This document shows, one piece after another, positions 1 to 59,022 of a DNA stretch of 59,022 nt (positions within the stretch are counted from its first letter, which is position 1; every line of letters begins with the position of its first letter). The stretch lies in IMG/VR virus record IMGVR_UViG_3300021425_000040, positions 1-59,022 of that record; one strand, given 5' to 3'. Position numbers and translations under genes: made by a program. This stretch comes from a virus (Duplodnaviria > Caudoviricetes). The notes under the pieces are model-generated. The model had not been told where the DNA came from and ran no database searches. It saw only the letters and a list, made by a program, of their open reading frames with translations.

Positions 1-3000
1 AGCCTTACCCTCAGCTCCAAATAGCTGCCATGAAGAAATTGCAGAAGTATCTGCAAAAGGAGTGACTGAAGTATAGGCACCGGTAGTTGAAGTAATAATA
101 GCAGATCCAGAATTACCTACAACTTTCTTACCTACGTCTGCTGCGTTGAAAGCAGCAGTAGTACCAGTTGTATAGTTGTAAATATAAGTTCCAGTCCACC
201 CATACAATAGAGCCCCATCGGAGCTAAATCTGGTATCTGCAGTGTGACTCGAATTTCCTTGCCAAGTAAAAGAAGTTCCAGAACTTAAGCTTGATAAATC
301 ATAGCCTGGAGACATAGTAAAATACTTACTAGTTGTACTACCAAAAGGATCAGAGGCTATTACCAAAGTACCATCAGGGGAAATAGTAACAGCTTGTGTT
401 CGAGATATAAGAGTGCTTGAAGTTGTTCCACTTAGAGATGCAGTTGTAATATCCCACGCGGTCGACATAGTAAATTCTCTTAGTACAGCACTTCCAGAAA
501 TACCATCTTGAACCTGATACCCAGTTAACCCATTAGGTTGTATAAACAAACTAGGCATACTATTCACAAAAATAGCAGAAGAAGCCCCATGATAGGATGC
601 GGTACTAAGATCATACGCAGTAGACATCTTCCATTGATAGATTATGTTGTTTTGATAATCTCCAAAATATAAATCATATCCGGAATTAGTTATATGTAAA
701 GGACAATAAATATTGGCAGAACCTGCAACCCTGCTAGACATATCTAATGTATTTGCAGGAGTAGTATTTAGTGTACTTAAATCATGTGGAGTAGACATAC
801 TATATTGATAAACAGTTTTTGCATATCCGATTTCATTTGTGCTAGATACCATATATACATGATTACCAGTGGGATCAAATTCTACCACCTGCCAAGAACC
901 TCCACTACCCTGGGATGTAATGCTTGGAGAAGTAGAATTAAGATTAACAGTGCTTGACATTTGATAACCGACTACTGTAGGATTACTATTCGTAAAAGTA
1001 CCATCACCTGTTGCACTTGGTGTTAATGTTGAACTAGCATAAGAAATTGGTTTTTCATCAAAGAAGTCATAATTTGTGGCATTAGCATTAACGTCCCACT
1101 GACCTTTAGAACTAAATCCTTGCTGAGGAATTTCTTTAAACACACTTACATTTGGTACTGGGCTAACATTAGAAGATAAAGTAATAGTAGCGCTTTCATT
1201 ATTAGCAAAACTTTTAGTTAAGCTACCAAGAGTACCAGCTACTCCTCCCCCAGAGCTAATTGTAATATTTCCAGATCCTAATACTGAATTACCATTTATA
1301 GTCTTAATATTAGTATTAGACACTAAAGTACTTTGATATCCTGATAAGTCAGGAGGTGTGTACGTAAGAACTTCTGAACCGCTGTCATAGGAAATAGATC
1401 CTGTGCTAGAAGCGGAAGCATTAGCTACTGTAAGATTAGAACTTCCTCCTATTTTAGAAACAGATATAGTATCTCCCGAAGCAGTATTAGATCCTAACAC
1501 TATAGATGTACCGCTAGTAGCAGTAAACTCTGTGTTAGCTAATTTAACACCATTTAGAAATACTTGTACGCTACCAGGAATATAAGTAGCTGCAAAAGAA
1601 GTTTGATTTGCAGTAGCTGTAAATTCATAATCTGTTAGAGCAGGAGTACTAGAACCACTAGATCCTCCTGCAGATTGATCTACCCATGCATAGTCTGAAC
1701 CATCCCAGCTCAACACTTGATCTGTTGATGCTGTTGATTGGTTTAAGTGCGTGTCAACATCAGAGTTACCATAACTACTTGCAACACTGCCAGGCTCCCA
1801 CTTAGAATTAGCACTTACATAAATAAGAGCTTGACCGTTTGTAGGAACATTAGTAGTTAAATCTACGTCAGTAACATCGTCAAGAGATACACTTACAGTA
1901 CCAAAATTAACGACTTCAATGTCGTCTCCTTCAATTGTAGCATTATTAAGAACTAGTGATGTACCATCTGTTGCTGTATAATCAGTAGCAGGTAATTTTA
2001 CACCATTTCTGTATACGCCTATCTTACCTGCAGTATAAGTAGCTAAACTAGGAGTACTAGCAGAGTTAAAAGTATTAACTCCTGAAGAAATATTAGAATA
2101 TAAAGTAGTAGAGTAGGATGTACCGCTTAAACTATTTACATCTACTGTAGGAGTTGCACCATATATAATTAACGCAAATGGAGCAGACGAGCTTGGTGTT
2201 CTATTTCCTGAACCGTCATAGAAAGATGCTCTAAACCCATTTACAGTTTTATTAGTTATTCCAACATAATAATCATCAAACGTTTCAGCATCAGACACAA
2301 CAATATAATCAGTATTTGATTGTGCTGAGCTAAAGGTAAAATCCAATGTACCATTACTTGAATTCCAATTTGACCAACTTATGTTAGTGCCGGAAGCATT
2401 TGTGGTACTGGCAACTCTTGCAAATGCAAATGGTGCAATAACCGTAGTAGCTCCTCCAGCTACTATCCCTGCATTTCCACTATTAGTTACAGATCCTGAA
2501 AATTCAAAATCTAAATATCTAACTTCTACAGTGGTTCCTGCTACTAGAGGTCTAGTATTACTAAGAGTTAAATCTGTATTAGAAACTGTATACTCTGAAG
2601 GTTTTTGAGCAATACCTCCATAACTTACTAAAAGTTTATTTACATTGTCTGTAGTATTTACAAGAGTGAAAGTGTTTGTACTGCCATCTATTGAAAACTC
2701 TTGAGAAGTAACATTAGCAACGGATACGTTACTTCCATCAGCCCCAAAGGTATTGTTAGCATAAACACCAAAACTATCTACAGTACTAGTTAAAGAATTT
2801 ACATTGTCTTGAACTAAATCTGCAGGCCCACCAACTCCTTGACTTACAAACGACAAATTCCCGCTACCATCAGTAGCGAGAACTTGACCTGAAGAACCTA
2901 CAGAAGTTGGAAGAACTAAATGGACATTAGAAGCAAGAGTTGCATCAGCTGCAATACTAGAAATAAAAGAATTTGATTTAAATTCTATATTAGATGTAGA

Positions 3001-3033
3001 CACCTGGTCTACGCGAAATGCTTGTTGTACCAT
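1..3033 (-). CDS. Tail/virion fibre protein, 3'-truncated by the window edge (at least 1011 aa; missing from the ORF track)
   Basis: ATG at 3033 (MVQQAFRVDQVSTSN...). My reading of the frame stays open to position 1. S/T/G-rich, with fibre motifs (GQVLATDGSGNLSF, VYRNGVKL, LDDVTDVD..GQAL) and C-terminal MSTAWD-type beta-propeller repeats. Confidence 0.85.
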   Translation of the reverse strand, partial: MVQQAFRVDQVSTSNIEFKSNSFISSIAADATLASNVHLVLPTSVGSSGQVLATDGSGNLSFVSQGVGGPADLVQDNVNSLTSTVDSFGVYANNTFGADGSNVSVANVTSQEFSIDGSTNTFTLVNTTDNVNKLLVSYGGIAQKPSEYTVSNTDLTLSNTRPLVAGTTVEVRYLDFEFSGSVTNSGNAGIVAGGATTVIAPFAFARVASTTNASGTNISWSNWNSSNGTLDFTFSSAQSNTDYIVVSDAETFDDYYVGITNKTVNGFRASFYDGSGNRTPSSSAPFALIIYGATPTVDVNSLSGTSYSTTLYSNISSGVNTFNSASTPSLATYTAGKIGVYRNGVKLPATDYTATDGTSLVLNNATIEGDDIEVVNFGTVSVSLDDVTDVDLTTNVPTNGQALIYVSANSKWEPGSVASSYGNSDVDTHLNQSTASTDQVLSWDGSDYAWVDQSAGGSSGSSTPALTDYEFTATANQTSFAATYIPGSVQVFLNGVKLANTEFTATSGTSIVLGSNTASGDTISVSKIGGSSNLTVANASASSTGSISYDSGSEVLTYTPPDLSGYQSTLVSNTNIKTINGNSVLGSGNITISSGGGVAGTLGSLTKSFANNESATITLSSNVSPVPNVSVFKEIPQQGFSSKGQWDVNANATNYDFFDEKPISYASSTLTPSATGDGTFTNSNPTVVGYQMSSTVNLNSTSPSITSQGSGGSWQVVEFDPTGNHVYMVSSTNEIGYAKTVYQYSMSTPHDLSTLNTTPANTLDMSSRVAGSANIYCPLHITNSGYDLYFGDYQNNIIYQWKMSTAYDLSTASYHGASSAIFVNSMPSLFIQPNGLTGYQVQDGISGSAVLREFTMSTAWDITTASLSGTTSSTLISRTQAVTISPDGTLVIASDPFGSTTSKYFTMSPGYDLSSLSSGTSFTWQGNSSHTADTRFSSDGALLYGWTGTYIYNYTTGTTAAFNAADVGKKVVGNSGSAIITSTTGAYTSVTPFADTSAISSWQLFGAEGKA

Positions 3034-3104
3034 TTAGTTTCCCTATCCACCAAAAGATTATATGTACTTTACAGAGTTAGTTAGATTTCTCTGTAAAGCT
3101 TAGT

Positions 3105-4862
3105 TTATTGTATTAAGTTGTGTGAAGCCACTGATATCTTTTTATTAGCGCTTCCGCCACTAGAGCGAACTGATATTATATCTGAGCCATCAATAGTTAT
3201 GTTAAAGGTAGATAACTCATTAGTGCCCGTGTGTACTGCTCCATACTCAGTAAAGTGAACATCTGTACCATCGTGAACAATTAACATTTTGTTTATTTGA
3301 TACTCCGAATTACTTATATCTTGAGTTAATAAAGTAAGTTCTGCAGCTCTATATACTGTACCAGGAAAGTTAAATATTTCTGTATCAGCTGTGCCCACAG
3401 AAGATTTAACATTGGAAGTTACATGAAGTTGAGTATTTAATTTAGTTACAGGAGTAGATACAGAACCTGTAAAGGTTGAGTCCCCTGTAAAAGACGTAGT
3501 ACCATCAATAACTGCATCTAAATTAGCATTAACAGTATTAATATTAGTAGTATTAGTACTAATATTAGTGTTTGCAGCAGTTAAACCATTTACTACTGCA
3601 GAAACATTATCTTGTACAAGATCAACGTCTGCACCAATAGTAGATGCAACTGTAATTTCATCCGCGGCAGTAGTTAATGATATGCCCGTCCCTGCTACAA
3701 AAGTAAGAACGTCGGCATTAGCACTAGCTACTACATCACTTTGACCAGATACTTGAATAGTATTATAGTATACTAGTGAGTCTAGTCTGTTAGCATTAGT
3801 AACTGTATTAGAAGATATTGTAGGTAAGTCAGCTTCTACAGTACCAAATCTAGTACTAAGATCAGCTACATCTACACCGTCTACTGTTCCGTCAACAACT
3901 AAGTTATTAACTCTTAAATCTGCATAACCGCTAAAATTAAAGTCAGTAACTACATTACTACCTTCATCTTGTGTAAATGCTAAAGCTATTTGATCTGCAG
4001 ATTCATCCCAACCTACAAAGACGTTAGCGTCTGAACCTCTAGAGATAAGAACACCAGAGTCAAAAGAAGCTGCTGCAGCGCCATTAGATAGAATAAGAGT
4101 TCTATCTTGGATAGTAGTATCTACAGAACCAATAGTTGTCTGAGTGCCTCCAACTACTAAATCTCCATCTACAGTAAGATTTTGATTCATAGTTACGTTG
4201 CCAGTAAAGGCAGTAGTACCATCTGTAATTGCAGCTACATTGTCTTGTACTAAATTAACATTAGCATTAGTAGCGGCAACATTATCCTGTACAGTATTAA
4301 CATCAGTAGAACCATCAACATGAATAGCTACACTTTTACTACCTGCGTCACCAATAAGAGTGATACCGTCACCTGCAGTAAGAGTAAGCGAATCCGCATT
4401 AGCTCCTGCATCTACATTAACACCATTAGCTGTAATGCGTCTAAAGTATTTTAGAGAGTCTAGTCTAGCACTAGCTGTTGCTACGTTATCTTGAACAGTA
4501 TCAATAGAGGTAGAACCTGCATTTACATTGTCTTGTACATCATCTATTAACCCTGATAAAGTTACATAAGTATTATGAGTATTAGCTACTCCAATCACAA
4601 CATTGTCTTGTACAAGATCAACATCAGCTTTTAGAGTAGTATAAGTGTTATAAGTGTTAGCTACGCCTGTTAATATATCTGTAGCATTAGCAGATACATT
4701 ACTTTGTACTGTATCTACTGCAGATTGAAGCGCGACTACACTTCCGCCTAACGCGAGGGAGTTAGCGGTATTGTCATAAAAGAATCCACCGGAGGTAGAA
4801 GAAATATTACCTCCGACTATAATACCTTTTTTGACCTTAAAGTCTTTTTGTTCCGTTGCCAT
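3105..4862 (-). CDS. Virion structural fibre protein with VQDNV coiled-coil repeats
   Basis: 585 aa, recurring (D/T)xVQDNV repeats. The C-terminal LIVHDGTDVHFTEYG domain is shared with the neighbouring gene. Confidence 0.7.
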   Translation of the reverse strand: MATEQKDFKVKKGIIVGGNISSTSGGFFYDNTANSLALGGSVVALQSAVDTVQSNVSANATDILTGVANTYNTYTTLKADVDLVQDNVVIGVANTHNTYVTLSGLIDDVQDNVNAGSTSIDTVQDNVATASARLDSLKYFRRITANGVNVDAGANADSLTLTAGDGITLIGDAGSKSVAIHVDGSTDVNTVQDNVAATNANVNLVQDNVAAITDGTTAFTGNVTMNQNLTVDGDLVVGGTQTTIGSVDTTIQDRTLILSNGAAAASFDSGVLISRGSDANVFVGWDESADQIALAFTQDEGSNVVTDFNFSGYADLRVNNLVVDGTVDGVDVADLSTRFGTVEADLPTISSNTVTNANRLDSLVYYNTIQVSGQSDVVASANADVLTFVAGTGISLTTAADEITVASTIGADVDLVQDNVSAVVNGLTAANTNISTNTTNINTVNANLDAVIDGTTSFTGDSTFTGSVSTPVTKLNTQLHVTSNVKSSVGTADTEIFNFPGTVYRAAELTLLTQDISNSEYQINKMLIVHDGTDVHFTEYGAVHTGTNELSTFNITIDGSDIISVRSSGGSANKKISVASHNLIQ

Positions 4863-4874
4863 TTAAGTGTCTCC

Positions 4875-5789
4875 TTAGTCTAAGAATCTTAGAATCTTAA
4901 TAGTATTATTTGAACTTACAGCGCTAGCTTTTATCTCAACGTTATCGGTTGCTATATTAGCATTAAAAGTAACAATAGGTTGCGTACTAGAATGTACAAT
5001 TGCATATTCTGTCAATTTTACATCAGTACCATCATGGACTAATAATACCTCAGAACTTTGGTATTGTCCATATGTTAAATCTTGAACATTGATAATTAGC
5101 TTTGCAAAGTTAAAATCGTTTTTATTAAAAGAACTTACTACTGTTTCTATAGTAGTAACATCTGTTTGAGTGGTTGAGTTCATAGTAAAACTTTCAACTC
5201 CTCCAGAGGAAAAACTAACATTACTTACAGAAGATAACTCATCTAAGTTTTCTATGCCAATAGTTCCTATATACCTTGCTCCAGATATAAATATACTCTT
5301 TCCAGAAAAGTTTATACCGTTAGGAAGGTTATTACCGATAAAATTTAGTACCCCTGATTCATAATCAAAAAACCATTCATCGTTGTTTCCTGATCCTGTT
5401 ATAAATAATCGTGTACCATTAGTTTCAGGATTTGTTTCTCCAGCATCTGCAACATGAATTACTACTAAGTATGTAGATCCAAACTGAGGAGGTATCCAAT
5501 TAGATAATCCTGTCTTCCAAGTTCTATGCTGAGTAGAAGTATTGTCTGCAGTACACTCTACCGCATTACCAGTAGCTTCAGAATATATTTCAACAATTTG
5601 CGAAGAGCTTGAAGGTTTTACTGTAGGTACTAAATTAGCTTGTATCCATGTTAAGTCTCCACGTTCAATAAACGGAGAAGGTATAGCTTCATTAGCTGCA
5701 AGCTTATTATCGTTAGTGTCAGTTTTAGTAGCAGCAAATCCTACTTTTTTCCATAGATAGTCTATTTTTTGTGAGTCAGATATAGCCAT
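4875..5789 (-). CDS. Virion structural protein
   Basis: 304 aa. C-terminal LLVHDGTDVKLTEYA domain is paralogous to that of 3105-4862. Lies in the structural operon. Confidence 0.6.
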   Translation of the reverse strand: MAISDSQKIDYLWKKVGFAATKTDTNDNKLAANEAIPSPFIERGDLTWIQANLVPTVKPSSSSQIVEIYSEATGNAVECTADNTSTQHRTWKTGLSNWIPPQFGSTYLVVIHVADAGETNPETNGTRLFITGSGNNDEWFFDYESGVLNFIGNNLPNGINFSGKSIFISGARYIGTIGIENLDELSSVSNVSFSSGGVESFTMNSTTQTDVTTIETVVSSFNKNDFNFAKLIINVQDLTYGQYQSSEVLLVHDGTDVKLTEYAIVHSSTQPIVTFNANIATDNVEIKASAVSSNNTIKILRFLD

Positions 5790-8700
5790 TAGCTAGTCTC
5801 CTCGAAACTTAAAGAAGTTAAGCTTTGACCAGTAGAAAGACCTATTGATATCAAAACTTGATTACCTGTTGAATTAGAAGCATTTTCTGTACCAAACGTT
5901 AAAGTGTACGCTTGGTTATTAATATAAGATCCTGTAGGTATTATATCAGCACCTGTTAACGCACAACCATCACTACCATTACCTCCGTTACCAGTATTAG
6001 AACCTGGCTGACCTGCGCCATTATATTGACTTGTAGCAGTTAACCAACCATTAGAACCAGAAGAGCTATCAATGCCAGATCCAGGCAGTGCTATGTTGAA
6101 AGAAGAGATAGTTCCTGTGAGTCTTACTTTGAAGTTTGCCATATTAGAACGTCTAAATGCAAGTCTGATAAACTGGGCCCCATTACGTCCAGTAGCTAGA
6201 TCAGGGCCTATAGGTAAATATCCGCTACTTAGATCAGTATTAAAGTGCTTTAATATACCCCACCTAACTATAGCTTCATCCGTGCCCGCAACAGTTTGGG
6301 CACCTGACCAAGCAGAAGTATTAAAATAATCTGTAGAAGACGTGAAAGAAGGAGTAGCACCGCTAGCTCCTGATATTACAATACGTTTAGCATCATCATT
6401 ATAAGTAGCGCCTAAGTTATCACTTACTGCTATGCTCTCTTCATTAAATCCAGATATAGATTGACTATAAACTTGAAGTTTGGTGTCTGAAAGCTCTGAG
6501 TAACTTCCTGTACCATTTACATTTTTCATTCTAAATTTTAAAGTTTCAGAAACTCTTGCAGAACCGTTTACATTTATAGAAATATCTCCCAAAGTGTATT
6601 TGTTAGAACTGTTCACACCTGTACCTTTTAGAGGAATTGAACTAGATAAATAACTAGAGGCACCATCAAGATCACTATAATTTTTATTTTGAGTTGAAAT
6701 AGAGTTACCACTTGTGCTCTCAAAATTTGTAGCAGGAGCTATTGTAAAAGGAGTAGAAGTATCTCTATATGTTTGATCAATCCAATTATACACTTGAGCA
6801 CCACTTAAAAGAACTTGAGCACCGCTATTATAATAAGCAATTCCAGATATATATCTTTTTGTGCCTGCAACGCTTTCTGTTAACGTAGCTGATGTTAAAT
6901 CTATAATAGGAGTATCCGTTAAACTTTCTTTTACGATCTCAACTGTATTAGTAGACCCTTCTGTACTATGTTGAAGAGAGAAAGAATTAACACCATCAGA
7001 CACAGTTGTAGCGCTTTTTTGTATATAAGCTTTAAATACTCTATAAAATCCTTCAGGATAAATTCTGCTACTTCCAGAAACTGAGTTGCCGCTAGCATCA
7101 GAACCATTAGCATCGATATCTTCACTTATAACTAAAGAAGTATAAGTTCCTGTATCACTGGCAGTAGTAAAGCTTTTAGTACCATCCACACTTCCATTTA
7201 CAATAGCACTTAGATCACCTGATACAGCATTATAAGCATAAGAACTTAAAACATCGGTAGTTATAAAACCAACTTGATCTACAGTTCTATTCACACTATC
7301 TCCAGCACTTGCACTAGCTCCTCCAGTATTATCGTCAAAACCAGACGTTAGCAAAGGAGATAGTCCTACATCTTCTGAAGTCATAGTTATACTTTTAGAA
7401 GATAGCCCTGCTGGTGCGCTAGGTGGGTTATCTATTTGAATATAGTTGCTTCTTGTATCTGTATCATCAGTAGATGTCAAAGAGTTATCTCCTGTAGCAA
7501 GTAGTGAAAGATCGTAAGTACCTGTAGAAGTGTATTCATGAATAATATTAGCGCCTGTTGGAGTACCCGCTGCTCCTTCAGAAATAGAAACAGTATTAGA
7601 ATCACCAAAGGACCATTCATAGGTATCAGTGTTTTCAGATTGATTTATAAAAGTAGCGATATTTCTCTTGTTACCGCTATAGTCTGTAAATAAGTATCCT
7701 AGCCTAGTACTAGAAGAATTAAGACCTTGAGATACAGTACTCATAGTTCCTATATACTCAGAGCGGGGGTCAGGGTTTACAGTTATAGTAGTTGCTGAGC
7801 TTGCAAATGGAGAAGTGCTATGGCCATTATATAAAGATAAGGTTACATCAAAAGTTTGCTGTACAGCTCTATTAGAAAGAGCAAAAGTATGAGATATGCT
7901 TTGATTAGTATCCCCACTAGAACCAGAACCTGTATTAACATACTGAGAAGTTCCGTCTCCCCAATCCCACTGATATCTAATAGTGTCAGGATAAGAAGAG
8001 TTATCGCCTGGAGCACTACTAGTAGTATTAGTAAAAGTTACGGGCAAGCCTGAAGTGGCTTCTTCATTGTTACCACTGTTAACACTTGAAGTAAAAGTAG
8101 GTGTATGAGTAGAATATACATATACAGAAGAGTTAGTACTATCGTCTTGACCATTTGAAGAGGAAGCAGCCGTAAGAGTTATAGTATAAGTTTCATCGCC
8201 TGCAGTATTATTATAAGTGTGAGAAATAGCGCCCCCACCTGGAGTGCCCGCACCGCTAGAGCCTAGAGAGCTGTTAGAGGTTCCATCTCCCCAGTTAATT
8301 TCATAAGAATCAGTAAACTGAGAAGTGTTAGTTAAGGAAACAGATGTAGCATCGTCTATAGTGCTGTCAGCAATAGAAAATCCAGCTATAGGGGCAGGAG
8401 TTTGTAGTGATATATAGTTAACTCTAGTAGAAAAGGCTTCAGAGCCTTCACCTGATCCTGAAGTATTTTTAGCTGTTACTGTTATAGTTTGTAACCCTCC
8501 ATCAGGTACTACATAGGTATGAGGTACAGAGGTAGAAGAAGTTGTTGTATTAGCTGTTCCATCTCCCCAGCTTATTTCATAGTTGTTAGCATTGCCTTCA
8601 GCAGTTATGCTAAGTGTAACAGCTAGAGGAGAGTTGCCTGCAGTAATATTAGAAGCAAAAGAAACTTCTTTTACAAAAGTATCGTTTCTTACATTTTCAA

Positions 8701-10558
8701 GAACTTCATTAAGAATGTCTATAGCATCTGTGACTTTTGTATCAGTATCAAAATACTGATAAGCGCCATCCGCCAAAGAAGAGTCCAAACTTGTTCCAAG
8801 TGCAAGAGTATTAGCAGTGGTGTTTACAGAGTTAGCTATTAAATTAGTAACTTCGATAGTTTGAGCTACAAGGTTACCAGTAGATACGCTGTGCGTAGCT
8901 TCAACCGTTACTCCAAACACGTTACTTTGAGTCACACTAGCAGTTATACTATCTGCAGTCATTTCACCTGCTCTAAAGTCTGCAGGGCTGCCTGTGAATA
9001 CTTCTCCGCTATTTGTAGCGTCTAGTAAAAATGAGTAAGAATTAGAAGCAGCGTTCCAACCAAAGAATCCTAGTTTAGATTGATTATCTTCATAATATCT
9101 AAACTCTACACCACGATCTTTACCGTCAGAAGATTCTAAAGCTGTATTTCCGGCAAGAGTAATAATAGGATCTTTTAGAGTAGTAACTGTAGTATCTACA
9201 GAAGTAGTATTTCCTTCTACAATCAAGTTTCCTAGTAGTAGTAGGTTAGTAGCATCAAGAGTTATACTTCCAGCATTAGAAGAAATATTAGACCCACTAA
9301 TTACTATATCGCCTATATTAGCGCGAGGAAAACCTGTTTTAAGATATGTTTCATTAATAGCAGATACTAAGTTAGAAGTGTCAACAGTAACTAAGTCAGC
9401 TTTAGATCCTACATTAGAATCTACTCTAAACTCTAGTGAGTTTACGTTTGCAGTTAGAGAGTCTAAGTTTGCTACTGTGCGTACTTCTAAAGTATTAACA
9501 TTTGCAGTAAGAGTATTTAAATTTGCAGTTACAGAAGCATCTAGTGCTTCTACATTACCAGCTAGGGAGTTTAAGTTTGCAGTTACACGAAAGTCTAGTG
9601 AATTTACATTTGAAGTAGTTAAGTCTATATTAGCTTGAGTACGGCTTTCAAGAGCATCTACATTAGCAGTAATAACATCAAGATTAGCAGTTACACGAAG
9701 ATCTAGAGAAGAAATGTTGCTACTTACTACATCAATATTAGCGCTTACATTGTCTGCAAGTGCTACAACATTTTCATGCAAAGAAGTAACGTTAGCTTGA
9801 AGTTCAGCAATGTCTTCTCCGCCTACATCTGCAATAGCTGCATTAGCATAGGCAGCATAGGCATCTAAATTGGAACTTACTACGCCGATATTAGCTGTAA
9901 GTTGTACTACGTTATCATCAAGATCTTGTAGGTGTTGAGCATTACCACTTGAAAGAGAGTTAATAGCCGCAACAATATTATCTGTTACACTAGTAACTAA
10001 GTTAACAGGATCACCTGTTAAAGCTATAATCTGAGCATTAGAAGCTAAGTCGCTGGCAACAATTTCAACTGTATTAATAGCGTTTGCATCAGCAGTAAGA
10101 CTTACACCAGGAATTCTAACTGTGCCATCAGGATCAACGTTAAAGTTTTGAATATCAATTGTTGAGCCGCTAATAGATGAATTAGCGCCGATAAAAATTG
10201 TACCTTCTGCGACGTGTATCTCTTTAAACTTACGTTCGGGAGTACCTAAACTCGTAGCCTCATCAGAACTAGGAACAATATTAGAACCTACAACAATACT
10301 TGATCCAGGTATAGAAGTGTTGGCACTAATAAAAAGATCACGGGCGTCTCCTGAACGCACCGTGATCTCATTTTGATGTTCACCTATACCGATGTTAAGA
10401 TTACCTACGTTGGCATTCTCTTCACCTTTGGGACCTCGTATCCCTACTTCTACAACTTTTATAGCCCCTGAATTAGGAGCTGTTACAACTACTTGATTTG
10501 TGGTCTCGGAGACAGTGACGGATTGTACTGTTTCACTTACGGTTACTCTGTTGCTCAA
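5789..10558 (-). CDS. Large virion fibre/adhesin with an 18-aa coiled-coil repeat and PKD-like Ig domains
   Basis: 1589 aa, S/T-rich. Four W.(W/F)GD motifs typical of PKD domains. Tandem VTANLxxLxANVxxLExR repeats. Confidence 0.75.
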   Translation of the reverse strand: MSNRVTVSETVQSVTVSETTNQVVVTAPNSGAIKVVEVGIRGPKGEENANVGNLNIGIGEHQNEITVRSGDARDLFISANTSIPGSSIVVGSNIVPSSDEATSLGTPERKFKEIHVAEGTIFIGANSSISGSTIDIQNFNVDPDGTVRIPGVSLTADANAINTVEIVASDLASNAQIIALTGDPVNLVTSVTDNIVAAINSLSSGNAQHLQDLDDNVVQLTANIGVVSSNLDAYAAYANAAIADVGGEDIAELQANVTSLHENVVALADNVSANIDVVSSNISSLDLRVTANLDVITANVDALESRTQANIDLTTSNVNSLDFRVTANLNSLAGNVEALDASVTANLNTLTANVNTLEVRTVANLDSLTANVNSLEFRVDSNVGSKADLVTVDTSNLVSAINETYLKTGFPRANIGDIVISGSNISSNAGSITLDATNLLLLGNLIVEGNTTSVDTTVTTLKDPIITLAGNTALESSDGKDRGVEFRYYEDNQSKLGFFGWNAASNSYSFLLDATNSGEVFTGSPADFRAGEMTADSITASVTQSNVFGVTVEATHSVSTGNLVAQTIEVTNLIANSVNTTANTLALGTSLDSSLADGAYQYFDTDTKVTDAIDILNEVLENVRNDTFVKEVSFASNITAGNSPLAVTLSITAEGNANNYEISWGDGTANTTTSSTSVPHTYVVPDGGLQTITVTAKNTSGSGEGSEAFSTRVNYISLQTPAPIAGFSIADSTIDDATSVSLTNTSQFTDSYEINWGDGTSNSSLGSSGAGTPGGGAISHTYNNTAGDETYTITLTAASSSNGQDDSTNSSVYVYSTHTPTFTSSVNSGNNEEATSGLPVTFTNTTSSAPGDNSSYPDTIRYQWDWGDGTSQYVNTGSGSSGDTNQSISHTFALSNRAVQQTFDVTLSLYNGHSTSPFASSATTITVNPDPRSEYIGTMSTVSQGLNSSSTRLGYLFTDYSGNKRNIATFINQSENTDTYEWSFGDSNTVSISEGAAGTPTGANIIHEYTSTGTYDLSLLATGDNSLTSTDDTDTRSNYIQIDNPPSAPAGLSSKSITMTSEDVGLSPLLTSGFDDNTGGASASAGDSVNRTVDQVGFITTDVLSSYAYNAVSGDLSAIVNGSVDGTKSFTTASDTGTYTSLVISEDIDANGSDASGNSVSGSSRIYPEGFYRVFKAYIQKSATTVSDGVNSFSLQHSTEGSTNTVEIVKESLTDTPIIDLTSATLTESVAGTKRYISGIAYYNSGAQVLLSGAQVYNWIDQTYRDTSTPFTIAPATNFESTSGNSISTQNKNYSDLDGASSYLSSSIPLKGTGVNSSNKYTLGDISINVNGSARVSETLKFRMKNVNGTGSYSELSDTKLQVYSQSISGFNEESIAVSDNLGATYNDDAKRIVISGASGATPSFTSSTDYFNTSAWSGAQTVAGTDEAIVRWGILKHFNTDLSSGYLPIGPDLATGRNGAQFIRLAFRRSNMANFKVRLTGTISSFNIALPGSGIDSSSGSNGWLTATSQYNGAGQPGSNTGNGGNGSDGCALTGADIIPTGSYINNQAYTLTFGTENASNSTGNQVLISIGLSTGQSLTSLSFEETS
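9415..9740 (-). repeat. Tandem 54-bp (18-aa) coiled-coil repeats inside the 1589-aa gene
   Basis: VTANLDVITANVDALESR / TQANIDLTTSNVNSLDFR / VTANLNSLAGNVEALDAS / VTANLNTLTANVNTLEVR / TVANLDSLTANVNSLEFR. Boundaries approximate. Confidence 0.85.
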
Positions 10559-10935
10559 ACTGTAATCTCTGGAACTACGTTAAATTTTCCTTCGAGTATT
10601 CTAGTAACAACTCCAGAAGGAGATTGTATTTCGAGATCATATTTAAGAGAACCAGGAGGTATAGCAGAAGTATTAGCTGCAGCAATTAATAGCCTAACGT
10701 TTCCGTTAGCTCCATCTTCGCTGTCTTCTACCGAACCATTTAATATACAGTGACCATTTGAGGTAGCATTACTATGTAAATCTACTATAAGGTCTCCACC
10801 GCTATATTCACGAACGTGCATCCTAACTAAATAGTTGTTAAGACTTACCGCTGTACCAGTGGAATCTTTATAGGTTATGATTTTATCAAAAGTAGCTCCT
10901 TGCTCACAAGTGAAATTATACTTTCCTGCTGACAT
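10555..10935 (-). CDS. Fibre attachment/collar adaptor protein (T5 p132/LtfC-like or BppU-like Ig fold)
   Basis: 126 aa with QGATF and KYDLEI...TRILEGKFNVVPEIT motifs. Directly upstream of the fibre genes. Confidence 0.55.
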   Translation of the reverse strand: MSAGKYNFTCEQGATFDKIITYKDSTGTAVSLNNYLVRMHVREYSGGDLIVDLHSNATSNGHCILNGSVEDSEDGANGNVRLLIAAANTSAIPPGSLKYDLEIQSPSGVVTRILEGKFNVVPEITV

Positions 10936-11391
10936 TTATTTTTTGTCTCCTAGCAGATCCTTCATCAAGGAATCGTAGTTATTATTGATTTGTACGGCTA
11001 CTCCAGTATCGCGCTTTGGTCGTGCTGAGGTTTCCATATCATTAAGAAGCTTCATCCAATCAAGTAAATCTTTCTTAGAATAGACACCTGACTCAAAAGC
11101 TTCCTGTAGTTTCTCGTCGATAACTTTGTTTATAACTGTTAATCGCTTTTGGCGATTTAAGTAGCCTTGGCTTAAATAAACGTTATCCACGTAAGATTTA
11201 ACTTCTTTATTCTCAATAATACTGGTTACTTGGTCCATTGTCAATGAGTGATTTTTAGCTATTTCATCAATGCTCTGACCGGCTAGAAAATCATTTGCAA
11301 CAAGTAGGTATGTAGGATCAAGCGCTGGAGCAGCGAGTGATTCATTTAGTTGTTCGCTGTAAGTAACAGGTATGTTTGGTTTATCATTCAT
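10936..11391 (-). CDS. terS: Terminase small subunit, T5-like
   Basis: 151 aa. The pattern VAN.FL...HTH...EVKSYVDNVYLSQGY.N...KLQEA.ESGVYSKKDL...VQIN..YDSLMKDLL matches my recollection of T5-family TerS. Confidence 0.8.
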   Translation of the reverse strand: MNDKPNIPVTYSEQLNESLAAPALDPTYLLVANDFLAGQSIDEIAKNHSLTMDQVTSIIENKEVKSYVDNVYLSQGYLNRQKRLTVINKVIDEKLQEAFESGVYSKKDLLDWMKLLNDMETSARPKRDTGVAVQINNNYDSLMKDLLGDKK

Positions 11392-11742
11392 TTATAAGTC
11401 TTCTTTTAATTTATCCCAAGGCTGTTCGCCTGACCATGCTTGGAAGTTTCTTACTGGTGCTAGCAAACACATTGTTTTATCAGGAAACATAATTGTTATG
11501 CTAGTTGTTTTAGTATCTAAGTTTGTCCATATATACAGCCCTGCTCTGTAAAACTGTTTTGTACTAGACTCACGGATCATGCTGTCTCCTGTGAATATTA
11601 GTCGTTCATCTACTTTACGAAGTACTTCAAATACGTCTATAACATTGTTACATGGCAGCATAGCTGTCATAGTTTTTTCTTGTCCTAAAGCAGAGGTCGC
11701 AGTAGAAATCAGTAGTGCGGTAATTAAAAATATGCGTTTCAT
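11392..11742 (-). CDS. Hypothetical exported protein
   Basis: 116 aa with an N-terminal signal peptide (MKRIFLITALLISTATSALG) and two cysteines. Confidence 0.6.
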   Translation of the reverse strand: MKRIFLITALLISTATSALGQEKTMTAMLPCNNVIDVFEVLRKVDERLIFTGDSMIRESSTKQFYRAGLYIWTNLDTKTTSITIMFPDKTMCLLAPVRNFQAWSGEQPWDKLKEDL

Positions 11743-12212
11743 AGTTCACTCTCATATGTTATGGTGAAGATCATATCAGCCACTCCGTAAGGAGCCATAA
11801 CACCTTCATCAGTGCTAAGTTGTAGTATTCTTACATCGACTAAACAATCTACACGATTTTTTAAATTATTGAGTACATGCTCTATATCATCTAGTAGTGC
11901 TTCTGCCCACCAGGTAGAATCTTCATTTTCTCCTAAGTCTTCATGTACATAACCTCTAAGATTAAAAGTAGCAGTTTTATATCTAATACCTGCTTCAGCT
12001 TCTCTAAAGGCTTCTTCTACTATATAAAAGCAGATTGTAGGAAAATCGTTAAGCTCATATAAAAACTTATAACTTGGAAAACAATTTTCATGGCAATCTG
12101 TATTAAAAGTATACTGTTTAGGGCCTGGAAGATGAGCTGTTTGAATAGAGGTGCCTCCATCAATAGTTCTTAGCTCTTCTGTTAAGCTTCTAAGTAAAGT
12201 TAACTTGTTCAT
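11739..12212 (-). CDS. Tail terminator protein, T5 p142-like
   Basis: FPTICF motif and C-terminal LSTDEGVMAPYGVADMIFTITY, compared with recalled T5 p142 STDEGLLAPYGLAEINVTVRY. Confidence 0.75.
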   Translation of the reverse strand: MNKLTLLRSLTEELRTIDGGTSIQTAHLPGPKQYTFNTDCHENCFPSYKFLYELNDFPTICFYIVEEAFREAEAGIRYKTATFNLRGYVHEDLGENEDSTWWAEALLDDIEHVLNNLKNRVDCLVDVRILQLSTDEGVMAPYGVADMIFTITYESEL

Positions 12213-12553
12213 TCTGGCTGTACAGGCTTTGTACCAAATGTTCTGTTATATCCTGGATCTTCATCATAGGCGCCTGCCCACTTATTCTCGGTAAAAGCTG
12301 CAAACTCTATAAGAGCATCTAAATCAAAAAAAATATCAGATATCCAACTCTCAAGTTCTATTGTTTTAGCTTTTAAGTCTGCTATATCGCGAGACGCATT
12401 AATCTCATCTTCTACAGCCATACGACTAGTTAATTGTGCTACTTGTTCGGTTAGTTGTTCTATTGTTTGTGCTTGTTGAGCTGTCCACCAAACAAATGCA
12501 CTTACTTGCAGTACTATCGCAGCAACAACTCCTATGCTAAATTTTGTGTTCAT
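12209..12553 (-). CDS. Membrane-anchored coiled-coil protein
   Basis: N-terminal TM helix (IGVVAAIVLQVSAFVWW) followed by a heptad-rich segment. Confidence 0.6.
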   Translation of the reverse strand: MNTKFSIGVVAAIVLQVSAFVWWTAQQAQTIEQLTEQVAQLTSRMAVEDEINASRDIADLKAKTIELESWISDIFFDLDALIEFAAFTENKWAGAYDEDPGYNRTFGTKPVQPE

Positions 12554-12771
12554 TGTTTATACTCCATTTCAGTTATAACTTCACGGCCTTCACGATCATT
12601 TGCAATGCCCGCAGCTAAACTTTGTATCTGTTCTATTATATGATTACAGCTGTCTTGGTCATACTTTTTTTCTGCTTGTTCAGAAAACTCATTACGCAGC
12701 CTATGTACTTGTACAGCTAAATCGTGCATTGTGTTTATTCGTTGGATAACACTCTCAATACTATGCCTCAT
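12550..12771 (-). CDS. Hypothetical protein
   Basis: 73 aa, overlapping start/stop with neighbours. Confidence 0.6.
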   Translation of the reverse strand: MRHSIESVIQRINTMHDLAVQVHRLRNEFSEQAEKKYDQDSCNHIIEQIQSLAAGIANDREGREVITEMEYKQ

Positions 12772-12946
12772 GCTTACTCCTCAAATGTTTTTCATACGCT
12801 TCTTCAAATCCGTCTTCATGATAACAAAGCTCGTGATTACCCCACATACGTTTAAAATACCCATTATAGCTATCTTTCATAGTCTTATCATCTACAATAT
12901 GACCTTTAACCATGTAAAACAGTTTAGCTATTTCTTTATCAGTCAT
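12761..12946 (-). CDS. Hypothetical protein
   Basis: 61 aa, translationally coupled within the operon. Confidence 0.6.
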   Translation of the reverse strand: MTDKEIAKLFYMVKGHIVDDKTMKDSYNGYFKRMWGNHELCYHEDGFEEAYEKHLRSKHEA

Positions 12947-13175
12947 CGCTTATATCCCCGCTTGAATCTTTATAACGTAGCTTAGGTGTATCATCTCTAC
13001 AACGCTCGCTGCAGTACCATATACGTCCTTTACTAGCTATGCCACAAAATACATCATAGGCTCGATGATCACCGTTGCCAAGTGCTTCAAAAGATATATG
13101 AGTAGCTGTGCATCTGCTCACAGTCCCAAGCTCCACATCCATACAGGAATAATTATGAAATGAAACAGTACGCAC
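12939..13175 (-). CDS. Hypothetical Cys-containing protein
   Basis: 78 aa, GTG start, CSERC motif. Confidence 0.45.
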   Translation of the reverse strand: MRTVSFHNYSCMDVELGTVSRCTATHISFEALGNGDHRAYDVFCGIASKGRIWYCSERCRDDTPKLRYKDSSGDISDD

Positions 13176-13217
13176 ATAAATATCATTAACTTAACAGTTA
13201 ACATATTATTATTTTTG

Positions 13218-13973
13218 TTAGTCATTTATTAACTTTTCTATAGCATTAACATATCCAGGCATAGAATGATCACTTATAGAATCAAAACGTCCGGCAGCTA
13301 GTCCAAGACCTATGCCACGTATACGATCCCATGCTCTTGACAATCCATGAACACTGCGTTTCTTGCCGTAGGAACTTATATAGTGCTCATCGCCATCATG
13401 ACGATAACCCATTATCCATAAAGGTACGCGTGTTACAATATCATTATTATTAACCCAACGATTATGCGTAACGCTCAAAGAACAGCAAAAAGCTGCATTG
13501 CCTACGCGAGGAGAGCCATAAGTATAAAGTTCTCTTACCTCTGGTAACATTATATCATCTTGACAACGAGATGCCAAGATTGTTGCCATTGCAGCTCCTA
13601 GTGAATGTCCACAAAACCATACTCTACGGTTGCCTGCTGCTTTCAAATGTGGTAATATCAAAGAATATAAATCATCACACTCTTGTTTAAAACCTCGATG
13701 TACACGACCTACTGTTTCTGCCGCAGTCATAGCTGCTTTAAGATCAGCACTAACATCGTTCCATTCGCCTGGCTCTGTTCCACGACACGCAATTACTAAA
13801 TCATATTTGCTTGAAAAGCAATAGGCTTGTGCGCCGTCACGATCTAAAAAAGTTATTTCACTAAAACCTAGTTGTTGACCTCGTCTACGTGCAGGGGTTT
13901 CATCTCTGTAAGAAGTATTTGATAATCTTGCAAATAACAAACTCTTTTCCAGAAAGGATAATTCTTCAATCAT
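13218..13973 (-). CDS. Class 3 lipase (alpha/beta hydrolase)
   Basis: IACRGT, VHRGF, nucleophile elbow GHSLG, TYGSPRVG, NNNDIVTRVP and terminal DH: a complete Ser-Asp-His triad. SD AAAGGAG upstream. Confidence 0.9.
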   Translation of the reverse strand: MIEELSFLEKSLLFARLSNTSYRDETPARRRGQQLGFSEITFLDRDGAQAYCFSSKYDLVIACRGTEPGEWNDVSADLKAAMTAAETVGRVHRGFKQECDDLYSLILPHLKAAGNRRVWFCGHSLGAAMATILASRCQDDIMLPEVRELYTYGSPRVGNAAFCCSLSVTHNRWVNNNDIVTRVPLWIMGYRHDGDEHYISSYGKKRSVHGLSRAWDRIRGIGLGLAAGRFDSISDHSMPGYVNAIEKLIND

Positions 13974-14170
13974 AGTACAACTCCTTTACAAAATTAATTG
14001 TATATAGCATAAAGTTATCATAGTATTTGTACTATGTCCAACTCTTTTAACGAAAATTCAAAAAATTACTGGGGGAACGCGTGTGAGTGTGCGCAGCGCA
14101 CGCATAGGTTGTAATGTGCCAAAACCGCCCTACCATAGGTTGCAAAAATAATAAAACTACAGTTTTTTTT

Positions 14171-14190
14171 AAAAACGGCAGTTTTTGCCG
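14171..14190 (-). terminator. Rho-independent terminator of the HNH gene
   Basis: On the minus strand: CGGCA-aaaac-TGCCG hairpin followed by a T run, just after the stop at 14194. Confidence 0.65.
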
Positions 14191-14193
14191 GCC

Positions 14194-14514
14194 CTATACG
14201 GGCCGATATGGTTTTGCGATACCAGCGGCGGCTGCCTTGCAATATTTTGCCCAATATGCGCGACGGCTTTCTATTTCGGCGCGGGCTTCGCTATACGGCG
14301 CATATGCGCGAAAAACTACGTTTGCGGTTCCTTGCACCTTATTGCAAACATCGCACAAGCGCACAAAATTTTCTAGAACCATTGCGCCACCATTGGCTTC
14401 AGAAACTAAGTGACCCGCTTCGCGAGCATCCCAAGTGCCGCAAGCTGCGCAGCAATCAAAGCGCGCGAAAACTTCGTTGCGGATTTTTGCGGGGATTCTT
14501 GATTTTTTAGCCAT
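14194..14514 (-). CDS. HNH endonuclease-like protein
   Basis: CAAC...GH....NGG...EN...LCDVCN zinc-binding HNH pattern. Has its own SD (AGGAGA) and promoter. Confidence 0.75.
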   Translation of the reverse strand: MAKKSRIPAKIRNEVFARFDCCAACGTWDAREAGHLVSEANGGAMVLENFVRLCDVCNKVQGTANVVFRAYAPYSEARAEIESRRAYWAKYCKAAAAGIAKPYRPV

Positions 14515-14539
14515 GTCGTTTTCTCCTATCTATAATAAG

Positions 14540-14568
14540 AATATACATACCGCGGGCGATAAATACAA
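14540..14568 (-). promoter_or_regulatory. Sigma70-type promoter of the HNH gene
   Basis: TTGTAT-17 bp-TATATT on the minus strand. Confidence 0.7.
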
Positions 14569-14611
14569 GAGAAAAAAGGACTTTTTTTAAAAAAAATTTG
14601 TTTTGCTTTAA

Positions 14612-14686
14612 AATCAATAGGTTAGCAGATTTTTGCAAAAAAAGCTGAATATGGGCTTGAAACCCGCGAAAATATGCTTATATTAA
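14612..14686 (+). promoter_or_regulatory. Single IHF-consensus box plus rightward sigma70-type promoter
   Basis: AATCAATAGGTTA at 14612-14624; TTGAAA at 14657 with TATATT 16 bp downstream. Confidence 0.55.
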
Positions 14687-14714
14687 TATTATGACATTTA
14701 CGAAAGGATTTAAA

Positions 14715-14948
14715 ATGTTTGGATATATTGTTCGCGAAACCGAAAAAGCCGTTGCCTTTGTTCAAGAGGGCAAATTTGCGGGCGTCGAAGTCAAGGCGCT
14801 ATGGGTTCCACGGTCTAAAATCAATTCTATGGTTGAGCGCGATAGCTACTCGCCAAGCATCCAGCTTGCCGGTGAGAAAATTCGCCGCTTTGGAATTCCA
14901 ACGGATATTGAAATTGATCCAGAATTTTTAAAAAAGATTGGGGTGTAA
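14715..14948 (+). CDS. Hypothetical pre-early protein
   Basis: SD AAAGGA favours the ATG at 14715 (MFGYIVRETEKAV...WVPRSKI). Confidence 0.7.
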   Translation: MFGYIVRETEKAVAFVQEGKFAGVEVKALWVPRSKINSMVERDSYSPSIQLAGEKIRRFGIPTDIEIDPEFLKKIGV

Positions 14949-14949
14949 A

Positions 14950-15087
14950 ATGAAAATCGCAAAGCGTAAACCCCAAACACCGCAGCCCGTAAAAAGGGCT
15001 GACGGTTCATGGTTTGTTCCATCTCGCCGTTGTTCGTCAACAATCAACAATAAAATTTCTAGCAGCTTCAAAGGAGTTAAAAAATGA
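14950..15087 (+). CDS. Small basic hypothetical protein (45 aa)
   Basis: MKIAKRKPQT...KGVKK. Starts 1 nt after the upstream stop and overlaps the next ATG (ATGA). Confidence 0.5.
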   Translation: MKIAKRKPQTPQPVKRADGSWFVPSRRCSSTINNKISSSFKGVKK

Positions 15088-15209
15088 GCGATCTGGATAT
15101 TATAAAGTACCACCTGTCTACAAAAGAATTCTGGTTCGGTATAGTTGTAACTCTACTAGGTACGCTTGCAATATGGGTAGCAGTGCAACTTGCAGCTGAG
15201 TTCTTGTAA
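15084..15209 (+). CDS. Small membrane peptide (41 aa)
   Basis: SD AAGGAG; MSDLDIIKYHLSTKEFWFGIVVTLLGTLAIWVAVQLAAEFL, a single TM helix. Confidence 0.65.
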   Translation: MSDLDIIKYHLSTKEFWFGIVVTLLGTLAIWVAVQLAAEFL

Positions 15210-15220
15210 AAAGCGTGCAA

Positions 15221-15316
15221 AATCAATAGCTTAGCGGCAGGGCCGCCCCGCCCGCTAAGTAGTTGATTTTAAACAGTTTTTTTAGGGTTGCAAAGCAATT
15301 AAAACTATGCGATAAA
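15221..15316 (+). repeat. Cassette element R1: inverted IHF boxes, GC core and promoter
   Basis: AATCAATAGCTTA-22 bp GC core-TAAGTAGTTGATT; TTGCAA at 15288, 17 bp, GATAAA. Confidence 0.85.
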
Positions 15317-15346
15317 CTTATATAAGATAACAAAGGAGAAAATCTT

Positions 15347-15832
15347 ATGACTACATTTTACACCGCTGGAAAAGTTTGGCACAATAAAAAATTTCAAAAT
15401 CTGCGTGATGATCTAGGCTATGCTGTAAAAGCTCGCTGGATTGACTTAGAAAATGATAGTGATTTTGTGCAAAATCAAAAAGATCAGCTCTGGAATTTGT
15501 GCTATGAAGATGTTCGGGATAGTGATTTCTTGCTGCTATATTGTGAAGATTTTAACGAAGAACAGCGCGGAGCGCTAGTTGAAATTGGAATGGCTTATGG
15601 CTGCGGAAAACCAGTATATGCTATAGGTAAGTGTGCAAGCATTGCACCTAATGAAATATCTGATGTTGCCTTCACGCATTTCAAAAACTGGACATGGCTA
15701 GAAACGACTGACTTAGTAGAAGGTGCAGACCAAGCTATTGCTATGCATGAAGGAAAGCAAAAGGCCCAGCGCCTTGTGAGTATGTTTAAAGATTTTAGAA
15801 CTGTTGGAACAGTACAATCGGAGGTTGCATAA
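15347..15832 (+). CDS. Nucleoside 2-deoxyribosyltransferase / nucleotide N-glycosidase-like protein
   Basis: FYTAG...DVRDSD.LL...GALVEIGMAYGCGKPV, the NDT-family catalytic Glu motif. Confidence 0.75.
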   Translation: MTTFYTAGKVWHNKKFQNLRDDLGYAVKARWIDLENDSDFVQNQKDQLWNLCYEDVRDSDFLLLYCEDFNEEQRGALVEIGMAYGCGKPVYAIGKCASIAPNEISDVAFTHFKNWTWLETTDLVEGADQAIAMHEGKQKAQRLVSMFKDFRTVGTVQSEVA

Positions 15833-16123
15833 ATGCCTTATATTCCCGTAGAAGATCGTTCACGCGTTGATGAAGCTGTAATGGATCAAGGGTGCCAATG
15901 GGTACCCAACAACGCCGGAGAGCTAAACTGGTTAGTATCTAGTTTTATAAATAATTTTTTAGAAGTGCATGGTGTACGCTATGCGTATCTAAATGAAATG
16001 ATGGGCGCTCTAGAGTGTTGCAAGCTAGAGCTGTATCGCAAGGTAGGTGCGCCTTATGAAGAAATAAAAGAGGCTGAAAATGGTAAAGCGTACTCAGTCG
16101 AATTGCAAGGAGCTGATTACTGA
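15833..16123 (+). CDS. Conserved phage protein (MPYI...GELN...KLELYR...PYE..K..ENG family; DUF6899-like by recollection)
   Basis: 96 aa. Motif pattern recognised by eye; family label unverified. Confidence 0.6.
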   Translation: MPYIPVEDRSRVDEAVMDQGCQWVPNNAGELNWLVSSFINNFLEVHGVRYAYLNEMMGALECCKLELYRKVGAPYEEIKEAENGKAYSVELQGADY

Positions 16124-16152
16124 GAATAATCCAACGCCTAATAATCCTTTAA

Positions 16153-16249
16153 TATCAAAGGGTTAGAGGGCGCGGCGCCCCCGCGCGCTAAGTGCTTGAT
16201 TTTAAACACTTTTTTAGTGCTTGACAATAATATAATAAAAGAGTATGGT
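16153..16249 (+). repeat. Cassette element R2
   Basis: TATCAAAGGGTTA-23 bp GC core-TAAGTGCTTGATT; TTGACA at 16221, 17 bp, TATGGT. Confidence 0.85.
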
Positions 16250-16277
16250 TTCTTATAGTCAATTAAAAGGAGTTCTC

Positions 16278-16604
16278 ATGGCTACTAAAACTGTAAATTA
16301 TACTACCGCACAAGTTGATCAAATTATCAGCATGTACAAGCAATCAGGTAATGAAGCTTTGCCAGAGATTGCTGCAGCTGTTGGTAAATCAGTTCGCTCT
16401 GTACGTTCTAAGCTAGTGCGGGAAGGCGTATACGTGGCTACCCCTAAGCCAAAACGGTCTTCAATTGATAAAGGACCTACTAAAAAAGAGCTTCTTAATG
16501 AGCTCGAGAAGGTGTGTGGTTTTGATGTCACACCTCTGTCTGGTTCTACAAAAGAGGGATTGCTTTCGCTGATCTCTTTTGCTAAAAAAATGGGAGAAGC
16601 TTAG
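16278..16604 (+). CDS. A2: T5 A2-like DNA-binding protein, paralogue 1
   Basis: SMY...LPEIAAAVGKSVRSVRSKL resembles recalled T5 A2 SMY...GLKEIAKAVG..SPVSVRSKL. SD AAAGGAG places the start at 16278. Confidence 0.75.
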   Translation: MATKTVNYTTAQVDQIISMYKQSGNEALPEIAAAVGKSVRSVRSKLVREGVYVATPKPKRSSIDKGPTKKELLNELEKVCGFDVTPLSGSTKEGLLSLISFAKKMGEA

Positions 16605-16634
16605 GCTTCTCCACAACCCTTTTAGGAGATATTT

Positions 16635-16802
16635 ATGTCTGTAAAAACTGCTATATGTTACGATGAGTGCGGCACGGAAGTTTCTATCCAAGTCGAGAGC
16701 TATCACCAGATACCTCAAGAATGGCGGTTCTGCTATTGGCAAGAATTCAGTGATCGGGAGCTTGCTGAGTGGCGGCTGGATCAGGAGCAAGACTGGCCCT
16801 AG
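16635..16802 (+). CDS. Small acidic hypothetical protein (55 aa)
   Basis: SD AGGAGA; MSVKTAICYDECGTEV...QEQDWP. Below the ORF-track cutoff. Confidence 0.65.
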   Translation: MSVKTAICYDECGTEVSIQVESYHQIPQEWRFCYWQEFSDRELAEWRLDQEQDWP

Positions 16803-16822
16803 CCTCGCAAAAAACCCTTTAA

Positions 16823-16998
16823 TATCAAAGGGTTAGCCGCACCGCCAAAAAAGTGTGTAATATCAAGGGGTTAGCAAGGGGGTCGCCCCGCTCGCTAAGT
16901 TATTGATTTTAAAGGGTTTTTTAATTCAAATAAAATGCTAAGTGCTTGTTTTTAAACGATTCTTTTCTGTTGACTTCAGCTGATTTATTCTTTATAAG
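16823..16998 (+). repeat. Cassette element R3 (four boxes)
   Basis: Boxes at 16823, 16861, 16896 and 16939; 22 bp GC core; TTGACT at 16970, 17 bp, TATAAG. Confidence 0.85.
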
Positions 16999-17021
16999 TT
17001 ATATATAAGGAGAATTTACTA

Positions 17022-17477
17022 ATGATTAAAAATATTTCTATCTTTGATTTAGACGGAACCTGCGTTGATAGCTCGCATAGGCAAGCTACTCTTGCAGATG
17101 GTACGCTAAACTTGGCGGCTTGGTTTGCCAACGCTACACCTGAAAAGATAGCTCAAGACAAGCTGCTTCCTTTAGCCAAGGAAATAAGCAACCGTAAAGA
17201 TAAAGGCGATTATGTGATAATCTGCACTGCTAGGAATATGTCTAGCGCAGATTATGAGTTTTTGAAAAAGAATAACATGGTTGCTCACAAGATTATTTCT
17301 CGCCCTGTGGGAAATATGGAAGCAGACGGATCACTTAAGGCGAAACAGCTTTCATCCTTTTTAAGCCTCCGCCAATTTAAAAGAGCTTCAAAAGTGATGT
17401 TTGATGACGCGCAAAGTGTCCGTTCTGCTATCCGAAAAATTGGTATTGCGGTACTAGATCCCGCAAAAATCAACTAG
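17022..17477 (+). CDS. dmp: Deoxynucleoside-5'-monophosphatase, T5 Dmp-like (HAD family)
   Basis: FDLDGT..SSHR, GTLNL, QDKLLPL, IICTARNMSSADY and MFDD parallel recalled T5 Dmp motifs (DLDGT..SFHR, QDTLLPL, IICTARLMSKSDY, MIDD). Confidence 0.85.
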   Translation: MIKNISIFDLDGTCVDSSHRQATLADGTLNLAAWFANATPEKIAQDKLLPLAKEISNRKDKGDYVIICTARNMSSADYEFLKKNNMVAHKIISRPVGNMEADGSLKAKQLSSFLSLRQFKRASKVMFDDAQSVRSAIRKIGIAVLDPAKIN

Positions 17478-17485
17478 AGGTTGTT

Positions 17486-17767
17486 ATGGAATATACTCAC
17501 GAATTAATGTTAGAATGTCACGAAAAACGAATGGGAGGAAATATGCGACACTTAATGATAATACGGCCAGATGGTGGCATCTGTGATTGCTATGGAGAGA
17601 TCGAAGAAAATAGCAATTTTGAAGTCGTATGCTACGACGAAGAAAATGATGGAATTTGGGCAACGGGAAACCATGATACCAATGAACCATTTAAAGACTG
17701 GGAAGAAGCTGTTAAATGGCTATGCGAAAATCTTGACTCACGGATTGAACAGCTAACCGCTGTTTAA
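17486..17767 (+). CDS. Acidic hypothetical pre-early protein
   Basis: 93 aa with SD GAGG, directly after dmp. Confidence 0.65.
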   Translation: MEYTHELMLECHEKRMGGNMRHLMIIRPDGGICDCYGEIEENSNFEVVCYDEENDGIWATGNHDTNEPFKDWEEAVKWLCENLDSRIEQLTAV

Positions 17768-17775
17768 TCCTTTAA

Positions 17776-17914
17776 AAACAAGCACTTACGGGCCGGGGCG
17801 CCCCGGCGGCTAAGTCATTGATTTTAAACGATTTTTTAATTGAAAAAAAAATGCTAAGTCCTTGTTTTTAAACGATTCTTTTTTCTTGCATTCTGCTTAT
17901 TTTAAAGCTATAAA
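17776..17914 (+). repeat. Cassette element R4 (three boxes)
   Basis: AAACAAGCACTTA-22 bp core-TAAGTCATTGATT, extra box at 17855; TTGCAT at 17886, 17 bp, TATAAA. Confidence 0.85.
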
Positions 17915-17950
17915 TATTATATTAACCCTCAAACAAAAAGGAGGCCAAAT

Positions 17951-18274
17951 ATGGCTACAACTAAAACTGCAAATTACACCGCCGCTCAAGTCGAGCAAAT
18001 CGTTTCTATGTATGCTGATCTAGGTAACGAAGGTCTGCAAGACATCTCTGACGCCGTGGGCAAATCTGTCCGGTCAGTTCGTTCGAAACTCGTGCGTGAG
18101 GGTGTTTATGTCGCCACCCCTAAAGCCGCTGCACCTAAGCGGGATCAAGGCCCAACCAAAAAAGAGCTGTTAAATCAGCTTGAAGAAATGGTTGGTTTTG
18201 ATGTTACTCCACTTTCGGGGTCAACCAAAGAAGGTTTGCAATCTCTGATTGCATTCGCCTCTAAGGTGGCATAA
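17951..18274 (+). CDS. A2: T5 A2-like DNA-binding protein, paralogue 2
   Basis: Same KSVRSVRSKLVREGVYVATPK core as paralogue 1; SD AGGAGG. Confidence 0.75.
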   Translation: MATTKTANYTAAQVEQIVSMYADLGNEGLQDISDAVGKSVRSVRSKLVREGVYVATPKAAAPKRDQGPTKKELLNQLEEMVGFDVTPLSGSTKEGLQSLIAFASKVA

Positions 18275-18279
18275 ACCAG

Positions 18280-18310
18280 AGGGGGCAAGGTTGCAGCCTT
18301 GCCCCTTTTT
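18280..18310 (+). terminator. Rho-independent terminator
   Basis: GGGGCAAGG-ttgcag-CCTTGCCCC followed by TTTTT. Confidence 0.85.
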
Positions 18311-18335
18311 ACTTGACACTGAAAAAAGTGTTTAA

Positions 18336-18474
18336 TATCAAACACTTACGGGCCGGGGCCCCCCGCGAGCTAAGTCATTGAAAACAAACAGTTTTTTAGT
18401 TAGCAGAAAAAGGCTAAGTGCTTGATTTTAAACGATTCTTTTTATTTGACAGTCTAATGTTTTTGCTTTACACC
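18336..18474 (+). repeat. Cassette element R5 (three boxes)
   Basis: TATCAAACACTTA-22 bp core-TAAGTCATTGAAA, extra box at 18415; TTGACA at 18446, 17 bp, TACACC. Confidence 0.85.
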
Positions 18475-18506
18475 TATAAGGGTAAAGCATACAGGAGAAT
18501 TTACAA

Positions 18507-19211
18507 ATGCCTTTCAAGCCTACTCTTTTCGTTGTAACCGATATTGAAACCACCATGCGCAAGCGTATTGCGTTTGATATTGCTTGGCGCATTGTTGACC
18601 GAAAAGGTCGGGAATATGGTTCTGGCTCTTATGTTATTCGTGAAGCCTTCAAACTTGATCTGCCTTTTTTCGCTGAAAAAATGGGTCATTATTTTGATGA
18701 TGCTTACAGCCACAAAATTGTGCCTGCATCTATTGATGACGTTCGCGCAGAGTACAACGCGCAAATTAATGCTCTTGCTGCTGCGGGTCATAAAGTCATT
18801 CTATGCGCTTACAATGCGCGTTTTGATTTTACGCATCTGCCTCGCACTTTGCAAGTTTTGCACAATGACACCTCTGCGCGTTGGTTAGATAACGCTTTTC
18901 CTCTGCTCGATATTTGGGATTTTTGGGGCCAAAGCGTTCCTCTTAATTATCGCGCCAATCCTTCAAAATCTGGCAAATACTTTTCAACGTCTGCGGAAAG
19001 CGCATACCGTTGGGAATTCATGCAAGAAGATTTTGAAGAACGTCATATTGCGTGGCATGATTGCTTGATTGAAAGTGATATTTTGCTGAAAGCATTGCAT
19101 CGCAAAAAGTCTATGCCTATAGTTTCCAAGCCTTCCGAGTTTTCTGGATCAGTTTGGAGAGATATCAATCTGAGACTAGGCGTTGACGGTTCTCAGGCTC
19201 TTGCTGCATAA
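18507..19211 (+). CDS. DEDDh (DnaQ-like) 3'-5' exonuclease
   Basis: ExoI TDIETT, ExoII AYNARFD, ExoIII HIAWHD. Confidence 0.8.
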   Translation: MPFKPTLFVVTDIETTMRKRIAFDIAWRIVDRKGREYGSGSYVIREAFKLDLPFFAEKMGHYFDDAYSHKIVPASIDDVRAEYNAQINALAAAGHKVILCAYNARFDFTHLPRTLQVLHNDTSARWLDNAFPLLDIWDFWGQSVPLNYRANPSKSGKYFSTSAESAYRWEFMQEDFEERHIAWHDCLIESDILLKALHRKKSMPIVSKPSEFSGSVWRDINLRLGVDGSQALAA

Positions 19212-19218
19212 TTAAACT

Positions 19219-19243
19219 GGGGTTTGCAAAGCGCAAGCCCCCC
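19219..19243 (+). terminator. GC hairpin after the exonuclease gene (weak terminator or RNA-stability element)
   Basis: GGGGTTTGC-aaagc-GCAAGCCCC with no T tail. Confidence 0.4.
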
Positions 19244-19262
19244 ACAACCCGAGGTTGAAAAA

Positions 19263-19373
19263 ATGGCTAAAATTAAACTTGCGCTTCCTTATATACTAAA
19301 GGCTTATATCGTTTACTCTGTTATATCCGAAACGGTAGTTTTAGGCGGGCTTATATACTTAATTTTCTTTTAA
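19263..19373 (+). CDS. Small membrane peptide (36 aa)
   Basis: SD GAGG; MAKIKLALPYILKAYIVYSVISETVVLGGLIYLIFF. The stop codon abuts R6. Confidence 0.55.
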   Translation: MAKIKLALPYILKAYIVYSVISETVVLGGLIYLIFF

Positions 19374-19469
19374 TATCAAGGGGTTAGGCGGCGGGGCCCA
19401 CAACCTGCTAAACTATTGAAAACAAACACTTTTTTTACTATTGCAGAAACATTTTAAAACTGATACTAA
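19374..19469 (+). repeat. Cassette element R6
   Basis: TATCAAGGGGTTA-22 bp core-TAAACTATTGAAA; TTGCAG at 19441, 17 bp, TACTAA. Confidence 0.8.
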
Positions 19470-19486
19470 TAATTAAAGGAGATAAT

Positions 19487-19696
19487 ATGGCTAGAAGAGT
19501 TGAATGGAAGGCTATCGGTAAATGTAAAGTTTGTGGCATAAATTTATATGCTGAGACTGACAATAAACCTCATAAGATTGCTATGCCTTGCAATCTAGGA
19601 GGTTGCCCTTATGAAACACCAGAACAGCAGCAAAGCGCTGATGAATTTTGGAGATCACTACCACCAGCAGGAAAAGGAATAACTTATTATGAATAA
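19487..19696 (+). CDS. Small zinc-binding hypothetical protein
   Basis: CKVC...PCNLGGCP; SD AAAGGAG. Confidence 0.65.
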   Translation: MARRVEWKAIGKCKVCGINLYAETDNKPHKIAMPCNLGGCPYETPEQQQSADEFWRSLPPAGKGITYYE

Positions 19697-19898
19697 ACAC
19701 TCAAATACATATAAAGAATGGTTTGCAGAAGTCGATCGTATCTTAGAACGTTCTATAGGCTTAGGGCAGGACTGTCTAGCAGACTGGCTAAGTCGAGACG
19801 CTTATAATGATGGTCTTAGCGCAGAAGAAGGTGCAGCTCTTTGCCTAGAAGCTCAAGACTTAATGAATGACGATGAGATATCAGAATTATTAAGTTAA
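19689..19898 (+). CDS. Small acidic hypothetical protein
   Basis: 69 aa, coupled to the upstream gene. The stop codon abuts R7. Confidence 0.65.
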   Translation: MNKHSNTYKEWFAEVDRILERSIGLGQDCLADWLSRDAYNDGLSAEEGAALCLEAQDLMNDDEISELLS

Positions 19899-19983
19899 AT
19901 CAGGGGCTTAGGCCCCGAGGCGCCCTGGCTCCTAACTTATTGATTTCATTGATCTTTTTCTCTCTTGACACAACTTAAAGTTG
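19898..19983 (+). repeat. Cassette element R7 (last copy, no downstream gene)
   Basis: AATCAGGGGCTTA-22 bp core-TAACTTATTGATT; TTGACA at 19965 but no usable -10. Confidence 0.75.
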
Positions 19984-20007
19984 AATGAGGCGCCCTAGGC
20001 GCCGCCT

Positions 20008-20036
20008 ATAGTAGTAGTTCAACAACCCGGATGCAA
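20008..20036 (-). promoter_or_regulatory. Leftward sigma70-type promoter with no downstream ORF
   Basis: TTGCAT-17 bp-TACTAT on the minus strand. Confidence 0.55.
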
Positions 20037-20172
20037 GTAGAAAAACAATTTAAGCTGCACCCAAACGTAAGTCTACTTTAGTTTTAGCACCAGGCCAAGT
20101 AGTAGTTCAACTATCATATTTCGTGGACCATAGTAGGCATTCGAAGTAATTATTTAATAGTCTAGCGCCACT

Positions 20173-20202
20173 ATTATAGTGGAAAAACTATAGCGTTGTC
20201 AA
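20173..20202 (-). promoter_or_regulatory. Leftward consensus sigma70 promoter with no downstream ORF
   Basis: TTGACA-18 bp-TATAAT on the minus strand. Confidence 0.65.
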
Positions 20203-20288
20203 GCGCAAATTAGCTGTGTCCGCTCGTCAAAGTCAAGTCACATAAAAAAACAGAGAGCAGCATAGAAGCAGAAGATTCATCTTTCTTC

Positions 20289-20317
20289 TTGCTTACTTGC
20301 TGTTTTTATCGTATATT
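20289..20317 (+). promoter_or_regulatory. Promoter of A2 paralogue 3
   Basis: TTGCTT-17 bp-TATATT. Confidence 0.65.
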
Positions 20318-20388
20318 GATTATGTTGATGAGGGAAATGAGCGCCTCGAACCAGCTCAGAAGCCAATTATATAGAAAGAGGTTCAAAT

Positions 20389-20706
20389 ATGGCTAACACT
20401 ACAGTAAACTACACAGACGCACAAGTAGAAATGATTGTTGAAATGTACAACGAGCTAGGCAATGACGGTCTTGAAGAAATCGCATCTGCTGTTAGCAAGT
20501 CAGTACGGTCAGTTCGGTCAAAGCTGGTGCGCGAAGGTGTTTATGTTGCTACACCTAAAGCCAAGGCAGCTCCAAAAGATATGGGTCCTTCGAAGAAGGA
20601 ACTGTTGAATAACTTGGAGCAAATTGTAGGCTTTGATGTCACCGGCTTCACCGGTGCTACTAAGCCCGCGCTGGCTACGCTTATTGAAAAGCTGCAAGCT
20701 GCCTAA
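20389..20706 (+). CDS. A2: T5 A2-like DNA-binding protein, paralogue 3
   Basis: GLEEIASAVSKSVRSVRSKLVREGVYVATPK; SD GAGG. Confidence 0.75.
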   Translation: MANTTVNYTDAQVEMIVEMYNELGNDGLEEIASAVSKSVRSVRSKLVREGVYVATPKAKAAPKDMGPSKKELLNNLEQIVGFDVTGFTGATKPALATLIEKLQAA

Positions 20707-20728
20707 GCGTGGTGCAACATGAACACAC

Positions 20729-20756
20729 GGGGGGCCTTCGGGCCCCCTTATCTTTT
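20729..20756 (+). terminator. Hairpin with a cUUCGg tetraloop (terminator)
   Basis: GGGGGCC-TTCG-GGCCCCC followed by TTATCTTTT. Confidence 0.8.
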
Positions 20757-20779
20757 AATGGCTAAAAAAAGGAATAATC

Positions 20780-21196
20780 ATGCAAGGTTTGATCGAATCT
20801 GATAATTATATTAAATGTGGACACTGCAACTATGCTCACACTTATGGTGAGCGTCTAGATACAGGTTATGACGTTGTATGTCCTAACTGTCAATCTGATG
20901 CTTCTACTGAAGATTTAGATGATGAACAAAAGTACTATTGGTGGAGTGTTGGTATATATTCAACAGGCGAGAACTACGGAGGCCCCGAAGAGGGCGGCTG
21001 GTGGTACACAGCAGGTAACCTAGAGCATCATGATAAAGTTCGTAGCTTTTATTCGCTAAAACAAGCTCAAGAATATGCTGTAGAACTACGTAATTGGTTA
21101 ACAGAACATACTAATGGACTAGATTATGTAATAAAAGGGTTTACAGAACAGTTTCCTGATGATGGATTTCCTAAAGTAAGACCACGTTATTGCTAA
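20780..21196 (+). CDS. Hypothetical phage protein with a Zn ribbon and YGGPEEGGWWY motif
   Basis: CGHC...CPNC; 138 aa; SD AAGGA. Confidence 0.7.
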   Translation: MQGLIESDNYIKCGHCNYAHTYGERLDTGYDVVCPNCQSDASTEDLDDEQKYYWWSVGIYSTGENYGGPEEGGWWYTAGNLEHHDKVRSFYSLKQAQEYAVELRNWLTEHTNGLDYVIKGFTEQFPDDGFPKVRPRYC

Positions 21197-21203
21197 AAAC
21201 GAG

Positions 21204-21234
21204 AAAAAGGAGCCCTTTTGAGGCTCCTTTTTTT
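21204..21234. terminator. Bidirectional terminator closing the plus-strand island
   Basis: AAAAAGGAGCC-loop-GGCTCCTTTTTTT. Confidence 0.85.
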
Positions 21235-21610
21235 ATTTAATCTTAAAAACCAGTAAAAATCGGTAAAAAAGCTTGCGCTTCACGAAAAATACCAGAAAAA
21301 TTGAAATAATACTTGCTTGGCAAAATAATTGAATAATTCTAGTTAAAAATCAACGTCTTTCTCTGGTAGTATTAAAATTATAATAACTAGAAAAAAGACA
21401 GAGCTTTCCCATTTAATAAGTTATACGGAGAAAAAATGAAAGCTAACCCCCTAACGAAATCTTCGTTTCGAGCGTACTGCCTTACCCCGCGTACTTTCCC
21501 CTCAGTCTCCGCTAATGAGATCGTTGTCTCTAGCCTATGAGCGCTTAAGTTGCCTAAGAATCTTTAGAATTAACCTTAGAATCTTTAGAATTGCGCTTTA
21601 TTCTTTTGAA

Positions 21611-21676
21611 TTAGAGAGGTTGTAGAATAATAATTGCAAGAAGTAAAACTATATAAATAATCCATTCTGTATTCAT
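21611..21676 (-). CDS. Putative 21-aa hydrophobic peptide
   Basis: MNTEWIIYIVLLLAIIILQPL, with candidate promoter TTGACT-16-TAATAT at 21721-21694. Confidence 0.4.
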   Translation of the reverse strand: MNTEWIIYIVLLLAIIILQPL

Positions 21677-21724
21677 TATTAACTCATGTAACTATATTAG
21701 CATAATTTGCATTAAAGTCAAGTA

Positions 21725-21837
21725 GTCATTGAGCGATAAGTTTGATATGTTTAATTTTCAGCATTGAGAATATGAAAATTAAGCAGTTGGCACTTGTTAC
21801 ATATAGGTAAGCGCTGTACATTTTATCGCTCAATGAC
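21725..21837. repeat. Perfect 15-bp inverted repeat with an 83-bp spacer
   Basis: GTCATTGAGCGATAA (21725-21739) and TTATCGCTCAATGAC (21823-21837). Confidence 0.85.
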
Positions 21838-21850
21838 AGGTTAGACTTAG

Positions 21851-21970
21851 TTAATCTACGTGCTCATATGCTAGCGTTAGCCAATGCTTTGTTACATCTT
21901 GAACTAAATAAAGAGCACAGCAACAGGCAATAATAGCTATAGCAGTAGTATAGTTGTTAGGCAGATTCAT
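21851..21970 (-). CDS. Small membrane peptide (39 aa)
   Basis: SD GGAG; MNLPNNYTTAIAIIACCCALYLVQDVTKHWLTLAYEHVD. Confidence 0.5.
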   Translation of the reverse strand: MNLPNNYTTAIAIIACCCALYLVQDVTKHWLTLAYEHVD

Positions 21971-22196
21971 TAAAAACTCCTTCTAGTGATTGACTTATCA
22001 TATAATCAATAGCATCTAGTCTACCTTGTGCGGCAGCCATAGCATCTAGCTGATATTGAATGCTTTCTGCAATGCCTGAATGCTCTCCAATACCAGTACT
22101 AGAATTTAAATAGATGTTTACATTAAGTGCTGCAACATCTAATTCTGATTGAGCATGGTTTCTAAGTGTGTTAAGTATCTGTGTGTTCAATATCAT
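21957..22196 (-). CDS. Conserved phage hypothetical protein
   Basis: 79 aa with the IYLN..GIGEHS motif; SD AAGGAG. Confidence 0.7.
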   Translation of the reverse strand: MILNTQILNTLRNHAQSELDVAALNVNIYLNSSTGIGEHSGIAESIQYQLDAMAAAQGRLDAIDYMISQSLEGVFNESA

Positions 22197-22521
22197 TCTC
22201 CTTTGGTGTAAAAATGTCTACAATGCTACGTCTAATAACTTGATCGCCAATGCAATATCCTCGCGTATGCGTTTTGCAAACTGCGTCACGATCACAGTCG
22301 CTTTTAGGATATACATTGTGAATTTCATGACGATCAGGATCAAACCACAATCCACGATCATCATATGAGTTTAGCCCCCTACTTTGCAGTGCTGATGCTA
22401 TGGCCTCTACAGTAGCACGATAAGTTGCATTATCATAATATTCTAATAGGGCTATAAGTTCATCTAGTGCGGGTAACAGCTCCTGGATCAAATCTGCTGT
22501 ATCTGATGTTAAGTTTTTCAT
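22171..22521 (-). CDS. grpE: GrpE-like protein lacking the long N-terminal helix
   Basis: LLPALDEL, G..FDPDRHE and RGY.IGDQVIR.S.V.I correspond to GrpE motifs LLPV.DNL, FDP..HEA and KGY.L.DRV.RPA.V.V. Confidence 0.7.
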   Translation of the reverse strand: MKNLTSDTADLIQELLPALDELIALLEYYDNATYRATVEAIASALQSRGLNSYDDRGLWFDPDRHEIHNVYPKSDCDRDAVCKTHTRGYCIGDQVIRRSIVDIFTPKENDIEHTDT

Positions 22522-23023
22522 ATCTATGCTCTCCTAGTTGTGGAAGTTTAGCCAGTTCGTCTTGAGTAACTATTACTGCTCGTCCATGCTTTTCCATCCA
22601 TTCAACTAGTGTATCATAATCCATACCATCTAGCAAGAGAGTTTTAACTGTTTTTAGTGGGTGTGGATGTTCTACAGAGAAAAAACGTTTTGAGTTGCTG
22701 TGACGAAGATCACAAGTTTTGCGGTGTGTGCTTTGACGATTAGAAAGGTATAGCGCTTGTGCCTCTTCAGTCCAAAGTAAACACCACTGAATACAACTTC
22801 CAGTATTATTATGAACACGAGTAGTTTCTGAACTTAGTATATCACTAGCGGCGCGTAGTGCACGATCTACCATCTGCAGCTTATAGCTACGTCTAAGAGG
22901 TTGTTGAGCGCAGTACCAAGCTATTTGAAGTAGTGTGGTATATTGAGTTCTCCAGCAATCTAGTGATGACATGCTAAAACCACTCTTCTGGATGCGGGCT
23001 ACTTCTGTGTAGGCGTGCGGCAC
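22460..23023 (-). CDS. Hypothetical protein (start may be 22972)
   Basis: 187-aa ORF. A VEHPHP motif weakly suggests a degenerate His-Me nuclease. Confidence 0.55.
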   Translation of the reverse strand: MPHAYTEVARIQKSGFSMSSLDCWRTQYTTLLQIAWYCAQQPLRRSYKLQMVDRALRAASDILSSETTRVHNNTGSCIQWCLLWTEEAQALYLSNRQSTHRKTCDLRHSNSKRFFSVEHPHPLKTVKTLLLDGMDYDTLVEWMEKHGRAVIVTQDELAKLPQLGEHRYEKLNIRYSRFDPGAVTRTR

Positions 23024-23231
23024 GTTGCGCTGAGTGTTCAGAAACTATAGGAGCCGTACATCTTTCTATAGGCTGTCCTTCACTACGATCGATCCAAATA
23101 CCACAACCATACTTAATAAATGATGCTGCGGCATCGCCATAGCTCATTGTGCCTACAGCGCTATCAGGTACATCATGCATCTCTCCAATATCCCACGGCT
23201 CTCCGCAATATGAACAATAAATATCAGGCAT
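22974..23231 (-). CDS. Hypothetical protein with a C..CGEPWD motif
   Basis: 85 aa in the early operon. Confidence 0.65.
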   Translation of the reverse strand: MPDIYCSYCGEPWDIGEMHDVPDSAVGTMSYGDAAASFIKYGCGIWIDRSEGQPIERCTAPIVSEHSAQRAARLHRSSPHPEEWF

Positions 23232-23403
23232 TAGGATGACATCCTTCGGTTATATCTGGATAACCATTGCATGCTAGCATATCTGCAACATCATCTTGGC
23301 TCATATAGCACAGTGCAGCACGTAGCATATCTTCTATATCATATTCACGGTCTAAGCACAGTTCTAGCGCATAGTCTCTATAATCTTTAACTGCAAACGT
23401 CAT
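23224..23403 (-). CDS. Hypothetical protein (59 aa)
   Basis: MTFAVKDYRDY...YMSQDDVADML...; fills the gap between coupled ORFs. Confidence 0.6.
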   Translation of the reverse strand: MTFAVKDYRDYALELCLDREYDIEDMLRAALCYMSQDDVADMLACNGYPDITEGCHPNA

Positions 23404-23684
23404 CGAACAGGCAGCGGCGTAGTGTTAACGCTATCATGATAGTCGCCTGACTCATAGTAGTCACGCGAAGCACAATGTTTAATCATCATGCCGTTGTACA
23501 TTCTATAGCTAATAATTTCTCTGCGCACAACGCCTGCAACGTCTGCACAAAATGCTTCTTCAAAAGGCCCTTCAGTAGTCATTCTCATATAGTCTCCTGC
23601 TGTTGTAAATTTTAAATCGCCCATACCATTAACTGATTGATAGCTTGGATATCCTTTTTCATATACTGGTGGTGGTTTATTCAT
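23400..23684 (-). CDS. Hypothetical protein
   Basis: ORF track gives 23400-23750; SD GGAG favours the ATG at 23684. Confidence 0.6.
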   Translation of the reverse strand: MNKPPPVYEKGYPSYQSVNGMGDLKFTTAGDYMRMTTEGPFEEAFCADVAGVVRREIISYRMYNGMMIKHCASRDYYESGDYHDSVNTTPLPVR

Positions 23685-24108
23685 GCTCTCCATCCTTAGA
23701 ACGACCGCTATAGCGCGTAAATAGATTTGGACGACGTTTAGCTGTTTCAAAAGTAGCTACAGTGATAGCTGTAGCGGCAAGTAACAGTGCATGAGCTATC
23801 ATACTAATCACTCCGGCATACATGCTTCCCACAAAAATACCAAATACAATACACCACATCCATGCAAGAGTTTGCATAATCATATGTCGTGTATTTAAAT
23901 CTGGAATAGCTCGTAGTGGATTAATGCTATGATCCATTACTCCATTCCAACAATTGTATACCCATTCTCTCATTGATCGTACCTTTCTAAATGTTACTTT
24001 TTGTGCGTAGTGCGCATCTAAATGATCTCTATACTCTGTAGCATCGCTCAAACTATAAAACAGTTCAACTATTTTTTTAGAACGAAATAGAGCTGTTACT
24101 TTGTACAT
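23677..24108 (-). CDS. Membrane hypothetical protein
   Basis: Two TM segments and the NPLR.IPD...RH..MQ.LAWMWC motif. Confidence 0.7.
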   Translation of the reverse strand: MYKVTALFRSKKIVELFYSLSDATEYRDHLDAHYAQKVTFRKVRSMREWVYNCWNGVMDHSINPLRAIPDLNTRHMIMQTLAWMWCIVFGIFVGSMYAGVISMIAHALLLAATAITVATFETAKRRPNLFTRYSGRSKDGEHE

Positions 24109-24326
24109 GATTTATCCTTTTTTATGCTTGCTAAAATATCTTTTGCTATTGCATCAACTTCAGGATCTACCCAGCTGCTATTTTGCTGTAGATAGTTAAA
24201 TTGAGGATTTTCAGTTAAAAACTCACGCATTGCTGCACGACACTCAGCTAGTTTTTGTTCTATATCAGATATTTCTTCTTCAAGAGTTTGAGTATCTGCG
24301 AACAGTGCTTTCAGTAAGTATATCAT
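24096..24326 (-). CDS. Hypothetical protein
   Basis: 76 aa, coupled ORF. Confidence 0.5.
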   Translation of the reverse strand: MIYLLKALFADTQTLEEEISDIEQKLAECRAAMREFLTENPQFNYLQQNSSWVDPEVDAIAKDILASIKKDKSCTK

Positions 24327-24492
24327 TTAACCAATTTTCTGCAGCACTAGTAACATAACTCCAACTTTTATTGGGATAAGATATTATTCCAACCAACTCA
24401 TTGTTGTTATAAAACTGTGCTACAAACTCCTCATCTACTAGCTCAATGCTAACAGATTTATTATTTTTTTCAAAAGTTTTTGCTTCAAACAT
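24280..24492 (-). CDS. Hypothetical protein
   Basis: 70 aa; SWSYVTSAAENW motif. Confidence 0.6.
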   Translation of the reverse strand: MFEAKTFEKNNKSVSIELVDEEFVAQFYNNNELVGIISYPNKSWSYVTSAAENWLNDILTESTVRRYSNS

Positions 24493-24581
24493 CTTAAATC
24501 CATATTGAAGTTATTGTTACATTTGGTACGCTTACATAGAAGTGATGTACCAAAAGCATAAAGCAGGCTGCAGGTGTAAAA

Positions 24582-25103
24582 TCAAGATTCAACATGCTTA
24601 CTAACATAAACAGAGTTTCCATCGAAACTATAATTCAAAGTATCTCCTTCATACCATCCTAGTTCTTGAAGAAGAGGGCCTGGAAGATTTACTAAACCAC
24701 CCTCAAGCACTTCAGTTTCCCAAACTCCTGAGTTACTCATAGCACAAGGGCCTAGTTCAGAAGATATTATGCGATATATAGGATATAGCTCATCAAACGA
24801 GTAAAGCTCTGTTTGTCCTGTGCCTTGAGTTCCTTTAACTTTAAATTGTTCTAGCAAAGGCTTAAGTGCTGCTTCTGCTTTATGAGTAGCTTCTTTATCT
24901 TTTAAAGGCCAAAAATATAAAAACCACCAATTAGCTCCTCCTTGACTTCTACCTCGTTGAATAGCTTTAACATTAACAGTACGTCCTACTTTAATATCTG
25001 CATAGGTACCTTTAATTTCTTGTACACCCATGTAAATTCCAAAAGTTTCAGAGTCTCTCTTACGCAAGGTGTGTTCAATCTGATCTGCAGTAAATAGTTT
25101 CAT
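24582..25103 (-). CDS. GIY-YIG/T5orf172-like domain fused to an AbrB/MazE-like DNA-binding domain
   Basis: N-terminal GIY...IKVGRT...R...E; C-terminal LVNLPGPLLQELGWYEGDTLNY swapped-hairpin signature. Confidence 0.6.
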   Translation of the reverse strand: MKLFTADQIEHTLRKRDSETFGIYMGVQEIKGTYADIKVGRTVNVKAIQRGRSQGGANWWFLYFWPLKDKEATHKAEAALKPLLEQFKVKGTQGTGQTELYSFDELYPIYRIISSELGPCAMSNSGVWETEVLEGGLVNLPGPLLQELGWYEGDTLNYSFDGNSVYVSKHVES

Positions 25104-25394
25104 TTATCGCCTCATTGAGGCTGCATCAACAGCTGCTTGAGGGTTATCACGACGAACAGGCATAAGATTAGACTTATGAGTAGTTACAATACCTGCAATT
25201 TCGTTGCCTGTATATTTAACCGCACTCCGTGCAGTACCATTTTCAGGTACAGCGTTAGAGCTAATAACTTGACTACGATTTTCACGGTAGTTTGGAATAG
25301 AATGAACACTGCGTTTTCCACCGGTGCCACGAACACCAAGGCGAGAAAGATATTGTTCATGCTCTGCTCGAGCTTTAGCTAATCTACGATTCAT
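25104..25394 (-). CDS. Conserved phage hypothetical protein
   Basis: YTG...GI.T.HKSN.MPV motif; 96 aa. Confidence 0.65.
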   Translation of the reverse strand: MNRRLAKARAEHEQYLSRLGVRGTGGKRSVHSIPNYRENRSQVISSNAVPENGTARSAVKYTGNEIAGIVTTHKSNLMPVRRDNPQAAVDAASMRR

Positions 25395-25621
25395 TGGTCT
25401 GCAAACCTTCCCATTGTTGTTTTAAATTCTTGTGCATGATGCCGCAGCTCAAAGTGAAAGCTATGTTCATACACATCTGTCCATGTGGTAACACTCCACT
25501 GATGTCGTTCACAAACACGACTGCAAAATGTTTTACCTCGATCTACTAAGTCACTATGTAATCTTACCACATATCCAGGCTTCCAAGCAAGCTTATATTC
25601 AAATTGTTCTTGAGGAGTCAT
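25391..25621 (-). CDS. Hypothetical protein
   Basis: 76 aa, coupled ORF. Confidence 0.65.
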   Translation of the reverse strand: MTPQEQFEYKLAWKPGYVVRLHSDLVDRGKTFCSRVCERHQWSVTTWTDVYEHSFHFELRHHAQEFKTTMGRFADQ

Positions 25622-25917
25622 GCAAGTATGTCACTAGAAGTATCTCTCCAATTACGAATATGAGCAATCTTTCGCTCACGAGACCAACCAGCTAGATAAT
25701 CATTTTCTTTGTCAAATAGTTGTAACAGCTCATCTTCTGAAATAGTAGCAGTATCAATAATAACCTCTCCTAAATCTTCTTGACTAAACTCATTAAGCTC
25801 GGCACTAGTTACTGAATCTCTAATCCAAACATCTGGATCACAAGTAGCTACTTCTGTTGGCACTACATACTTAATTCTAAACTGTTGAATAGCAGTGCAA
25901 ATAGTATATTCACTCAT
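25618..25917 (-). CDS. Hypothetical protein
   Basis: 99 aa, EFSQEDLGEVI motif, coupled ORF. Confidence 0.65.
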   Translation of the reverse strand: MSEYTICTAIQQFRIKYVVPTEVATCDPDVWIRDSVTSAELNEFSQEDLGEVIIDTATISEDELLQLFDKENDYLAGWSRERKIAHIRNWRDTSSDILA

Positions 25918-26186
25918 TTATACATCTTTCTATAATTACAATATTTAATCCAAAACTCATATATACCATAGCTTAGTAGCGGCCCAATAAAAGGTACAAA
26001 AAAAGCATTTAACATAAACCAGGCATATATAATTGCCAGTGCTATGTCTATATAAGTTATCATTCGTCAGACAGATCTGTGTTAGTAAATCTAATCAACA
26101 GAGTTCCATCAGCAAAGTCTTCTGCTACTTCCCAATCTACAATTCCTTGGTCTATAACAGTATCTAACCACTTAAAAAAATCTTCT

Positions 26187-26384
26187 CTAGTCATTGTAGT
26201 TCGCCTTTACTATATAAGAAGAGTCAGTATTAACTGTTTGATTCTTTTTCATTTCTTCTACTTCAAGAGCATGCATAAAAGACTCGTTCTTCATCAACTG
26301 GTCAATAACTTTTTCCCAATCTTGAATTTTACCTTCAAGATATTGAATACGACGATCTAAAAAATTTAACTGATAATCACTCAT
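26187..26384 (-). CDS. Coiled-coil hypothetical protein
   Basis: ORF track gives 26187-26486; SD AAGGAG favours the start at MSDYQL. Confidence 0.55.
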   Translation of the reverse strand: MSDYQLNFLDRRIQYLEGKIQDWEKVIDQLMKNESFMHALEVEEMKKNQTVNTDSSYIVKANYND

Positions 26385-26394
26385 TATACTCTCC

Positions 26395-26769
26395 TTATGT
26401 CCAAAGATGTTCAAAATACATGCCAAATAGCAAAAATCCCTGAGAAACTTTAGCTTGTGTATTTTCCATGCATTCTTTACACTCATCGCTTGAATGGTTA
26501 TTTACACAAGAATCTAAACAAACGTCTAACACATCAGTATTAGCAATTTTAAACTCAAAACTATAAATCATAGAGTCTAAGATGTTATCCCACTTTTCTT
26601 TATCAAGAGTGCTAGGATATCCATGATTTCGCTCTTTATACTTACGCAGTAACGGAGCTATAATATGAGACAGCGTTATGTCTACATTCCAAGTATCCCA
26701 ATCCTCAACCTGCACATCAACAGTCTGAGTATCTGAACTTAGGTTAGGTCTTTTGATTGATACTTGCAT
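26395..26769 (-). CDS. Conserved phage hypothetical protein
   Basis: DTWN.D.TL..II.PLL...HGYP...W..ILD.MI..F...GF.LFG.YF..LW pattern. Confidence 0.7.
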   Translation of the reverse strand: MQVSIKRPNLSSDTQTVDVQVEDWDTWNVDITLSHIIAPLLRKYKERNHGYPSTLDKEKWDNILDSMIYSFEFKIANTDVLDVCLDSCVNNHSSDECKECMENTQAKVSQGFLLFGMYFEHLWT

Positions 26770-26779
26770 GCTATCCTCT

Positions 26780-27190
26780 TTATGTGTTGTAATAGTTGTT
26801 TAAATGTTTTTCAAAACTAACATCGTTAGCTGCTAGCTCTAGTATTTTAGCTATGCGCTCAGAATGCTCATCGTTTAGTGATCCGTTTCTAAAACAATTA
26901 GCCCAGTGAAGTAATGACGAGCTTAAACTAAGATCATCTTTGTTTTCTAAGTCAAGTTGCTTAATAAGAGCTTTCTTAGCGTCTAAGTATGAAGTATAAG
27001 AGCTACAATCATTAACATATCCATGAACATCAATCTGCCATCCTGAACACCATCTACCATACTTATAGATAGATTTAACTACGTCATCATCTTCGTCTAA
27101 GATTTCAAGTAGCAGCCACCCATTACTAAGATTTGTAATAGTAGCAAAGTCATCTGCATGTGCATAGCTATTAGTCATGAGAAACTCCAA
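26780..27190 (-). CDS. Hypothetical protein
   Basis: 136-aa ORF. Confidence 0.6.
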   Translation of the reverse strand: MEFLMTNSYAHADDFATITNLSNGWLLLEILDEDDDVVKSIYKYGRWCSGWQIDVHGYVNDCSSYTSYLDAKKALIKQLDLENKDDLSLSSSLLHWANCFRNGSLNDEHSERIAKILELAANDVSFEKHLNNYYNT

Positions 27191-27335
27191 TACAAGGAAC
27201 TAAAATACTCATCTTACAGTATTTAGGATAGTCTTCATAAGTCATAACAATAACTAACGGAAGAACTGCAATAATAGCAGCTACAATAGCAGAAGCCCAT
27301 ATAGCTCCTTTAATATTACCTCTAGTATTTGACAA
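27171..27335 (-). CDS. Small membrane protein (54 aa, TTG start)
   Basis: SD AGGAG; GAIWASAIVAAIIAVLPLVIVM TM helix. Confidence 0.5.
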   Translation of the reverse strand: MSNTRGNIKGAIWASAIVAAIIAVLPLVIVMTYEDYPKYCKMSILVPCIGVSHD

Positions 27336-27336
27336 A

Positions 27337-27627
27337 TTATACTCCTTCTTTTAACATTAACAATTCTAGTTTCTTCATAATAACAGAAACTTGGCTTTTA
27401 TCCAAACAAGGAATTACATCATCACACCACTCTTCTTCATAATCTTCATGAATTCCAGGAAGTATTACGAACTTACCAAACTTATCTAAGATTGCTACTT
27501 CATATAGCGTCTTTCCTGGCTCTAGTATTACACTAAGCTCATATTTACCATAAGTTTTATTGGCTTGCATAAGCTGCAAATCTTTAGACAACCATTTGCG
27601 TTTAAAAAACTTTAACTGCTCAAACAT
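27337..27627 (-). CDS. Hypothetical protein
   Basis: 96 aa; YELSVI...LYEVAI motif; SD AAGGA. Confidence 0.65.
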   Translation of the reverse strand: MFEQLKFFKRKWLSKDLQLMQANKTYGKYELSVILEPGKTLYEVAILDKFGKFVILPGIHEDYEEEWCDDVIPCLDKSQVSVIMKKLELLMLKEGV

Positions 27628-27788
27628 TAGTCTTCCTTTATAATAAAGTTTACTTTTGCTATACCATTTTTACATTTTTTGACATGATAATCAAGGTTAT
27701 GAAAGTTAAATAAAGTTTTTAACTCTTTAATAGTTAAGTCTTTTTTAGCCTCCCAGTTCATAGATTGTAAGTATTGATTTTCATCCAT

Positions 27789-27977
27789 TTATACTTCCTC
27801 ACCTTTTGATTGTATACAAATAGCTTGCTGACCTAAAGGAAAATGCCCACTTATACCACTAAGTTCTTGTCCTAGTGCTTCTCTAGCAAAAAAACAATCG
27901 TACATAGAAGAATAGCTTTCATATTTTACTACAAAAGGTTCAGAGCTATAAAGATAAATAAATACTAGCGTCCACAT
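27789..27977 (-). CDS. Hypothetical protein
   Basis: 62 aa; MWTLVFI...CF.ARE.L...QAIC. Confidence 0.6.
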   Translation of the reverse strand: MWTLVFIYLYSSEPFVVKYESYSSMYDCFFAREALGQELSGISGHFPLGQQAICIQSKGEEV

Positions 27978-27978
27978 A

Positions 27979-28164
27979 TCAAAGTTTCTCTACTTTTCCA
28001 ACATAAGCATTCGTATATTTAGCTCTAACTTCTTGAGCAGCTTCTACTTGTGCTGCTGCAAAACCATCGGCTGTAAGCATAAAAGAGTCAATATGTTTAG
28101 ACTCTGATCCCTTACTATAAACGTGTACTGTAAACATACTCATTGTTCTTGACTTTCTTCCCAA
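27979..28164 (-). CDS. Hypothetical protein
   Basis: 61-aa coupled ORF. Confidence 0.5.
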   Translation of the reverse strand: MGRKSRTMSMFTVHVYSKGSESKHIDSFMLTADGFAAAQVEAAQEVRAKYTNAYVGKVEKL

Positions 28165-28649
28165 TCTTTAATTGCATCTGATATACCAAATATATCATCT
28201 AAATCTTCTGGTATAATATCTTCAATAGTTTTACTAGTAGCCTCTGAAAACTCATAACACTCATCTTCATCTTCTGAAGTCCATTTACCTACAAAAGCTA
28301 ATCCAGGCTCATAGTAATAAAGCTTAGCATAAGTAGCTTGATTATTATTACAAAAAGTGTCTAGTGCTGCTATAGGAGGAGACCATGCACTATTAAATGA
28401 ACCTTCGATAGAACACATACCATCGCCTTCTAGTTTAAAATCTAAGCCTGAAGCATCTACATCCCATTTAGTTCCCCACTCTTCTACCGCAGTTCCATAG
28501 TCCCACTCCCCAATAGGTACTAGACTTTCTAGAAAACCTACTTCATCGTCGCTATCAATAATAGATTCAAAAATAGGAACCAAGGTTTGTAGAGGGCCTT
28601 TAATATAAATTACGTTTTCACACCAGTTAGGCATTACTTTTCCTTTCAT
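28140..28649 (-). CDS. YubB/DUF1281-like ferredoxin-fold protein
   Basis: MPNWCEN...WGTKWD...FNSAWSPP...YYEPG..FVG signature. True start is probably MPNW at 28634. Confidence 0.75.
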   Translation of the reverse strand: MKGKVMPNWCENVIYIKGPLQTLVPIFESIIDSDDEVGFLESLVPIGEWDYGTAVEEWGTKWDVDASGLDFKLEGDGMCSIEGSFNSAWSPPIAALDTFCNNNQATYAKLYYYEPGLAFVGKWTSEDEDECYEFSEATSKTIEDIIPEDLDDIFGISDAIKDWEESQEQ

Positions 28650-28660
28650 TATTATAATTT

Positions 28661-28698
28661 ATAATACCAAAAAATAAAGCCGCTGTCTAGCGGCTTTT
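28661..28698 (-). promoter_or_regulatory. Early promoter whose -35 sits in the loop of a terminator hairpin
   Basis: TAGACA-17-TATTAT on the minus strand; hairpin AAAGCCGC-tgtcta-GCGGCTTT. Confidence 0.65.
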
Positions 28699-28853
28699 TA
28701 AAGACTTTGGTGGTGACGCTTCTGTTACATTGCTTCTATTTTTCATAGAACCACAGTTTTCACACAAATAAATAGTAACGGTAAAGCTGTACTTTTTAAC
28801 TTTTATAAGATGTTCTTCTTTTATTATACTACAACTATTACAACAAGTTAGCA

Positions 28854-29051
28854 TTAGCTTAACTTAGTTTTCCAATAAGCATCAATTACTTCTTTACCTA
28901 CAGATAAAGTAGAGCCTGCGGGAAGGGAAAGAAACCACTTATAAACATCGTGTAATACTTCTTCTTCAAAAACAGATTTAACACTGTTAGGAAAAACTTT
29001 ACAGTGTTCTTCACGAATAAAGCTAATATCACGGTAAGAACGGTTCATCAT
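28854..29051 (-). CDS. Hypothetical protein
   Basis: 65-aa coupled ORF. Confidence 0.5.
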   Translation of the reverse strand: MMNRSYRDISFIREEHCKVFPNSVKSVFEEEVLHDVYKWFLSLPAGSTLSVGKEVIDAYWKTKLS

Positions 29052-29217
29052 AAGCTCCTCTAATATCTTCTATCATTTCAGATTCTAGCTGTTCTAGCTT
29101 GAATAGTAGCTTTTTACGCTGTAGCCTAGCTTCTGCTACGGGGTTATCTGCGCGTAAAATGTCTTCTAAAATTTCTACCATATGTAGCATATCATTCATT
29201 ATATAACACCTATCCAA
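29029..29217 (-). CDS. Hypothetical protein
   Basis: 62-aa ORF. Confidence 0.5.
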   Translation of the reverse strand: MDRCYIMNDMLHMVEILEDILRADNPVAEARLQRKKLLFKLEQLESEMIEDIRGAYDEPFLP

Positions 29218-29341
29218 TGAGTACAGTCGTCAAAAGGATCGTTATCAAACATATAAGTACCTCCTATAATTAGATTATAGAGTATCATAACATAAAAATG
29301 GGTAAACACCTAATGATTAATTAGAGCAAAAAAATGCAATA

Positions 29342-30355
29342 CTAGTTTTTATTTAAAGAAAATTCCATCATCTCATTAACTAGTTCTTTAAAAGTAGTCT
29401 TAGGAGTCCAACCTAGAATTTTTTCTGCTTTTTTAGCACTGCCTAGTAATAAATCTACTTCTGCCGGTCTATAAAATTCTGGAGATACATGAACACGAGG
29501 AGTACCATCTTCACTGTATCCTATTTCACTAAGTCCTTCACCTTCCCAATAAAGTGGCATATTAATTTTTTCAAATGCTATCTCTACTAAATCTCTAACA
29601 GAATGTAGTTTTCCAGTAGCTAGCACATAATCATCTGAGCTTTCTTGTTGGGTCATTAACCACATACCTTCTACAAAGTCTCTAGCATGACCCCAATCTC
29701 TTTGAGCATCTAAATTGCCTAAAGAAATAGAGCTTTGTTTTTGTTTATGAATATTTGCTACGCCAGAAATAATTTTTTGGGTAACAAATTCAATACCCCT
29801 CCAAGGAGATTCGTGATTAAATAAAATACCATTAGAAGCATGCATACCATAACTTTCTCTGTAGTTACGCACTATCCAGTAAGAATATAACTTAGCACAA
29901 CCATATGGAGATCTAGGATAGAAAGGAGTAGTTTCCGTTTGAGGAGTTTCTTGTACTTTACCATACAGCTCAGAAGTAGATGCTTGATAAAACTTAGTAT
30001 GATTTATAAGACCTAAAGTTCTAATGCATTCTAATAGTCTAACTGTACCTAAAGCATCTACATCTGCAGTATACTCAGGTATATCAAAACTAACTCTAAC
30101 TTGAGACTGCGCTCCTAAATTATATACTTCGTCAAATTTATGAGCCACAAAGAGCTTCATTAAACAACCAGTATCGGTTAAATCTCCATAGTGCAAATAA
30201 AAATTATCAGCACCTAATAGATGCTGAATTCGCTCTACATAATCTGCAGCTGTACGCCTTTTAATACTATGTACTTCATAGCCTTTAGATAGTAGTAACT
30301 CTGCTAAGTATCCTCCATCTTGACCTGTTACACCGGTAATAAGTGCTTTTTTCAT
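29342..30355 (-). CDS. gmd: GDP-mannose 4,6-dehydratase
   Basis: [62 protein letters not shown]. Confidence 0.95.
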
Positions 30356-30372
30356 TTTAAATTCTTTCTAAA

Positions 30373-30672
30373 TTAAGTTCTAGTAGCTAACCAGCTGTTA
30401 ACCATATCAGTAACATCTGAGTCTGATAAGTCAGCACCTTGTTCATTTTTTATAGGATAACGAGAATGAATATCTAATACTCTTGTTACTAGCTCAGAAT
30501 TAGTATGAGAAGTTACAGTATCAGGAATATGATATTTTCTTGCTGATTCATCGGGAGACCAACCTATTAAAGTGTGATCATCAGGATCAAGCCAATAGCC
30601 GCCATCTTCTACCCATTCGGGAGCTATTAGTCCTGAGTTTGTTTTATGTAGTTTATATTCAATAATAGCCAT
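30373..30672 (-). CDS. Hypothetical protein (possible fibre-associated chaperone)
   Basis: 99 aa; IIEYKLH...PEWVEDGGY; downstream of a fibre gene. Confidence 0.6.
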   Translation of the reverse strand: MAIIEYKLHKTNSGLIAPEWVEDGGYWLDPDDHTLIGWSPDESARKYHIPDTVTSHTNSELVTRVLDIHSRYPIKNEQGADLSDSDVTDMVNSWLATRT

Positions 30673-30673
30673 C

Positions 30674-31492
30674 TTATTGTTCCTTTGGTTTTTCTAACCT
30701 CATCATATAGTCTGTATTTAAGAAATCTGATTTTCCAAAAATTCGTTCAGAAGTAGCATCAGCACTTTTATAGTATTTATCTGCCATCTCATCTAAAAAA
30801 TCTTCTAAGTCGTTTGAATGTAAAAATTGTTTATTAGCTATACGTTCTGCACTATATTTAATATAACCGCTTACTTCTGTAAGTGCTACTTGGGGGTGTA
30901 TACCGTATTGCTGCATATACTCAATAGTAGCTGTGTTAGCTCTAGAACCATCCATTAGATTACGATACATTAGCTCAAAACCCCTACGAACATGATGACG
31001 TTTTTCTTCACGCTCAAAAGCTTCTTCATCCCACTCATCTATTTCAAATTTTTCTTTAATATTTTCATAAGAATCAATAAGGGTTGCAATATCTTTTACA
31101 GACCCATTAATTTTATTTTCTAAAGCTACTAAAGAATGACGCCTATTTCTAAGTTTAGCTTCAGCTACAATATCATTTTCTGAGTGACCTTCAAGTTCCA
31201 TAATTGCTACACGGACTTCTGCATGAGATACCTGAGCTTCAGATAAAGCCATTTTACGTTTCTCAACTTCTGCAGTTACTTGACGTAGCATTCTATACGG
31301 AGAATGTCCATTAAGCATTGTAAGGGTCATCATATTTAAAGTTGTTTGAGAATTATTTCTATCAAACGCTCTAGAAGCTTGTTCAATCATTGGTAGTTTT
31401 TCAGCTACCCTAGCAGCTGCTACTTGATTAATATTGTCGCTAGCCTCTGCTGGAAGAGAGAACGCAAGCGGTTTAGTTACTATATTATTCAT
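30674..31492 (-). CDS. Alpha-helical hypothetical protein (fibre-associated)
   Basis: 272 aa; SPYRMLRQ and EWDEEAFEREE motifs. Confidence 0.65.
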   Translation of the reverse strand: MNNIVTKPLAFSLPAEASDNINQVAAARVAEKLPMIEQASRAFDRNNSQTTLNMMTLTMLNGHSPYRMLRQVTAEVEKRKMALSEAQVSHAEVRVAIMELEGHSENDIVAEAKLRNRRHSLVALENKINGSVKDIATLIDSYENIKEKFEIDEWDEEAFEREEKRHHVRRGFELMYRNLMDGSRANTATIEYMQQYGIHPQVALTEVSGYIKYSAERIANKQFLHSNDLEDFLDEMADKYYKSADATSERIFGKSDFLNTDYMMRLEKPKEQ

Positions 31493-31521
31493 ATTATTTA
31501 CCTAACTATAATTAATTTGTA

Positions 31522-34500
31522 TTAAGTACCAGATGCTGCTGCGGCAAGAGCTGGTTTTGTAAGATCCCCTATATAACTAGCATTACCTGTTGTTTGTACA
31601 GTTACTCTTTGCATTTCTTCTCCAAATAGATTAGATATACTTCCTCCAGTACATAAAGCATAGGTACCATCACTAGATGCGCCCGCCTGGCTAGTTATAT
31701 AAACTAAGTCTCCAAAATCTGTAGCATTACCTGTTGTTTGTATAGTAACATAGTCTATATGATTTGAATTGCCTGCAGGCTGACCACCAAATATAACTGC
31801 TCTCGTAGCATCTGCGGTAGCAGCCGCCTTTTGATTAGCAATAGTTAAGTCGCCAAAGTCACCACTAGTACCAGAACTAGTAAAGTTCTGATATTTAATT
31901 TCGTTGAACGCAGTATAACTACTATTAACCCCTCCAAAAAATAGAGCTCTAGTAGAGTCTCCTGCCCCAGTTATCCACGCTCTGATAGCAGGTAAAGTAC
32001 TAAAATAAGAAGCATTACCCGTAGTACTTACAGTAATTCTTTCTATATCTGCAAACCAACTACTAATGCTATAGCTAGAGTAAGCCCCACCCCCTGCAAA
32101 AAGACCATAAGTTCCATTACCAGCACCAGCTAGCTCTGCTTTACCTGCAGTTAAACTACCAAAGTTAGAAGCAGAAGCAATAGAAACGGAAGAGTAATAG
32201 TCCATAGAAGAATAGTTTATCTGACTGCCAGGATTTTGAGAATAGTCAACACCACTAGAACTACCCCCTCTTCCTCCTGCAAAAACAATTCTAGTTCCGT
32301 TACTTACAGCAGCAAGACCACTTGCATATTTACCAAAGCCTAGATTACCAAAGAAAGAAGCATTGCCTGTAGTCGAAATTTGCTTTACATCTCTACTTTG
32401 AAAATATTCTGCACCTGATCCGGTATTACCTCTTCCGTGAGCTATAATAGCTTTATCTCCTCCAGTTACAAAAGGAGGCGGTGTTATACTAGTATCGTTA
32501 ATAGTTATAGTACTAGAAGTAGCTACTATGGTGCCGCTTATACTATCAGTTCTAATTTCTATTTGAAAAGTTTCTGATCCTTCTGTAGTAGCATCTGCTG
32601 TGGGAGTAACTGTAAATGATGCTGCATCATTATTTATAGTAAAACTACCACTAGAAGTTGTAAAGTCTCCTGAGTTAGTAAGAGTATAATATAAAGTGGT
32701 AGAATTAGCTACGTTACCTGTAGACACGTTTACAGTTAAAGCTGCACCCTCATTAATACTGCTTGAAGCAGGGGTTACTGAATAGGTTTTACGAAGCGTG
32801 AATATATGAGCAAAGCCACTACCGCTAGAAGATCCTGTACCTCCCAATCTAGAGCCTATAACTGCACTTTCTCCTTCTATTCCTACTCCTGAACCAAAGC
32901 CGTCGTTCTCATCAGTATTAGAACCTTGTAATATTGCATACTGATTCCAAGTACTTCCTGTACGTTTATATATGTAAGCCTTACCTGCATTAGAAGAAGG
33001 GCTATCTATATTTTCTGCACCTATAATAATATTATCTGAATCTATGTCTATAGAATTACCAAAGTAATCATTAGCTCCGGGGTTAGGATGAGGTATTCTT
33101 TGCTGCTCTGTCCAAGTAGTTCCTGAACGGGTAAATATATATACAGCTCCTGCGTCGGATACACTACTTACATCTTCAAAAGGTACCCCAACTGCTGCGC
33201 TATCTCCATCTATAGTTACGGCAGTTCCAAATCTAGCACTTGTTTCAGATACACTAGCAGTTAACTTTTGTTGCTGTGTCCAAGTAGTACCTGAACGTGT
33301 AAATATGTAAGCCGAACCAGAGCCGCTATTAGTATCATCATCCCATATACTTCCTGCTATAATGGTGTCTCCAGATATAGCCACAGAATAACCGAATTCA
33401 TCGTTGGCAGCCACGTCTGAAGGTTGAATTTTTTGTTGTTGTGTCCAAGTAGTGCCTGAACGTGTAAATACATATATAGAACCAGCATTAGAATCGGTAT
33501 CATCTTCGTAGTGAGCGCCTACAACAATAGTATCTCCGTCTATACCTACAGATACTCCAAACCTATCCTCTTCAGCTGCGTCTGAAGCTTGAATTTTTTG
33601 TTGTTCTGTCCAAGTAGTGCCTGAACGTGTAAATACATATATAGATCCGGCTGCGAGAGCAGTGGTATCTTCATCCTGTAAGCCTATAACAGCAGTGTCT
33701 CCTGATATAGCAAAGGCTGTAGTATTAATACCATCATCTGCTTGAGCATCAGAAGCTTTAAGCTTTTGTTGTAATGTCCAAGTAGTTCCCGATCTTGTGT
33801 AAATATAAGCCGCTCCTGAGTCAGTTGCTGTATCATCATCTAGTGGAGCACCTAAAATAACAGTATCTCCTGATATAGCAACTCTCTCTCCAATTTTATC
33901 TACAGGGTCAGCAGAAGCAGGAAGCAATAATGCTTCTTGAGACCACACTGAAGGATCATTTAAAGTTATAGCACTAGAAGTAGCTACTATAGTTCCACTT
34001 GTACTGCCTGTTCGTATTCTTACAGTAAAAGTTTTTTCAGGCTCATCTACACCGTCAGAAATAGGAGTTAAAGTAAAAGATCCTGTAGTACCGCTTATAT
34101 TAAAGCTACCGCTAGAAACACTAAACTCAGCCGGAGCATCTGTATCCCAGTATAAAGTAGGCTCTCCAGGTACATTAGCAGTAGTTACTGTTACTGTTAA
34201 AGTGCCCCCTTCATTTATAGCAGTACTAGATAATGCTATACTATAGCTAGGAGAATCAAATTCTACAGAATCCCAGTTGTCTGTATTAAATATGTATAAT
34301 CTATTATCGCCAGCTACGTAGGCTGTATCTCCGTTTGTACCAGAAGAAGGTAAAGAGCTAACGTTAGCATAATAAGTTACGCCCCCACTAGAAACGTCTC
34401 CAGGAACAAATTTACTACCTGAATTATTCCATACTAATGCTTGTCCGTCTGTTGGAGCGCTTGTAGTAATATCAACATTATTAATGTCATCTATACTACT

Positions 34501-35433
34501 GTTTGTATCTAATAGTTTTATCCAATTACCACCATGCGCAAAATAGCCTTTTCCAGTAGAGTGAACATGTGCAAACATACCGTGATAAGTAGTAGCGTTA
34601 GGCAAATCACCTTCTGTTGCAAACATATTTGCAAACTTAACAATTTCAGCATCTGTGGCGGCTAAAGCTCTAGCATCTGTAAAATAAAGATTTGTACCTT
34701 CAGCAACATCAGTAGTTGATTTAGTTCCGATCCAAGTGTCTGCTGTTGATGTAAAGTCTGAGGTTGCTAACTTAGTAGCAATGCTATTTGTTACTGTTGT
34801 GCTAAAATTAGCATCATCTCCTAATGCCGATGCAAGCTCATTAAGGGTATCTAAAGTCGCAGGGGCTGAGTCTACTAAGTTACTAACTTGTGCGTTCACA
34901 TAAGTTTGAGTAGCAAAGTCTTCTGTACTGCCTGACGCAGTAACAGCTAAAGAGCCACCATTATCAGATATTTGTAGGGATCCTAAGGATATTGTGCTAC
35001 CACTAAGATATAGGTCTTTAAATGCATAAGCTGCGCTTCCTAAATCATAAGCAACATTTGTAGCAGGAATAACATTTCCAGATATAGCACCTAATTTAGT
35101 TTGTACTCTTGCATCTGTGTAATATACATTAGTGCTTCCTTCACTTACATCGTCTGTATCTTTAGTTGCTAAATCGGTATTAAAATCACTAGTAGAGTAA
35201 CTAGTAATTGTTCCAGGTTCGAATTCTGTATTAGAACTATTCCAAACAAGGACTTGCCCATCTGTTGGGGCAGCAGTAGTTATGTCTACATCTGTTAAAT
35301 CGTCTATACCTATAGAAGTTGCAGCGGTAGAGGTAATATCCCATGCAGTTTTAGCACTGTTATATGTCCAAGTAGTACCCGACACTGTATGTGTCGTACC
35401 GTTACTAGGACTGTTTGGAAAGTTTATTGGCAT
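31522..35433 (-). CDS. Modular fibre/adhesin with an FG-GAP propeller, Calx-beta/Ig-like domains and a C-terminal TTGNA.DFGDL propeller
   Basis: 1303 aa. MPINFPNSP anchor; LDTLNELASALGDD motif; seven AYIFTRSGTTW-type repeats; two INEG..LTV.V.T.NV domains. Confidence 0.85.
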   Translation of the reverse strand: MPINFPNSPSNGTTHTVSGTTWTYNSAKTAWDITSTAATSIGIDDLTDVDITTAAPTDGQVLVWNSSNTEFEPGTITSYSTSDFNTDLATKDTDDVSEGSTNVYYTDARVQTKLGAISGNVIPATNVAYDLGSAAYAFKDLYLSGSTISLGSLQISDNGGSLAVTASGSTEDFATQTYVNAQVSNLVDSAPATLDTLNELASALGDDANFSTTVTNSIATKLATSDFTSTADTWIGTKSTTDVAEGTNLYFTDARALAATDAEIVKFANMFATEGDLPNATTYHGMFAHVHSTGKGYFAHGGNWIKLLDTNSSIDDINNVDITTSAPTDGQALVWNNSGSKFVPGDVSSGGVTYYANVSSLPSSGTNGDTAYVAGDNRLYIFNTDNWDSVEFDSPSYSIALSSTAINEGGTLTVTVTTANVPGEPTLYWDTDAPAEFSVSSGSFNISGTTGSFTLTPISDGVDEPEKTFTVRIRTGSTSGTIVATSSAITLNDPSVWSQEALLLPASADPVDKIGERVAISGDTVILGAPLDDDTATDSGAAYIYTRSGTTWTLQQKLKASDAQADDGINTTAFAISGDTAVIGLQDEDTTALAAGSIYVFTRSGTTWTEQQKIQASDAAEEDRFGVSVGIDGDTIVVGAHYEDDTDSNAGSIYVFTRSGTTWTQQQKIQPSDVAANDEFGYSVAISGDTIIAGSIWDDDTNSGSGSAYIFTRSGTTWTQQQKLTASVSETSARFGTAVTIDGDSAAVGVPFEDVSSVSDAGAVYIFTRSGTTWTEQQRIPHPNPGANDYFGNSIDIDSDNIIIGAENIDSPSSNAGKAYIYKRTGSTWNQYAILQGSNTDENDGFGSGVGIEGESAVIGSRLGGTGSSSGSGFAHIFTLRKTYSVTPASSSINEGAALTVNVSTGNVANSTTLYYTLTNSGDFTTSSGSFTINNDAASFTVTPTADATTEGSETFQIEIRTDSISGTIVATSSTITINDTSITPPPFVTGGDKAIIAHGRGNTGSGAEYFQSRDVKQISTTGNASFFGNLGFGKYASGLAAVSNGTRIVFAGGRGGSSSGVDYSQNPGSQINYSSMDYYSSVSIASASNFGSLTAGKAELAGAGNGTYGLFAGGGAYSSYSISSWFADIERITVSTTGNASYFSTLPAIRAWITGAGDSTRALFFGGVNSSYTAFNEIKYQNFTSSGTSGDFGDLTIANQKAAATADATRAVIFGGQPAGNSNHIDYVTIQTTGNATDFGDLVYITSQAGASSDGTYALCTGGSISNLFGEEMQRVTVQTTGNASYIGDLTKPALAAAASGT

Positions 35434-35447
35434 TTTTTTACTCCTTG

Positions 35448-35481
35448 ATACATGTTAACATGTATATATTCTTTTTGTCAA
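35448..35481 (-). promoter_or_regulatory. Promoter overlapped by a perfect 18-bp palindrome
   Basis: TTGACA-18-TAACAT on the minus strand; ATACATGTTAACATGTAT at 35448-35465. Confidence 0.6.
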
Positions 35482-35525
35482 TTAATAATTATGTTATTTA
35501 CTTTATTAGTACTTGCATATAGCAT

Positions 35526-35885
35526 TCATTCAATTAAACTCCAAGACTGATTAACCTCATCCCACTCATACTCATTGCCATCTGAAGGGTATGCTACGGG
35601 CGGGTGCCACCGACAGGTTTCTTCATCCAGCGTCCAAGAAACAAACGGGCGAGGCGCTAAGAAAGCATTTCGAGCAGCATCATAAGAATACCCAACGCCA
35701 GCAAAGTTCTTTCTAAAGTTGCTATTGTAGCTTGTTTGTTTCCAAGAGCCGCCGAATAGTTGCTCACAAAAGCTAACTCCTAAAGTCTCTTGCTCAACAC
35801 CGTTCTCATCAAGCAAAACATCGTTTGCGACTACGACTACTCGTTGGACTATGCTCTGATTATTTATTTCTGCAAAATGTGCCAT
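35526..35885 (-). CDS. Conserved phage protein (MAHFAE...WKQTSYN..FRKNFAG family), probable fibre chaperone
   Basis: 119 aa. By recollection this family typically follows glycine-rich fibre genes. Confidence 0.7.
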   Translation of the reverse strand: MAHFAEINNQSIVQRVVVVANDVLLDENGVEQETLGVSFCEQLFGGSWKQTSYNSNFRKNFAGVGYSYDAARNAFLAPRPFVSWTLDEETCRWHPPVAYPSDGNEYEWDEVNQSWSLIE

Positions 35886-36859
35886 TAGAAAGTAATGCTC
35901 CCTGATCCAGTAAATTTATAAACGTAATTAGTGCCGTTAACATCTGCAAAAGTGGTTATCGTTGGACTACCTGTGGTTGCAGAGGCTTGAGAGTAAGATT
36001 TAACTATAACAACTCCAGATCCACCCGCAGCACCGTAGTTGTTTGCTTCTGAACTACCAGATGCACCACCACCACCACCGCCTGTGTTAGCCTCTCCATC
36101 AAAAGCTCTACTTTCAGCACCGCTACGGCCCGTAGAGGTTCCTTCACCGCCTTTGCCACCGCCACCGATCCCACCGTGACCACCGTGTTTTCCATCTTCT
36201 GTTCCACCACCGCCACCACCAGCGTAAGGTGTTATCGTTCCTGTGATGTTGCTGTACACCCCATCGCCACCGTGTCCACCTTCATAATTCGTAGCGTTAC
36301 CGCCAACAGATCCAGCTCCGCCACCCCCGCCGCCGCTATCGTCACTTGCTCCCGTACCCGTTGTTGAATTACCGCCATTATTGCCTTGACCCGCAGTTCC
36401 ATTGCCACCAATTGTACCACCTCGGCCACCACCGCCACCACCAGAGCCTCCAGCATTTGAAAGACTTTGATCACCGCCATCGGCCCACATGCCACCTGGG
36501 CCGCCACCAATAGCAGTCAAGCCAAAGGCGGTTGTATCTGACCCTGCGTTTCCGATAGCATTAGTGTCTGCAAAATTTTTGGAAGCACCGCCAGCGCCAA
36601 TAGTAATAGTGTATTCAGTTCCTCTGATCAGTTCCATAGTGTTCGTTAATAGACCGCCAGCGCCACCGCCAGCACCACACGCAGCATCAGCACTAGTTGC
36701 GCCACCACCGCCCCCAGCAATAATAAGATATTCAATGAAAGCTACTTCAGCGCTAGGCCACTCTGAGTCAGAAACTCTTCTGGAAACCTGCCCTATAGAA
36801 AAAACGCCAGAGGAAATGCCATTATTATTCTCAGGAGATGAACCAATGTACCTTCCCAT
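35885..36859 (-). CDS. Glycine-rich fibre/virion protein
   Basis: EYLIIAGGGGG...GGGAGG...ANTGGGGGG...GGSGVVIV...YKFTGSGSITF. Confidence 0.8.
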   Translation of the reverse strand: MGRYIGSSPENNNGISSGVFSIGQVSRRVSDSEWPSAEVAFIEYLIIAGGGGGATSADAACGAGGGAGGLLTNTMELIRGTEYTITIGAGGASKNFADTNAIGNAGSDTTAFGLTAIGGGPGGMWADGGDQSLSNAGGSGGGGGGRGGTIGGNGTAGQGNNGGNSTTGTGASDDSGGGGGGAGSVGGNATNYEGGHGGDGVYSNITGTITPYAGGGGGGTEDGKHGGHGGIGGGGKGGEGTSTGRSGAESRAFDGEANTGGGGGGASGSSEANNYGAAGGSGVVIVKSYSQASATTGSPTITTFADVNGTNYVYKFTGSGSITF

Positions 36860-37212
36860 TAACTGATTTCCTCATAAGAACATACAGCCTCAAGATCAGA
36901 AGTCGCACTTGCTGTAAGTCTTAGTTCATCACCTTCTTCTAAGTATAATGACTTACTTAAAATATCTAAAGTAGTGTCAGCCGGTATGCTTACCGTTTTA
37001 GCAATATGATATGCAACAGAAGATCTATATATATCTACATTTATATTAGCGGCATTAGTTCCATCTACATTACTTATGTAAAGAGCGTTTACCTTTAACA
37101 CTTTATCTGAAGCAGCGCTATTAGTAATGATTGCCGTTGCAGAAGTGCCAACTGCTTGCACCGCCGTTTTGCCTGTAATTGTAGTTACATTAACTATGTT
37201 AGGATTTGCCAT
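36859..37212 (-). CDS. Small virion structural protein (MANPNIVNVT family)
   Basis: 117 aa; NVDGTN...YLEEGD.L...SYEEIS. Confidence 0.7.
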   Translation of the reverse strand: MANPNIVNVTTITGKTAVQAVGTSATAIITNSAASDKVLKVNALYISNVDGTNAANINVDIYRSSVAYHIAKTVSIPADTTLDILSKSLYLEEGDELRLTASATSDLEAVCSYEEIS

Positions 37213-37227
37213 CCTTATTCTCCTTTA

Positions 37228-40200
37228 TTATCCAAATACAATAGACATTGCTATTGCCTTACCTGTTGTTACTCCACCACCTGTCGGACCTTGAGGACCT
37301 CTAGGTCCACTTACTGCTACCCATTGACTAGAACTCCCATCTGCATAGTATACATATAACGTAGCTGAATCAGAATTAAACCATTGATCTCCATTAGCAG
37401 CCCCGCTAGGGGGCGTAGTACCTACACTAACAGATGATCCTGCAGGTCCGCTTACCGATACCCATTGATTAGAGCTACCGTCTGCATAGTATATATACAT
37501 AGAACCATCAGCACTATTAAACCATTGATCTCCGTTAGAAGGAGAACTAGGAGCAGTGTCAGATACTGAAACAGAAGATCCTTCTGAAGCTACGTTAGCT
37601 GGGGCCCAATTACTTTGAGAAGTATTCCATATTAGTGCTTGCCCATCTGCAGGAGCAGTATTAGATACATTATTTAAATCTGCAAGAGCAACATTAGCAC
37701 TAATGCGAGCATCAACTCTAGCATCTGTATAGTATAAATTACTAGTACCTTCAGTAAGTTCATCAGTATTAAAAGGGTTACCTATTGCTACTGAAGCGCC
37801 CATACCACCATGATTAGCACAGTAGTAATATAAAGCAGGGGTTGAATTGTCTACTGCTATTTGTACATACGCACTAGCAGACCCTGCAGTACCACTGGTA
37901 GTCACACCAGTTGTATATTCTGAGCCGCCTCCATGTGTTCCATCTGAAGTAGTAGAAAATCTTAATGGGTGACTAGAGTTAGTACTATCACTTTGATCAA
38001 ATTTATAGGTTCTTCCTGGCTCTAATGATATAGTAGCTTGTTGAGCTCCATCTATATAGAAATTACCGCCACTAACTGTTACTGCCGCTGTACTTGCTGA
38101 GGCAGATAAATTAGCTTGTACAGTATTAATGTTACTAGCGTTACTAATAGTATTAGCACTTACAGTGCCTAACTGTGCAAGTATAGTGGTACTGAAGTTT
38201 GCATCATCTCCTAGTGCAGCAGCGAGCTCATTTAGAGTGTTAAGAGTTGCAGGGGCAGAATCTACTAGGTTTGCAGTTGCAGTATTAACATAAGTCTCTG
38301 TTGCATATCCTGTAAGAGAAGGAATAGTTGGTTGATTAGTTAAGTCGTTATAAGAACCAGATGTGGCTACTGTAGATAAGTCAGCGGTATTAGCTTTAGT
38401 TGCTAAATCTGCACTCGTAAGTATCTCTAATAAAGATACTTTAATAGCAGTATTAGATAGAGATACGCCAACTCTTGCATTATGAGTGTCTGGGGTTGTA
38501 CTAAGGGTTCCATCTTCTACTACGTAGTACACTTGGTCTGCGATTAAACCCGTTAATTGATTGTGAATACTACCGTCTACGGATACATCAATAGTAGTGC
38601 CTGATGAGGCAGCAATACCATGTAATTTAGTAGCGTCTAAAGAAGATTCTACAAAATCACCTCTAATATTCATTCCAACCCATATACTAGAGTCTGCCGA
38701 ACTGTTATGAGTTCTAGGATCTAGTCTAGTTCCCATACCCTTTCTGTGAGGGTCTACTACTATTCTACCTTCATAACGCCAGCCATTATCTCTAACATGA
38801 CTTGCACTACCGTAGTTGCCTCCGTTTGAGGTTTGAGTCTCCTGATTATTTGTAATAGTACCGTTAGAAGCAACTTTCATAGAACGAATATATCCAGCAT
38901 CATGGGTCGATGAAAATTGAGTAAATTGTCTAATATAAGTATGAACTAAAGTACTTGAGCCAGATAAGAAGGTAAAGTCTCCATTTGCAAATTCAAAACG
39001 GTCTTCACCAAAATTCCTTTCAGACCCATAAGTAGAAGGAGTGGTTCCATTTGCCTCGTAAGTTCTATACCTTAAATTGTCAACATTTGTTCCTCCTGAA
39101 CCGCCTACTAACCATGCAACAACAAATTTATCATTTGTAGGATCCCATGCGACTTTAGCGGGCATTGAAGTTCCAGTATAAATAGATGCTGGAGTAGTGG
39201 CGTTTCCTACAGTATATGTTCCATTATCCCAATCTACATCAAAAATTTCTAAATCACCAGCCTGAGGCCCCCCATTCAAACTACCACTTACGGCAGCAAA
39301 TCTGCCTTCAGTTATAGAAGAAAACCCAACCCCTCTAGGGTCAATACCTCTATCTATAGTAATTTCATTTGAAAAAGATACAGAACTACTAGTTCCATCC
39401 CAAGTTCCTCTTACTAGTCTAAGACGAGTACCACTGCCATCATCAGCGCGGGTATACATTATTATAAATTTGTAATTTCCCGCACTACTTCCAGCAAAAT
39501 CATATACAATTTTTTCATTCCATGTAGATTCATAACCAAAGCCTGCATCTGTAGCACTAGTCCAAGAAATAGTACTTCCACTTATAGTTCCGAATCCGTA
39601 GGCATAATCGCCTCTATATACACCACCGCTGAAGGCTTCTTGTCTTTTTTGAAGGTATAAAAACTTATTAGTATTTACAAGACTGCCTAAAATAAACGGA
39701 GCAGAATATTCTGAAACGCTAAAATAACTAGAGTTTGATGCCATTTCTGTGCCCACTACATACTTTTGACCATAACTCCATTGTGAACCCGTCCAATCTA
39801 TAATAGCCACTGCTTCTTGGTTATTACTACCAATTCCATCATAGCCAGCTAGAATAAATTTATTATCGATACCTGTTGGAAATATTCTTCCCGGCCTAGA
39901 TGCTATAGCGTATCCATTGTAGACATCGGTAGAGCTCGATGACCATCCATTATTTTCTTGAACTTCGTACTCACCCCCTAATGATAAAGAGTCAGTATAA
40001 GTTGTAACTTCTACTGGAGTAACAGTTCCATCAGTATTCAACATTACAACATCATTTACAGATGCAGAAGTTGTAGATGTATATTCTATAGTATTAGTGT
40101 TTGGTACGTCTGCCGCGGTAATATAGTTTGCACCATTAGTCAATTGATTGTTGTTTGTTGGAATAGTTGGTTGATTAGTTAGATCGTTATATGAGCCAGA

Positions 40201-43200
40201 TGTTGCTACCGTTGCAAGAGATGATGTATTTGCCTTATTCGCCAATGAGTTAGTGATTGTTGTGCTGAAGTTTGCATCATCACCTAGTGCTGCTGCGAGT
40301 TCATTGAGTGTATCAAGTGTTGCTGGAGCAGAATCTACTAGATTTGCAATTTCTGTATCCACATAATTCTCAGTTGCATATCCAGTAAGGCTTGGAACTT
40401 GTGATGCAACATATGATTTTGTTGCATATGTACCCAAATCTGCACTTGTAAGTTCATCTAAAAGATCAACAGCAAGTGTTGTGCTTGACATAGCAAGTCC
40501 AACTTTAGCATTGTTTGTATCTGGAGTTGTCGAAAGACTACCATCTGATAATACATAATACTTTGATCCTGTAGTAAGTCCAGAAAGTCCAGTATGAATA
40601 CCACCCTCTACAGTAACATCAATTGTTGTTCCGGCAGATGCAGCGATACCATGAACTTTAGATGCATCTAGATTTGATTCTACATATACGCCCTGAGTTG
40701 GTTGGGCAAACAATTTAACAACCAAATTGGTTGCATCTGTATTGCCTGGCGCTGATATTGATCCTTTACCGCTTCTGAAAGGATCCATTTGTATTTTGCC
40801 TGGATATCCGAATCCAGTGTTCTTTGCATAGTAGTTGCTGCCGTGCGTAACTCTACTTGTACCAATAACTATATTTAAAGATGCATTTACTGAGAAATGG
40901 GTTATGAACGAACCATCCCTACTGTTACTAGTATTGCTAAGATAATAATACCCTGCGTTAGTTAGTGCAAACATATTACTGTTCTTGTAGAATGCCATAT
41001 TTCCAGAAAGATGGCCATAAGTTCCACCTTGATTATAGCCTAGTGAGTATTCTGAGCCTTCCGCCACTGCTGAATTTCCTGTTGTCGAAAATGCTCTAAG
41101 TTTTAGACTGTTACTTCCTCCACCAACACTCCAAGCAACAACAAAATGCTCACTAGAATCTCTCCATGCCACATGCGCTGGTGCGTCAGTACCAAAATTT
41201 GTGTTGAACGAAGTCAATCCATATGCTGTTCCGACAGTAATATTTCCTGTACCCCAATCTATATCACCAATTCTGAGATTTCCAGAGTAATCAACCCCTG
41301 CAAATCTACCCTCTGTTAGTTTCGAGAAGTCCAATGATCTACTATCGATAGGATGTGGTATTGTAAAATCATCGCTATATTGAATTGTAGTATTACCATC
41401 CCATGTAATTCTAAATATTCTACAATTACTAGAATTATCCCTATAAGCCCCGATGACTTTGTAAGAACCAGCAGTACTTCCAGCATGGTCATAATACCAA
41501 TTAATATGATCTAGACGACTAGCATAGGTATGGCCGCCGTTTGAAGTATTAGTTCCTGTATCACTCCAAGTAATTCCAGACCCTGCCATTGTTCCCACGG
41601 CATGAATAATTAAATCTGCACTTAGTTTTGGTCCTAAAATTAAAAATTTATCTGGATTATCTGGGCTTCCAATCACATACGGATTATCTGATTTATCAAG
41701 TCCTAACGAGTTCCCTAATGAAGCGAGATCTTGATATTCGGTTCCATAAGTCCAAGTTTGATTTGAACTATTATATTCAACAGAAACAATTTTCATTTCA
41801 AAAACACTACCAGGCGCCTCATCAAAGGCTATAGAGATGTACTTGTTATCTGTTTGTGTTGGAAATAACCAATATCCTTTGTCCGCCGCAACTAAACCAT
41901 TAGTATTGGAAATAGTGTACCCTTGACTATTTGGAAGAAGTTGTTGATATGACCCATTATAACCTTGATTTGTAAGTTGCTCTGAAAAAGTTGTAACTTC
42001 TACTGGGGTCACAGTTCCATCAGAATTCAACATTACAACATCGTCTACAGATGCAGAAGGTGTTGATGTATATTCTACGGTATTAGCATTTGGTACATCT
42101 GCCGCTGTGATAAATCCAGCGCCATTAGTCAATTGATTGTTATTTGTTGGAATAGTTGGTTGATTAGTTAAGTCGTTATATGAACCAGAGGTTGCAACTG
42201 TAGATAGGTCAGCGGTATTAGCTTTAATAGATATTTCCGTGCCTACATACGCTTTTGTTGCATATGTACCCAAATCTGTACTTGTAAGTTCGTCAGTAAA
42301 ATCTAATGCAAGAGATGTTGCATTGATAGCAGTACCAAGTTTTGCAGAACCGCTGGTTGAGATTCCACCACTATCTGTAACAAAATACCTTGTTCCTGTA
42401 GTGAGACCAGAGAGTCCTGTATGAATTCCATATTCAAGAGTTACATCAATAGTTGTTCCAGCAGATGCCGCAACACCATGCAATTTAGTCGCATCAAAGT
42501 TAGATTCGCCATATGGGCCCTGCGTCATAATTACTTGTGGATATTGACTATTTACTGTATCTGGTGAATATGATGCTGTGTCACCATCATTGAAAGGACT
42601 TGAATATGTCCACATACTTCCTGAATCAAATGTATTACTATCAGTTGTTTGTGTGATGTAATTTCCAGAATTATCATATTGCAAATATCGAGTTTGTGGA
42701 CTAGATCCAGTTTGATTGGATATAATTGGCGTAATCAATATCGGCGCGTTTGGTGTGCTTCCCGTGTTACTACCTTTAGTCCATGCAATATTACCTAGTA
42801 CAGTACCAACCTTGACATTAGCACCGTTCATAAGAGTTAGGTTTCCACTTACATTAGTAATACTAAGATTTGCATCTGCGCTATATAGAGCAACTTTTAA
42901 TCTGTATGGCGCATCTCCGCCACCATCTGGTGGAGATGTTGTAACGGCAGCAAGCAATCCATTAGTTGGATGAAATGCTTGTTTGTTTTGAATTTCCCAT
43001 GCATCTACATTATGACTTCCGCTTCTTGTAAATAAATCTGCTGACGGGCCTATATTAATAGTTCCGGCATTCCAATCTACATCAGCAAATTTAATTATAC
43101 CTCTGCGAGTAGAAGTCACGCCCTCTTGTCTATATAAGGCGATTCTAGTTGGGGTCGATGGGTCAATTGCAGTGTGTTCCCATTCAAATGTTTCTGAGGA

Positions 43201-44499
43201 TGAGGTTTCTATCTCTGGAAAACTGTAATCTAAATTCTGATTTGCAAAATCATAAGTGAATTTTCTTACAGCAGCTTTATTATTTGAATTCTCGAATTTT
43301 ACATAAAAAGTTAAAACTGTTCCATTAAATCCGCCATGGTCAACAACCATTCTTCCATTTAAACCAATGTTTAACTGTCCATTATTAGTTGTATTACTAT
43401 ATGCAGCTGAACTGTCTGTACCAGTTGTGTTTACAGTAGTTCCTGTAATATTTCCAGTACCTACATTTATATTACCGCCACTTGTGGCTGCTCCAAGATA
43501 CAGAAATTTGTCTTCATGTGTGCCGGCAGGTCCAAAGAATGCATGTTGGTCTCTAAAGTTACTGATAGGTTCTCCCGAAGAAAATGCCGTTCCTTTTGAT
43601 ATTCCCGATCCATTTCTTGAAAATACAACTAACATTGTGCGGTCATTATGTCCAGTGCCGCCAGGGAAAATTAACATTCCTTTTTCTCTGGTGGAATGAT
43701 GGGCTATCATGCCTCTATAGTTTAAATCTCCAATATATCCACTAGTCATTTGAGAGTCTATAGCAGTCTGTTGGTCGAATGGATAATTTGTAGGCTCAAC
43801 TACAGTCACAGTACCGTCAGAATTCAACATCACAATATCATTTGTTGCTGCAGTGTTTGTGGATGTATATTCTACAACATTACCACCGCCTCCGCTTCCA
43901 GCATCTGTAATACCGTAGCCAGCAATAGTTGTTGGCTTATTTGTTAGATCTGAAAAAGAACCAGAGGTTGCAACTGTTGCAAGAGATGCAGTATTAGCTT
44001 TAGCGGCGATAGAGTTTGTAACTGTTGTACTAAAGTTTGCATCATCACCTAGTGCTGCTGCAAGCTCATTAAGAGTATCTAAAGTTCCAGGTGCTGCGTC
44101 TACTAAGTTATTAACTTGTGTTGTTACATAGGTTTCTGTAGCAAATGGCTCAGCACTACCACCGCCAGCAGGTGATACTTCTAAAGATCCACCATTATCA
44201 GATAATTGTAGAGAGCCTAAGCTTATTGTACTACCGCTAAGATATAAATCTTTAAACGCATAAGCAGCACTTCCTAAGTCATATGCAACATTTGTATCAG
44301 GAACAACATTTCCTGATACAGAACCTAGTTTAGTTTGTACTCTTTCGTCTGTAAAATATAAATTTGTACCCTCACTCACATTAGAAGTGCTAAGAGTTTC
44401 AAAGGCAACATTACTAGCTCCATCAGATACAAGTGCTTGTCCTGAAGTTCCGTCGTCTAGCAGATTGGCTAGTTTTGATAAGTTAGTTGCATTACTCAT
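37228..44499 (-). CDS. Giant modular fibre protein with three tandem receptor-binding modules
   Basis: 2423 aa. Three EYTST...VMLN.DGTVT ... DA.K.HG.AAS.GTTIDV units; three LNELAAALGDDANFST motifs; a cupredoxin-like DQSDSTN..HPLRFS...LYYYC.NH.GMG domain. Confidence 0.85.
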   Translation of the reverse strand: MSNATNLSKLANLLDDGTSGQALVSDGASNVAFETLSTSNVSEGTNLYFTDERVQTKLGSVSGNVVPDTNVAYDLGSAAYAFKDLYLSGSTISLGSLQLSDNGGSLEVSPAGGGSAEPFATETYVTTQVNNLVDAAPGTLDTLNELAAALGDDANFSTTVTNSIAAKANTASLATVATSGSFSDLTNKPTTIAGYGITDAGSGGGGNVVEYTSTNTAATNDIVMLNSDGTVTVVEPTNYPFDQQTAIDSQMTSGYIGDLNYRGMIAHHSTREKGMLIFPGGTGHNDRTMLVVFSRNGSGISKGTAFSSGEPISNFRDQHAFFGPAGTHEDKFLYLGAATSGGNINVGTGNITGTTVNTTGTDSSAAYSNTTNNGQLNIGLNGRMVVDHGGFNGTVLTFYVKFENSNNKAAVRKFTYDFANQNLDYSFPEIETSSSETFEWEHTAIDPSTPTRIALYRQEGVTSTRRGIIKFADVDWNAGTINIGPSADLFTRSGSHNVDAWEIQNKQAFHPTNGLLAAVTTSPPDGGGDAPYRLKVALYSADANLSITNVSGNLTLMNGANVKVGTVLGNIAWTKGSNTGSTPNAPILITPIISNQTGSSPQTRYLQYDNSGNYITQTTDSNTFDSGSMWTYSSPFNDGDTASYSPDTVNSQYPQVIMTQGPYGESNFDATKLHGVAASAGTTIDVTLEYGIHTGLSGLTTGTRYFVTDSGGISTSGSAKLGTAINATSLALDFTDELTSTDLGTYATKAYVGTEISIKANTADLSTVATSGSYNDLTNQPTIPTNNNQLTNGAGFITAADVPNANTVEYTSTPSASVDDVVMLNSDGTVTPVEVTTFSEQLTNQGYNGSYQQLLPNSQGYTISNTNGLVAADKGYWLFPTQTDNKYISIAFDEAPGSVFEMKIVSVEYNSSNQTWTYGTEYQDLASLGNSLGLDKSDNPYVIGSPDNPDKFLILGPKLSADLIIHAVGTMAGSGITWSDTGTNTSNGGHTYASRLDHINWYYDHAGSTAGSYKVIGAYRDNSSNCRIFRITWDGNTTIQYSDDFTIPHPIDSRSLDFSKLTEGRFAGVDYSGNLRIGDIDWGTGNITVGTAYGLTSFNTNFGTDAPAHVAWRDSSEHFVVAWSVGGGSNSLKLRAFSTTGNSAVAEGSEYSLGYNQGGTYGHLSGNMAFYKNSNMFALTNAGYYYLSNTSNSRDGSFITHFSVNASLNIVIGTSRVTHGSNYYAKNTGFGYPGKIQMDPFRSGKGSISAPGNTDATNLVVKLFAQPTQGVYVESNLDASKVHGIAASAGTTIDVTVEGGIHTGLSGLTTGSKYYVLSDGSLSTTPDTNNAKVGLAMSSTTLAVDLLDELTSADLGTYATKSYVASQVPSLTGYATENYVDTEIANLVDSAPATLDTLNELAAALGDDANFSTTITNSLANKANTSSLATVATSGSYNDLTNQPTIPTNNNQLTNGANYITAADVPNTNTIEYTSTTSASVNDVVMLNTDGTVTPVEVTTYTDSLSLGGEYEVQENNGWSSSSTDVYNGYAIASRPGRIFPTGIDNKFILAGYDGIGSNNQEAVAIIDWTGSQWSYGQKYVVGTEMASNSSYFSVSEYSAPFILGSLVNTNKFLYLQKRQEAFSGGVYRGDYAYGFGTISGSTISWTSATDAGFGYESTWNEKIVYDFAGSSAGNYKFIIMYTRADDGSGTRLRLVRGTWDGTSSSVSFSNEITIDRGIDPRGVGFSSITEGRFAAVSGSLNGGPQAGDLEIFDVDWDNGTYTVGNATTPASIYTGTSMPAKVAWDPTNDKFVVAWLVGGSGGTNVDNLRYRTYEANGTTPSTYGSERNFGEDRFEFANGDFTFLSGSSTLVHTYIRQFTQFSSTHDAGYIRSMKVASNGTITNNQETQTSNGGNYGSASHVRDNGWRYEGRIVVDPHRKGMGTRLDPRTHNSSADSSIWVGMNIRGDFVESSLDATKLHGIAASSGTTIDVSVDGSIHNQLTGLIADQVYYVVEDGTLSTTPDTHNARVGVSLSNTAIKVSLLEILTSADLATKANTADLSTVATSGSYNDLTNQPTIPSLTGYATETYVNTATANLVDSAPATLNTLNELAAALGDDANFSTTILAQLGTVSANTISNASNINTVQANLSASASTAAVTVSGGNFYIDGAQQATISLEPGRTYKFDQSDSTNSSHPLRFSTTSDGTHGGGSEYTTGVTTSGTAGSASAYVQIAVDNSTPALYYYCANHGGMGASVAIGNPFNTDELTEGTSNLYYTDARVDARISANVALADLNNVSNTAPADGQALIWNTSQSNWAPANVASEGSSVSVSDTAPSSPSNGDQWFNSADGSMYIYYADGSSNQWVSVSGPAGSSVSVGTTPPSGAANGDQWFNSDSATLYVYYADGSSSQWVAVSGPRGPQGPTGGGVTTGKAIAMSIVFG

Positions 44500-44537
44500 A
44501 CTATTTTCTCCGTGCAGCTTTCGCCTAAATATAACAC

Positions 44538-44566
44538 ACTATAACCTACTAAAGGTATAGTGTCAA
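44538..44566 (-). promoter_or_regulatory. Promoter of the giant fibre operon
   Basis: TTGACA-17-TATAGT on the minus strand, inside an imperfect inverted repeat. Confidence 0.7.
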
Positions 44567-44581
44567 TTTTTTATTTTATGG

Positions 44582-47500
44582 TTATGTACCTGTTTCTTTA
44601 AATATTTTTACTTCTCCAGCCAAACTACCATAATATGAATCAGATATAGCAATCTTACCACTTGTAGCATCCACCGCTATACCTGTACCAAAGGTTACTG
44701 GAGACCATGAACTTAATATATCATTACAGTCTATCAATAAAGGAGCAGCATTAAAAGACATAGTACTAAAATTAAAAGTAGAATACATAATATCCTTTTT
44801 ATTAGTGTCAAGCGCTCCAACAAATATATGCATTAATCCATTACTATCTATATAATAATCCGCATGTGTCCAGTTTGACTTCGAGGGCGGAGCTCCATAT
44901 ACTATATTATTGGGCGTGGTACCTATATGAGCTACTGGTTGTATAACTGCATTACTCACATCAAGAATGTCTGCTGCTACATCCCATTCGCATATCCAGC
45001 TTCTATATCCAGTAGTGGCATCAGCTTGCCCTCTTTCTACACCCCAAATATACACATTACTGTTATATTCAATAAATCTAATATTATATGTGGTAGTGAG
45101 AGGGATACCTCCACTTAAGAGTCTTCTGCCCCAAACTTGTGTGCCTCCAGCATCATACGTGAGCCCATATGCTGTTGTATTACCAGCGCTGGATAAAACA
45201 CTTGTATTATACATAGCTATACTGTATGTGTTAGTGAACCAAGCACCAGTAGACGCAAATTCAAAATCCCAATCACCAGTTGAACTGTTATATTTATATA
45301 CTGATCCATCATCCGTACCTATACCAGTACCTATAGTAAAGTATGTACTTTGAGGGTTAATACTTATAGGTCCTACATAATCAACAAATTCTGACTGGTC
45401 TAGACTTGGATTAATAGTTTGATGAGGGGTTAGATTTCCACTACCATCATTTTCCCAATCACCATTAGAATCTCGTTTAAATACATACAAATAAGGAGTA
45501 GCGTCTGATCCTTGTTCATCTGTGCCAACTAGTAGCCAATCATCATTGAATGCAAAAGTGCATCCCATTCCGTGGCCCAGACTAGAAGAATTTTCATACT
45601 TATAAAGTAGAGAAGCTGAGCTGCCTGAAGTATCATAAATGTATATACCGCCTTGTCTGCCAGTTGTAGTTTGTCCAGGAGCGGTTACAAAAAGTTCATC
45701 TGATTTTAGCCATGCAAGGCCGGCTCCAAAATAGTACTGTTCATTACTTCCGTTACCGTATACCGTATCAAAAGTTGTAGCATTACCGTTTAACCAGTGG
45801 CTTACGTCTACTTGAGGTATGGGGTCTGTTAATACAACTTCGTGTTCATATACTGTTATTAAACCAGAATTACTATTAGCAAAACTATCTCCCACAGCAA
45901 ATCTACCGGTATATGGATCCATAGTTACACTAGTTCCCCAATAAGTAAGAGTGCTAGCTAAACTAGGAGATAGGTCTCCTACTTGTGTCTCAATCGAAGT
46001 GTTCCACGTTTTTGTAGTAAAATCAAAATACCTATAACCTATTCTATCTGGTGACCCATTAATATAACCTTCCATTACATGCAGCTTATTATCTGATACG
46101 TGCCAATCGCTATAGTCATGACGCCCCTTGCCCCCTCTACCGTCGTTAGGGGCCCATTCGAGATTGCTGTAGTCAACTCTAATACCAGTTTGAGCGTATC
46201 TCTCAGATGTATCAAATCGGTGAGTAGATGTATTAATTTTTATTATGAGGCTTCTATAGGATTGTTCTGGATAAGAGTTATCCCCAATTCCTTTATAATA
46301 TAACCATAAATCAGAACCGTGTTGAATTAAATTTATACTTCCTGTTCTTCTTGAATAGTTGGTGGTGTAATTGTTTATATCTAAAGCTTGCTCTTGTGTC
46401 CAACTGTCACTGTTTACATCATAGTGAAATAATGTGCATAGGCCGCTAGTATTATTTACTGTAACTACATAATCTCCTAATATAGTAACATCAAAAGTAT
46501 CAAGCACAGCAGTAAAACTCTGCTCTTCTTCCCATAAATTAGAAGTTGTATTATACTTTAAAATAACAAGGTCATCATCCGTACCAGTTATACAAGCACA
46601 TTTACCATTATTAGCGTCTAAATCAACAGCAAAAATAGTATTTGCTCCCATATTTGTAGTTCTTATATTTTGGTAAACAGTCATTTGACCAGTAGTAACT
46701 GGCCAAGTACCGTCAGCATCCCGTTTATAGAAAATTAACCTAGAATTGTTTTGTGAGCCTGATTCGTCTGTGCCTAGTACTAACCAATCCCCATCACTGC
46801 TATAACTAACTCCATGGTTCGCGCCGTAACTAGAATTATTTGGGGGCTCTGAAAAACAGGTTAATGAAGGAGAAGCTCCGGACGTGTCATAAATGTATAA
46901 TCCTCCGCCCTGAGTATGTCGATACTGAATATTTGGTGCACCAACTAATAACTCATTAGGACCAATAAATTTTAAGGAAGAGCCAAAATGAGATAAACCT
47001 CCAGGATTAGTTATACTAAAAACCTCAGGTCTGGTGGTAGTGTTAACAGTATTATAAAGGTAATCATAATTAAAATGTAAACTAAAATACACCTCTTTAG
47101 AATTTACTGTATTAATGCCATCTGTAACATGGAATGTTAATGCAAAATCTCTAGCATAAGCTGTATCTGTAGAAGGAGTAATAGTAAATACATTATCAGC
47201 TTGAGTTATTGCAACTGCATTGCTAGTATCACCTTTGGTTACTGTATAACTAAAGGTTAATCCCGCACCTTCAGGGTCTACTGCATTTAATGTTAAAACT
47301 AACGGGGTGCCATCAGTTGCTAGAGTATACCCGGGTTGAAGCTCTGTAGTAAAGTAAGGAGGAGTATTAGGAGTTACTGCAGAAGATATCTGTACCCATG
47401 CACTGCTATCCCATAAGTATAACCCTTTATTTTCTTCTACATATGCGAGATCAGCTAGTTGAGCAGATGCAGGTAAATTTGTTACTAAAGCATATACTGA

Positions 47501-47620
47501 AGTACCTGCTGAAATACTTGTTGCTGCAATTCCGCCACTAGAAGTAAAAGATAGTACCTGTCCTTCTGTGCCATCGTCTAACACATTAGCTAGGTCTCCT
47601 AGTTTTCTATTATTACTCAT
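44582..47620 (-). CDS. Fibre/adhesin with an Ig-like connector and a duplicated beta-propeller
   Basis: 1012 aa. LATDGT...DPEG..TQADNVFTITP..DGINT connector; two related propeller halves (GG.YIYDTSG.S.SL). Confidence 0.8.
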   Translation of the reverse strand: MSNNRKLGDLANVLDDGTEGQVLSFTSSGGIAATSISAGTSVYALVTNLPASAQLADLAYVEENKGLYLWDSSAWVQISSAVTPNTPPYFTTELQPGYTLATDGTPLVLTLNAVDPEGAGLTFSYTVTKGDTSNAVAITQADNVFTITPSTDTAYARDFALTFHVTDGINTVNSKEVYFSLHFNYDYLYNTVNTTTRPEVFSITNPGGLSHFGSSLKFIGPNELLVGAPNIQYRHTQGGGLYIYDTSGASPSLTCFSEPPNNSSYGANHGVSYSSDGDWLVLGTDESGSQNNSRLIFYKRDADGTWPVTTGQMTVYQNIRTTNMGANTIFAVDLDANNGKCACITGTDDDLVILKYNTTSNLWEEEQSFTAVLDTFDVTILGDYVVTVNNTSGLCTLFHYDVNSDSWTQEQALDINNYTTNYSRRTGSINLIQHGSDLWLYYKGIGDNSYPEQSYRSLIIKINTSTHRFDTSERYAQTGIRVDYSNLEWAPNDGRGGKGRHDYSDWHVSDNKLHVMEGYINGSPDRIGYRYFDFTTKTWNTSIETQVGDLSPSLASTLTYWGTSVTMDPYTGRFAVGDSFANSNSGLITVYEHEVVLTDPIPQVDVSHWLNGNATTFDTVYGNGSNEQYYFGAGLAWLKSDELFVTAPGQTTTGRQGGIYIYDTSGSSASLLYKYENSSSLGHGMGCTFAFNDDWLLVGTDEQGSDATPYLYVFKRDSNGDWENDGSGNLTPHQTINPSLDQSEFVDYVGPISINPQSTYFTIGTGIGTDDGSVYKYNSSTGDWDFEFASTGAWFTNTYSIAMYNTSVLSSAGNTTAYGLTYDAGGTQVWGRRLLSGGIPLTTTYNIRFIEYNSNVYIWGVERGQADATTGYRSWICEWDVAADILDVSNAVIQPVAHIGTTPNNIVYGAPPSKSNWTHADYYIDSNGLMHIFVGALDTNKKDIMYSTFNFSTMSFNAAPLLIDCNDILSSWSPVTFGTGIAVDATSGKIAISDSYYGSLAGEVKIFKETGT

Positions 47621-47642
47621 TATTTATTCTCCGTTAGTTAAT

Positions 47643-49034
47643 TTAAGTAGCGTATGTTTTTACTGCTAAACCGTTGCCTACAAAAAATTCATCGCCGTCA
47701 GCAGTATTTAGACAAACAGCTTGTTGACTTCCTACACTATGTGTATAATCTCCAGTACCTAGCTGGTCAGTTCCAGACGAAGTAGAATGTAAATCCCAAG
47801 CAGTAGATAAATCCCACTGTCTAATTACATTTGTAGTTTCAGATACAGTAAATAGTTTTAAACCTGTATCACTTAAAAAGACATCTTGTATGACACTATC
47901 ACTAATATATCCTATGGTAGCAGAGCCTCTGGTATCGGGTCTAAAGGCTGTAGATAGATATGCATGAGCTACATAATCAAAGTAATGATTACTTATAAAA
48001 AGATTATGACCATCTGGGCTTAAATAGACTCCAGAGTTTCTACCTGCACCAGATCCAAGGTTAGTTGTATATCCAGAATATGACAATGTAGTAGGATCAT
48101 AAGGTGTTCCAAAATCCCATCTTCTCACATTACCAGAGTGAGCTTCTGTTGTAAATAAATAAGCACCATCACTAGTCATATGCCAGCCAGTAAACCATTG
48201 TCCACTATTTACATTAACTCCGACAACATTCTGTAGCGTCCAACTATCTACACCAAAAGCAGTTGATTGTCTTGTTCCTGTGCTAAGATCCCATGGTGTT
48301 GTTAATGTGTAATACCAGCACATAGGATTACTATTATCAGACGTTTTCATACCAGCAATGAATTTAGTTCCGTCGGCACTGAATGATAAACCACCTATTG
48401 TTCTTCCAGACATAGCCTGTAAATTAGTTGTTCTTGTTAATGTAGAATTATCTATATCATTCATCTCAGTAATAAACGAAAGAGTAAAGCTATTAGCACC
48501 AGATGTAGCAGTGTTTATACCATCAGAAGCAGTAAATGTTAAATCAAATGTAGTATCATTACTAGCGTGTGGAGTAATAGTAAATACGTTATCAGCTTGA
48601 GTAACTGTAGAACCATTTAAAGACCCAGAACTAACACTATAGTTGTATGTTAATGGTACTTCTTCAGAGTCAGTAGCAGCAACAGTAATAACAGTAGCAG
48701 TCCCATCTGTAGCAAGAGTAAACGGTGTTGTATTTGCAGAAGCATCTTGTACTGCAGTAATAGTAGGATTAGTGTTAACTAAACTAACTGAGTACCAACC
48801 ACTTCCATTTGATATGTACAAAGCATTAGAAGACTCAACAAATGCTTGCTGCCCTGCACTAACACCGCTAAGGGGTAATTCTGAAATAGTTGCATATACG
48901 TCTGTACCTGAAGAGGCACTTACTCCTCTATTTACACGTAACCAAGCACTCTTAGAAGTACTATACATCCAAGTATTATTAGCTAGTATAGCTTCTTGTC
49001 CGTCTACCGGACTATCTGGAAAATTAATTGCCAT
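47643..49034 (-). CDS. Fibre/adhesin with an Ig-like connector and an STAWD-type propeller
   Basis: 463 aa; MAINFPDSP anchor; LTTPWDLST / LSTAWDL repeats. Confidence 0.8.
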   Translation of the reverse strand: MAINFPDSPVDGQEAILANNTWMYSTSKSAWLRVNRGVSASSGTDVYATISELPLSGVSAGQQAFVESSNALYISNGSGWYSVSLVNTNPTITAVQDASANTTPFTLATDGTATVITVAATDSEEVPLTYNYSVSSGSLNGSTVTQADNVFTITPHASNDTTFDLTFTASDGINTATSGANSFTLSFITEMNDIDNSTLTRTTNLQAMSGRTIGGLSFSADGTKFIAGMKTSDNSNPMCWYYTLTTPWDLSTGTRQSTAFGVDSWTLQNVVGVNVNSGQWFTGWHMTSDGAYLFTTEAHSGNVRRWDFGTPYDPTTLSYSGYTTNLGSGAGRNSGVYLSPDGHNLFISNHYFDYVAHAYLSTAFRPDTRGSATIGYISDSVIQDVFLSDTGLKLFTVSETTNVIRQWDLSTAWDLHSTSSGTDQLGTGDYTHSVGSQQAVCLNTADGDEFFVGNGLAVKTYAT

Positions 49035-49059
49035 TTGCTATGTTACCTTTATTTAACCA

Positions 49060-50406
49060 TTAGTTCTTTATGTACAAAAACCCTTTTGTTCTTGCTACTC
49101 TACCTAGACTACCAGATACATAGTTCAATCCCCCTGCCCCAGCGGTATTTGAACCAAGTGGGCCTGAACCAGCATTCTTCAAACCAATCCCCAAAACTCT
49201 ATCTCTAGAATCGGATACATCTACATCCGCTGAATGTCCAAATCTGATATATCCATATCCAGCTGGGCTAGGAATTCCATGTTGATAACCATATCTAAAA
49301 TACGTTGCTCCAGCATTCCATGCGTTGCCGTTAGTATCTAAAAATGCTTGTGTCCACCCTGCTGCAATCCCTGCATCGCCATCTGCTACTTCACTGTTTG
49401 CATTTATAGTAGTACTATCATGACTAATACTTGTTGGTACTGGTAAAGCGCCATTTGCAAGAGCTCTTGCAGTATAACTAGTGTGGTTATAGTAATGAAA
49501 GTGAGTTGATGCATTTGTTCCTAAAGCAAGTCCAGTGGCAGTCGTTTGAAGTGTATAAAATAGTGATGATATTTGATTTGTATCTGAGGACGGATCCAAT
49601 GCAGTAGTTACTCCTCCAGTAGTATCAGTCCACACCGAAGAATCATAATCATAAGAGTTGCCTGTAGTTCCATCAGCAACGACCATGACTAGAATCCAAG
49701 GGCCGCCTGCCAAATCAAAATTTACATAACATTCTGTCGCCGAATTATCAAAACCATCTAAATATAGATTGTAGTTGCCACTTGTAGTAATTCCAGCAGT
49801 AGATAATTGAGAGGCAGACTGAAATCCACTATTTACAGTTGTAGTTTTTGATATGACATGAGTACCGTCTGTGGCCTTTGAACGAAAAGAAAATGACCCA
49901 GTATTACTAGATAATGCGAGAGTATAAACACCACCCGATTCAGATACACTTTGTAACTGTGTTGGACTTGTTGGGTTTGTATCATATAAATAAGTTACTG
50001 GAAACCCATCAGGATCTGATGCCGATACTGTTATTGAAATGTTAGAAGATGGGGCTCCAGCATATTCAGTATTTGGTTCAGTATCCCAATTTAATATTTC
50101 ATCTGGCCCAGAATATATTCTATCCCATTCGGTTCCGTCCCACACATATAATGCTTTGATATCCTGTGCAAATGCAAAGTCTCCTACTGTATTACCAGAT
50201 GATGAAAACGCTGCAGTGTTAGCGTAAGCAGTTACACCACTACCGCTACCACTACTTAATAAGCCGTTGGCATCTGAAAGATCAGATATGTCAATACCTA
50301 AAGGAGTAGAAATATCCCATACGCCTTTTGTGCTATTGTACACAAAAGTTAAGTTTCCTGAAGTATAAGTGTCTCCGTGTGATGGAGATGAGGGGAAATC
50401 TGACAT
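49060..50406 (-). CDS. Fibre/adhesin with a fibrinogen-C-like tip domain
   Basis: 448 aa; MSDFPSSP anchor; SGNY.L...ECYVNFDLAGGPWILV resembles the start of a fibrinogen-like domain. Confidence 0.7.
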   Translation of the reverse strand: MSDFPSSPSHGDTYTSGNLTFVYNSTKGVWDISTPLGIDISDLSDANGLLSSGSGSGVTAYANTAAFSSSGNTVGDFAFAQDIKALYVWDGTEWDRIYSGPDEILNWDTEPNTEYAGAPSSNISITVSASDPDGFPVTYLYDTNPTSPTQLQSVSESGGVYTLALSSNTGSFSFRSKATDGTHVISKTTTVNSGFQSASQLSTAGITTSGNYNLYLDGFDNSATECYVNFDLAGGPWILVMVVADGTTGNSYDYDSSVWTDTTGGVTTALDPSSDTNQISSLFYTLQTTATGLALGTNASTHFHYYNHTSYTARALANGALPVPTSISHDSTTINANSEVADGDAGIAAGWTQAFLDTNGNAWNAGATYFRYGYQHGIPSPAGYGYIRFGHSADVDVSDSRDRVLGIGLKNAGSGPLGSNTAGAGGLNYVSGSLGRVARTKGFLYIKN

Positions 50407-50410
50407 TTTT

Positions 50411-52960
50411 CTATCCTTCTAGTGGTTCTGTTGGTGGTGTAAAGTTTGAGGTGTATCTTGCTAAACCTTTAGTAATTCTTAAATCTTGAATGTATCCAGG
50501 CAATAAATAGCTGGTGTTGGAATTCCAACGGCTTGCTATTCTTAAATCTGTATTTGTTAGGTCAGCGCTAATTCCTGTCACTGTATGCTCTAAAGTTCCA
50601 TCCACATATACTTTTACAGTAGTTCCGATTCGAGTCATTGCAATGTGATGCCAACCCGTACCGTGTTCAACAGTAAATGTGTTTGGAAAAGCCGACCCCC
50701 AAACTGTTGAATTACCCCCGACCATAAAATCATAACGACTAAAAAAGATTCCCGTACTTTGCGATCCACTTGAAGCAAGAGACAAATAACCACTAAACTC
50801 TTGCTGTCCAGTACTTCCACTTCCGTCATCATTTACCCAGAACTCAACAGTAAAATCTCCTGCACCAATAGGTTCGATAGTAGTATCTGCGTAATCCCCG
50901 TTCCCATCAAAATACATAGATTTAGAACCAGCAAACTTAACCTGAGTTGTTGATCCAGTAGTATTGCCCACCAGCTTTAGATTAGAACTTTGTGATTTAT
51001 CTAAGATAGAAGCGTCTGTGCCTTTGATGTGTAGTTCTGCACCAGTTGAAGATAGAGGAGCGGTTGGTGGGGTAAAGTTAGAAGTTCTGGAAGTTCCCTT
51101 TTCGAATCTTATATCACTAATGAAACCTTGAAAGTCAGTACCCACACCAGTTCCACCAATAGCAATAGCACCAGCATCGTAACTATTAGTATGCGCTTCG
51201 CCCTGACTACTTAACGCAAGACTTTCCCCATTAAAAAATATCTTGATTAAATTTCCAGTACGGCTTGCGCAGATATGTTGCCAAGTATTATATATTAAAG
51301 GAACCGTAGAGGTTGTTCTAACATCCCATCCTTGACCATAATCTCCGATCCTAAAATCAGAACTATGATAATCCAAATAAATTCCTCCAGTATAAATGGC
51401 TTGATGAATACCAAATAAATGAAAATTACCTTGAGAGGTGTTTGTTGGATATATCCAAGCCTCTATAATAAAATCTTCACTAGACCCTATGGCAAAATTA
51501 TTAGAGGTACTTGCTGTAATTCTATCTCCGCTCCCATCAAAATACACAGACCCACCGTGATTTGTTGCTGAGTATTCGCTGTAGTCGTAGGGTGAGAATG
51601 GCTTTGTGGAAACACTGTTATTAATAACAGGTGCTAATACAGTTGAAGCACCAGTTTGCGCCGCCGGATAAGGTTTATGGGCTGCAAGAATAATGGTGTT
51701 ACTATCAGCAACAGCAGGTTGATTATTTACTGCTCCATTATGTACTTCTGATTTAAGATGAAAATCACGAACGTCCATTTTTGTGTGGTAACTAGATTGC
51801 GCATACCTGTCAGCACCAATTACTAATTGCTGTACATTTGCGGCTGATACGTTTGCCATTCCACTATCAGTAGTGCTGCCAACTGAACTTCCATCAATAT
51901 AAAATGTTGTTGTTCCAGATGAATGTGTGATGACGTAGTAAGACCATTTATCAAAACAAGTTAAACTGGTTGCTGTATTAATTATAGCACCCACATTTAC
52001 TGTAGTTAAAGAAAAGTTTTTAAATGATAAATTTGCTTGTAATGCAAAACCATTTCCAGAGCTATATTGCCTATCAAAATCAAAAATATATGGAGCGCCG
52101 TTTGTTGCCCCAGTAGAGGGTATATATGCCCAAAAACTAAAACTCCATGTTGTTCCAAGGCCACTTGCGCTAGAGTGGTTCGGCTCAAAACTTTCGTCTG
52201 TGCCGTTAAAGCTTAAGCTATAGCCGCCACTACGATACGGGCTAAATGTACCAGCATGGGCATTGCCATTTACTGTGATGCTATGGTTATTAGATGAAGC
52301 GTCTGTGATGTTATTATTATCAGACGTATCAGTTGCTGTTGCTAATAAAGTTGTGTAATTACTATTAGCAATGATTGTAATAAATTGTAACGTAAAGCTG
52401 TTAGCGTTAGTTGCTGTGTTTATTCCGTCGCTAGCAGTAAATGTTAATTCAAATGTACCAGCATAAGCTTCTGTGGTGCTAGGAGTAACAGTAAATACAT
52501 TATCAGCTTGAGTGACTGTAGCTGTTGTACCGCCTCCGTTTGTAAGGCTTCCAGATGTTACGCTGTAGTTATAAGTAAGTGGTATATCTTCAGGGTCACT
52601 TGCTGTAACAGTAATAACTGTAGCAGTCCCATCAGTCGCAAGAGTAAAAGGAGTTGTTCCTGCTGAAGCGTCTTGTACTGCCGTAATAGCAGGATTAGTG
52701 TTAACTAAACTAATTGAGTACCAACCAGTACCATTACTAACGTACATTCTATTTGACCCAGTAACAAATGCTTGCTCTCCTGCACTAACACCACTAAGAG
52801 GTAATTCTGAGGTAGTTGCATAAGTAGTTAAGCTTGCGCTAGATCTACCACTAGTTAAAGTCTTTTCCCAAACTGATTTAGTACTATTGTACTGCCAGGT
52901 GTTTCCTCCTGCAGAAGTTTGTTGTCCGTTTGTAGGACTATCTGGAAAATTAATTGCCAT
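50411..52960 (-). CDS. Fibre/adhesin with LamG/ConA-like lectin domains
   Basis: 849 aa; three units such as S.YFDG.GD...DF.IE.W...W.H....R...G.I.D.R..KG..R.SNFTPPT. Confidence 0.85.
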   Translation of the reverse strand: MAINFPDSPTNGQQTSAGGNTWQYNSTKSVWEKTLTSGRSSASLTTYATTSELPLSGVSAGEQAFVTGSNRMYVSNGTGWYSISLVNTNPAITAVQDASAGTTPFTLATDGTATVITVTASDPEDIPLTYNYSVTSGSLTNGGGTTATVTQADNVFTVTPSTTEAYAGTFELTFTASDGINTATNANSFTLQFITIIANSNYTTLLATATDTSDNNNITDASSNNHSITVNGNAHAGTFSPYRSGGYSLSFNGTDESFEPNHSSASGLGTTWSFSFWAYIPSTGATNGAPYIFDFDRQYSSGNGFALQANLSFKNFSLTTVNVGAIINTATSLTCFDKWSYYVITHSSGTTTFYIDGSSVGSTTDSGMANVSAANVQQLVIGADRYAQSSYHTKMDVRDFHLKSEVHNGAVNNQPAVADSNTIILAAHKPYPAAQTGASTVLAPVINNSVSTKPFSPYDYSEYSATNHGGSVYFDGSGDRITASTSNNFAIGSSEDFIIEAWIYPTNTSQGNFHLFGIHQAIYTGGIYLDYHSSDFRIGDYGQGWDVRTTSTVPLIYNTWQHICASRTGNLIKIFFNGESLALSSQGEAHTNSYDAGAIAIGGTGVGTDFQGFISDIRFEKGTSRTSNFTPPTAPLSSTGAELHIKGTDASILDKSQSSNLKLVGNTTGSTTQVKFAGSKSMYFDGNGDYADTTIEPIGAGDFTVEFWVNDDGSGSTGQQEFSGYLSLASSGSQSTGIFFSRYDFMVGGNSTVWGSAFPNTFTVEHGTGWHHIAMTRIGTTVKVYVDGTLEHTVTGISADLTNTDLRIASRWNSNTSYLLPGYIQDLRITKGLARYTSNFTPPTEPLEG

Positions 52961-52966
52961 GTTATA

Positions 52967-53071
52967 TTATCCTTTTAGTGGCGCTGATGGAATATTGGCG
53001 CTTTCATCGGCAGCGGTATAGCGAGCTAAACCTTTGGTGATACAAAAACCTAGTTTTGTGTTATTGCTCAT
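52967..53071 (-). pseudogene. Collapsed fibre gene: 34-aa fusion of a fibre N-terminus and a LamG C-terminus
   Basis: MSNNTKLG (compare MSNNRKLG of 44582-47620) followed by FC and ITKGLARYT...PSAPLKG (compare ITKGLARYT...PTEPLEG of 50411-52960). Confidence 0.8.
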
Positions 53072-53079
53072 CGTATGTC

Positions 53080-55338
53080 CTATGCGGGTACAAAAATATA
53101 AACAGACCCTGCATCTGTAGCTGTAGTGTCTTCATTAGAAGCACTTACTATAGCAGTGTTCCCATCGCCGGATATAGATACATATTGTCCAAATCTATCA
53201 CTGGCTTGTGCGTCACTTGATTGTATCTTAGCTTCTTGAGACCAAGTTGTTCCTGACCGTGTAAAGACATAAGCAGCTCCTGCATCTGTAGCTGTAGTGT
53301 CTTCATTTTTAGCACCGACAATTACTGTATTTCCATCATCAGATATAGATACAGATTGTCCGAAATTATCACCTGCCTGTACATCACTTGATTGTATCTT
53401 AGCTTCTTGAGACCAAGTTGTACCTGAACGTGTGAATATGTAGGCAGAACCTGCATCTGTAGCTGTAGTGTCCTCACTCCAGGCACCTACTATTGCTGTA
53501 TTCCCATCACTAGATATAGATACATATTGTCCAAATCTATCACCACTTTGCGCATCGGACGCTTTTATCATAGCCTGTTGTGACCAAGTCGTACCTGATC
53601 TTGTAAAGACATAAGCAGCTCCTGAATCTGTAGCTGTAGTGTCTTCATTATAAGCACCTACTATAGCAGTGTTCCCATCGCCCGATATAGATACAGCGAT
53701 TCCAAAAATATCAGCGGAACCAGCGTTTGATGCTTGTATCTTAGCTTGTTGAGACCAAGATGTGCCTGATCTAGTAAAGACATAAGCAGAACCTGCCTCA
53801 CCAGCAGTAGTGTCCTCACCATAGGCCCCTACTATCGCTGTATTCCCATCACTCGATATAGATACAGATTGTCCGAAATAATCAATGGCTTGTATATCAG
53901 ATGCCTGTATCTTAGCTTGCTGTGACCAAGTTGTACCCGATCTTGTAAAAATATAAGCAGCTCCTGCCTCGTTCCCTCCAGTGTCCTCACTATAGGCACC
54001 TACTATTGCTGTATTCCCATCACTCGATATAGATACATCAATTCCAAAATAATCATAAGCTTGTGCATCTGATGCTTGTATTTTAGCTTGCTGTGACCAA
54101 GTTGTACCTGAACGTGTGAATATGTAGGCAGAACCTGCCCCATCTGCAGTGGTGTCTTCTAAATAAGCACCTACTATCGCTGTGTTTCCATCGTTAGATA
54201 TAGATACAGACTTTCCAAATCTATCACTGGCTTGTGCATCAGAAGCTTGTATCTTAGCTTGCTGCGTTACGTTTCCCCAGCTTGAAAACGACAGAGTAAA
54301 GCTATTAGCGTTAGTTGCAGTATTTATTCCGTCACTAGCAGTAAAAGTTAATTCAAACGTACCAGCATACGCTTCTGTTGTCGACGGAGTTACTGTAAAT
54401 ACATTATCGCTCTGAGTGATTGTAGCTGTGGTACCTCCGCCATTAGTCAAGCTTCCAGATGTTACACTGTAGTTATAAGTAAGGGGTACTTGCTCTGGAT
54501 CACTTGCTGTAACAGTAATAACAGTTGCTGAACCATCTGTAGTAAGAGTAAAGGGTGTGGTATTAGAATCGCCGTCTAATACGCTCGTAATAGTAGGACT
54601 ACTATTTACAAGACCAATGCTATACCAACCAGTACCATTGTTAATATAAAGCCTATTGGTAGAATTGACATATGCTTGTTCTCCTGCATCAGTACCTGTT
54701 AACGGCAAAAGATCAGGTGTAGCATAAACCGCTACACCTGATCCAGCTGAGGTAACATTTGATTGTACAGTATCTATTAAACTAGATAGAGTAGTATAAG
54801 TAGTATGGTCGTTAGAAGAAGCAGTAGGATCTAATACATCAGTATCTCCAAAATTAATTATCTGAACTTCGTCACCAGTAGATAAAGATATTTCTACATT
54901 AGAACCATCAGTTGCATCTATGTCTGATCTTAGTACGCCATTAACCCATGCATTAACCTTACCTACAGTATAGGAAGGTAAAGTAGGAGTGCTGCTAGAA
55001 TTAAAAACTACATTTCCTGTTGTAGTACTAGTATAGTCTACTGAATAATAAGAAGTAGGATATCCTGGTCCTGGAGCACCTCTTGCACCTACAGAATTTG
55101 CAGGAATCCATTGAGAGCTGGTGCCGTCAGAATAATAAATATAAGTAGTCAGACTAGAAGGATCAAACCAAAAATCGCCAGCAGAAGGATTAGAAGGTGC
55201 ATTAGTACCTGTACTTGCAGAAGCTTGTACTGTAGATGTTATATCCCAGTAACCCGCAGTAGCGTTATATACATAAGTAGTATCATTTACACTAAATGAG
55301 TCTCCATTTGAAGGAGCGTCTGGAAAATTAACGGCCAT
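53080..55338 (-). CDS. Fibre/adhesin with a seven-bladed FG-GAP beta-propeller
   Basis: 752 aa; MAVNFPDAP anchor; Ig connector; seven 57-aa repeats. Confidence 0.85.
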   Translation of the reverse strand: MAVNFPDAPSNGDSFSVNDTTYVYNATAGYWDITSTVQASASTGTNAPSNPSAGDFWFDPSSLTTYIYYSDGTSSQWIPANSVGARGAPGPGYPTSYYSVDYTSTTTGNVVFNSSSTPTLPSYTVGKVNAWVNGVLRSDIDATDGSNVEISLSTGDEVQIINFGDTDVLDPTASSNDHTTYTTLSSLIDTVQSNVTSAGSGVAVYATPDLLPLTGTDAGEQAYVNSTNRLYINNGTGWYSIGLVNSSPTITSVLDGDSNTTPFTLTTDGSATVITVTASDPEQVPLTYNYSVTSGSLTNGGGTTATITQSDNVFTVTPSTTEAYAGTFELTFTASDGINTATNANSFTLSFSSWGNVTQQAKIQASDAQASDRFGKSVSISNDGNTAIVGAYLEDTTADGAGSAYIFTRSGTTWSQQAKIQASDAQAYDYFGIDVSISSDGNTAIVGAYSEDTGGNEAGAAYIFTRSGTTWSQQAKIQASDIQAIDYFGQSVSISSDGNTAIVGAYGEDTTAGEAGSAYVFTRSGTSWSQQAKIQASNAGSADIFGIAVSISGDGNTAIVGAYNEDTTATDSGAAYVFTRSGTTWSQQAMIKASDAQSGDRFGQYVSISSDGNTAIVGAWSEDTTATDAGSAYIFTRSGTTWSQEAKIQSSDVQAGDNFGQSVSISDDGNTVIVGAKNEDTTATDAGAAYVFTRSGTTWSQEAKIQSSDAQASDRFGQYVSISGDGNTAIVSASNEDTTATDAGSVYIFVPA
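53085..54270 (-). repeat. Seven tandem 171-bp (57-aa) FG-GAP repeats
   Basis: Q.AKIQ.SD.Q..D.FG..VSIS.DGNTAIVGA..EDT.A..AG.AY.FTRSGTTWS; GATATAGATACA recurs every 171 bp. Confidence 0.9.
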
Positions 55339-55341
55339 TAA

Positions 55342-55515
55342 TTACTTTCTTCCTTTAAAACCTTTCTTATTTTTATTAAAGTTTTTATTATAAGGTTTTC
55401 TGTGCTTATTAGACCTAACAGGTTCATTATCAGGATTATCTGCGTGCATCCATTTATAAATACCCCAGTCTCTAGCAAAGTCTTCTAATTGTTTTAAATT
55501 GTGTTTTTTAGCCAC
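55342..55515 (-). CDS. Small basic protein (57 aa, GTG start)
   Basis: MAKKHNLKQLEDFARDWG...KGFKGRK; fills the gap between genes. Confidence 0.5.
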   Translation of the reverse strand: MAKKHNLKQLEDFARDWGIYKWMHADNPDNEPVRSNKHRKPYNKNFNKNKKGFKGRK

Positions 55516-55726
55516 TTCCTAATTCCCTATTAGCTTTAGGCTTGCTTGAAGTGTGCTGTTCGGCAGTAATTGAAAGTAAAAATCTAGAAAATAAATCTTT
55601 AAGTTCTTCACTAGTAGGTACTTTTCCTGTATCGTACTCCATACTCATTTCAATGTCTGGAATTCTACCAGAAGCATCTTTTTCCCAATCATCATGATTA
55701 GAATTTACTGTCATTCTTACATACAT
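55508..55726 (-). CDS. Hypothetical protein
   Basis: 72 aa, directly after the endolysin. Confidence 0.55.
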   Translation of the reverse strand: MYVRMTVNSNHDDWEKDASGRIPDIEMSMEYDTGKVPTSEELKDLFSRFLLSITAEQHTSSKPKANRELGSG

Positions 55727-55727
55727 T

Positions 55728-56552
55728 TTAATCTCCGAATAATGCGTTAAGTGTTTTTGGGCCAGCTATTCCATCAGGAGTAAGACCTTTTCTTTTCTGA
55801 AAAGCACTTATAGCTGCTTTAGTTTTAGGACCAGATATTCCATCTGCTTTTAAACCTAGAGCTGTTTGAATATGTACTAAAGTATGCGTTACTTTTTCTA
55901 CTTTCTTTGTAGAAGGTTTTGTAGCTACTTTTTTAACTCCAAATACTTCTAAGGCATGCTCATAATGTTTTTTACGATCTTCTAATCCTATAGTGCCACC
56001 ATTAATAAGTTTTGTAACTTTTAGTATATCTTTAGCGTCTGCTGCGTTATTAATATTTCTTGAATTCCAATACCAACAAGCACTTTCTAGTGCTCCTTCT
56101 TTAGTTTGTACGTATTTAATAACTTGATCTACATCTTTATCTATAGATTCTCCAAAGGCAGTATAGTTATTGCAGCCTGTTAGTTGAATGATACCTCTAC
56201 CTCTAAATTTCCAACCGTCTCCAGTTTTTTCACTGCCATTACCCATTCTGTTAGAATATACCACATTAGCTATAGCTTCTGGCTTTCTAGCATAAGCTTT
56301 AGACGATCTTTCCCTAAAATATTTTGTAAACACAGCTTCTAAGGCAGAAGCACTATAGTTTAGATTTTCTTCTAATACTGTGAAGTTTCTACTTTCATGA
56401 GCGCATTGAGCTATAAAAGCTGCAACTCTTTCAGGGGTGTCTATATTATATTTGGGTAAAATGTCTATTAAAGCTTTATGCCAAGCAGGTACTTCTTTGT
56501 TGCCTTTGCCTATAAGCTCGTTTAACATTTCAACGGTAAGATTAAATTTCAT
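55728..56552 (-). CDS. Endolysin: glycoside hydrolase family 19 with a C-terminal peptidoglycan-binding domain
   Basis: AAFIAQCAHES, LEENLNYS, DGWKFRGRG.IQLTG..NY, INGG.IGLEDR; C-terminal DGI.GPKT..A...FQ...GL.PDGIAGPKT. Confidence 0.9.
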   Translation of the reverse strand: MKFNLTVEMLNELIGKGNKEVPAWHKALIDILPKYNIDTPERVAAFIAQCAHESRNFTVLEENLNYSASALEAVFTKYFRERSSKAYARKPEAIANVVYSNRMGNGSEKTGDGWKFRGRGIIQLTGCNNYTAFGESIDKDVDQVIKYVQTKEGALESACWYWNSRNINNAADAKDILKVTKLINGGTIGLEDRKKHYEHALEVFGVKKVATKPSTKKVEKVTHTLVHIQTALGLKADGISGPKTKAAISAFQKRKGLTPDGIAGPKTLNALFGD

Positions 56553-56566
56553 ATTTGTTCTCCTAG

Positions 56567-57130
56567 CTATTTAGAGGCTGCTATTTGCCCAGTTAGATTA
56601 TAACTTCTAGTTCTAACTTTTTTTATAGAAGATATTACTTCTTCGTATTCTTTCTTGAGAGTTTTTTGATCTTCTAAAGAAGGATTAAGAATATTTACTC
56701 TAAGGTGCCTATATAATGATTTCCAGATATCTCCATGCGGTTTTCCCGCAGATTTACCTTTTAAGTATTTAGACCAGTATTGAGCAGCATGAGCTACTTC
56801 ATGTAAACAGTGTAGGGCAATTTTATCTTCCGTATTTTTTGTATATATACTGCCTATTATAGGGCAGTCTTGAAAAGAAGCATACTCATATACTTTAGAA
56901 ACTCTTCCTTTTTTTATGTTGGTCGTAGCACTCATGGCGATGCTGATGCCAGCACCGCCTTTATTAGGATACCATCCCCCTCTTGAAGAGCATCTACGTT
57001 TAGACCAATCTAATTTATAAAAAGCTAATTCAAATTCGTGAAGGTCTATCAACTTGCAGATTTCTTTAGAAGAGACATTAATATAATGTTTTGCAATATC
57101 TTCATACTGCTCGATATCTGAGTACTTCAT
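56567..57130 (-). CDS. SprT-like zinc metalloprotease
   Basis: LHEVAHA...PHG..WK motif. Confidence 0.7.
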   Translation of the reverse strand: MKYSDIEQYEDIAKHYINVSSKEICKLIDLHEFELAFYKLDWSKRRCSSRGGWYPNKGGAGISIAMSATTNIKKGRVSKVYEYASFQDCPIIGSIYTKNTEDKIALHCLHEVAHAAQYWSKYLKGKSAGKPHGDIWKSLYRHLRVNILNPSLEDQKTLKKEYEEVISSIKKVRTRSYNLTGQIAASK

Positions 57131-57327
57131 TACTCGTTACTTTCGAATTCTACAATATTTCCATTGTCGTCTCTAGTAAGAGTAATATATCCTTTTTTAT
57201 CTAGAAAGATTAAAGATTTATCTACGCCATTATCTAGACCTTCGATAAATCCTTTTCTGTATGAGTACCAACAAGCAGTAACAATAAAAATTATATACAG
57301 AATATCTTTAAGCTCAAAAAGTGTCAA
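57130..57327 (-). CDS. Small membrane protein
   Basis: One N-terminal TM helix; 65 aa. Confidence 0.55.
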   Translation of the reverse strand: MTLFELKDILYIIFIVTACWYSYRKGFIEGLDNGVDKSLIFLDKKGYITLTRDDNGNIVEFESNE

Positions 57328-57329
57328 AG

Positions 57330-57602
57330 TTATGCTCCTTGTCTAGCAAAAGAACCACCAGATTTCCATCCTGCTTCTTGTGCCGTGACTCGGATAAAAG
57401 GTTTATTAGTTTCAGATTTATTAGGGTTTGAGATAGTTACCATTACGCGTTTTCCTTGGCGTAATGCTTTCATTTGGTTAACAATACGATCTCCAGAACT
57501 CATATAATCATTACGCATTTCTCTTCGTAAAGACTTACTAACATTAGAATGAATACCTGCTGATACGTTACCTTTGGACTTACCACCTTTTCTTTTAGCC
57601 AT
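57330..57602 (-). CDS. Basic hypothetical phage protein
   Basis: 90 aa; VTISNPNK.ETNKPFIRV motif; own promoter candidate (TTGACA at 57661). Confidence 0.7.
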   Translation of the reverse strand: MAKRKGGKSKGNVSAGIHSNVSKSLRREMRNDYMSSGDRIVNQMKALRQGKRVMVTISNPNKSETNKPFIRVTAQEAGWKSGGSFARQGA

Positions 57603-57705
57603 CTTATGTTCCTTTTTTTAGATTACTATTAATAATATAGTATAAAAGGCTAAACTGTCAATTATTTTTTTAAATAATATACTGACATATAGATAACTAA
57701 AGTAT

Positions 57706-58113
57706 TTATTTTTCACATACTCTTTTTCTTAGATCACTAGAACTAAATCGATGATCTCTTTTATTGAAATGTAGATCAATGCCTCTATTTCTACATTCAT
57801 CTTTTCCTGTAAAGTCTTTTTGTCTGTATTCCTCACCAAGTATTCTAACATCTATAGGATACATATTTAGTATATCTAAAAGATCAGCTTCTGTGCTATA
57901 TAAAAGAACTTCGTCTACATATTTTATAGCTGATAGCTGCACTTGTCTTTCTACTATGCTTTGTATAGGAGAATTTTTTTCTTTTCTATCCAGGCTAGGA
58001 TCTAATTGGAGACCTACTATTAAATAGTCACATTGAGATTTAGCTTCTCTCAACATCATTATATGCCCTGCATGTAACAAGTCAAATGTACTACATGTGA
58101 ATCCTATCTTCAT
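57706..58113 (-). CDS. tagD: Glycerol-3-phosphate cytidylyltransferase-like nucleotidyltransferase
   Basis: STFDLLHAGH (HxGH motif), KYVDEV, RDHRFSSSDLR. Confidence 0.8.
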   Translation of the reverse strand: MKIGFTCSTFDLLHAGHIMMLREAKSQCDYLIVGLQLDPSLDRKEKNSPIQSIVERQVQLSAIKYVDEVLLYSTEADLLDILNMYPIDVRILGEEYRQKDFTGKDECRNRGIDLHFNKRDHRFSSSDLRKRVCEK

Positions 58114-58334
58114 TCCTCTAATCTTTCTATTTCATAATACTCCATAACTTCATTAGTTTGGCTTTTAATAATGAGTTCTGCCTCCTCATCAGAAGAGGCA
58201 GAAAAGTATAGTATTTTACCGATTCTAGTATCTAAAACTGAAGTAAAACCTATAGATTGTAAAGCATGAGTTACTGCATTACCAGCATTGTCTAGTATGC
58301 TTTTATGTAGCAATATGTGTGCTTTATATTTCAT
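58110..58334 (-). CDS. purS: Phosphoribosylformylglycinamidine synthase subunit PurS
   Basis: ILD.AG.AV..AL..IGF..V...RIGK...N.VME.YEI pattern; 74 aa. Confidence 0.75.
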   Translation of the reverse strand: MKYKAHILLHKSILDNAGNAVTHALQSIGFTSVLDTRIGKILYFSASSDEEAELIIKSQTNEVMEYYEIERLEE

Positions 58335-59022
58335 TTATTGCGGATTAATAACATAATGGATCAATAATACTAATGCAACCGAGGCACCAAGCCCTACCAT
58401 CATCTTACCAAAATCTTTAGCAACTAATGGAAAGACTGATTTGGTTTTCTTCTTACCAAAGTATGTAGCCATTGCCAGTTCACGACCTGCTAGAAGCCCA
58501 ACAAAGACCCAAGTTGTACTCATAGGAATATCATTGAGTTCTTTGAAGAAGTACAAGCATAGCCAGTAGAACAAATCAATCAGTGTCGCCGATCGTACGT
58601 ATCGAGTGTTATGCTTTTCCAAAACGATCTTTTGGATTTTACCGCCTTTTTCTCTAAACATAAAAAACAAGCCGGCAATAAACACAATACTGATAAACAC
58701 CATTAGGTCTATAGGAATTGCACGTGGTAAGAATACTGCAATGTTAGCAATATCATGCGATAGCCAAGTAAACCATAATCCACCGGTCGCAACCCATTGG
58801 GCTATACGCCAAAACTTTTTATTATTTTCAGATACTGGTTGAGTTTCGTCGTACCATTTACCAAAATACTTATGGATAGCAAACCACACAGCATAAGCAA
58901 ATGCTGCAGCAACACCATAGCCCATAATTGATTTCATTAGCATCTTCTCTAATACAAAGGTGCTAGCAAATACTGATAAGACTAAAAATGATGTTGAAAC
59001 CGGAACACCCATTCGTGTTAAT
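58335..59022 (-). CDS. Multi-pass membrane protein, PiT/Pho4-related transporter (5'-truncated by the window edge)
   Basis: Repeated GVPVSTS and IPMSTTWVFVG motifs, and HDIAN, resemble PiT signature segments. Confidence 0.55.
   Translation of the reverse strand, partial: LTRMGVPVSTSFLVLSVFASTFVLEKMLMKSIMGYGVAAAFAYAVWFAIHKYFGKWYDETQPVSENNKKFWRIAQWVATGGLWFTWLSHDIANIAVFLPRAIPIDLMVFISIVFIAGLFFMFREKGGKIQKIVLEKHNTRYVRSATLIDLFYWLCLYFFKELNDIPMSTTWVFVGLLAGRELAMATYFGKKKTKSVFPLVAKDFGKMMVGLGASVALVLLIHYVINPQ

What the first reader, a model, noticed from the sequence alone, without database searches (positions are those of the whole stretch)
15221..19983. Array of seven dual-IHF-box / GC-core / promoter elements that partitions the pre-early genes into cassettes
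Seen in sequence: seven intergenic elements (15221, 16153, 16861, 17776, 18336, 19374, 19898). Each has two inverted 13-mers matching or close to WATCAANNNNTTR around an almost pure-GC core whose sequence differs in each copy. The geometry is conserved far better than the sequence: the core is 22 bp in six copies and 23 in one; the extra downstream boxes in R3, R4 and R5 lie 43-44 bp from the preceding box; and the last box starts 31-32 bp before a -35 hexamer in all seven. Six elements head a 1-2 gene unit, and upstream stop codons often abut the next element. Established: WATCAANNNNTTR is the IHF consensus; IHF makes U-turn bends; PeSL promoter/stem-loop cassettes shuffle early genes in T4-type phages. 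Inference: this is a helically phased nucleoprotein module that activates the first-injected genes, and may also ratchet or compact incoming DNA and serve as recombination joints for an integron-like, integrase-free cassette array. I know of no description of this architecture.
Basis: partly seen in the sequence, partly recalled or inferred. Interest (0 to 1): 0.88.

Follow-up and report, generated by a model that had tools for sequence, protein, structure and literature searches.

The report
IHF-box repeats framing shuffled phage cassettes
A marine relative of phage T5 separates its small host-takeover genes with a repeated 76-bp DNA module (two mirrored host-factor sites around a 22-bp GC spacer, followed by a promoter), and related phages carry the same genes in many different orders with this module at the gene-block boundaries.

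Summary
It also holds well beyond this window. The seven elements are one repeat family. Each has two inverted 13-mers at or near WATCAANNNNTTR around a 22-bp GC core (23 bp in one), and the last box starts 31-32 bp before a -35 hexamer. Each arm carries all four canonical IHF-site features. There is no covariation in the arms or outer core, so a selected hairpin or terminator is not supported. The genes between elements include homologues of the T5 pre-early genes dmp and A2 (three copies). The same architecture appears in 32 IMG/VR loci but in only 1 locus of 596 Gb of prokaryote genomes. Among 175 distinct copies, the core is 22 nt in 167. Relatives carry the same cassettes, co-oriented, in at least 9 different orders, with elements at the cassette boundaries. 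My best reading is a promoter-upstream module for a host IHF-type protein that also serves as a dispersed recombination joint, functionally like T4-type PeSLs but with a different anatomy. IHF binding, first injection and any ratchet role remain untested. Novelty: new variant of a known kind. Interest: 0.68.

The parts
15208..15282 (+). Element E1: A-tract, box L 15221-15233, 22-bp GC core 15234-15255, box R 15256-15268, T-tract. Promoter: -35 TTGCAA 15288-15293, -10 GATAAA 15311-15316.
15347..16123 (+). Cassette 1: nucleoside 2-deoxyribosyltransferase-like gene (161 aa; below the Pfam cut-off) plus a DUF6899 gene (96 aa).
   Evidence: PF05014 27.4 bits against cut-off 28.8; PF21840 E 5e-24
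16141..16216 (+). Element E2: box L 16153-16165, 23-bp core, box R 16189-16201. Promoter: -35 TTGACA 16221-16226, -10 TATGGT ending at 16249.
16245..16802 (+). Cassette 2: A2-like paralogue a (119 aa) plus a 55-aa ORF.
16823..16846 (+). Orphan left box (16823-16835) followed by 11 nt of GC half-core, directly ahead of the A-tract of E3.
16848..16951 (+). Element E3 (box L 16861, core, box R 16896) plus extra box 16939-16951. Promoter: -35 TTGACT 16970-16975, -10 TATAAG 16993-16998.
17022..17767 (+). Cassette 3: homologue of T5 dmp, a HAD phosphatase (151 aa), plus a 93-aa ORF.
17763..17867 (+). Element E4 (box L 17776, core 17789-17810, box R 17811) plus extra box 17855-17867. Promoter: -35 TTGCAT 17886-17891, -10 TATAAA 17909-17914.
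17951..18274 (+). Cassette 4: A2-like paralogue b (107 aa), followed by a canonical hairpin plus T-run terminator at 18282-18305.
18323..18427 (+). Element E5 (box L 18336, core, box R 18371) plus extra box 18415-18427. Promoter: -35 TTGACA 18446-18451, weak -10 TACACC 18469-18474.
18507..19373 (+). Cassette 5: 234-aa protein with a DEDDh (RNase T/DnaQ-like) exonuclease fold, plus a 49-aa ORF.
19361..19435 (+). Element E6 (box L 19374, core, degenerate box R 19409). Promoter: -35 TTGCAG 19441-19446, -10 TACTAA 19464-19469.
19487..19898 (+). Cassette 6: two 69-aa ORFs; the second is DUF5419-like, just below the Pfam cut-off.
19885..19959 (+). Element E7 (box L 19898, core, box R 19933). TTGACA at 19965-19970 has no -10 and is not conserved in relatives.
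14612..14624 (+). Orphan exact IHF-type 13-mer upstream of the first small-gene unit of the block.
20389..21196 (+). A2-like paralogue c (105 aa) plus a 138-aa ORF. This is the last unit of the co-oriented block. A strong bidirectional terminator lies at 21202-21234.

Best explanation
The seven elements are copies of a roughly 76-bp composite intergenic module. The module is specific to an uncultured marine clade of T5-related phages. Each copy consists of two full-length IHF-type binding sites in inverted orientation (A-tract, TpT step, WATCAA, N4, TTR). Their TTR ends face a G+C-rich spacer of fixed length (22 bp). The promoter-proximal site is locked 31-32 bp upstream of a sigma-70 -35 hexamer. 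Shown here: the anatomy, its fixed geometry, its restriction to one block of co-oriented small genes that includes homologues of the T5 pre-early genes dmp and A2, and the fact that relatives carry the same cassettes in many different orders with this module at the boundaries. Inferred: a host IHF-type protein binds both arms and makes two sharp bends about 48 bp (about 4.5 helical turns) apart on either side of a stiff GC rod. This sets the upstream architecture of each cassette promoter, probably stimulating or insulating it on the newly entered DNA. Because the module is the only sequence shared between cassettes, recombination between copies moves, deletes and inserts whole promoter-plus-gene units without disturbing their expression. 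The left box and most of the core travel with the upstream cassette. The right box and the promoter travel with the downstream cassette.
For: Anatomy. The seven copies form one family. Nineteen arms align to aAAaAA-N3-gTTTAA-WATCAA-N4-TTA-GC. This contains the four canonical IHF elements described in PMC1874591 (passages).

Evidence for a host factor rather than a phage-specific protein. It occurs in 66 non-redundant contexts outside the relatives. These include a site between the small and large terminase genes (L013), a site among iterons beside a primase (L011), and a site ahead of a promoter in a DnaB/UvsX/polymerase module (L038).

Evidence against a stem. Box N positions of the left and right arms match at 6 of 28, which is chance. 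Over 132 distinct elements, no mirror pair in the arms or outer core exceeds expectation (z -3.1 to +2.8; one outer-flank pair reaches 3.5). Core folding energy is no better than composition shuffles (mean z -0.44; 1 of 15 at 0.05 or below). Canonical terminators stand separately at 16593-16612 and 18282-18305.

Geometry. The core is 22 nt in 167 of 175 distinct copies, 23 nt in 5 and 21 nt in 3. A -35-like hexamer lies 30-33 nt from exactly one of the two boxes in 66 of 175 copies, with the peak at 31-32.

Clade and context. The architecture occurs in 32 IMG/VR loci against 1 locus in the prokaryote genome collection. It is confined to one block per record, with a backwards-read control of 0. 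T5 dmp matches at 33% identity, E 5e-17; T5 A2 matches at E 1e-6 and is the model member of phrog_1725.

Shuffling. The window has NDT-DUF | A2-o55 | dmp-o93 | A2 | o234 | o69a-o69b | A2-o138. Group B (L009, L114, L116, L102, L076) has NDT-DUF | new 73-aa | o234 | A2 | dmp-o93 | A2-o55 | o69-o95 | A2-o138. Fourteen representative loci give at least 9 different orders, all co-oriented, with elements between cassettes. In b4 and b5 the left flank, left box and whole core follow the upstream gene, and the right box and promoter follow the downstream gene. Contigs of other runs join across elements, for example 19396 to 16179 and 16835 to 17800. Exact strings shared between elements are at most 22 nt, so k=31 assembly chimeras are unlikely.
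Against: No binding or expression data exist, and the host is unknown. No HU/IHF gene was found in the window, but only about 43% of the genome is held. The conserved positions (GTTTAA, TTAGC) go beyond the E. coli IHF consensus, so a more specific protein could be the binder. The extended box was my own search pattern, so its conservation in other phages is partly by construction. The central 4-6 bp of the core do covary as a palindrome (observed 0.86 and 0.78 against 0.55 expected; z 7.2 and 5.3), which IHF alone does not explain. In 105 of 175 copies there is no -35-like hexamer at 30-33 nt; some of these have a third box or a -35 near 49 nt. E7 has no -10. Four of the seven elements do fold as long hairpins (z -1.9 to -4.6). 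The joints come from contigs laid at 85% likeness, and some have short sides (23-28 letters), so they may belong to relatives rather than to variants within one population. T5 itself, Vibrio phage 70E35.2 and Aeromonas phage AhSzq-1 lack the element, so it is not a general feature of T5-type pre-early regions.
Confidence: 0.6

Rival explanations
1. Promoter/terminator cassettes of the PeSL type. The palindrome would be transcribed into a long hairpin that ends the upstream unit, and the promoter would start the next. The IHF-like boxes would be incidental parts of the stem.
For: The elements are imperfect palindromes with an A-run on the left and a T-run on the right. E1, E3, E4 and E7 fold as one long hairpin (z -4.55, -2.58, -2.41, -1.93). 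Each sits between a stop codon and a promoter. PeSLs have the same position and the same link to gene shuffling (PMC4122927).
Against: E2, E5 and E6 do not form the long hairpin. Box N positions of the two arms are complementary at chance level, 6 of 28. No mirror pair outside the central 4 bp covaries in 132 elements. Cores fold no better than shuffles. The T-run lies about 20 nt from the GC core, and the terminator scan does not call any element on the + strand. Ordinary terminators stand just before E5 and after the A2a gene. Contigs from two RNA libraries of one study run unbroken from 16454/16837 to 19792, across E3-E6; this is weak evidence because contigs do not show single transcripts and DNA may be present in the libraries.
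Confidence: 0.15
2. Operator for a phage protein. The module, or its GC centre, would be bound by the A2-like DNA-binding paralogues (or another early protein) to shut off or time the cassette promoters, with or without IHF on the arms.
For: Thirteen of the 14 representative loci carrying the element array also carry 1-3 A2-like genes in the same block; L130 does not. The three cultured T5-like phages checked lack the element, and a single A2 gene is annotated in T5 and in AhSzq-1. The central core positions covary as a short palindrome (z 7.2, 5.3), as expected for a dimeric binder. The core centre is conserved within a phage but differs between phages.
Against: The arms match the host IHF site in all four elements. 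Single boxes occur in unrelated phage modules that lack A2-like genes in the DNA held. The central covariation may reflect relatedness of copies within each genome rather than selection. The DNA specificity of T5 A2 is not known to me.
Confidence: 0.25
3. Dedicated site-specific recombination site. The 13-22-13 module would be a crossover site with IHF as architectural cofactor (comparable to the H2-core-H' part of lambda attP, or to integron attC), used by an unidentified recombinase to excise and insert cassettes.
For: The spacing is fixed and the centre is palindromic. Several joints fall at or near the core centre: 19396|GG|16179, and 16835 + 11 letters + 17800, the latter exactly the second half of the E4 core. 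The orphan at 16823 keeps a left box plus exactly 11 nt of half-core. Cassette order is permuted while orientation is kept.
Against: No tyrosine recombinase was found in the window. The recurring block genes are dmp, A2, NDT, DUF6899, an exonuclease and small ORFs. In b4 and b5 the whole core follows the upstream cassette, so those crossovers lie in or next to box R, the longest shared homology. The GC cores are of low complexity, so crossover points are poorly resolved. Serine recombinases and the remaining ~57% of the genome were not examined.
Confidence: 0.12

Closest known systems
PeSL (promoter-early stem-loop) mobile regulatory cassettes of T4-type phages (Arbiol 2010, search listing only; Comeau 2014, PMC4122927, abstract, introduction and passages)
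   Same: Both are short conserved regulatory repeats in the intergenic spaces of a plastic region of small early genes. In both, a sigma-70-type promoter is part of the unit, and the repeats lie at the borders of insertions, deletions, replacements and ORF displacements between relatives.
   Different: PeSLs are a short G(n)-loop-C(n) or A3-4G3-loop-C3T3-4 stem-loop terminator plus a promoter, and that paper does not mention IHF (0 occurrences). Here the repeat is two inverted IHF-type sites around a 22-bp spacer of fixed length, with no covariation support for a stem. The phages are T5-related, not T4-like.
Canonical IHF binding site (for example lambda H')
   Same: An A4-6 tract in the 5' half, WATCAA starting near the centre, TTR 4 bp further on, and an ApA/TpT step 9 bp upstream of the AA of WATCAA are all present in the arms (PMC1874591).
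   Different: Here the sites occur as strictly spaced inverted pairs with a GC spacer, repeated 7 times in 5 kb. Additional positions (GTTTAA, TTAGC) are conserved. Binding has not been tested.
T5 first-step-transfer (pre-early) region with its repeats, palindromes and DnaA boxes (Davison preprint 10.1101/866236, passages)
   Same: Homologues of dmp and A2 are present. The block consists of small genes driven by host-type promoters and is rich in nested palindromes. It is possibly a terminal repeat, on the basis of a depth hint only.
   Different: T5's own left terminal repeat has 0 exact IHF 13-mers and no dual-box element. The window has no A1 homologue and no DnaA-box cluster. The preprint mentions IHF only as a possibility.
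E. coli BIME-1/RIP elements and integron attC sites (recalled, not checked in any call)
   Same: BIME-1/RIP elements combine an IHF site with GC-rich palindromic units in an intergenic repeat. attC sites are imperfect palindromes that delimit co-oriented gene cassettes.
   Different: BIME-1 has the inverse layout, with two GC-rich palindromic units flanking one IHF site, and it is a chromosomal repeat; the present element is almost absent from prokaryote genomes (1 locus). attC sites need an integron integrase and carry R''/R' core sites in the order AAC...GTT, and cassettes there are usually promoterless.

Membership tests
Canonical IHF binding site | WATCAA followed after 4 bp by TTR | tested here: met
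   10 of 14 element arms match exactly, 4 are off by 1-2 bases, and 3 extra boxes and 2 orphans are also present.
Canonical IHF binding site | A4-6 tract in the 5' half and ApA/TpT steps 9 bp apart | tested here: met
   An A5-6 tract is seen by eye outside all 7 promoter-proximal arms, all 3 extra boxes, 3 of 7 left arms and the 16823 orphan. TTTAA precedes the box in most arms. Clade-wide, an A4 tract lies outside at least one box in 145 of 175 copies.
Canonical IHF binding site | Specific binding and bending by IHF | not testable with these tools
   No binding assay is available and the host is unknown.
PeSL mobile regulatory cassettes | Near-consensus sigma-70 early promoter within the repeat | tested here: met
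   A -35 lies 31-32 bp after the last box in 7 of 7 elements. A -10 at a 17-bp spacer is acceptable in 5, weak in E5 and absent in E7.
PeSL mobile regulatory cassettes | Stem-loop terminator as the other half of the repeat | tested here: not met
   There is no covariation in the arms or outer core. Cores fold no better than shuffles. The terminator scan calls none of the elements on the + strand.
PeSL mobile regulatory cassettes | Located at the borders of indels, replacements or displacements between relatives | tested here: met
PeSL mobile regulatory cassettes | Excision as mini-circles | not testable with these tools
   Only contigs, not raw reads, were available for the runs laid.
T5-type pre-early (first-step-transfer) region | dmp and A2 genes | tested here: met
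   dmp: 33% identity over 169 columns, E 5e-17. A2: 37% identity over 63 columns, E 1e-6, with phrog_1725 shared with T5 A2.
T5-type pre-early (first-step-transfer) region | A1 gene and an injection-stop region with paired DnaA boxes | tested here: not met
   tblastn with T5 A1 gives a best E of 2.5 in the window and no hit in the fetched loci. There are 4 scattered DnaA-box-like 9-mers in 59 kb.
T5-type pre-early (first-step-transfer) region | Lies in a long direct terminal repeat that enters the cell first | tested here: inconclusive
   Contig depth over about 14.3-21.0 kb is about 2-3 times that of the flanks in X15, X16 and X5. The tool warns that such depth is not a copy number. The record is classed as linear and 43% complete.
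Integron cassette array | Integron integrase and attC recombination sites | tested here: not met
   PF00589 has no match in the window, while the control rings in 14 of 14 genomes. By inspection, the box order GTT...AAC is the reverse of attC; the attC consensus is recalled.

The most novel reading that the evidence does not exclude
The IHF-flanked 22-bp GC core is a true crossover site. On this reading, a clade of virulent marine T5-like phages runs an integron-like exchange system for self-expressing host-takeover cassettes in the DNA that enters the cell first. IHF would shape the synapse, and an as yet unrecognised phage protein (for example the multiplied A2-like DNA binders, perhaps with the DEDDh exonuclease) would carry out strand exchange at the palindromic core centre.
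Probability: 0.12. Interest if true: 0.9.

Novelty: new variant of a known kind. Interest (0 to 1): 0.68.

Why it matters
T4-type phages were shown to reshuffle small early genes at conserved promoter/terminator repeats. This finding shows the same evolutionary behaviour in a quite different lineage, marine relatives of T5, with a repeat of different construction: paired host-factor sites at a rigidly fixed spacing. This gives a sequence signature that finds the host-takeover gene block of an abundant uncultured phage clade. It predicts testable IHF dependence of the earliest phage promoters. It also provides a natural set of more than 170 spacing-invariant copies for studying how two IHF bends 48 bp apart act on a promoter. 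If the crossovers prove to be site-specific, it would be a new kind of cassette system in virulent phages.

Tried and rejected
Searches that found nothing. blastn of the 5.1-kb region against the phage collection gave no match. tblastn with A2-like paralogue a gave no match at E 1e-3. phmmer of o234 and of A2a against PDB sequences gave nothing below E 0.1. The Rfam scan of 13.5-22.5 kb gave only one sub-threshold chance-level hit. No close cultured relative was found.

Readings I corrected. I first read tRNA-adjacent boxes as att sites. ARAGORN showed they are phage tRNA arrays followed by a box plus promoter, so I withdrew that reading. My strict promoter scan (TTG, at least 4 of 6, plus a -10) found a promoter at 29-34 nt in only 20 of 175 copies. 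I replaced it with a -35-only positional count.

Tests that came out null. I tested for a local hairpin in the left arm. It is conspicuous in E2L, E5L, the 16823 orphan and L134, but shows no covariation across 132 elements (second table).

Ideas left open. I considered whether the GC core could be a T5-type nick site. The BF23 paper passages give no nick consensus, so I did not pursue it. Crossover points between the window and group B could not be resolved for b3, b5 and b6, because the GC cores resemble each other too closely.

Limits of the read-laying results. RNA-library contigs cover the block but cannot show expression, transcript ends or read-through. A part without cover, and the stop of two contigs at 16123, are not used as evidence. 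The single hit in a Burkholderiales MAG (L151) is a lone site with one exact box, and I treat it as chance or a mis-binned contig.

Supplementary files of the PeSL and T5 papers were not seen; they might hold motif lists that bear on the novelty claim.

Full report
**1. What is at 15221-19983**

The repeat finder groups the seven sites into one family of 75-nt copies. They start at 15208, 16141, 16848, 17763, 18323, 19361 and 19885 and are 60-100% identical to the reference.

Each copy has the same layout:
- an A-run;
- a 13-mer at or near WATCAANNNNTTR;
- a nearly pure G+C core;
- the inverted 13-mer;
- TTTAAAC and a T-run;
- a -35 hexamer.

The statistics are as follows.
- Exact WATCAANNNNTTR occurs 19 times in the window, against 6.05 +/- 2.53 in shuffles. 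None of 100 shuffles reaches 19.
- Thirteen of the 19 lie in 14612-19933. The six outside the block are what chance predicts.
- The box-N22-box pattern with up to 3 mismatches gives 8 hits against 1.33 expected. Six are elements with 0-1 mismatch, and two are 3-mismatch hits at 2274 and 3279 without a GC core.
- E2 has a 23-nt core and is found only by the looser regex. That regex returns exactly the seven elements in the window.
- Extra boxes lie at 16939, 17855 and 18415, which is 43, 44 and 44 bp after the preceding box.
- The last box starts 31 bp (E3-E5) or 32 bp (E1, E2, E6, E7) before the -35 hexamer.

E7 has no -10.

**2. Protein sites or a hairpin**

When the 19 arms are aligned in one orientation, the consensus is aAAaAA-N3-gTTTAA-WATCAA-N4-TTA-GC.

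Passages of PMC1874591 describe a canonical 34-bp IHF site as having four features:
- WATCAA starting near the centre;
- TTR four bp further on;
- two ApA steps 9 bp apart;
- in some sites, an A4-6 tract in the 5' half.

All four are present here. In particular, the T-run that looks like a terminator tail is the A-tract of the promoter-proximal site.

If the palindrome were selected as a stem, positions that the protein consensus leaves free should still pair. They do not.
- The four N positions of the left and right boxes agree at 6 of 28, which is chance.
- Over 132 distinct elements from many lineages, no mirror pair in the arms or outer core exceeds expectation. Only the two central core pairs do (observed 0.86 and 0.78 against 0.55 expected; z 7.2 and 5.3).
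- The 15 cores tested fold no better than shuffles of the same composition (mean z -0.44).
- As RNA, E1, E3, E4 and E7 fold into one long hairpin, but E2, E5 and E6 do not.
- The terminator scan flags none of the elements on the + strand. It does find ordinary terminators next to them, at 16593-16612 and 18282-18305.

I conclude that the palindrome is the by-product of two inverted binding sites around a GC spacer with a short palindromic centre.

**3. Whether the box belongs to a host factor**

A scrambled control of the same composition hits 4. Outside the relatives there are 66 non-redundant contexts.

Three of these were annotated:
- between the small and large terminase genes (L013);
- among iterons beside a primase (L011);
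- ahead of a promoter in a DnaB/UvsX/polymerase module (L038).

These are classic settings for IHF sites, and they occur in phages of different types. This argues for a host protein rather than a protein of this phage.

Two caveats apply. The extended box was my own pattern. Some of the contexts may be other regions of the same large phage clade.

**4. What the genes are**

The window is an IMG/VR record estimated at 43% complete. The co-oriented + strand block at about 14.1-21.2 kb lies between minus-strand structural genes. The block contains:
- a homologue of T5 dmp (33% identity, E 5e-17);
- three paralogues weakly similar to T5 A2 (E 1e-6; both fall in phrog_1725, of which T5 A2 is a model member);
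- an NDT-like gene and a DUF6899 gene;
- a protein with a DEDDh exonuclease fold (invariant D12, E14, D107, H180, D185; pLDDT 82.7; RNase T as top Foldseek match, E 4.6e-6);
- several small ORFs.

The dmp-like protein matches 905 phage records, all below 60% identity. The records listed are T5-like phages, mostly of Vibrio, Salmonella, Escherichia and Klebsiella.

There is no A1 homologue and no DnaA-box cluster.

Contig depth over about 14.3-21.0 kb is about 2-3 times that of the flanks in two RNA libraries of one study and in one DNA run. A collapsed terminal repeat would look like this. However, the tool warns that such depth is not a copy number, so first injection remains an inference.

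**5. The element across the clade**

A dual-box pattern with S-coded core positions finds 32 IMG/VR loci, but only one locus in 596 Gb of prokaryote genomes.
- In the new loci, 184 elements were found, with cores of 22 nt in 179, 23 nt in 3 and 21 nt in 2.
- After removing duplicates and requiring flanks, there are 175 elements, with cores of 22 nt in 167, 23 nt in 5 and 21 nt in 3.
- A -35-like hexamer lies 30-33 nt from exactly one box in 66 of 175, from both in 4 and from neither in 105. The peak is sharp at 31-32, with a second peak near 49.
- In three larger records the elements are confined to one block: 2.4-17.3 kb, 20.4-23.8 kb and 20.8-31.4 kb. The backwards-read control gave 0.
- T5, Vibrio phage 70E35.2 and Aeromonas phage AhSzq-1 have no such element around dmp/A2.

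**6. Cassette shuffling**

The opposite is found.

Near-identical relatives (L043, L079, L135-138, L147) keep the window's order. L043 and L138 have an extra stretch after the DUF6899 gene (a 63-aa ORF in L043).

Group B comprises five independent contigs and has the order NDT-DUF | new 73-aa | o234 | A2 | dmp-o93 | A2-o55 | o69-o95 | A2-o138. Compared with the window, four cassettes are in reversed order while their orientation is kept.

Fourteen representative loci, at 35-90% protein identity, show at least 9 different orders. All are co-oriented, with elements between cassettes. The pairs NDT-DUF and o69a-o69b stay linked, while o93 changes partners.

Where the comparison is clean (b4, b5), the left flank, left box and whole core follow the upstream gene, and the right box and promoter follow the downstream gene. 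Those crossovers therefore lie in or beside box R, the longest shared stretch.

Contigs from other runs also join across elements:
- the E6 core to the E2 core (19396|GG|16179, run X11);
- the 16823 orphan plus 11 letters to the second half of the E4 core (16835 to 17800, run X5);
- further joints to 17809-17811.

These contigs were laid at 85% likeness, and some joints have short sides. I read them as rearranged relatives, not as proven variants within one population.

Exact strings shared between elements are at most 22 nt, so k=31 assembly chimeras are unlikely.

**7. Mechanism**

Shown:
- the anatomy;
- the fixed geometry;
- the coupling to promoters;
- the restriction to a single gene block;
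- the permutation of cassettes.

Inferred:
- A host IHF-type protein binds both arms.
- The two bend centres are about 48 bp apart, about 4.5 helical turns. This puts the two proteins on roughly opposite faces and gives a zig-zag around a stiff GC rod.
- The promoter-proximal footprint would end next to the -35.
- The module would then set or insulate promoter architecture on freshly entered DNA.
- As the only homology between cassettes, it would also let recombination move self-expressing units.

The palindromic, lineage-specific core centre is not explained by IHF. It leaves room for a phage protein, or for a site-specific crossover.

**8. Comparison with what is known**

PeSLs of T4-type phages are the closest functional relative. 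I read the abstract, introduction and passages of PMC4122927, and saw Arbiol 2010 only in a search listing. The stem-loop half that defines a PeSL is not supported here, and that paper does not mention IHF.

The T5 literature that I read describes palindromes and DnaA boxes and mentions IHF only as a possibility (passages of 10.1101/866236).

Searches for a description of paired IHF sites in T5-like or early phage regions returned nothing relevant.

The comparisons with BIME/RIP elements, attC and lambda attP are recalled, not tested.

**9. Verdict**

The feature is real and strongly non-random. It is clade-wide and has not been described in the literature I could search. I classify it as a new variant of a known kind (mobile regulatory cassettes), with an unusual and very rigid anatomy. 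Interest is 0.68.

Noticed in passing
window 19960-20389: About 430 bp of conserved non-coding DNA lies between E7 and the third A2-like gene. It contains a GGCGCC-N3-GGCGCC hairpin, the 14-mer AGTAGTAGTTCAAC twice (20010, 20098), and a perfect minus-strand promoter (TTGACA-18-TATAAT, 20202-20173) that faces E7. The first part is conserved even in a relative with only about 70% protein identity (L139). It may encode a small antisense RNA or be a cis-acting site.
   Followed up: partly
window 18507-19211: The 234-aa cassette protein, which has no Pfam hit, shows the DEDDh motif set invariant in 8 homologues and a predicted RNase T/DnaQ-like exonuclease fold.
   Followed up: yes
window 14300-21200: Contig depth in three runs is about 2-3 times that of the flanking structural genes, with edges near terminator-like hairpins (14189-14205 and 21202-21234). 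Many IMG/VR contigs of relatives consist of just this block (4.5-9 kb). This would fit a collapsed direct terminal repeat.
   Followed up: partly
window 16823-16860; 16939, 17855, 18415: Partial arms occur in tandem: left-left-core-right at E3, and core-right-right at E3, E4 and E5. The orphan at 16823 keeps exactly 11 nt of GC half-core. These look like scars of earlier insertions into an element.
   Followed up: partly
L134 (12.7 kb) and L143 (12.1 kb): Distant relatives carry 24 and 22 elements in about 12 kb. Most of the short cassettes between them have no similarity to the window's genes. Within each phage the core centre is nearly invariant (for example GGGCCCCGGCCC in L134), but it differs between phages.
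   Followed up: no
L013 near 1732; L011 near 5596: The same extended IHF-type box lies between terS and terL next to a palindrome in one phage family (a cos/pac-like setting). In another family it lies among GGGGAC iterons beside a primase (an origin-like setting).
   Followed up: partly
window 37228-44499 and 31522-35433: Very large tail-fibre-like ORFs (2423 and 1303 aa) are present. The larger one has a C-terminal match to the T5 L-shaped-fibre assembly (chaperone) family, phrog_3304.
   Followed up: no
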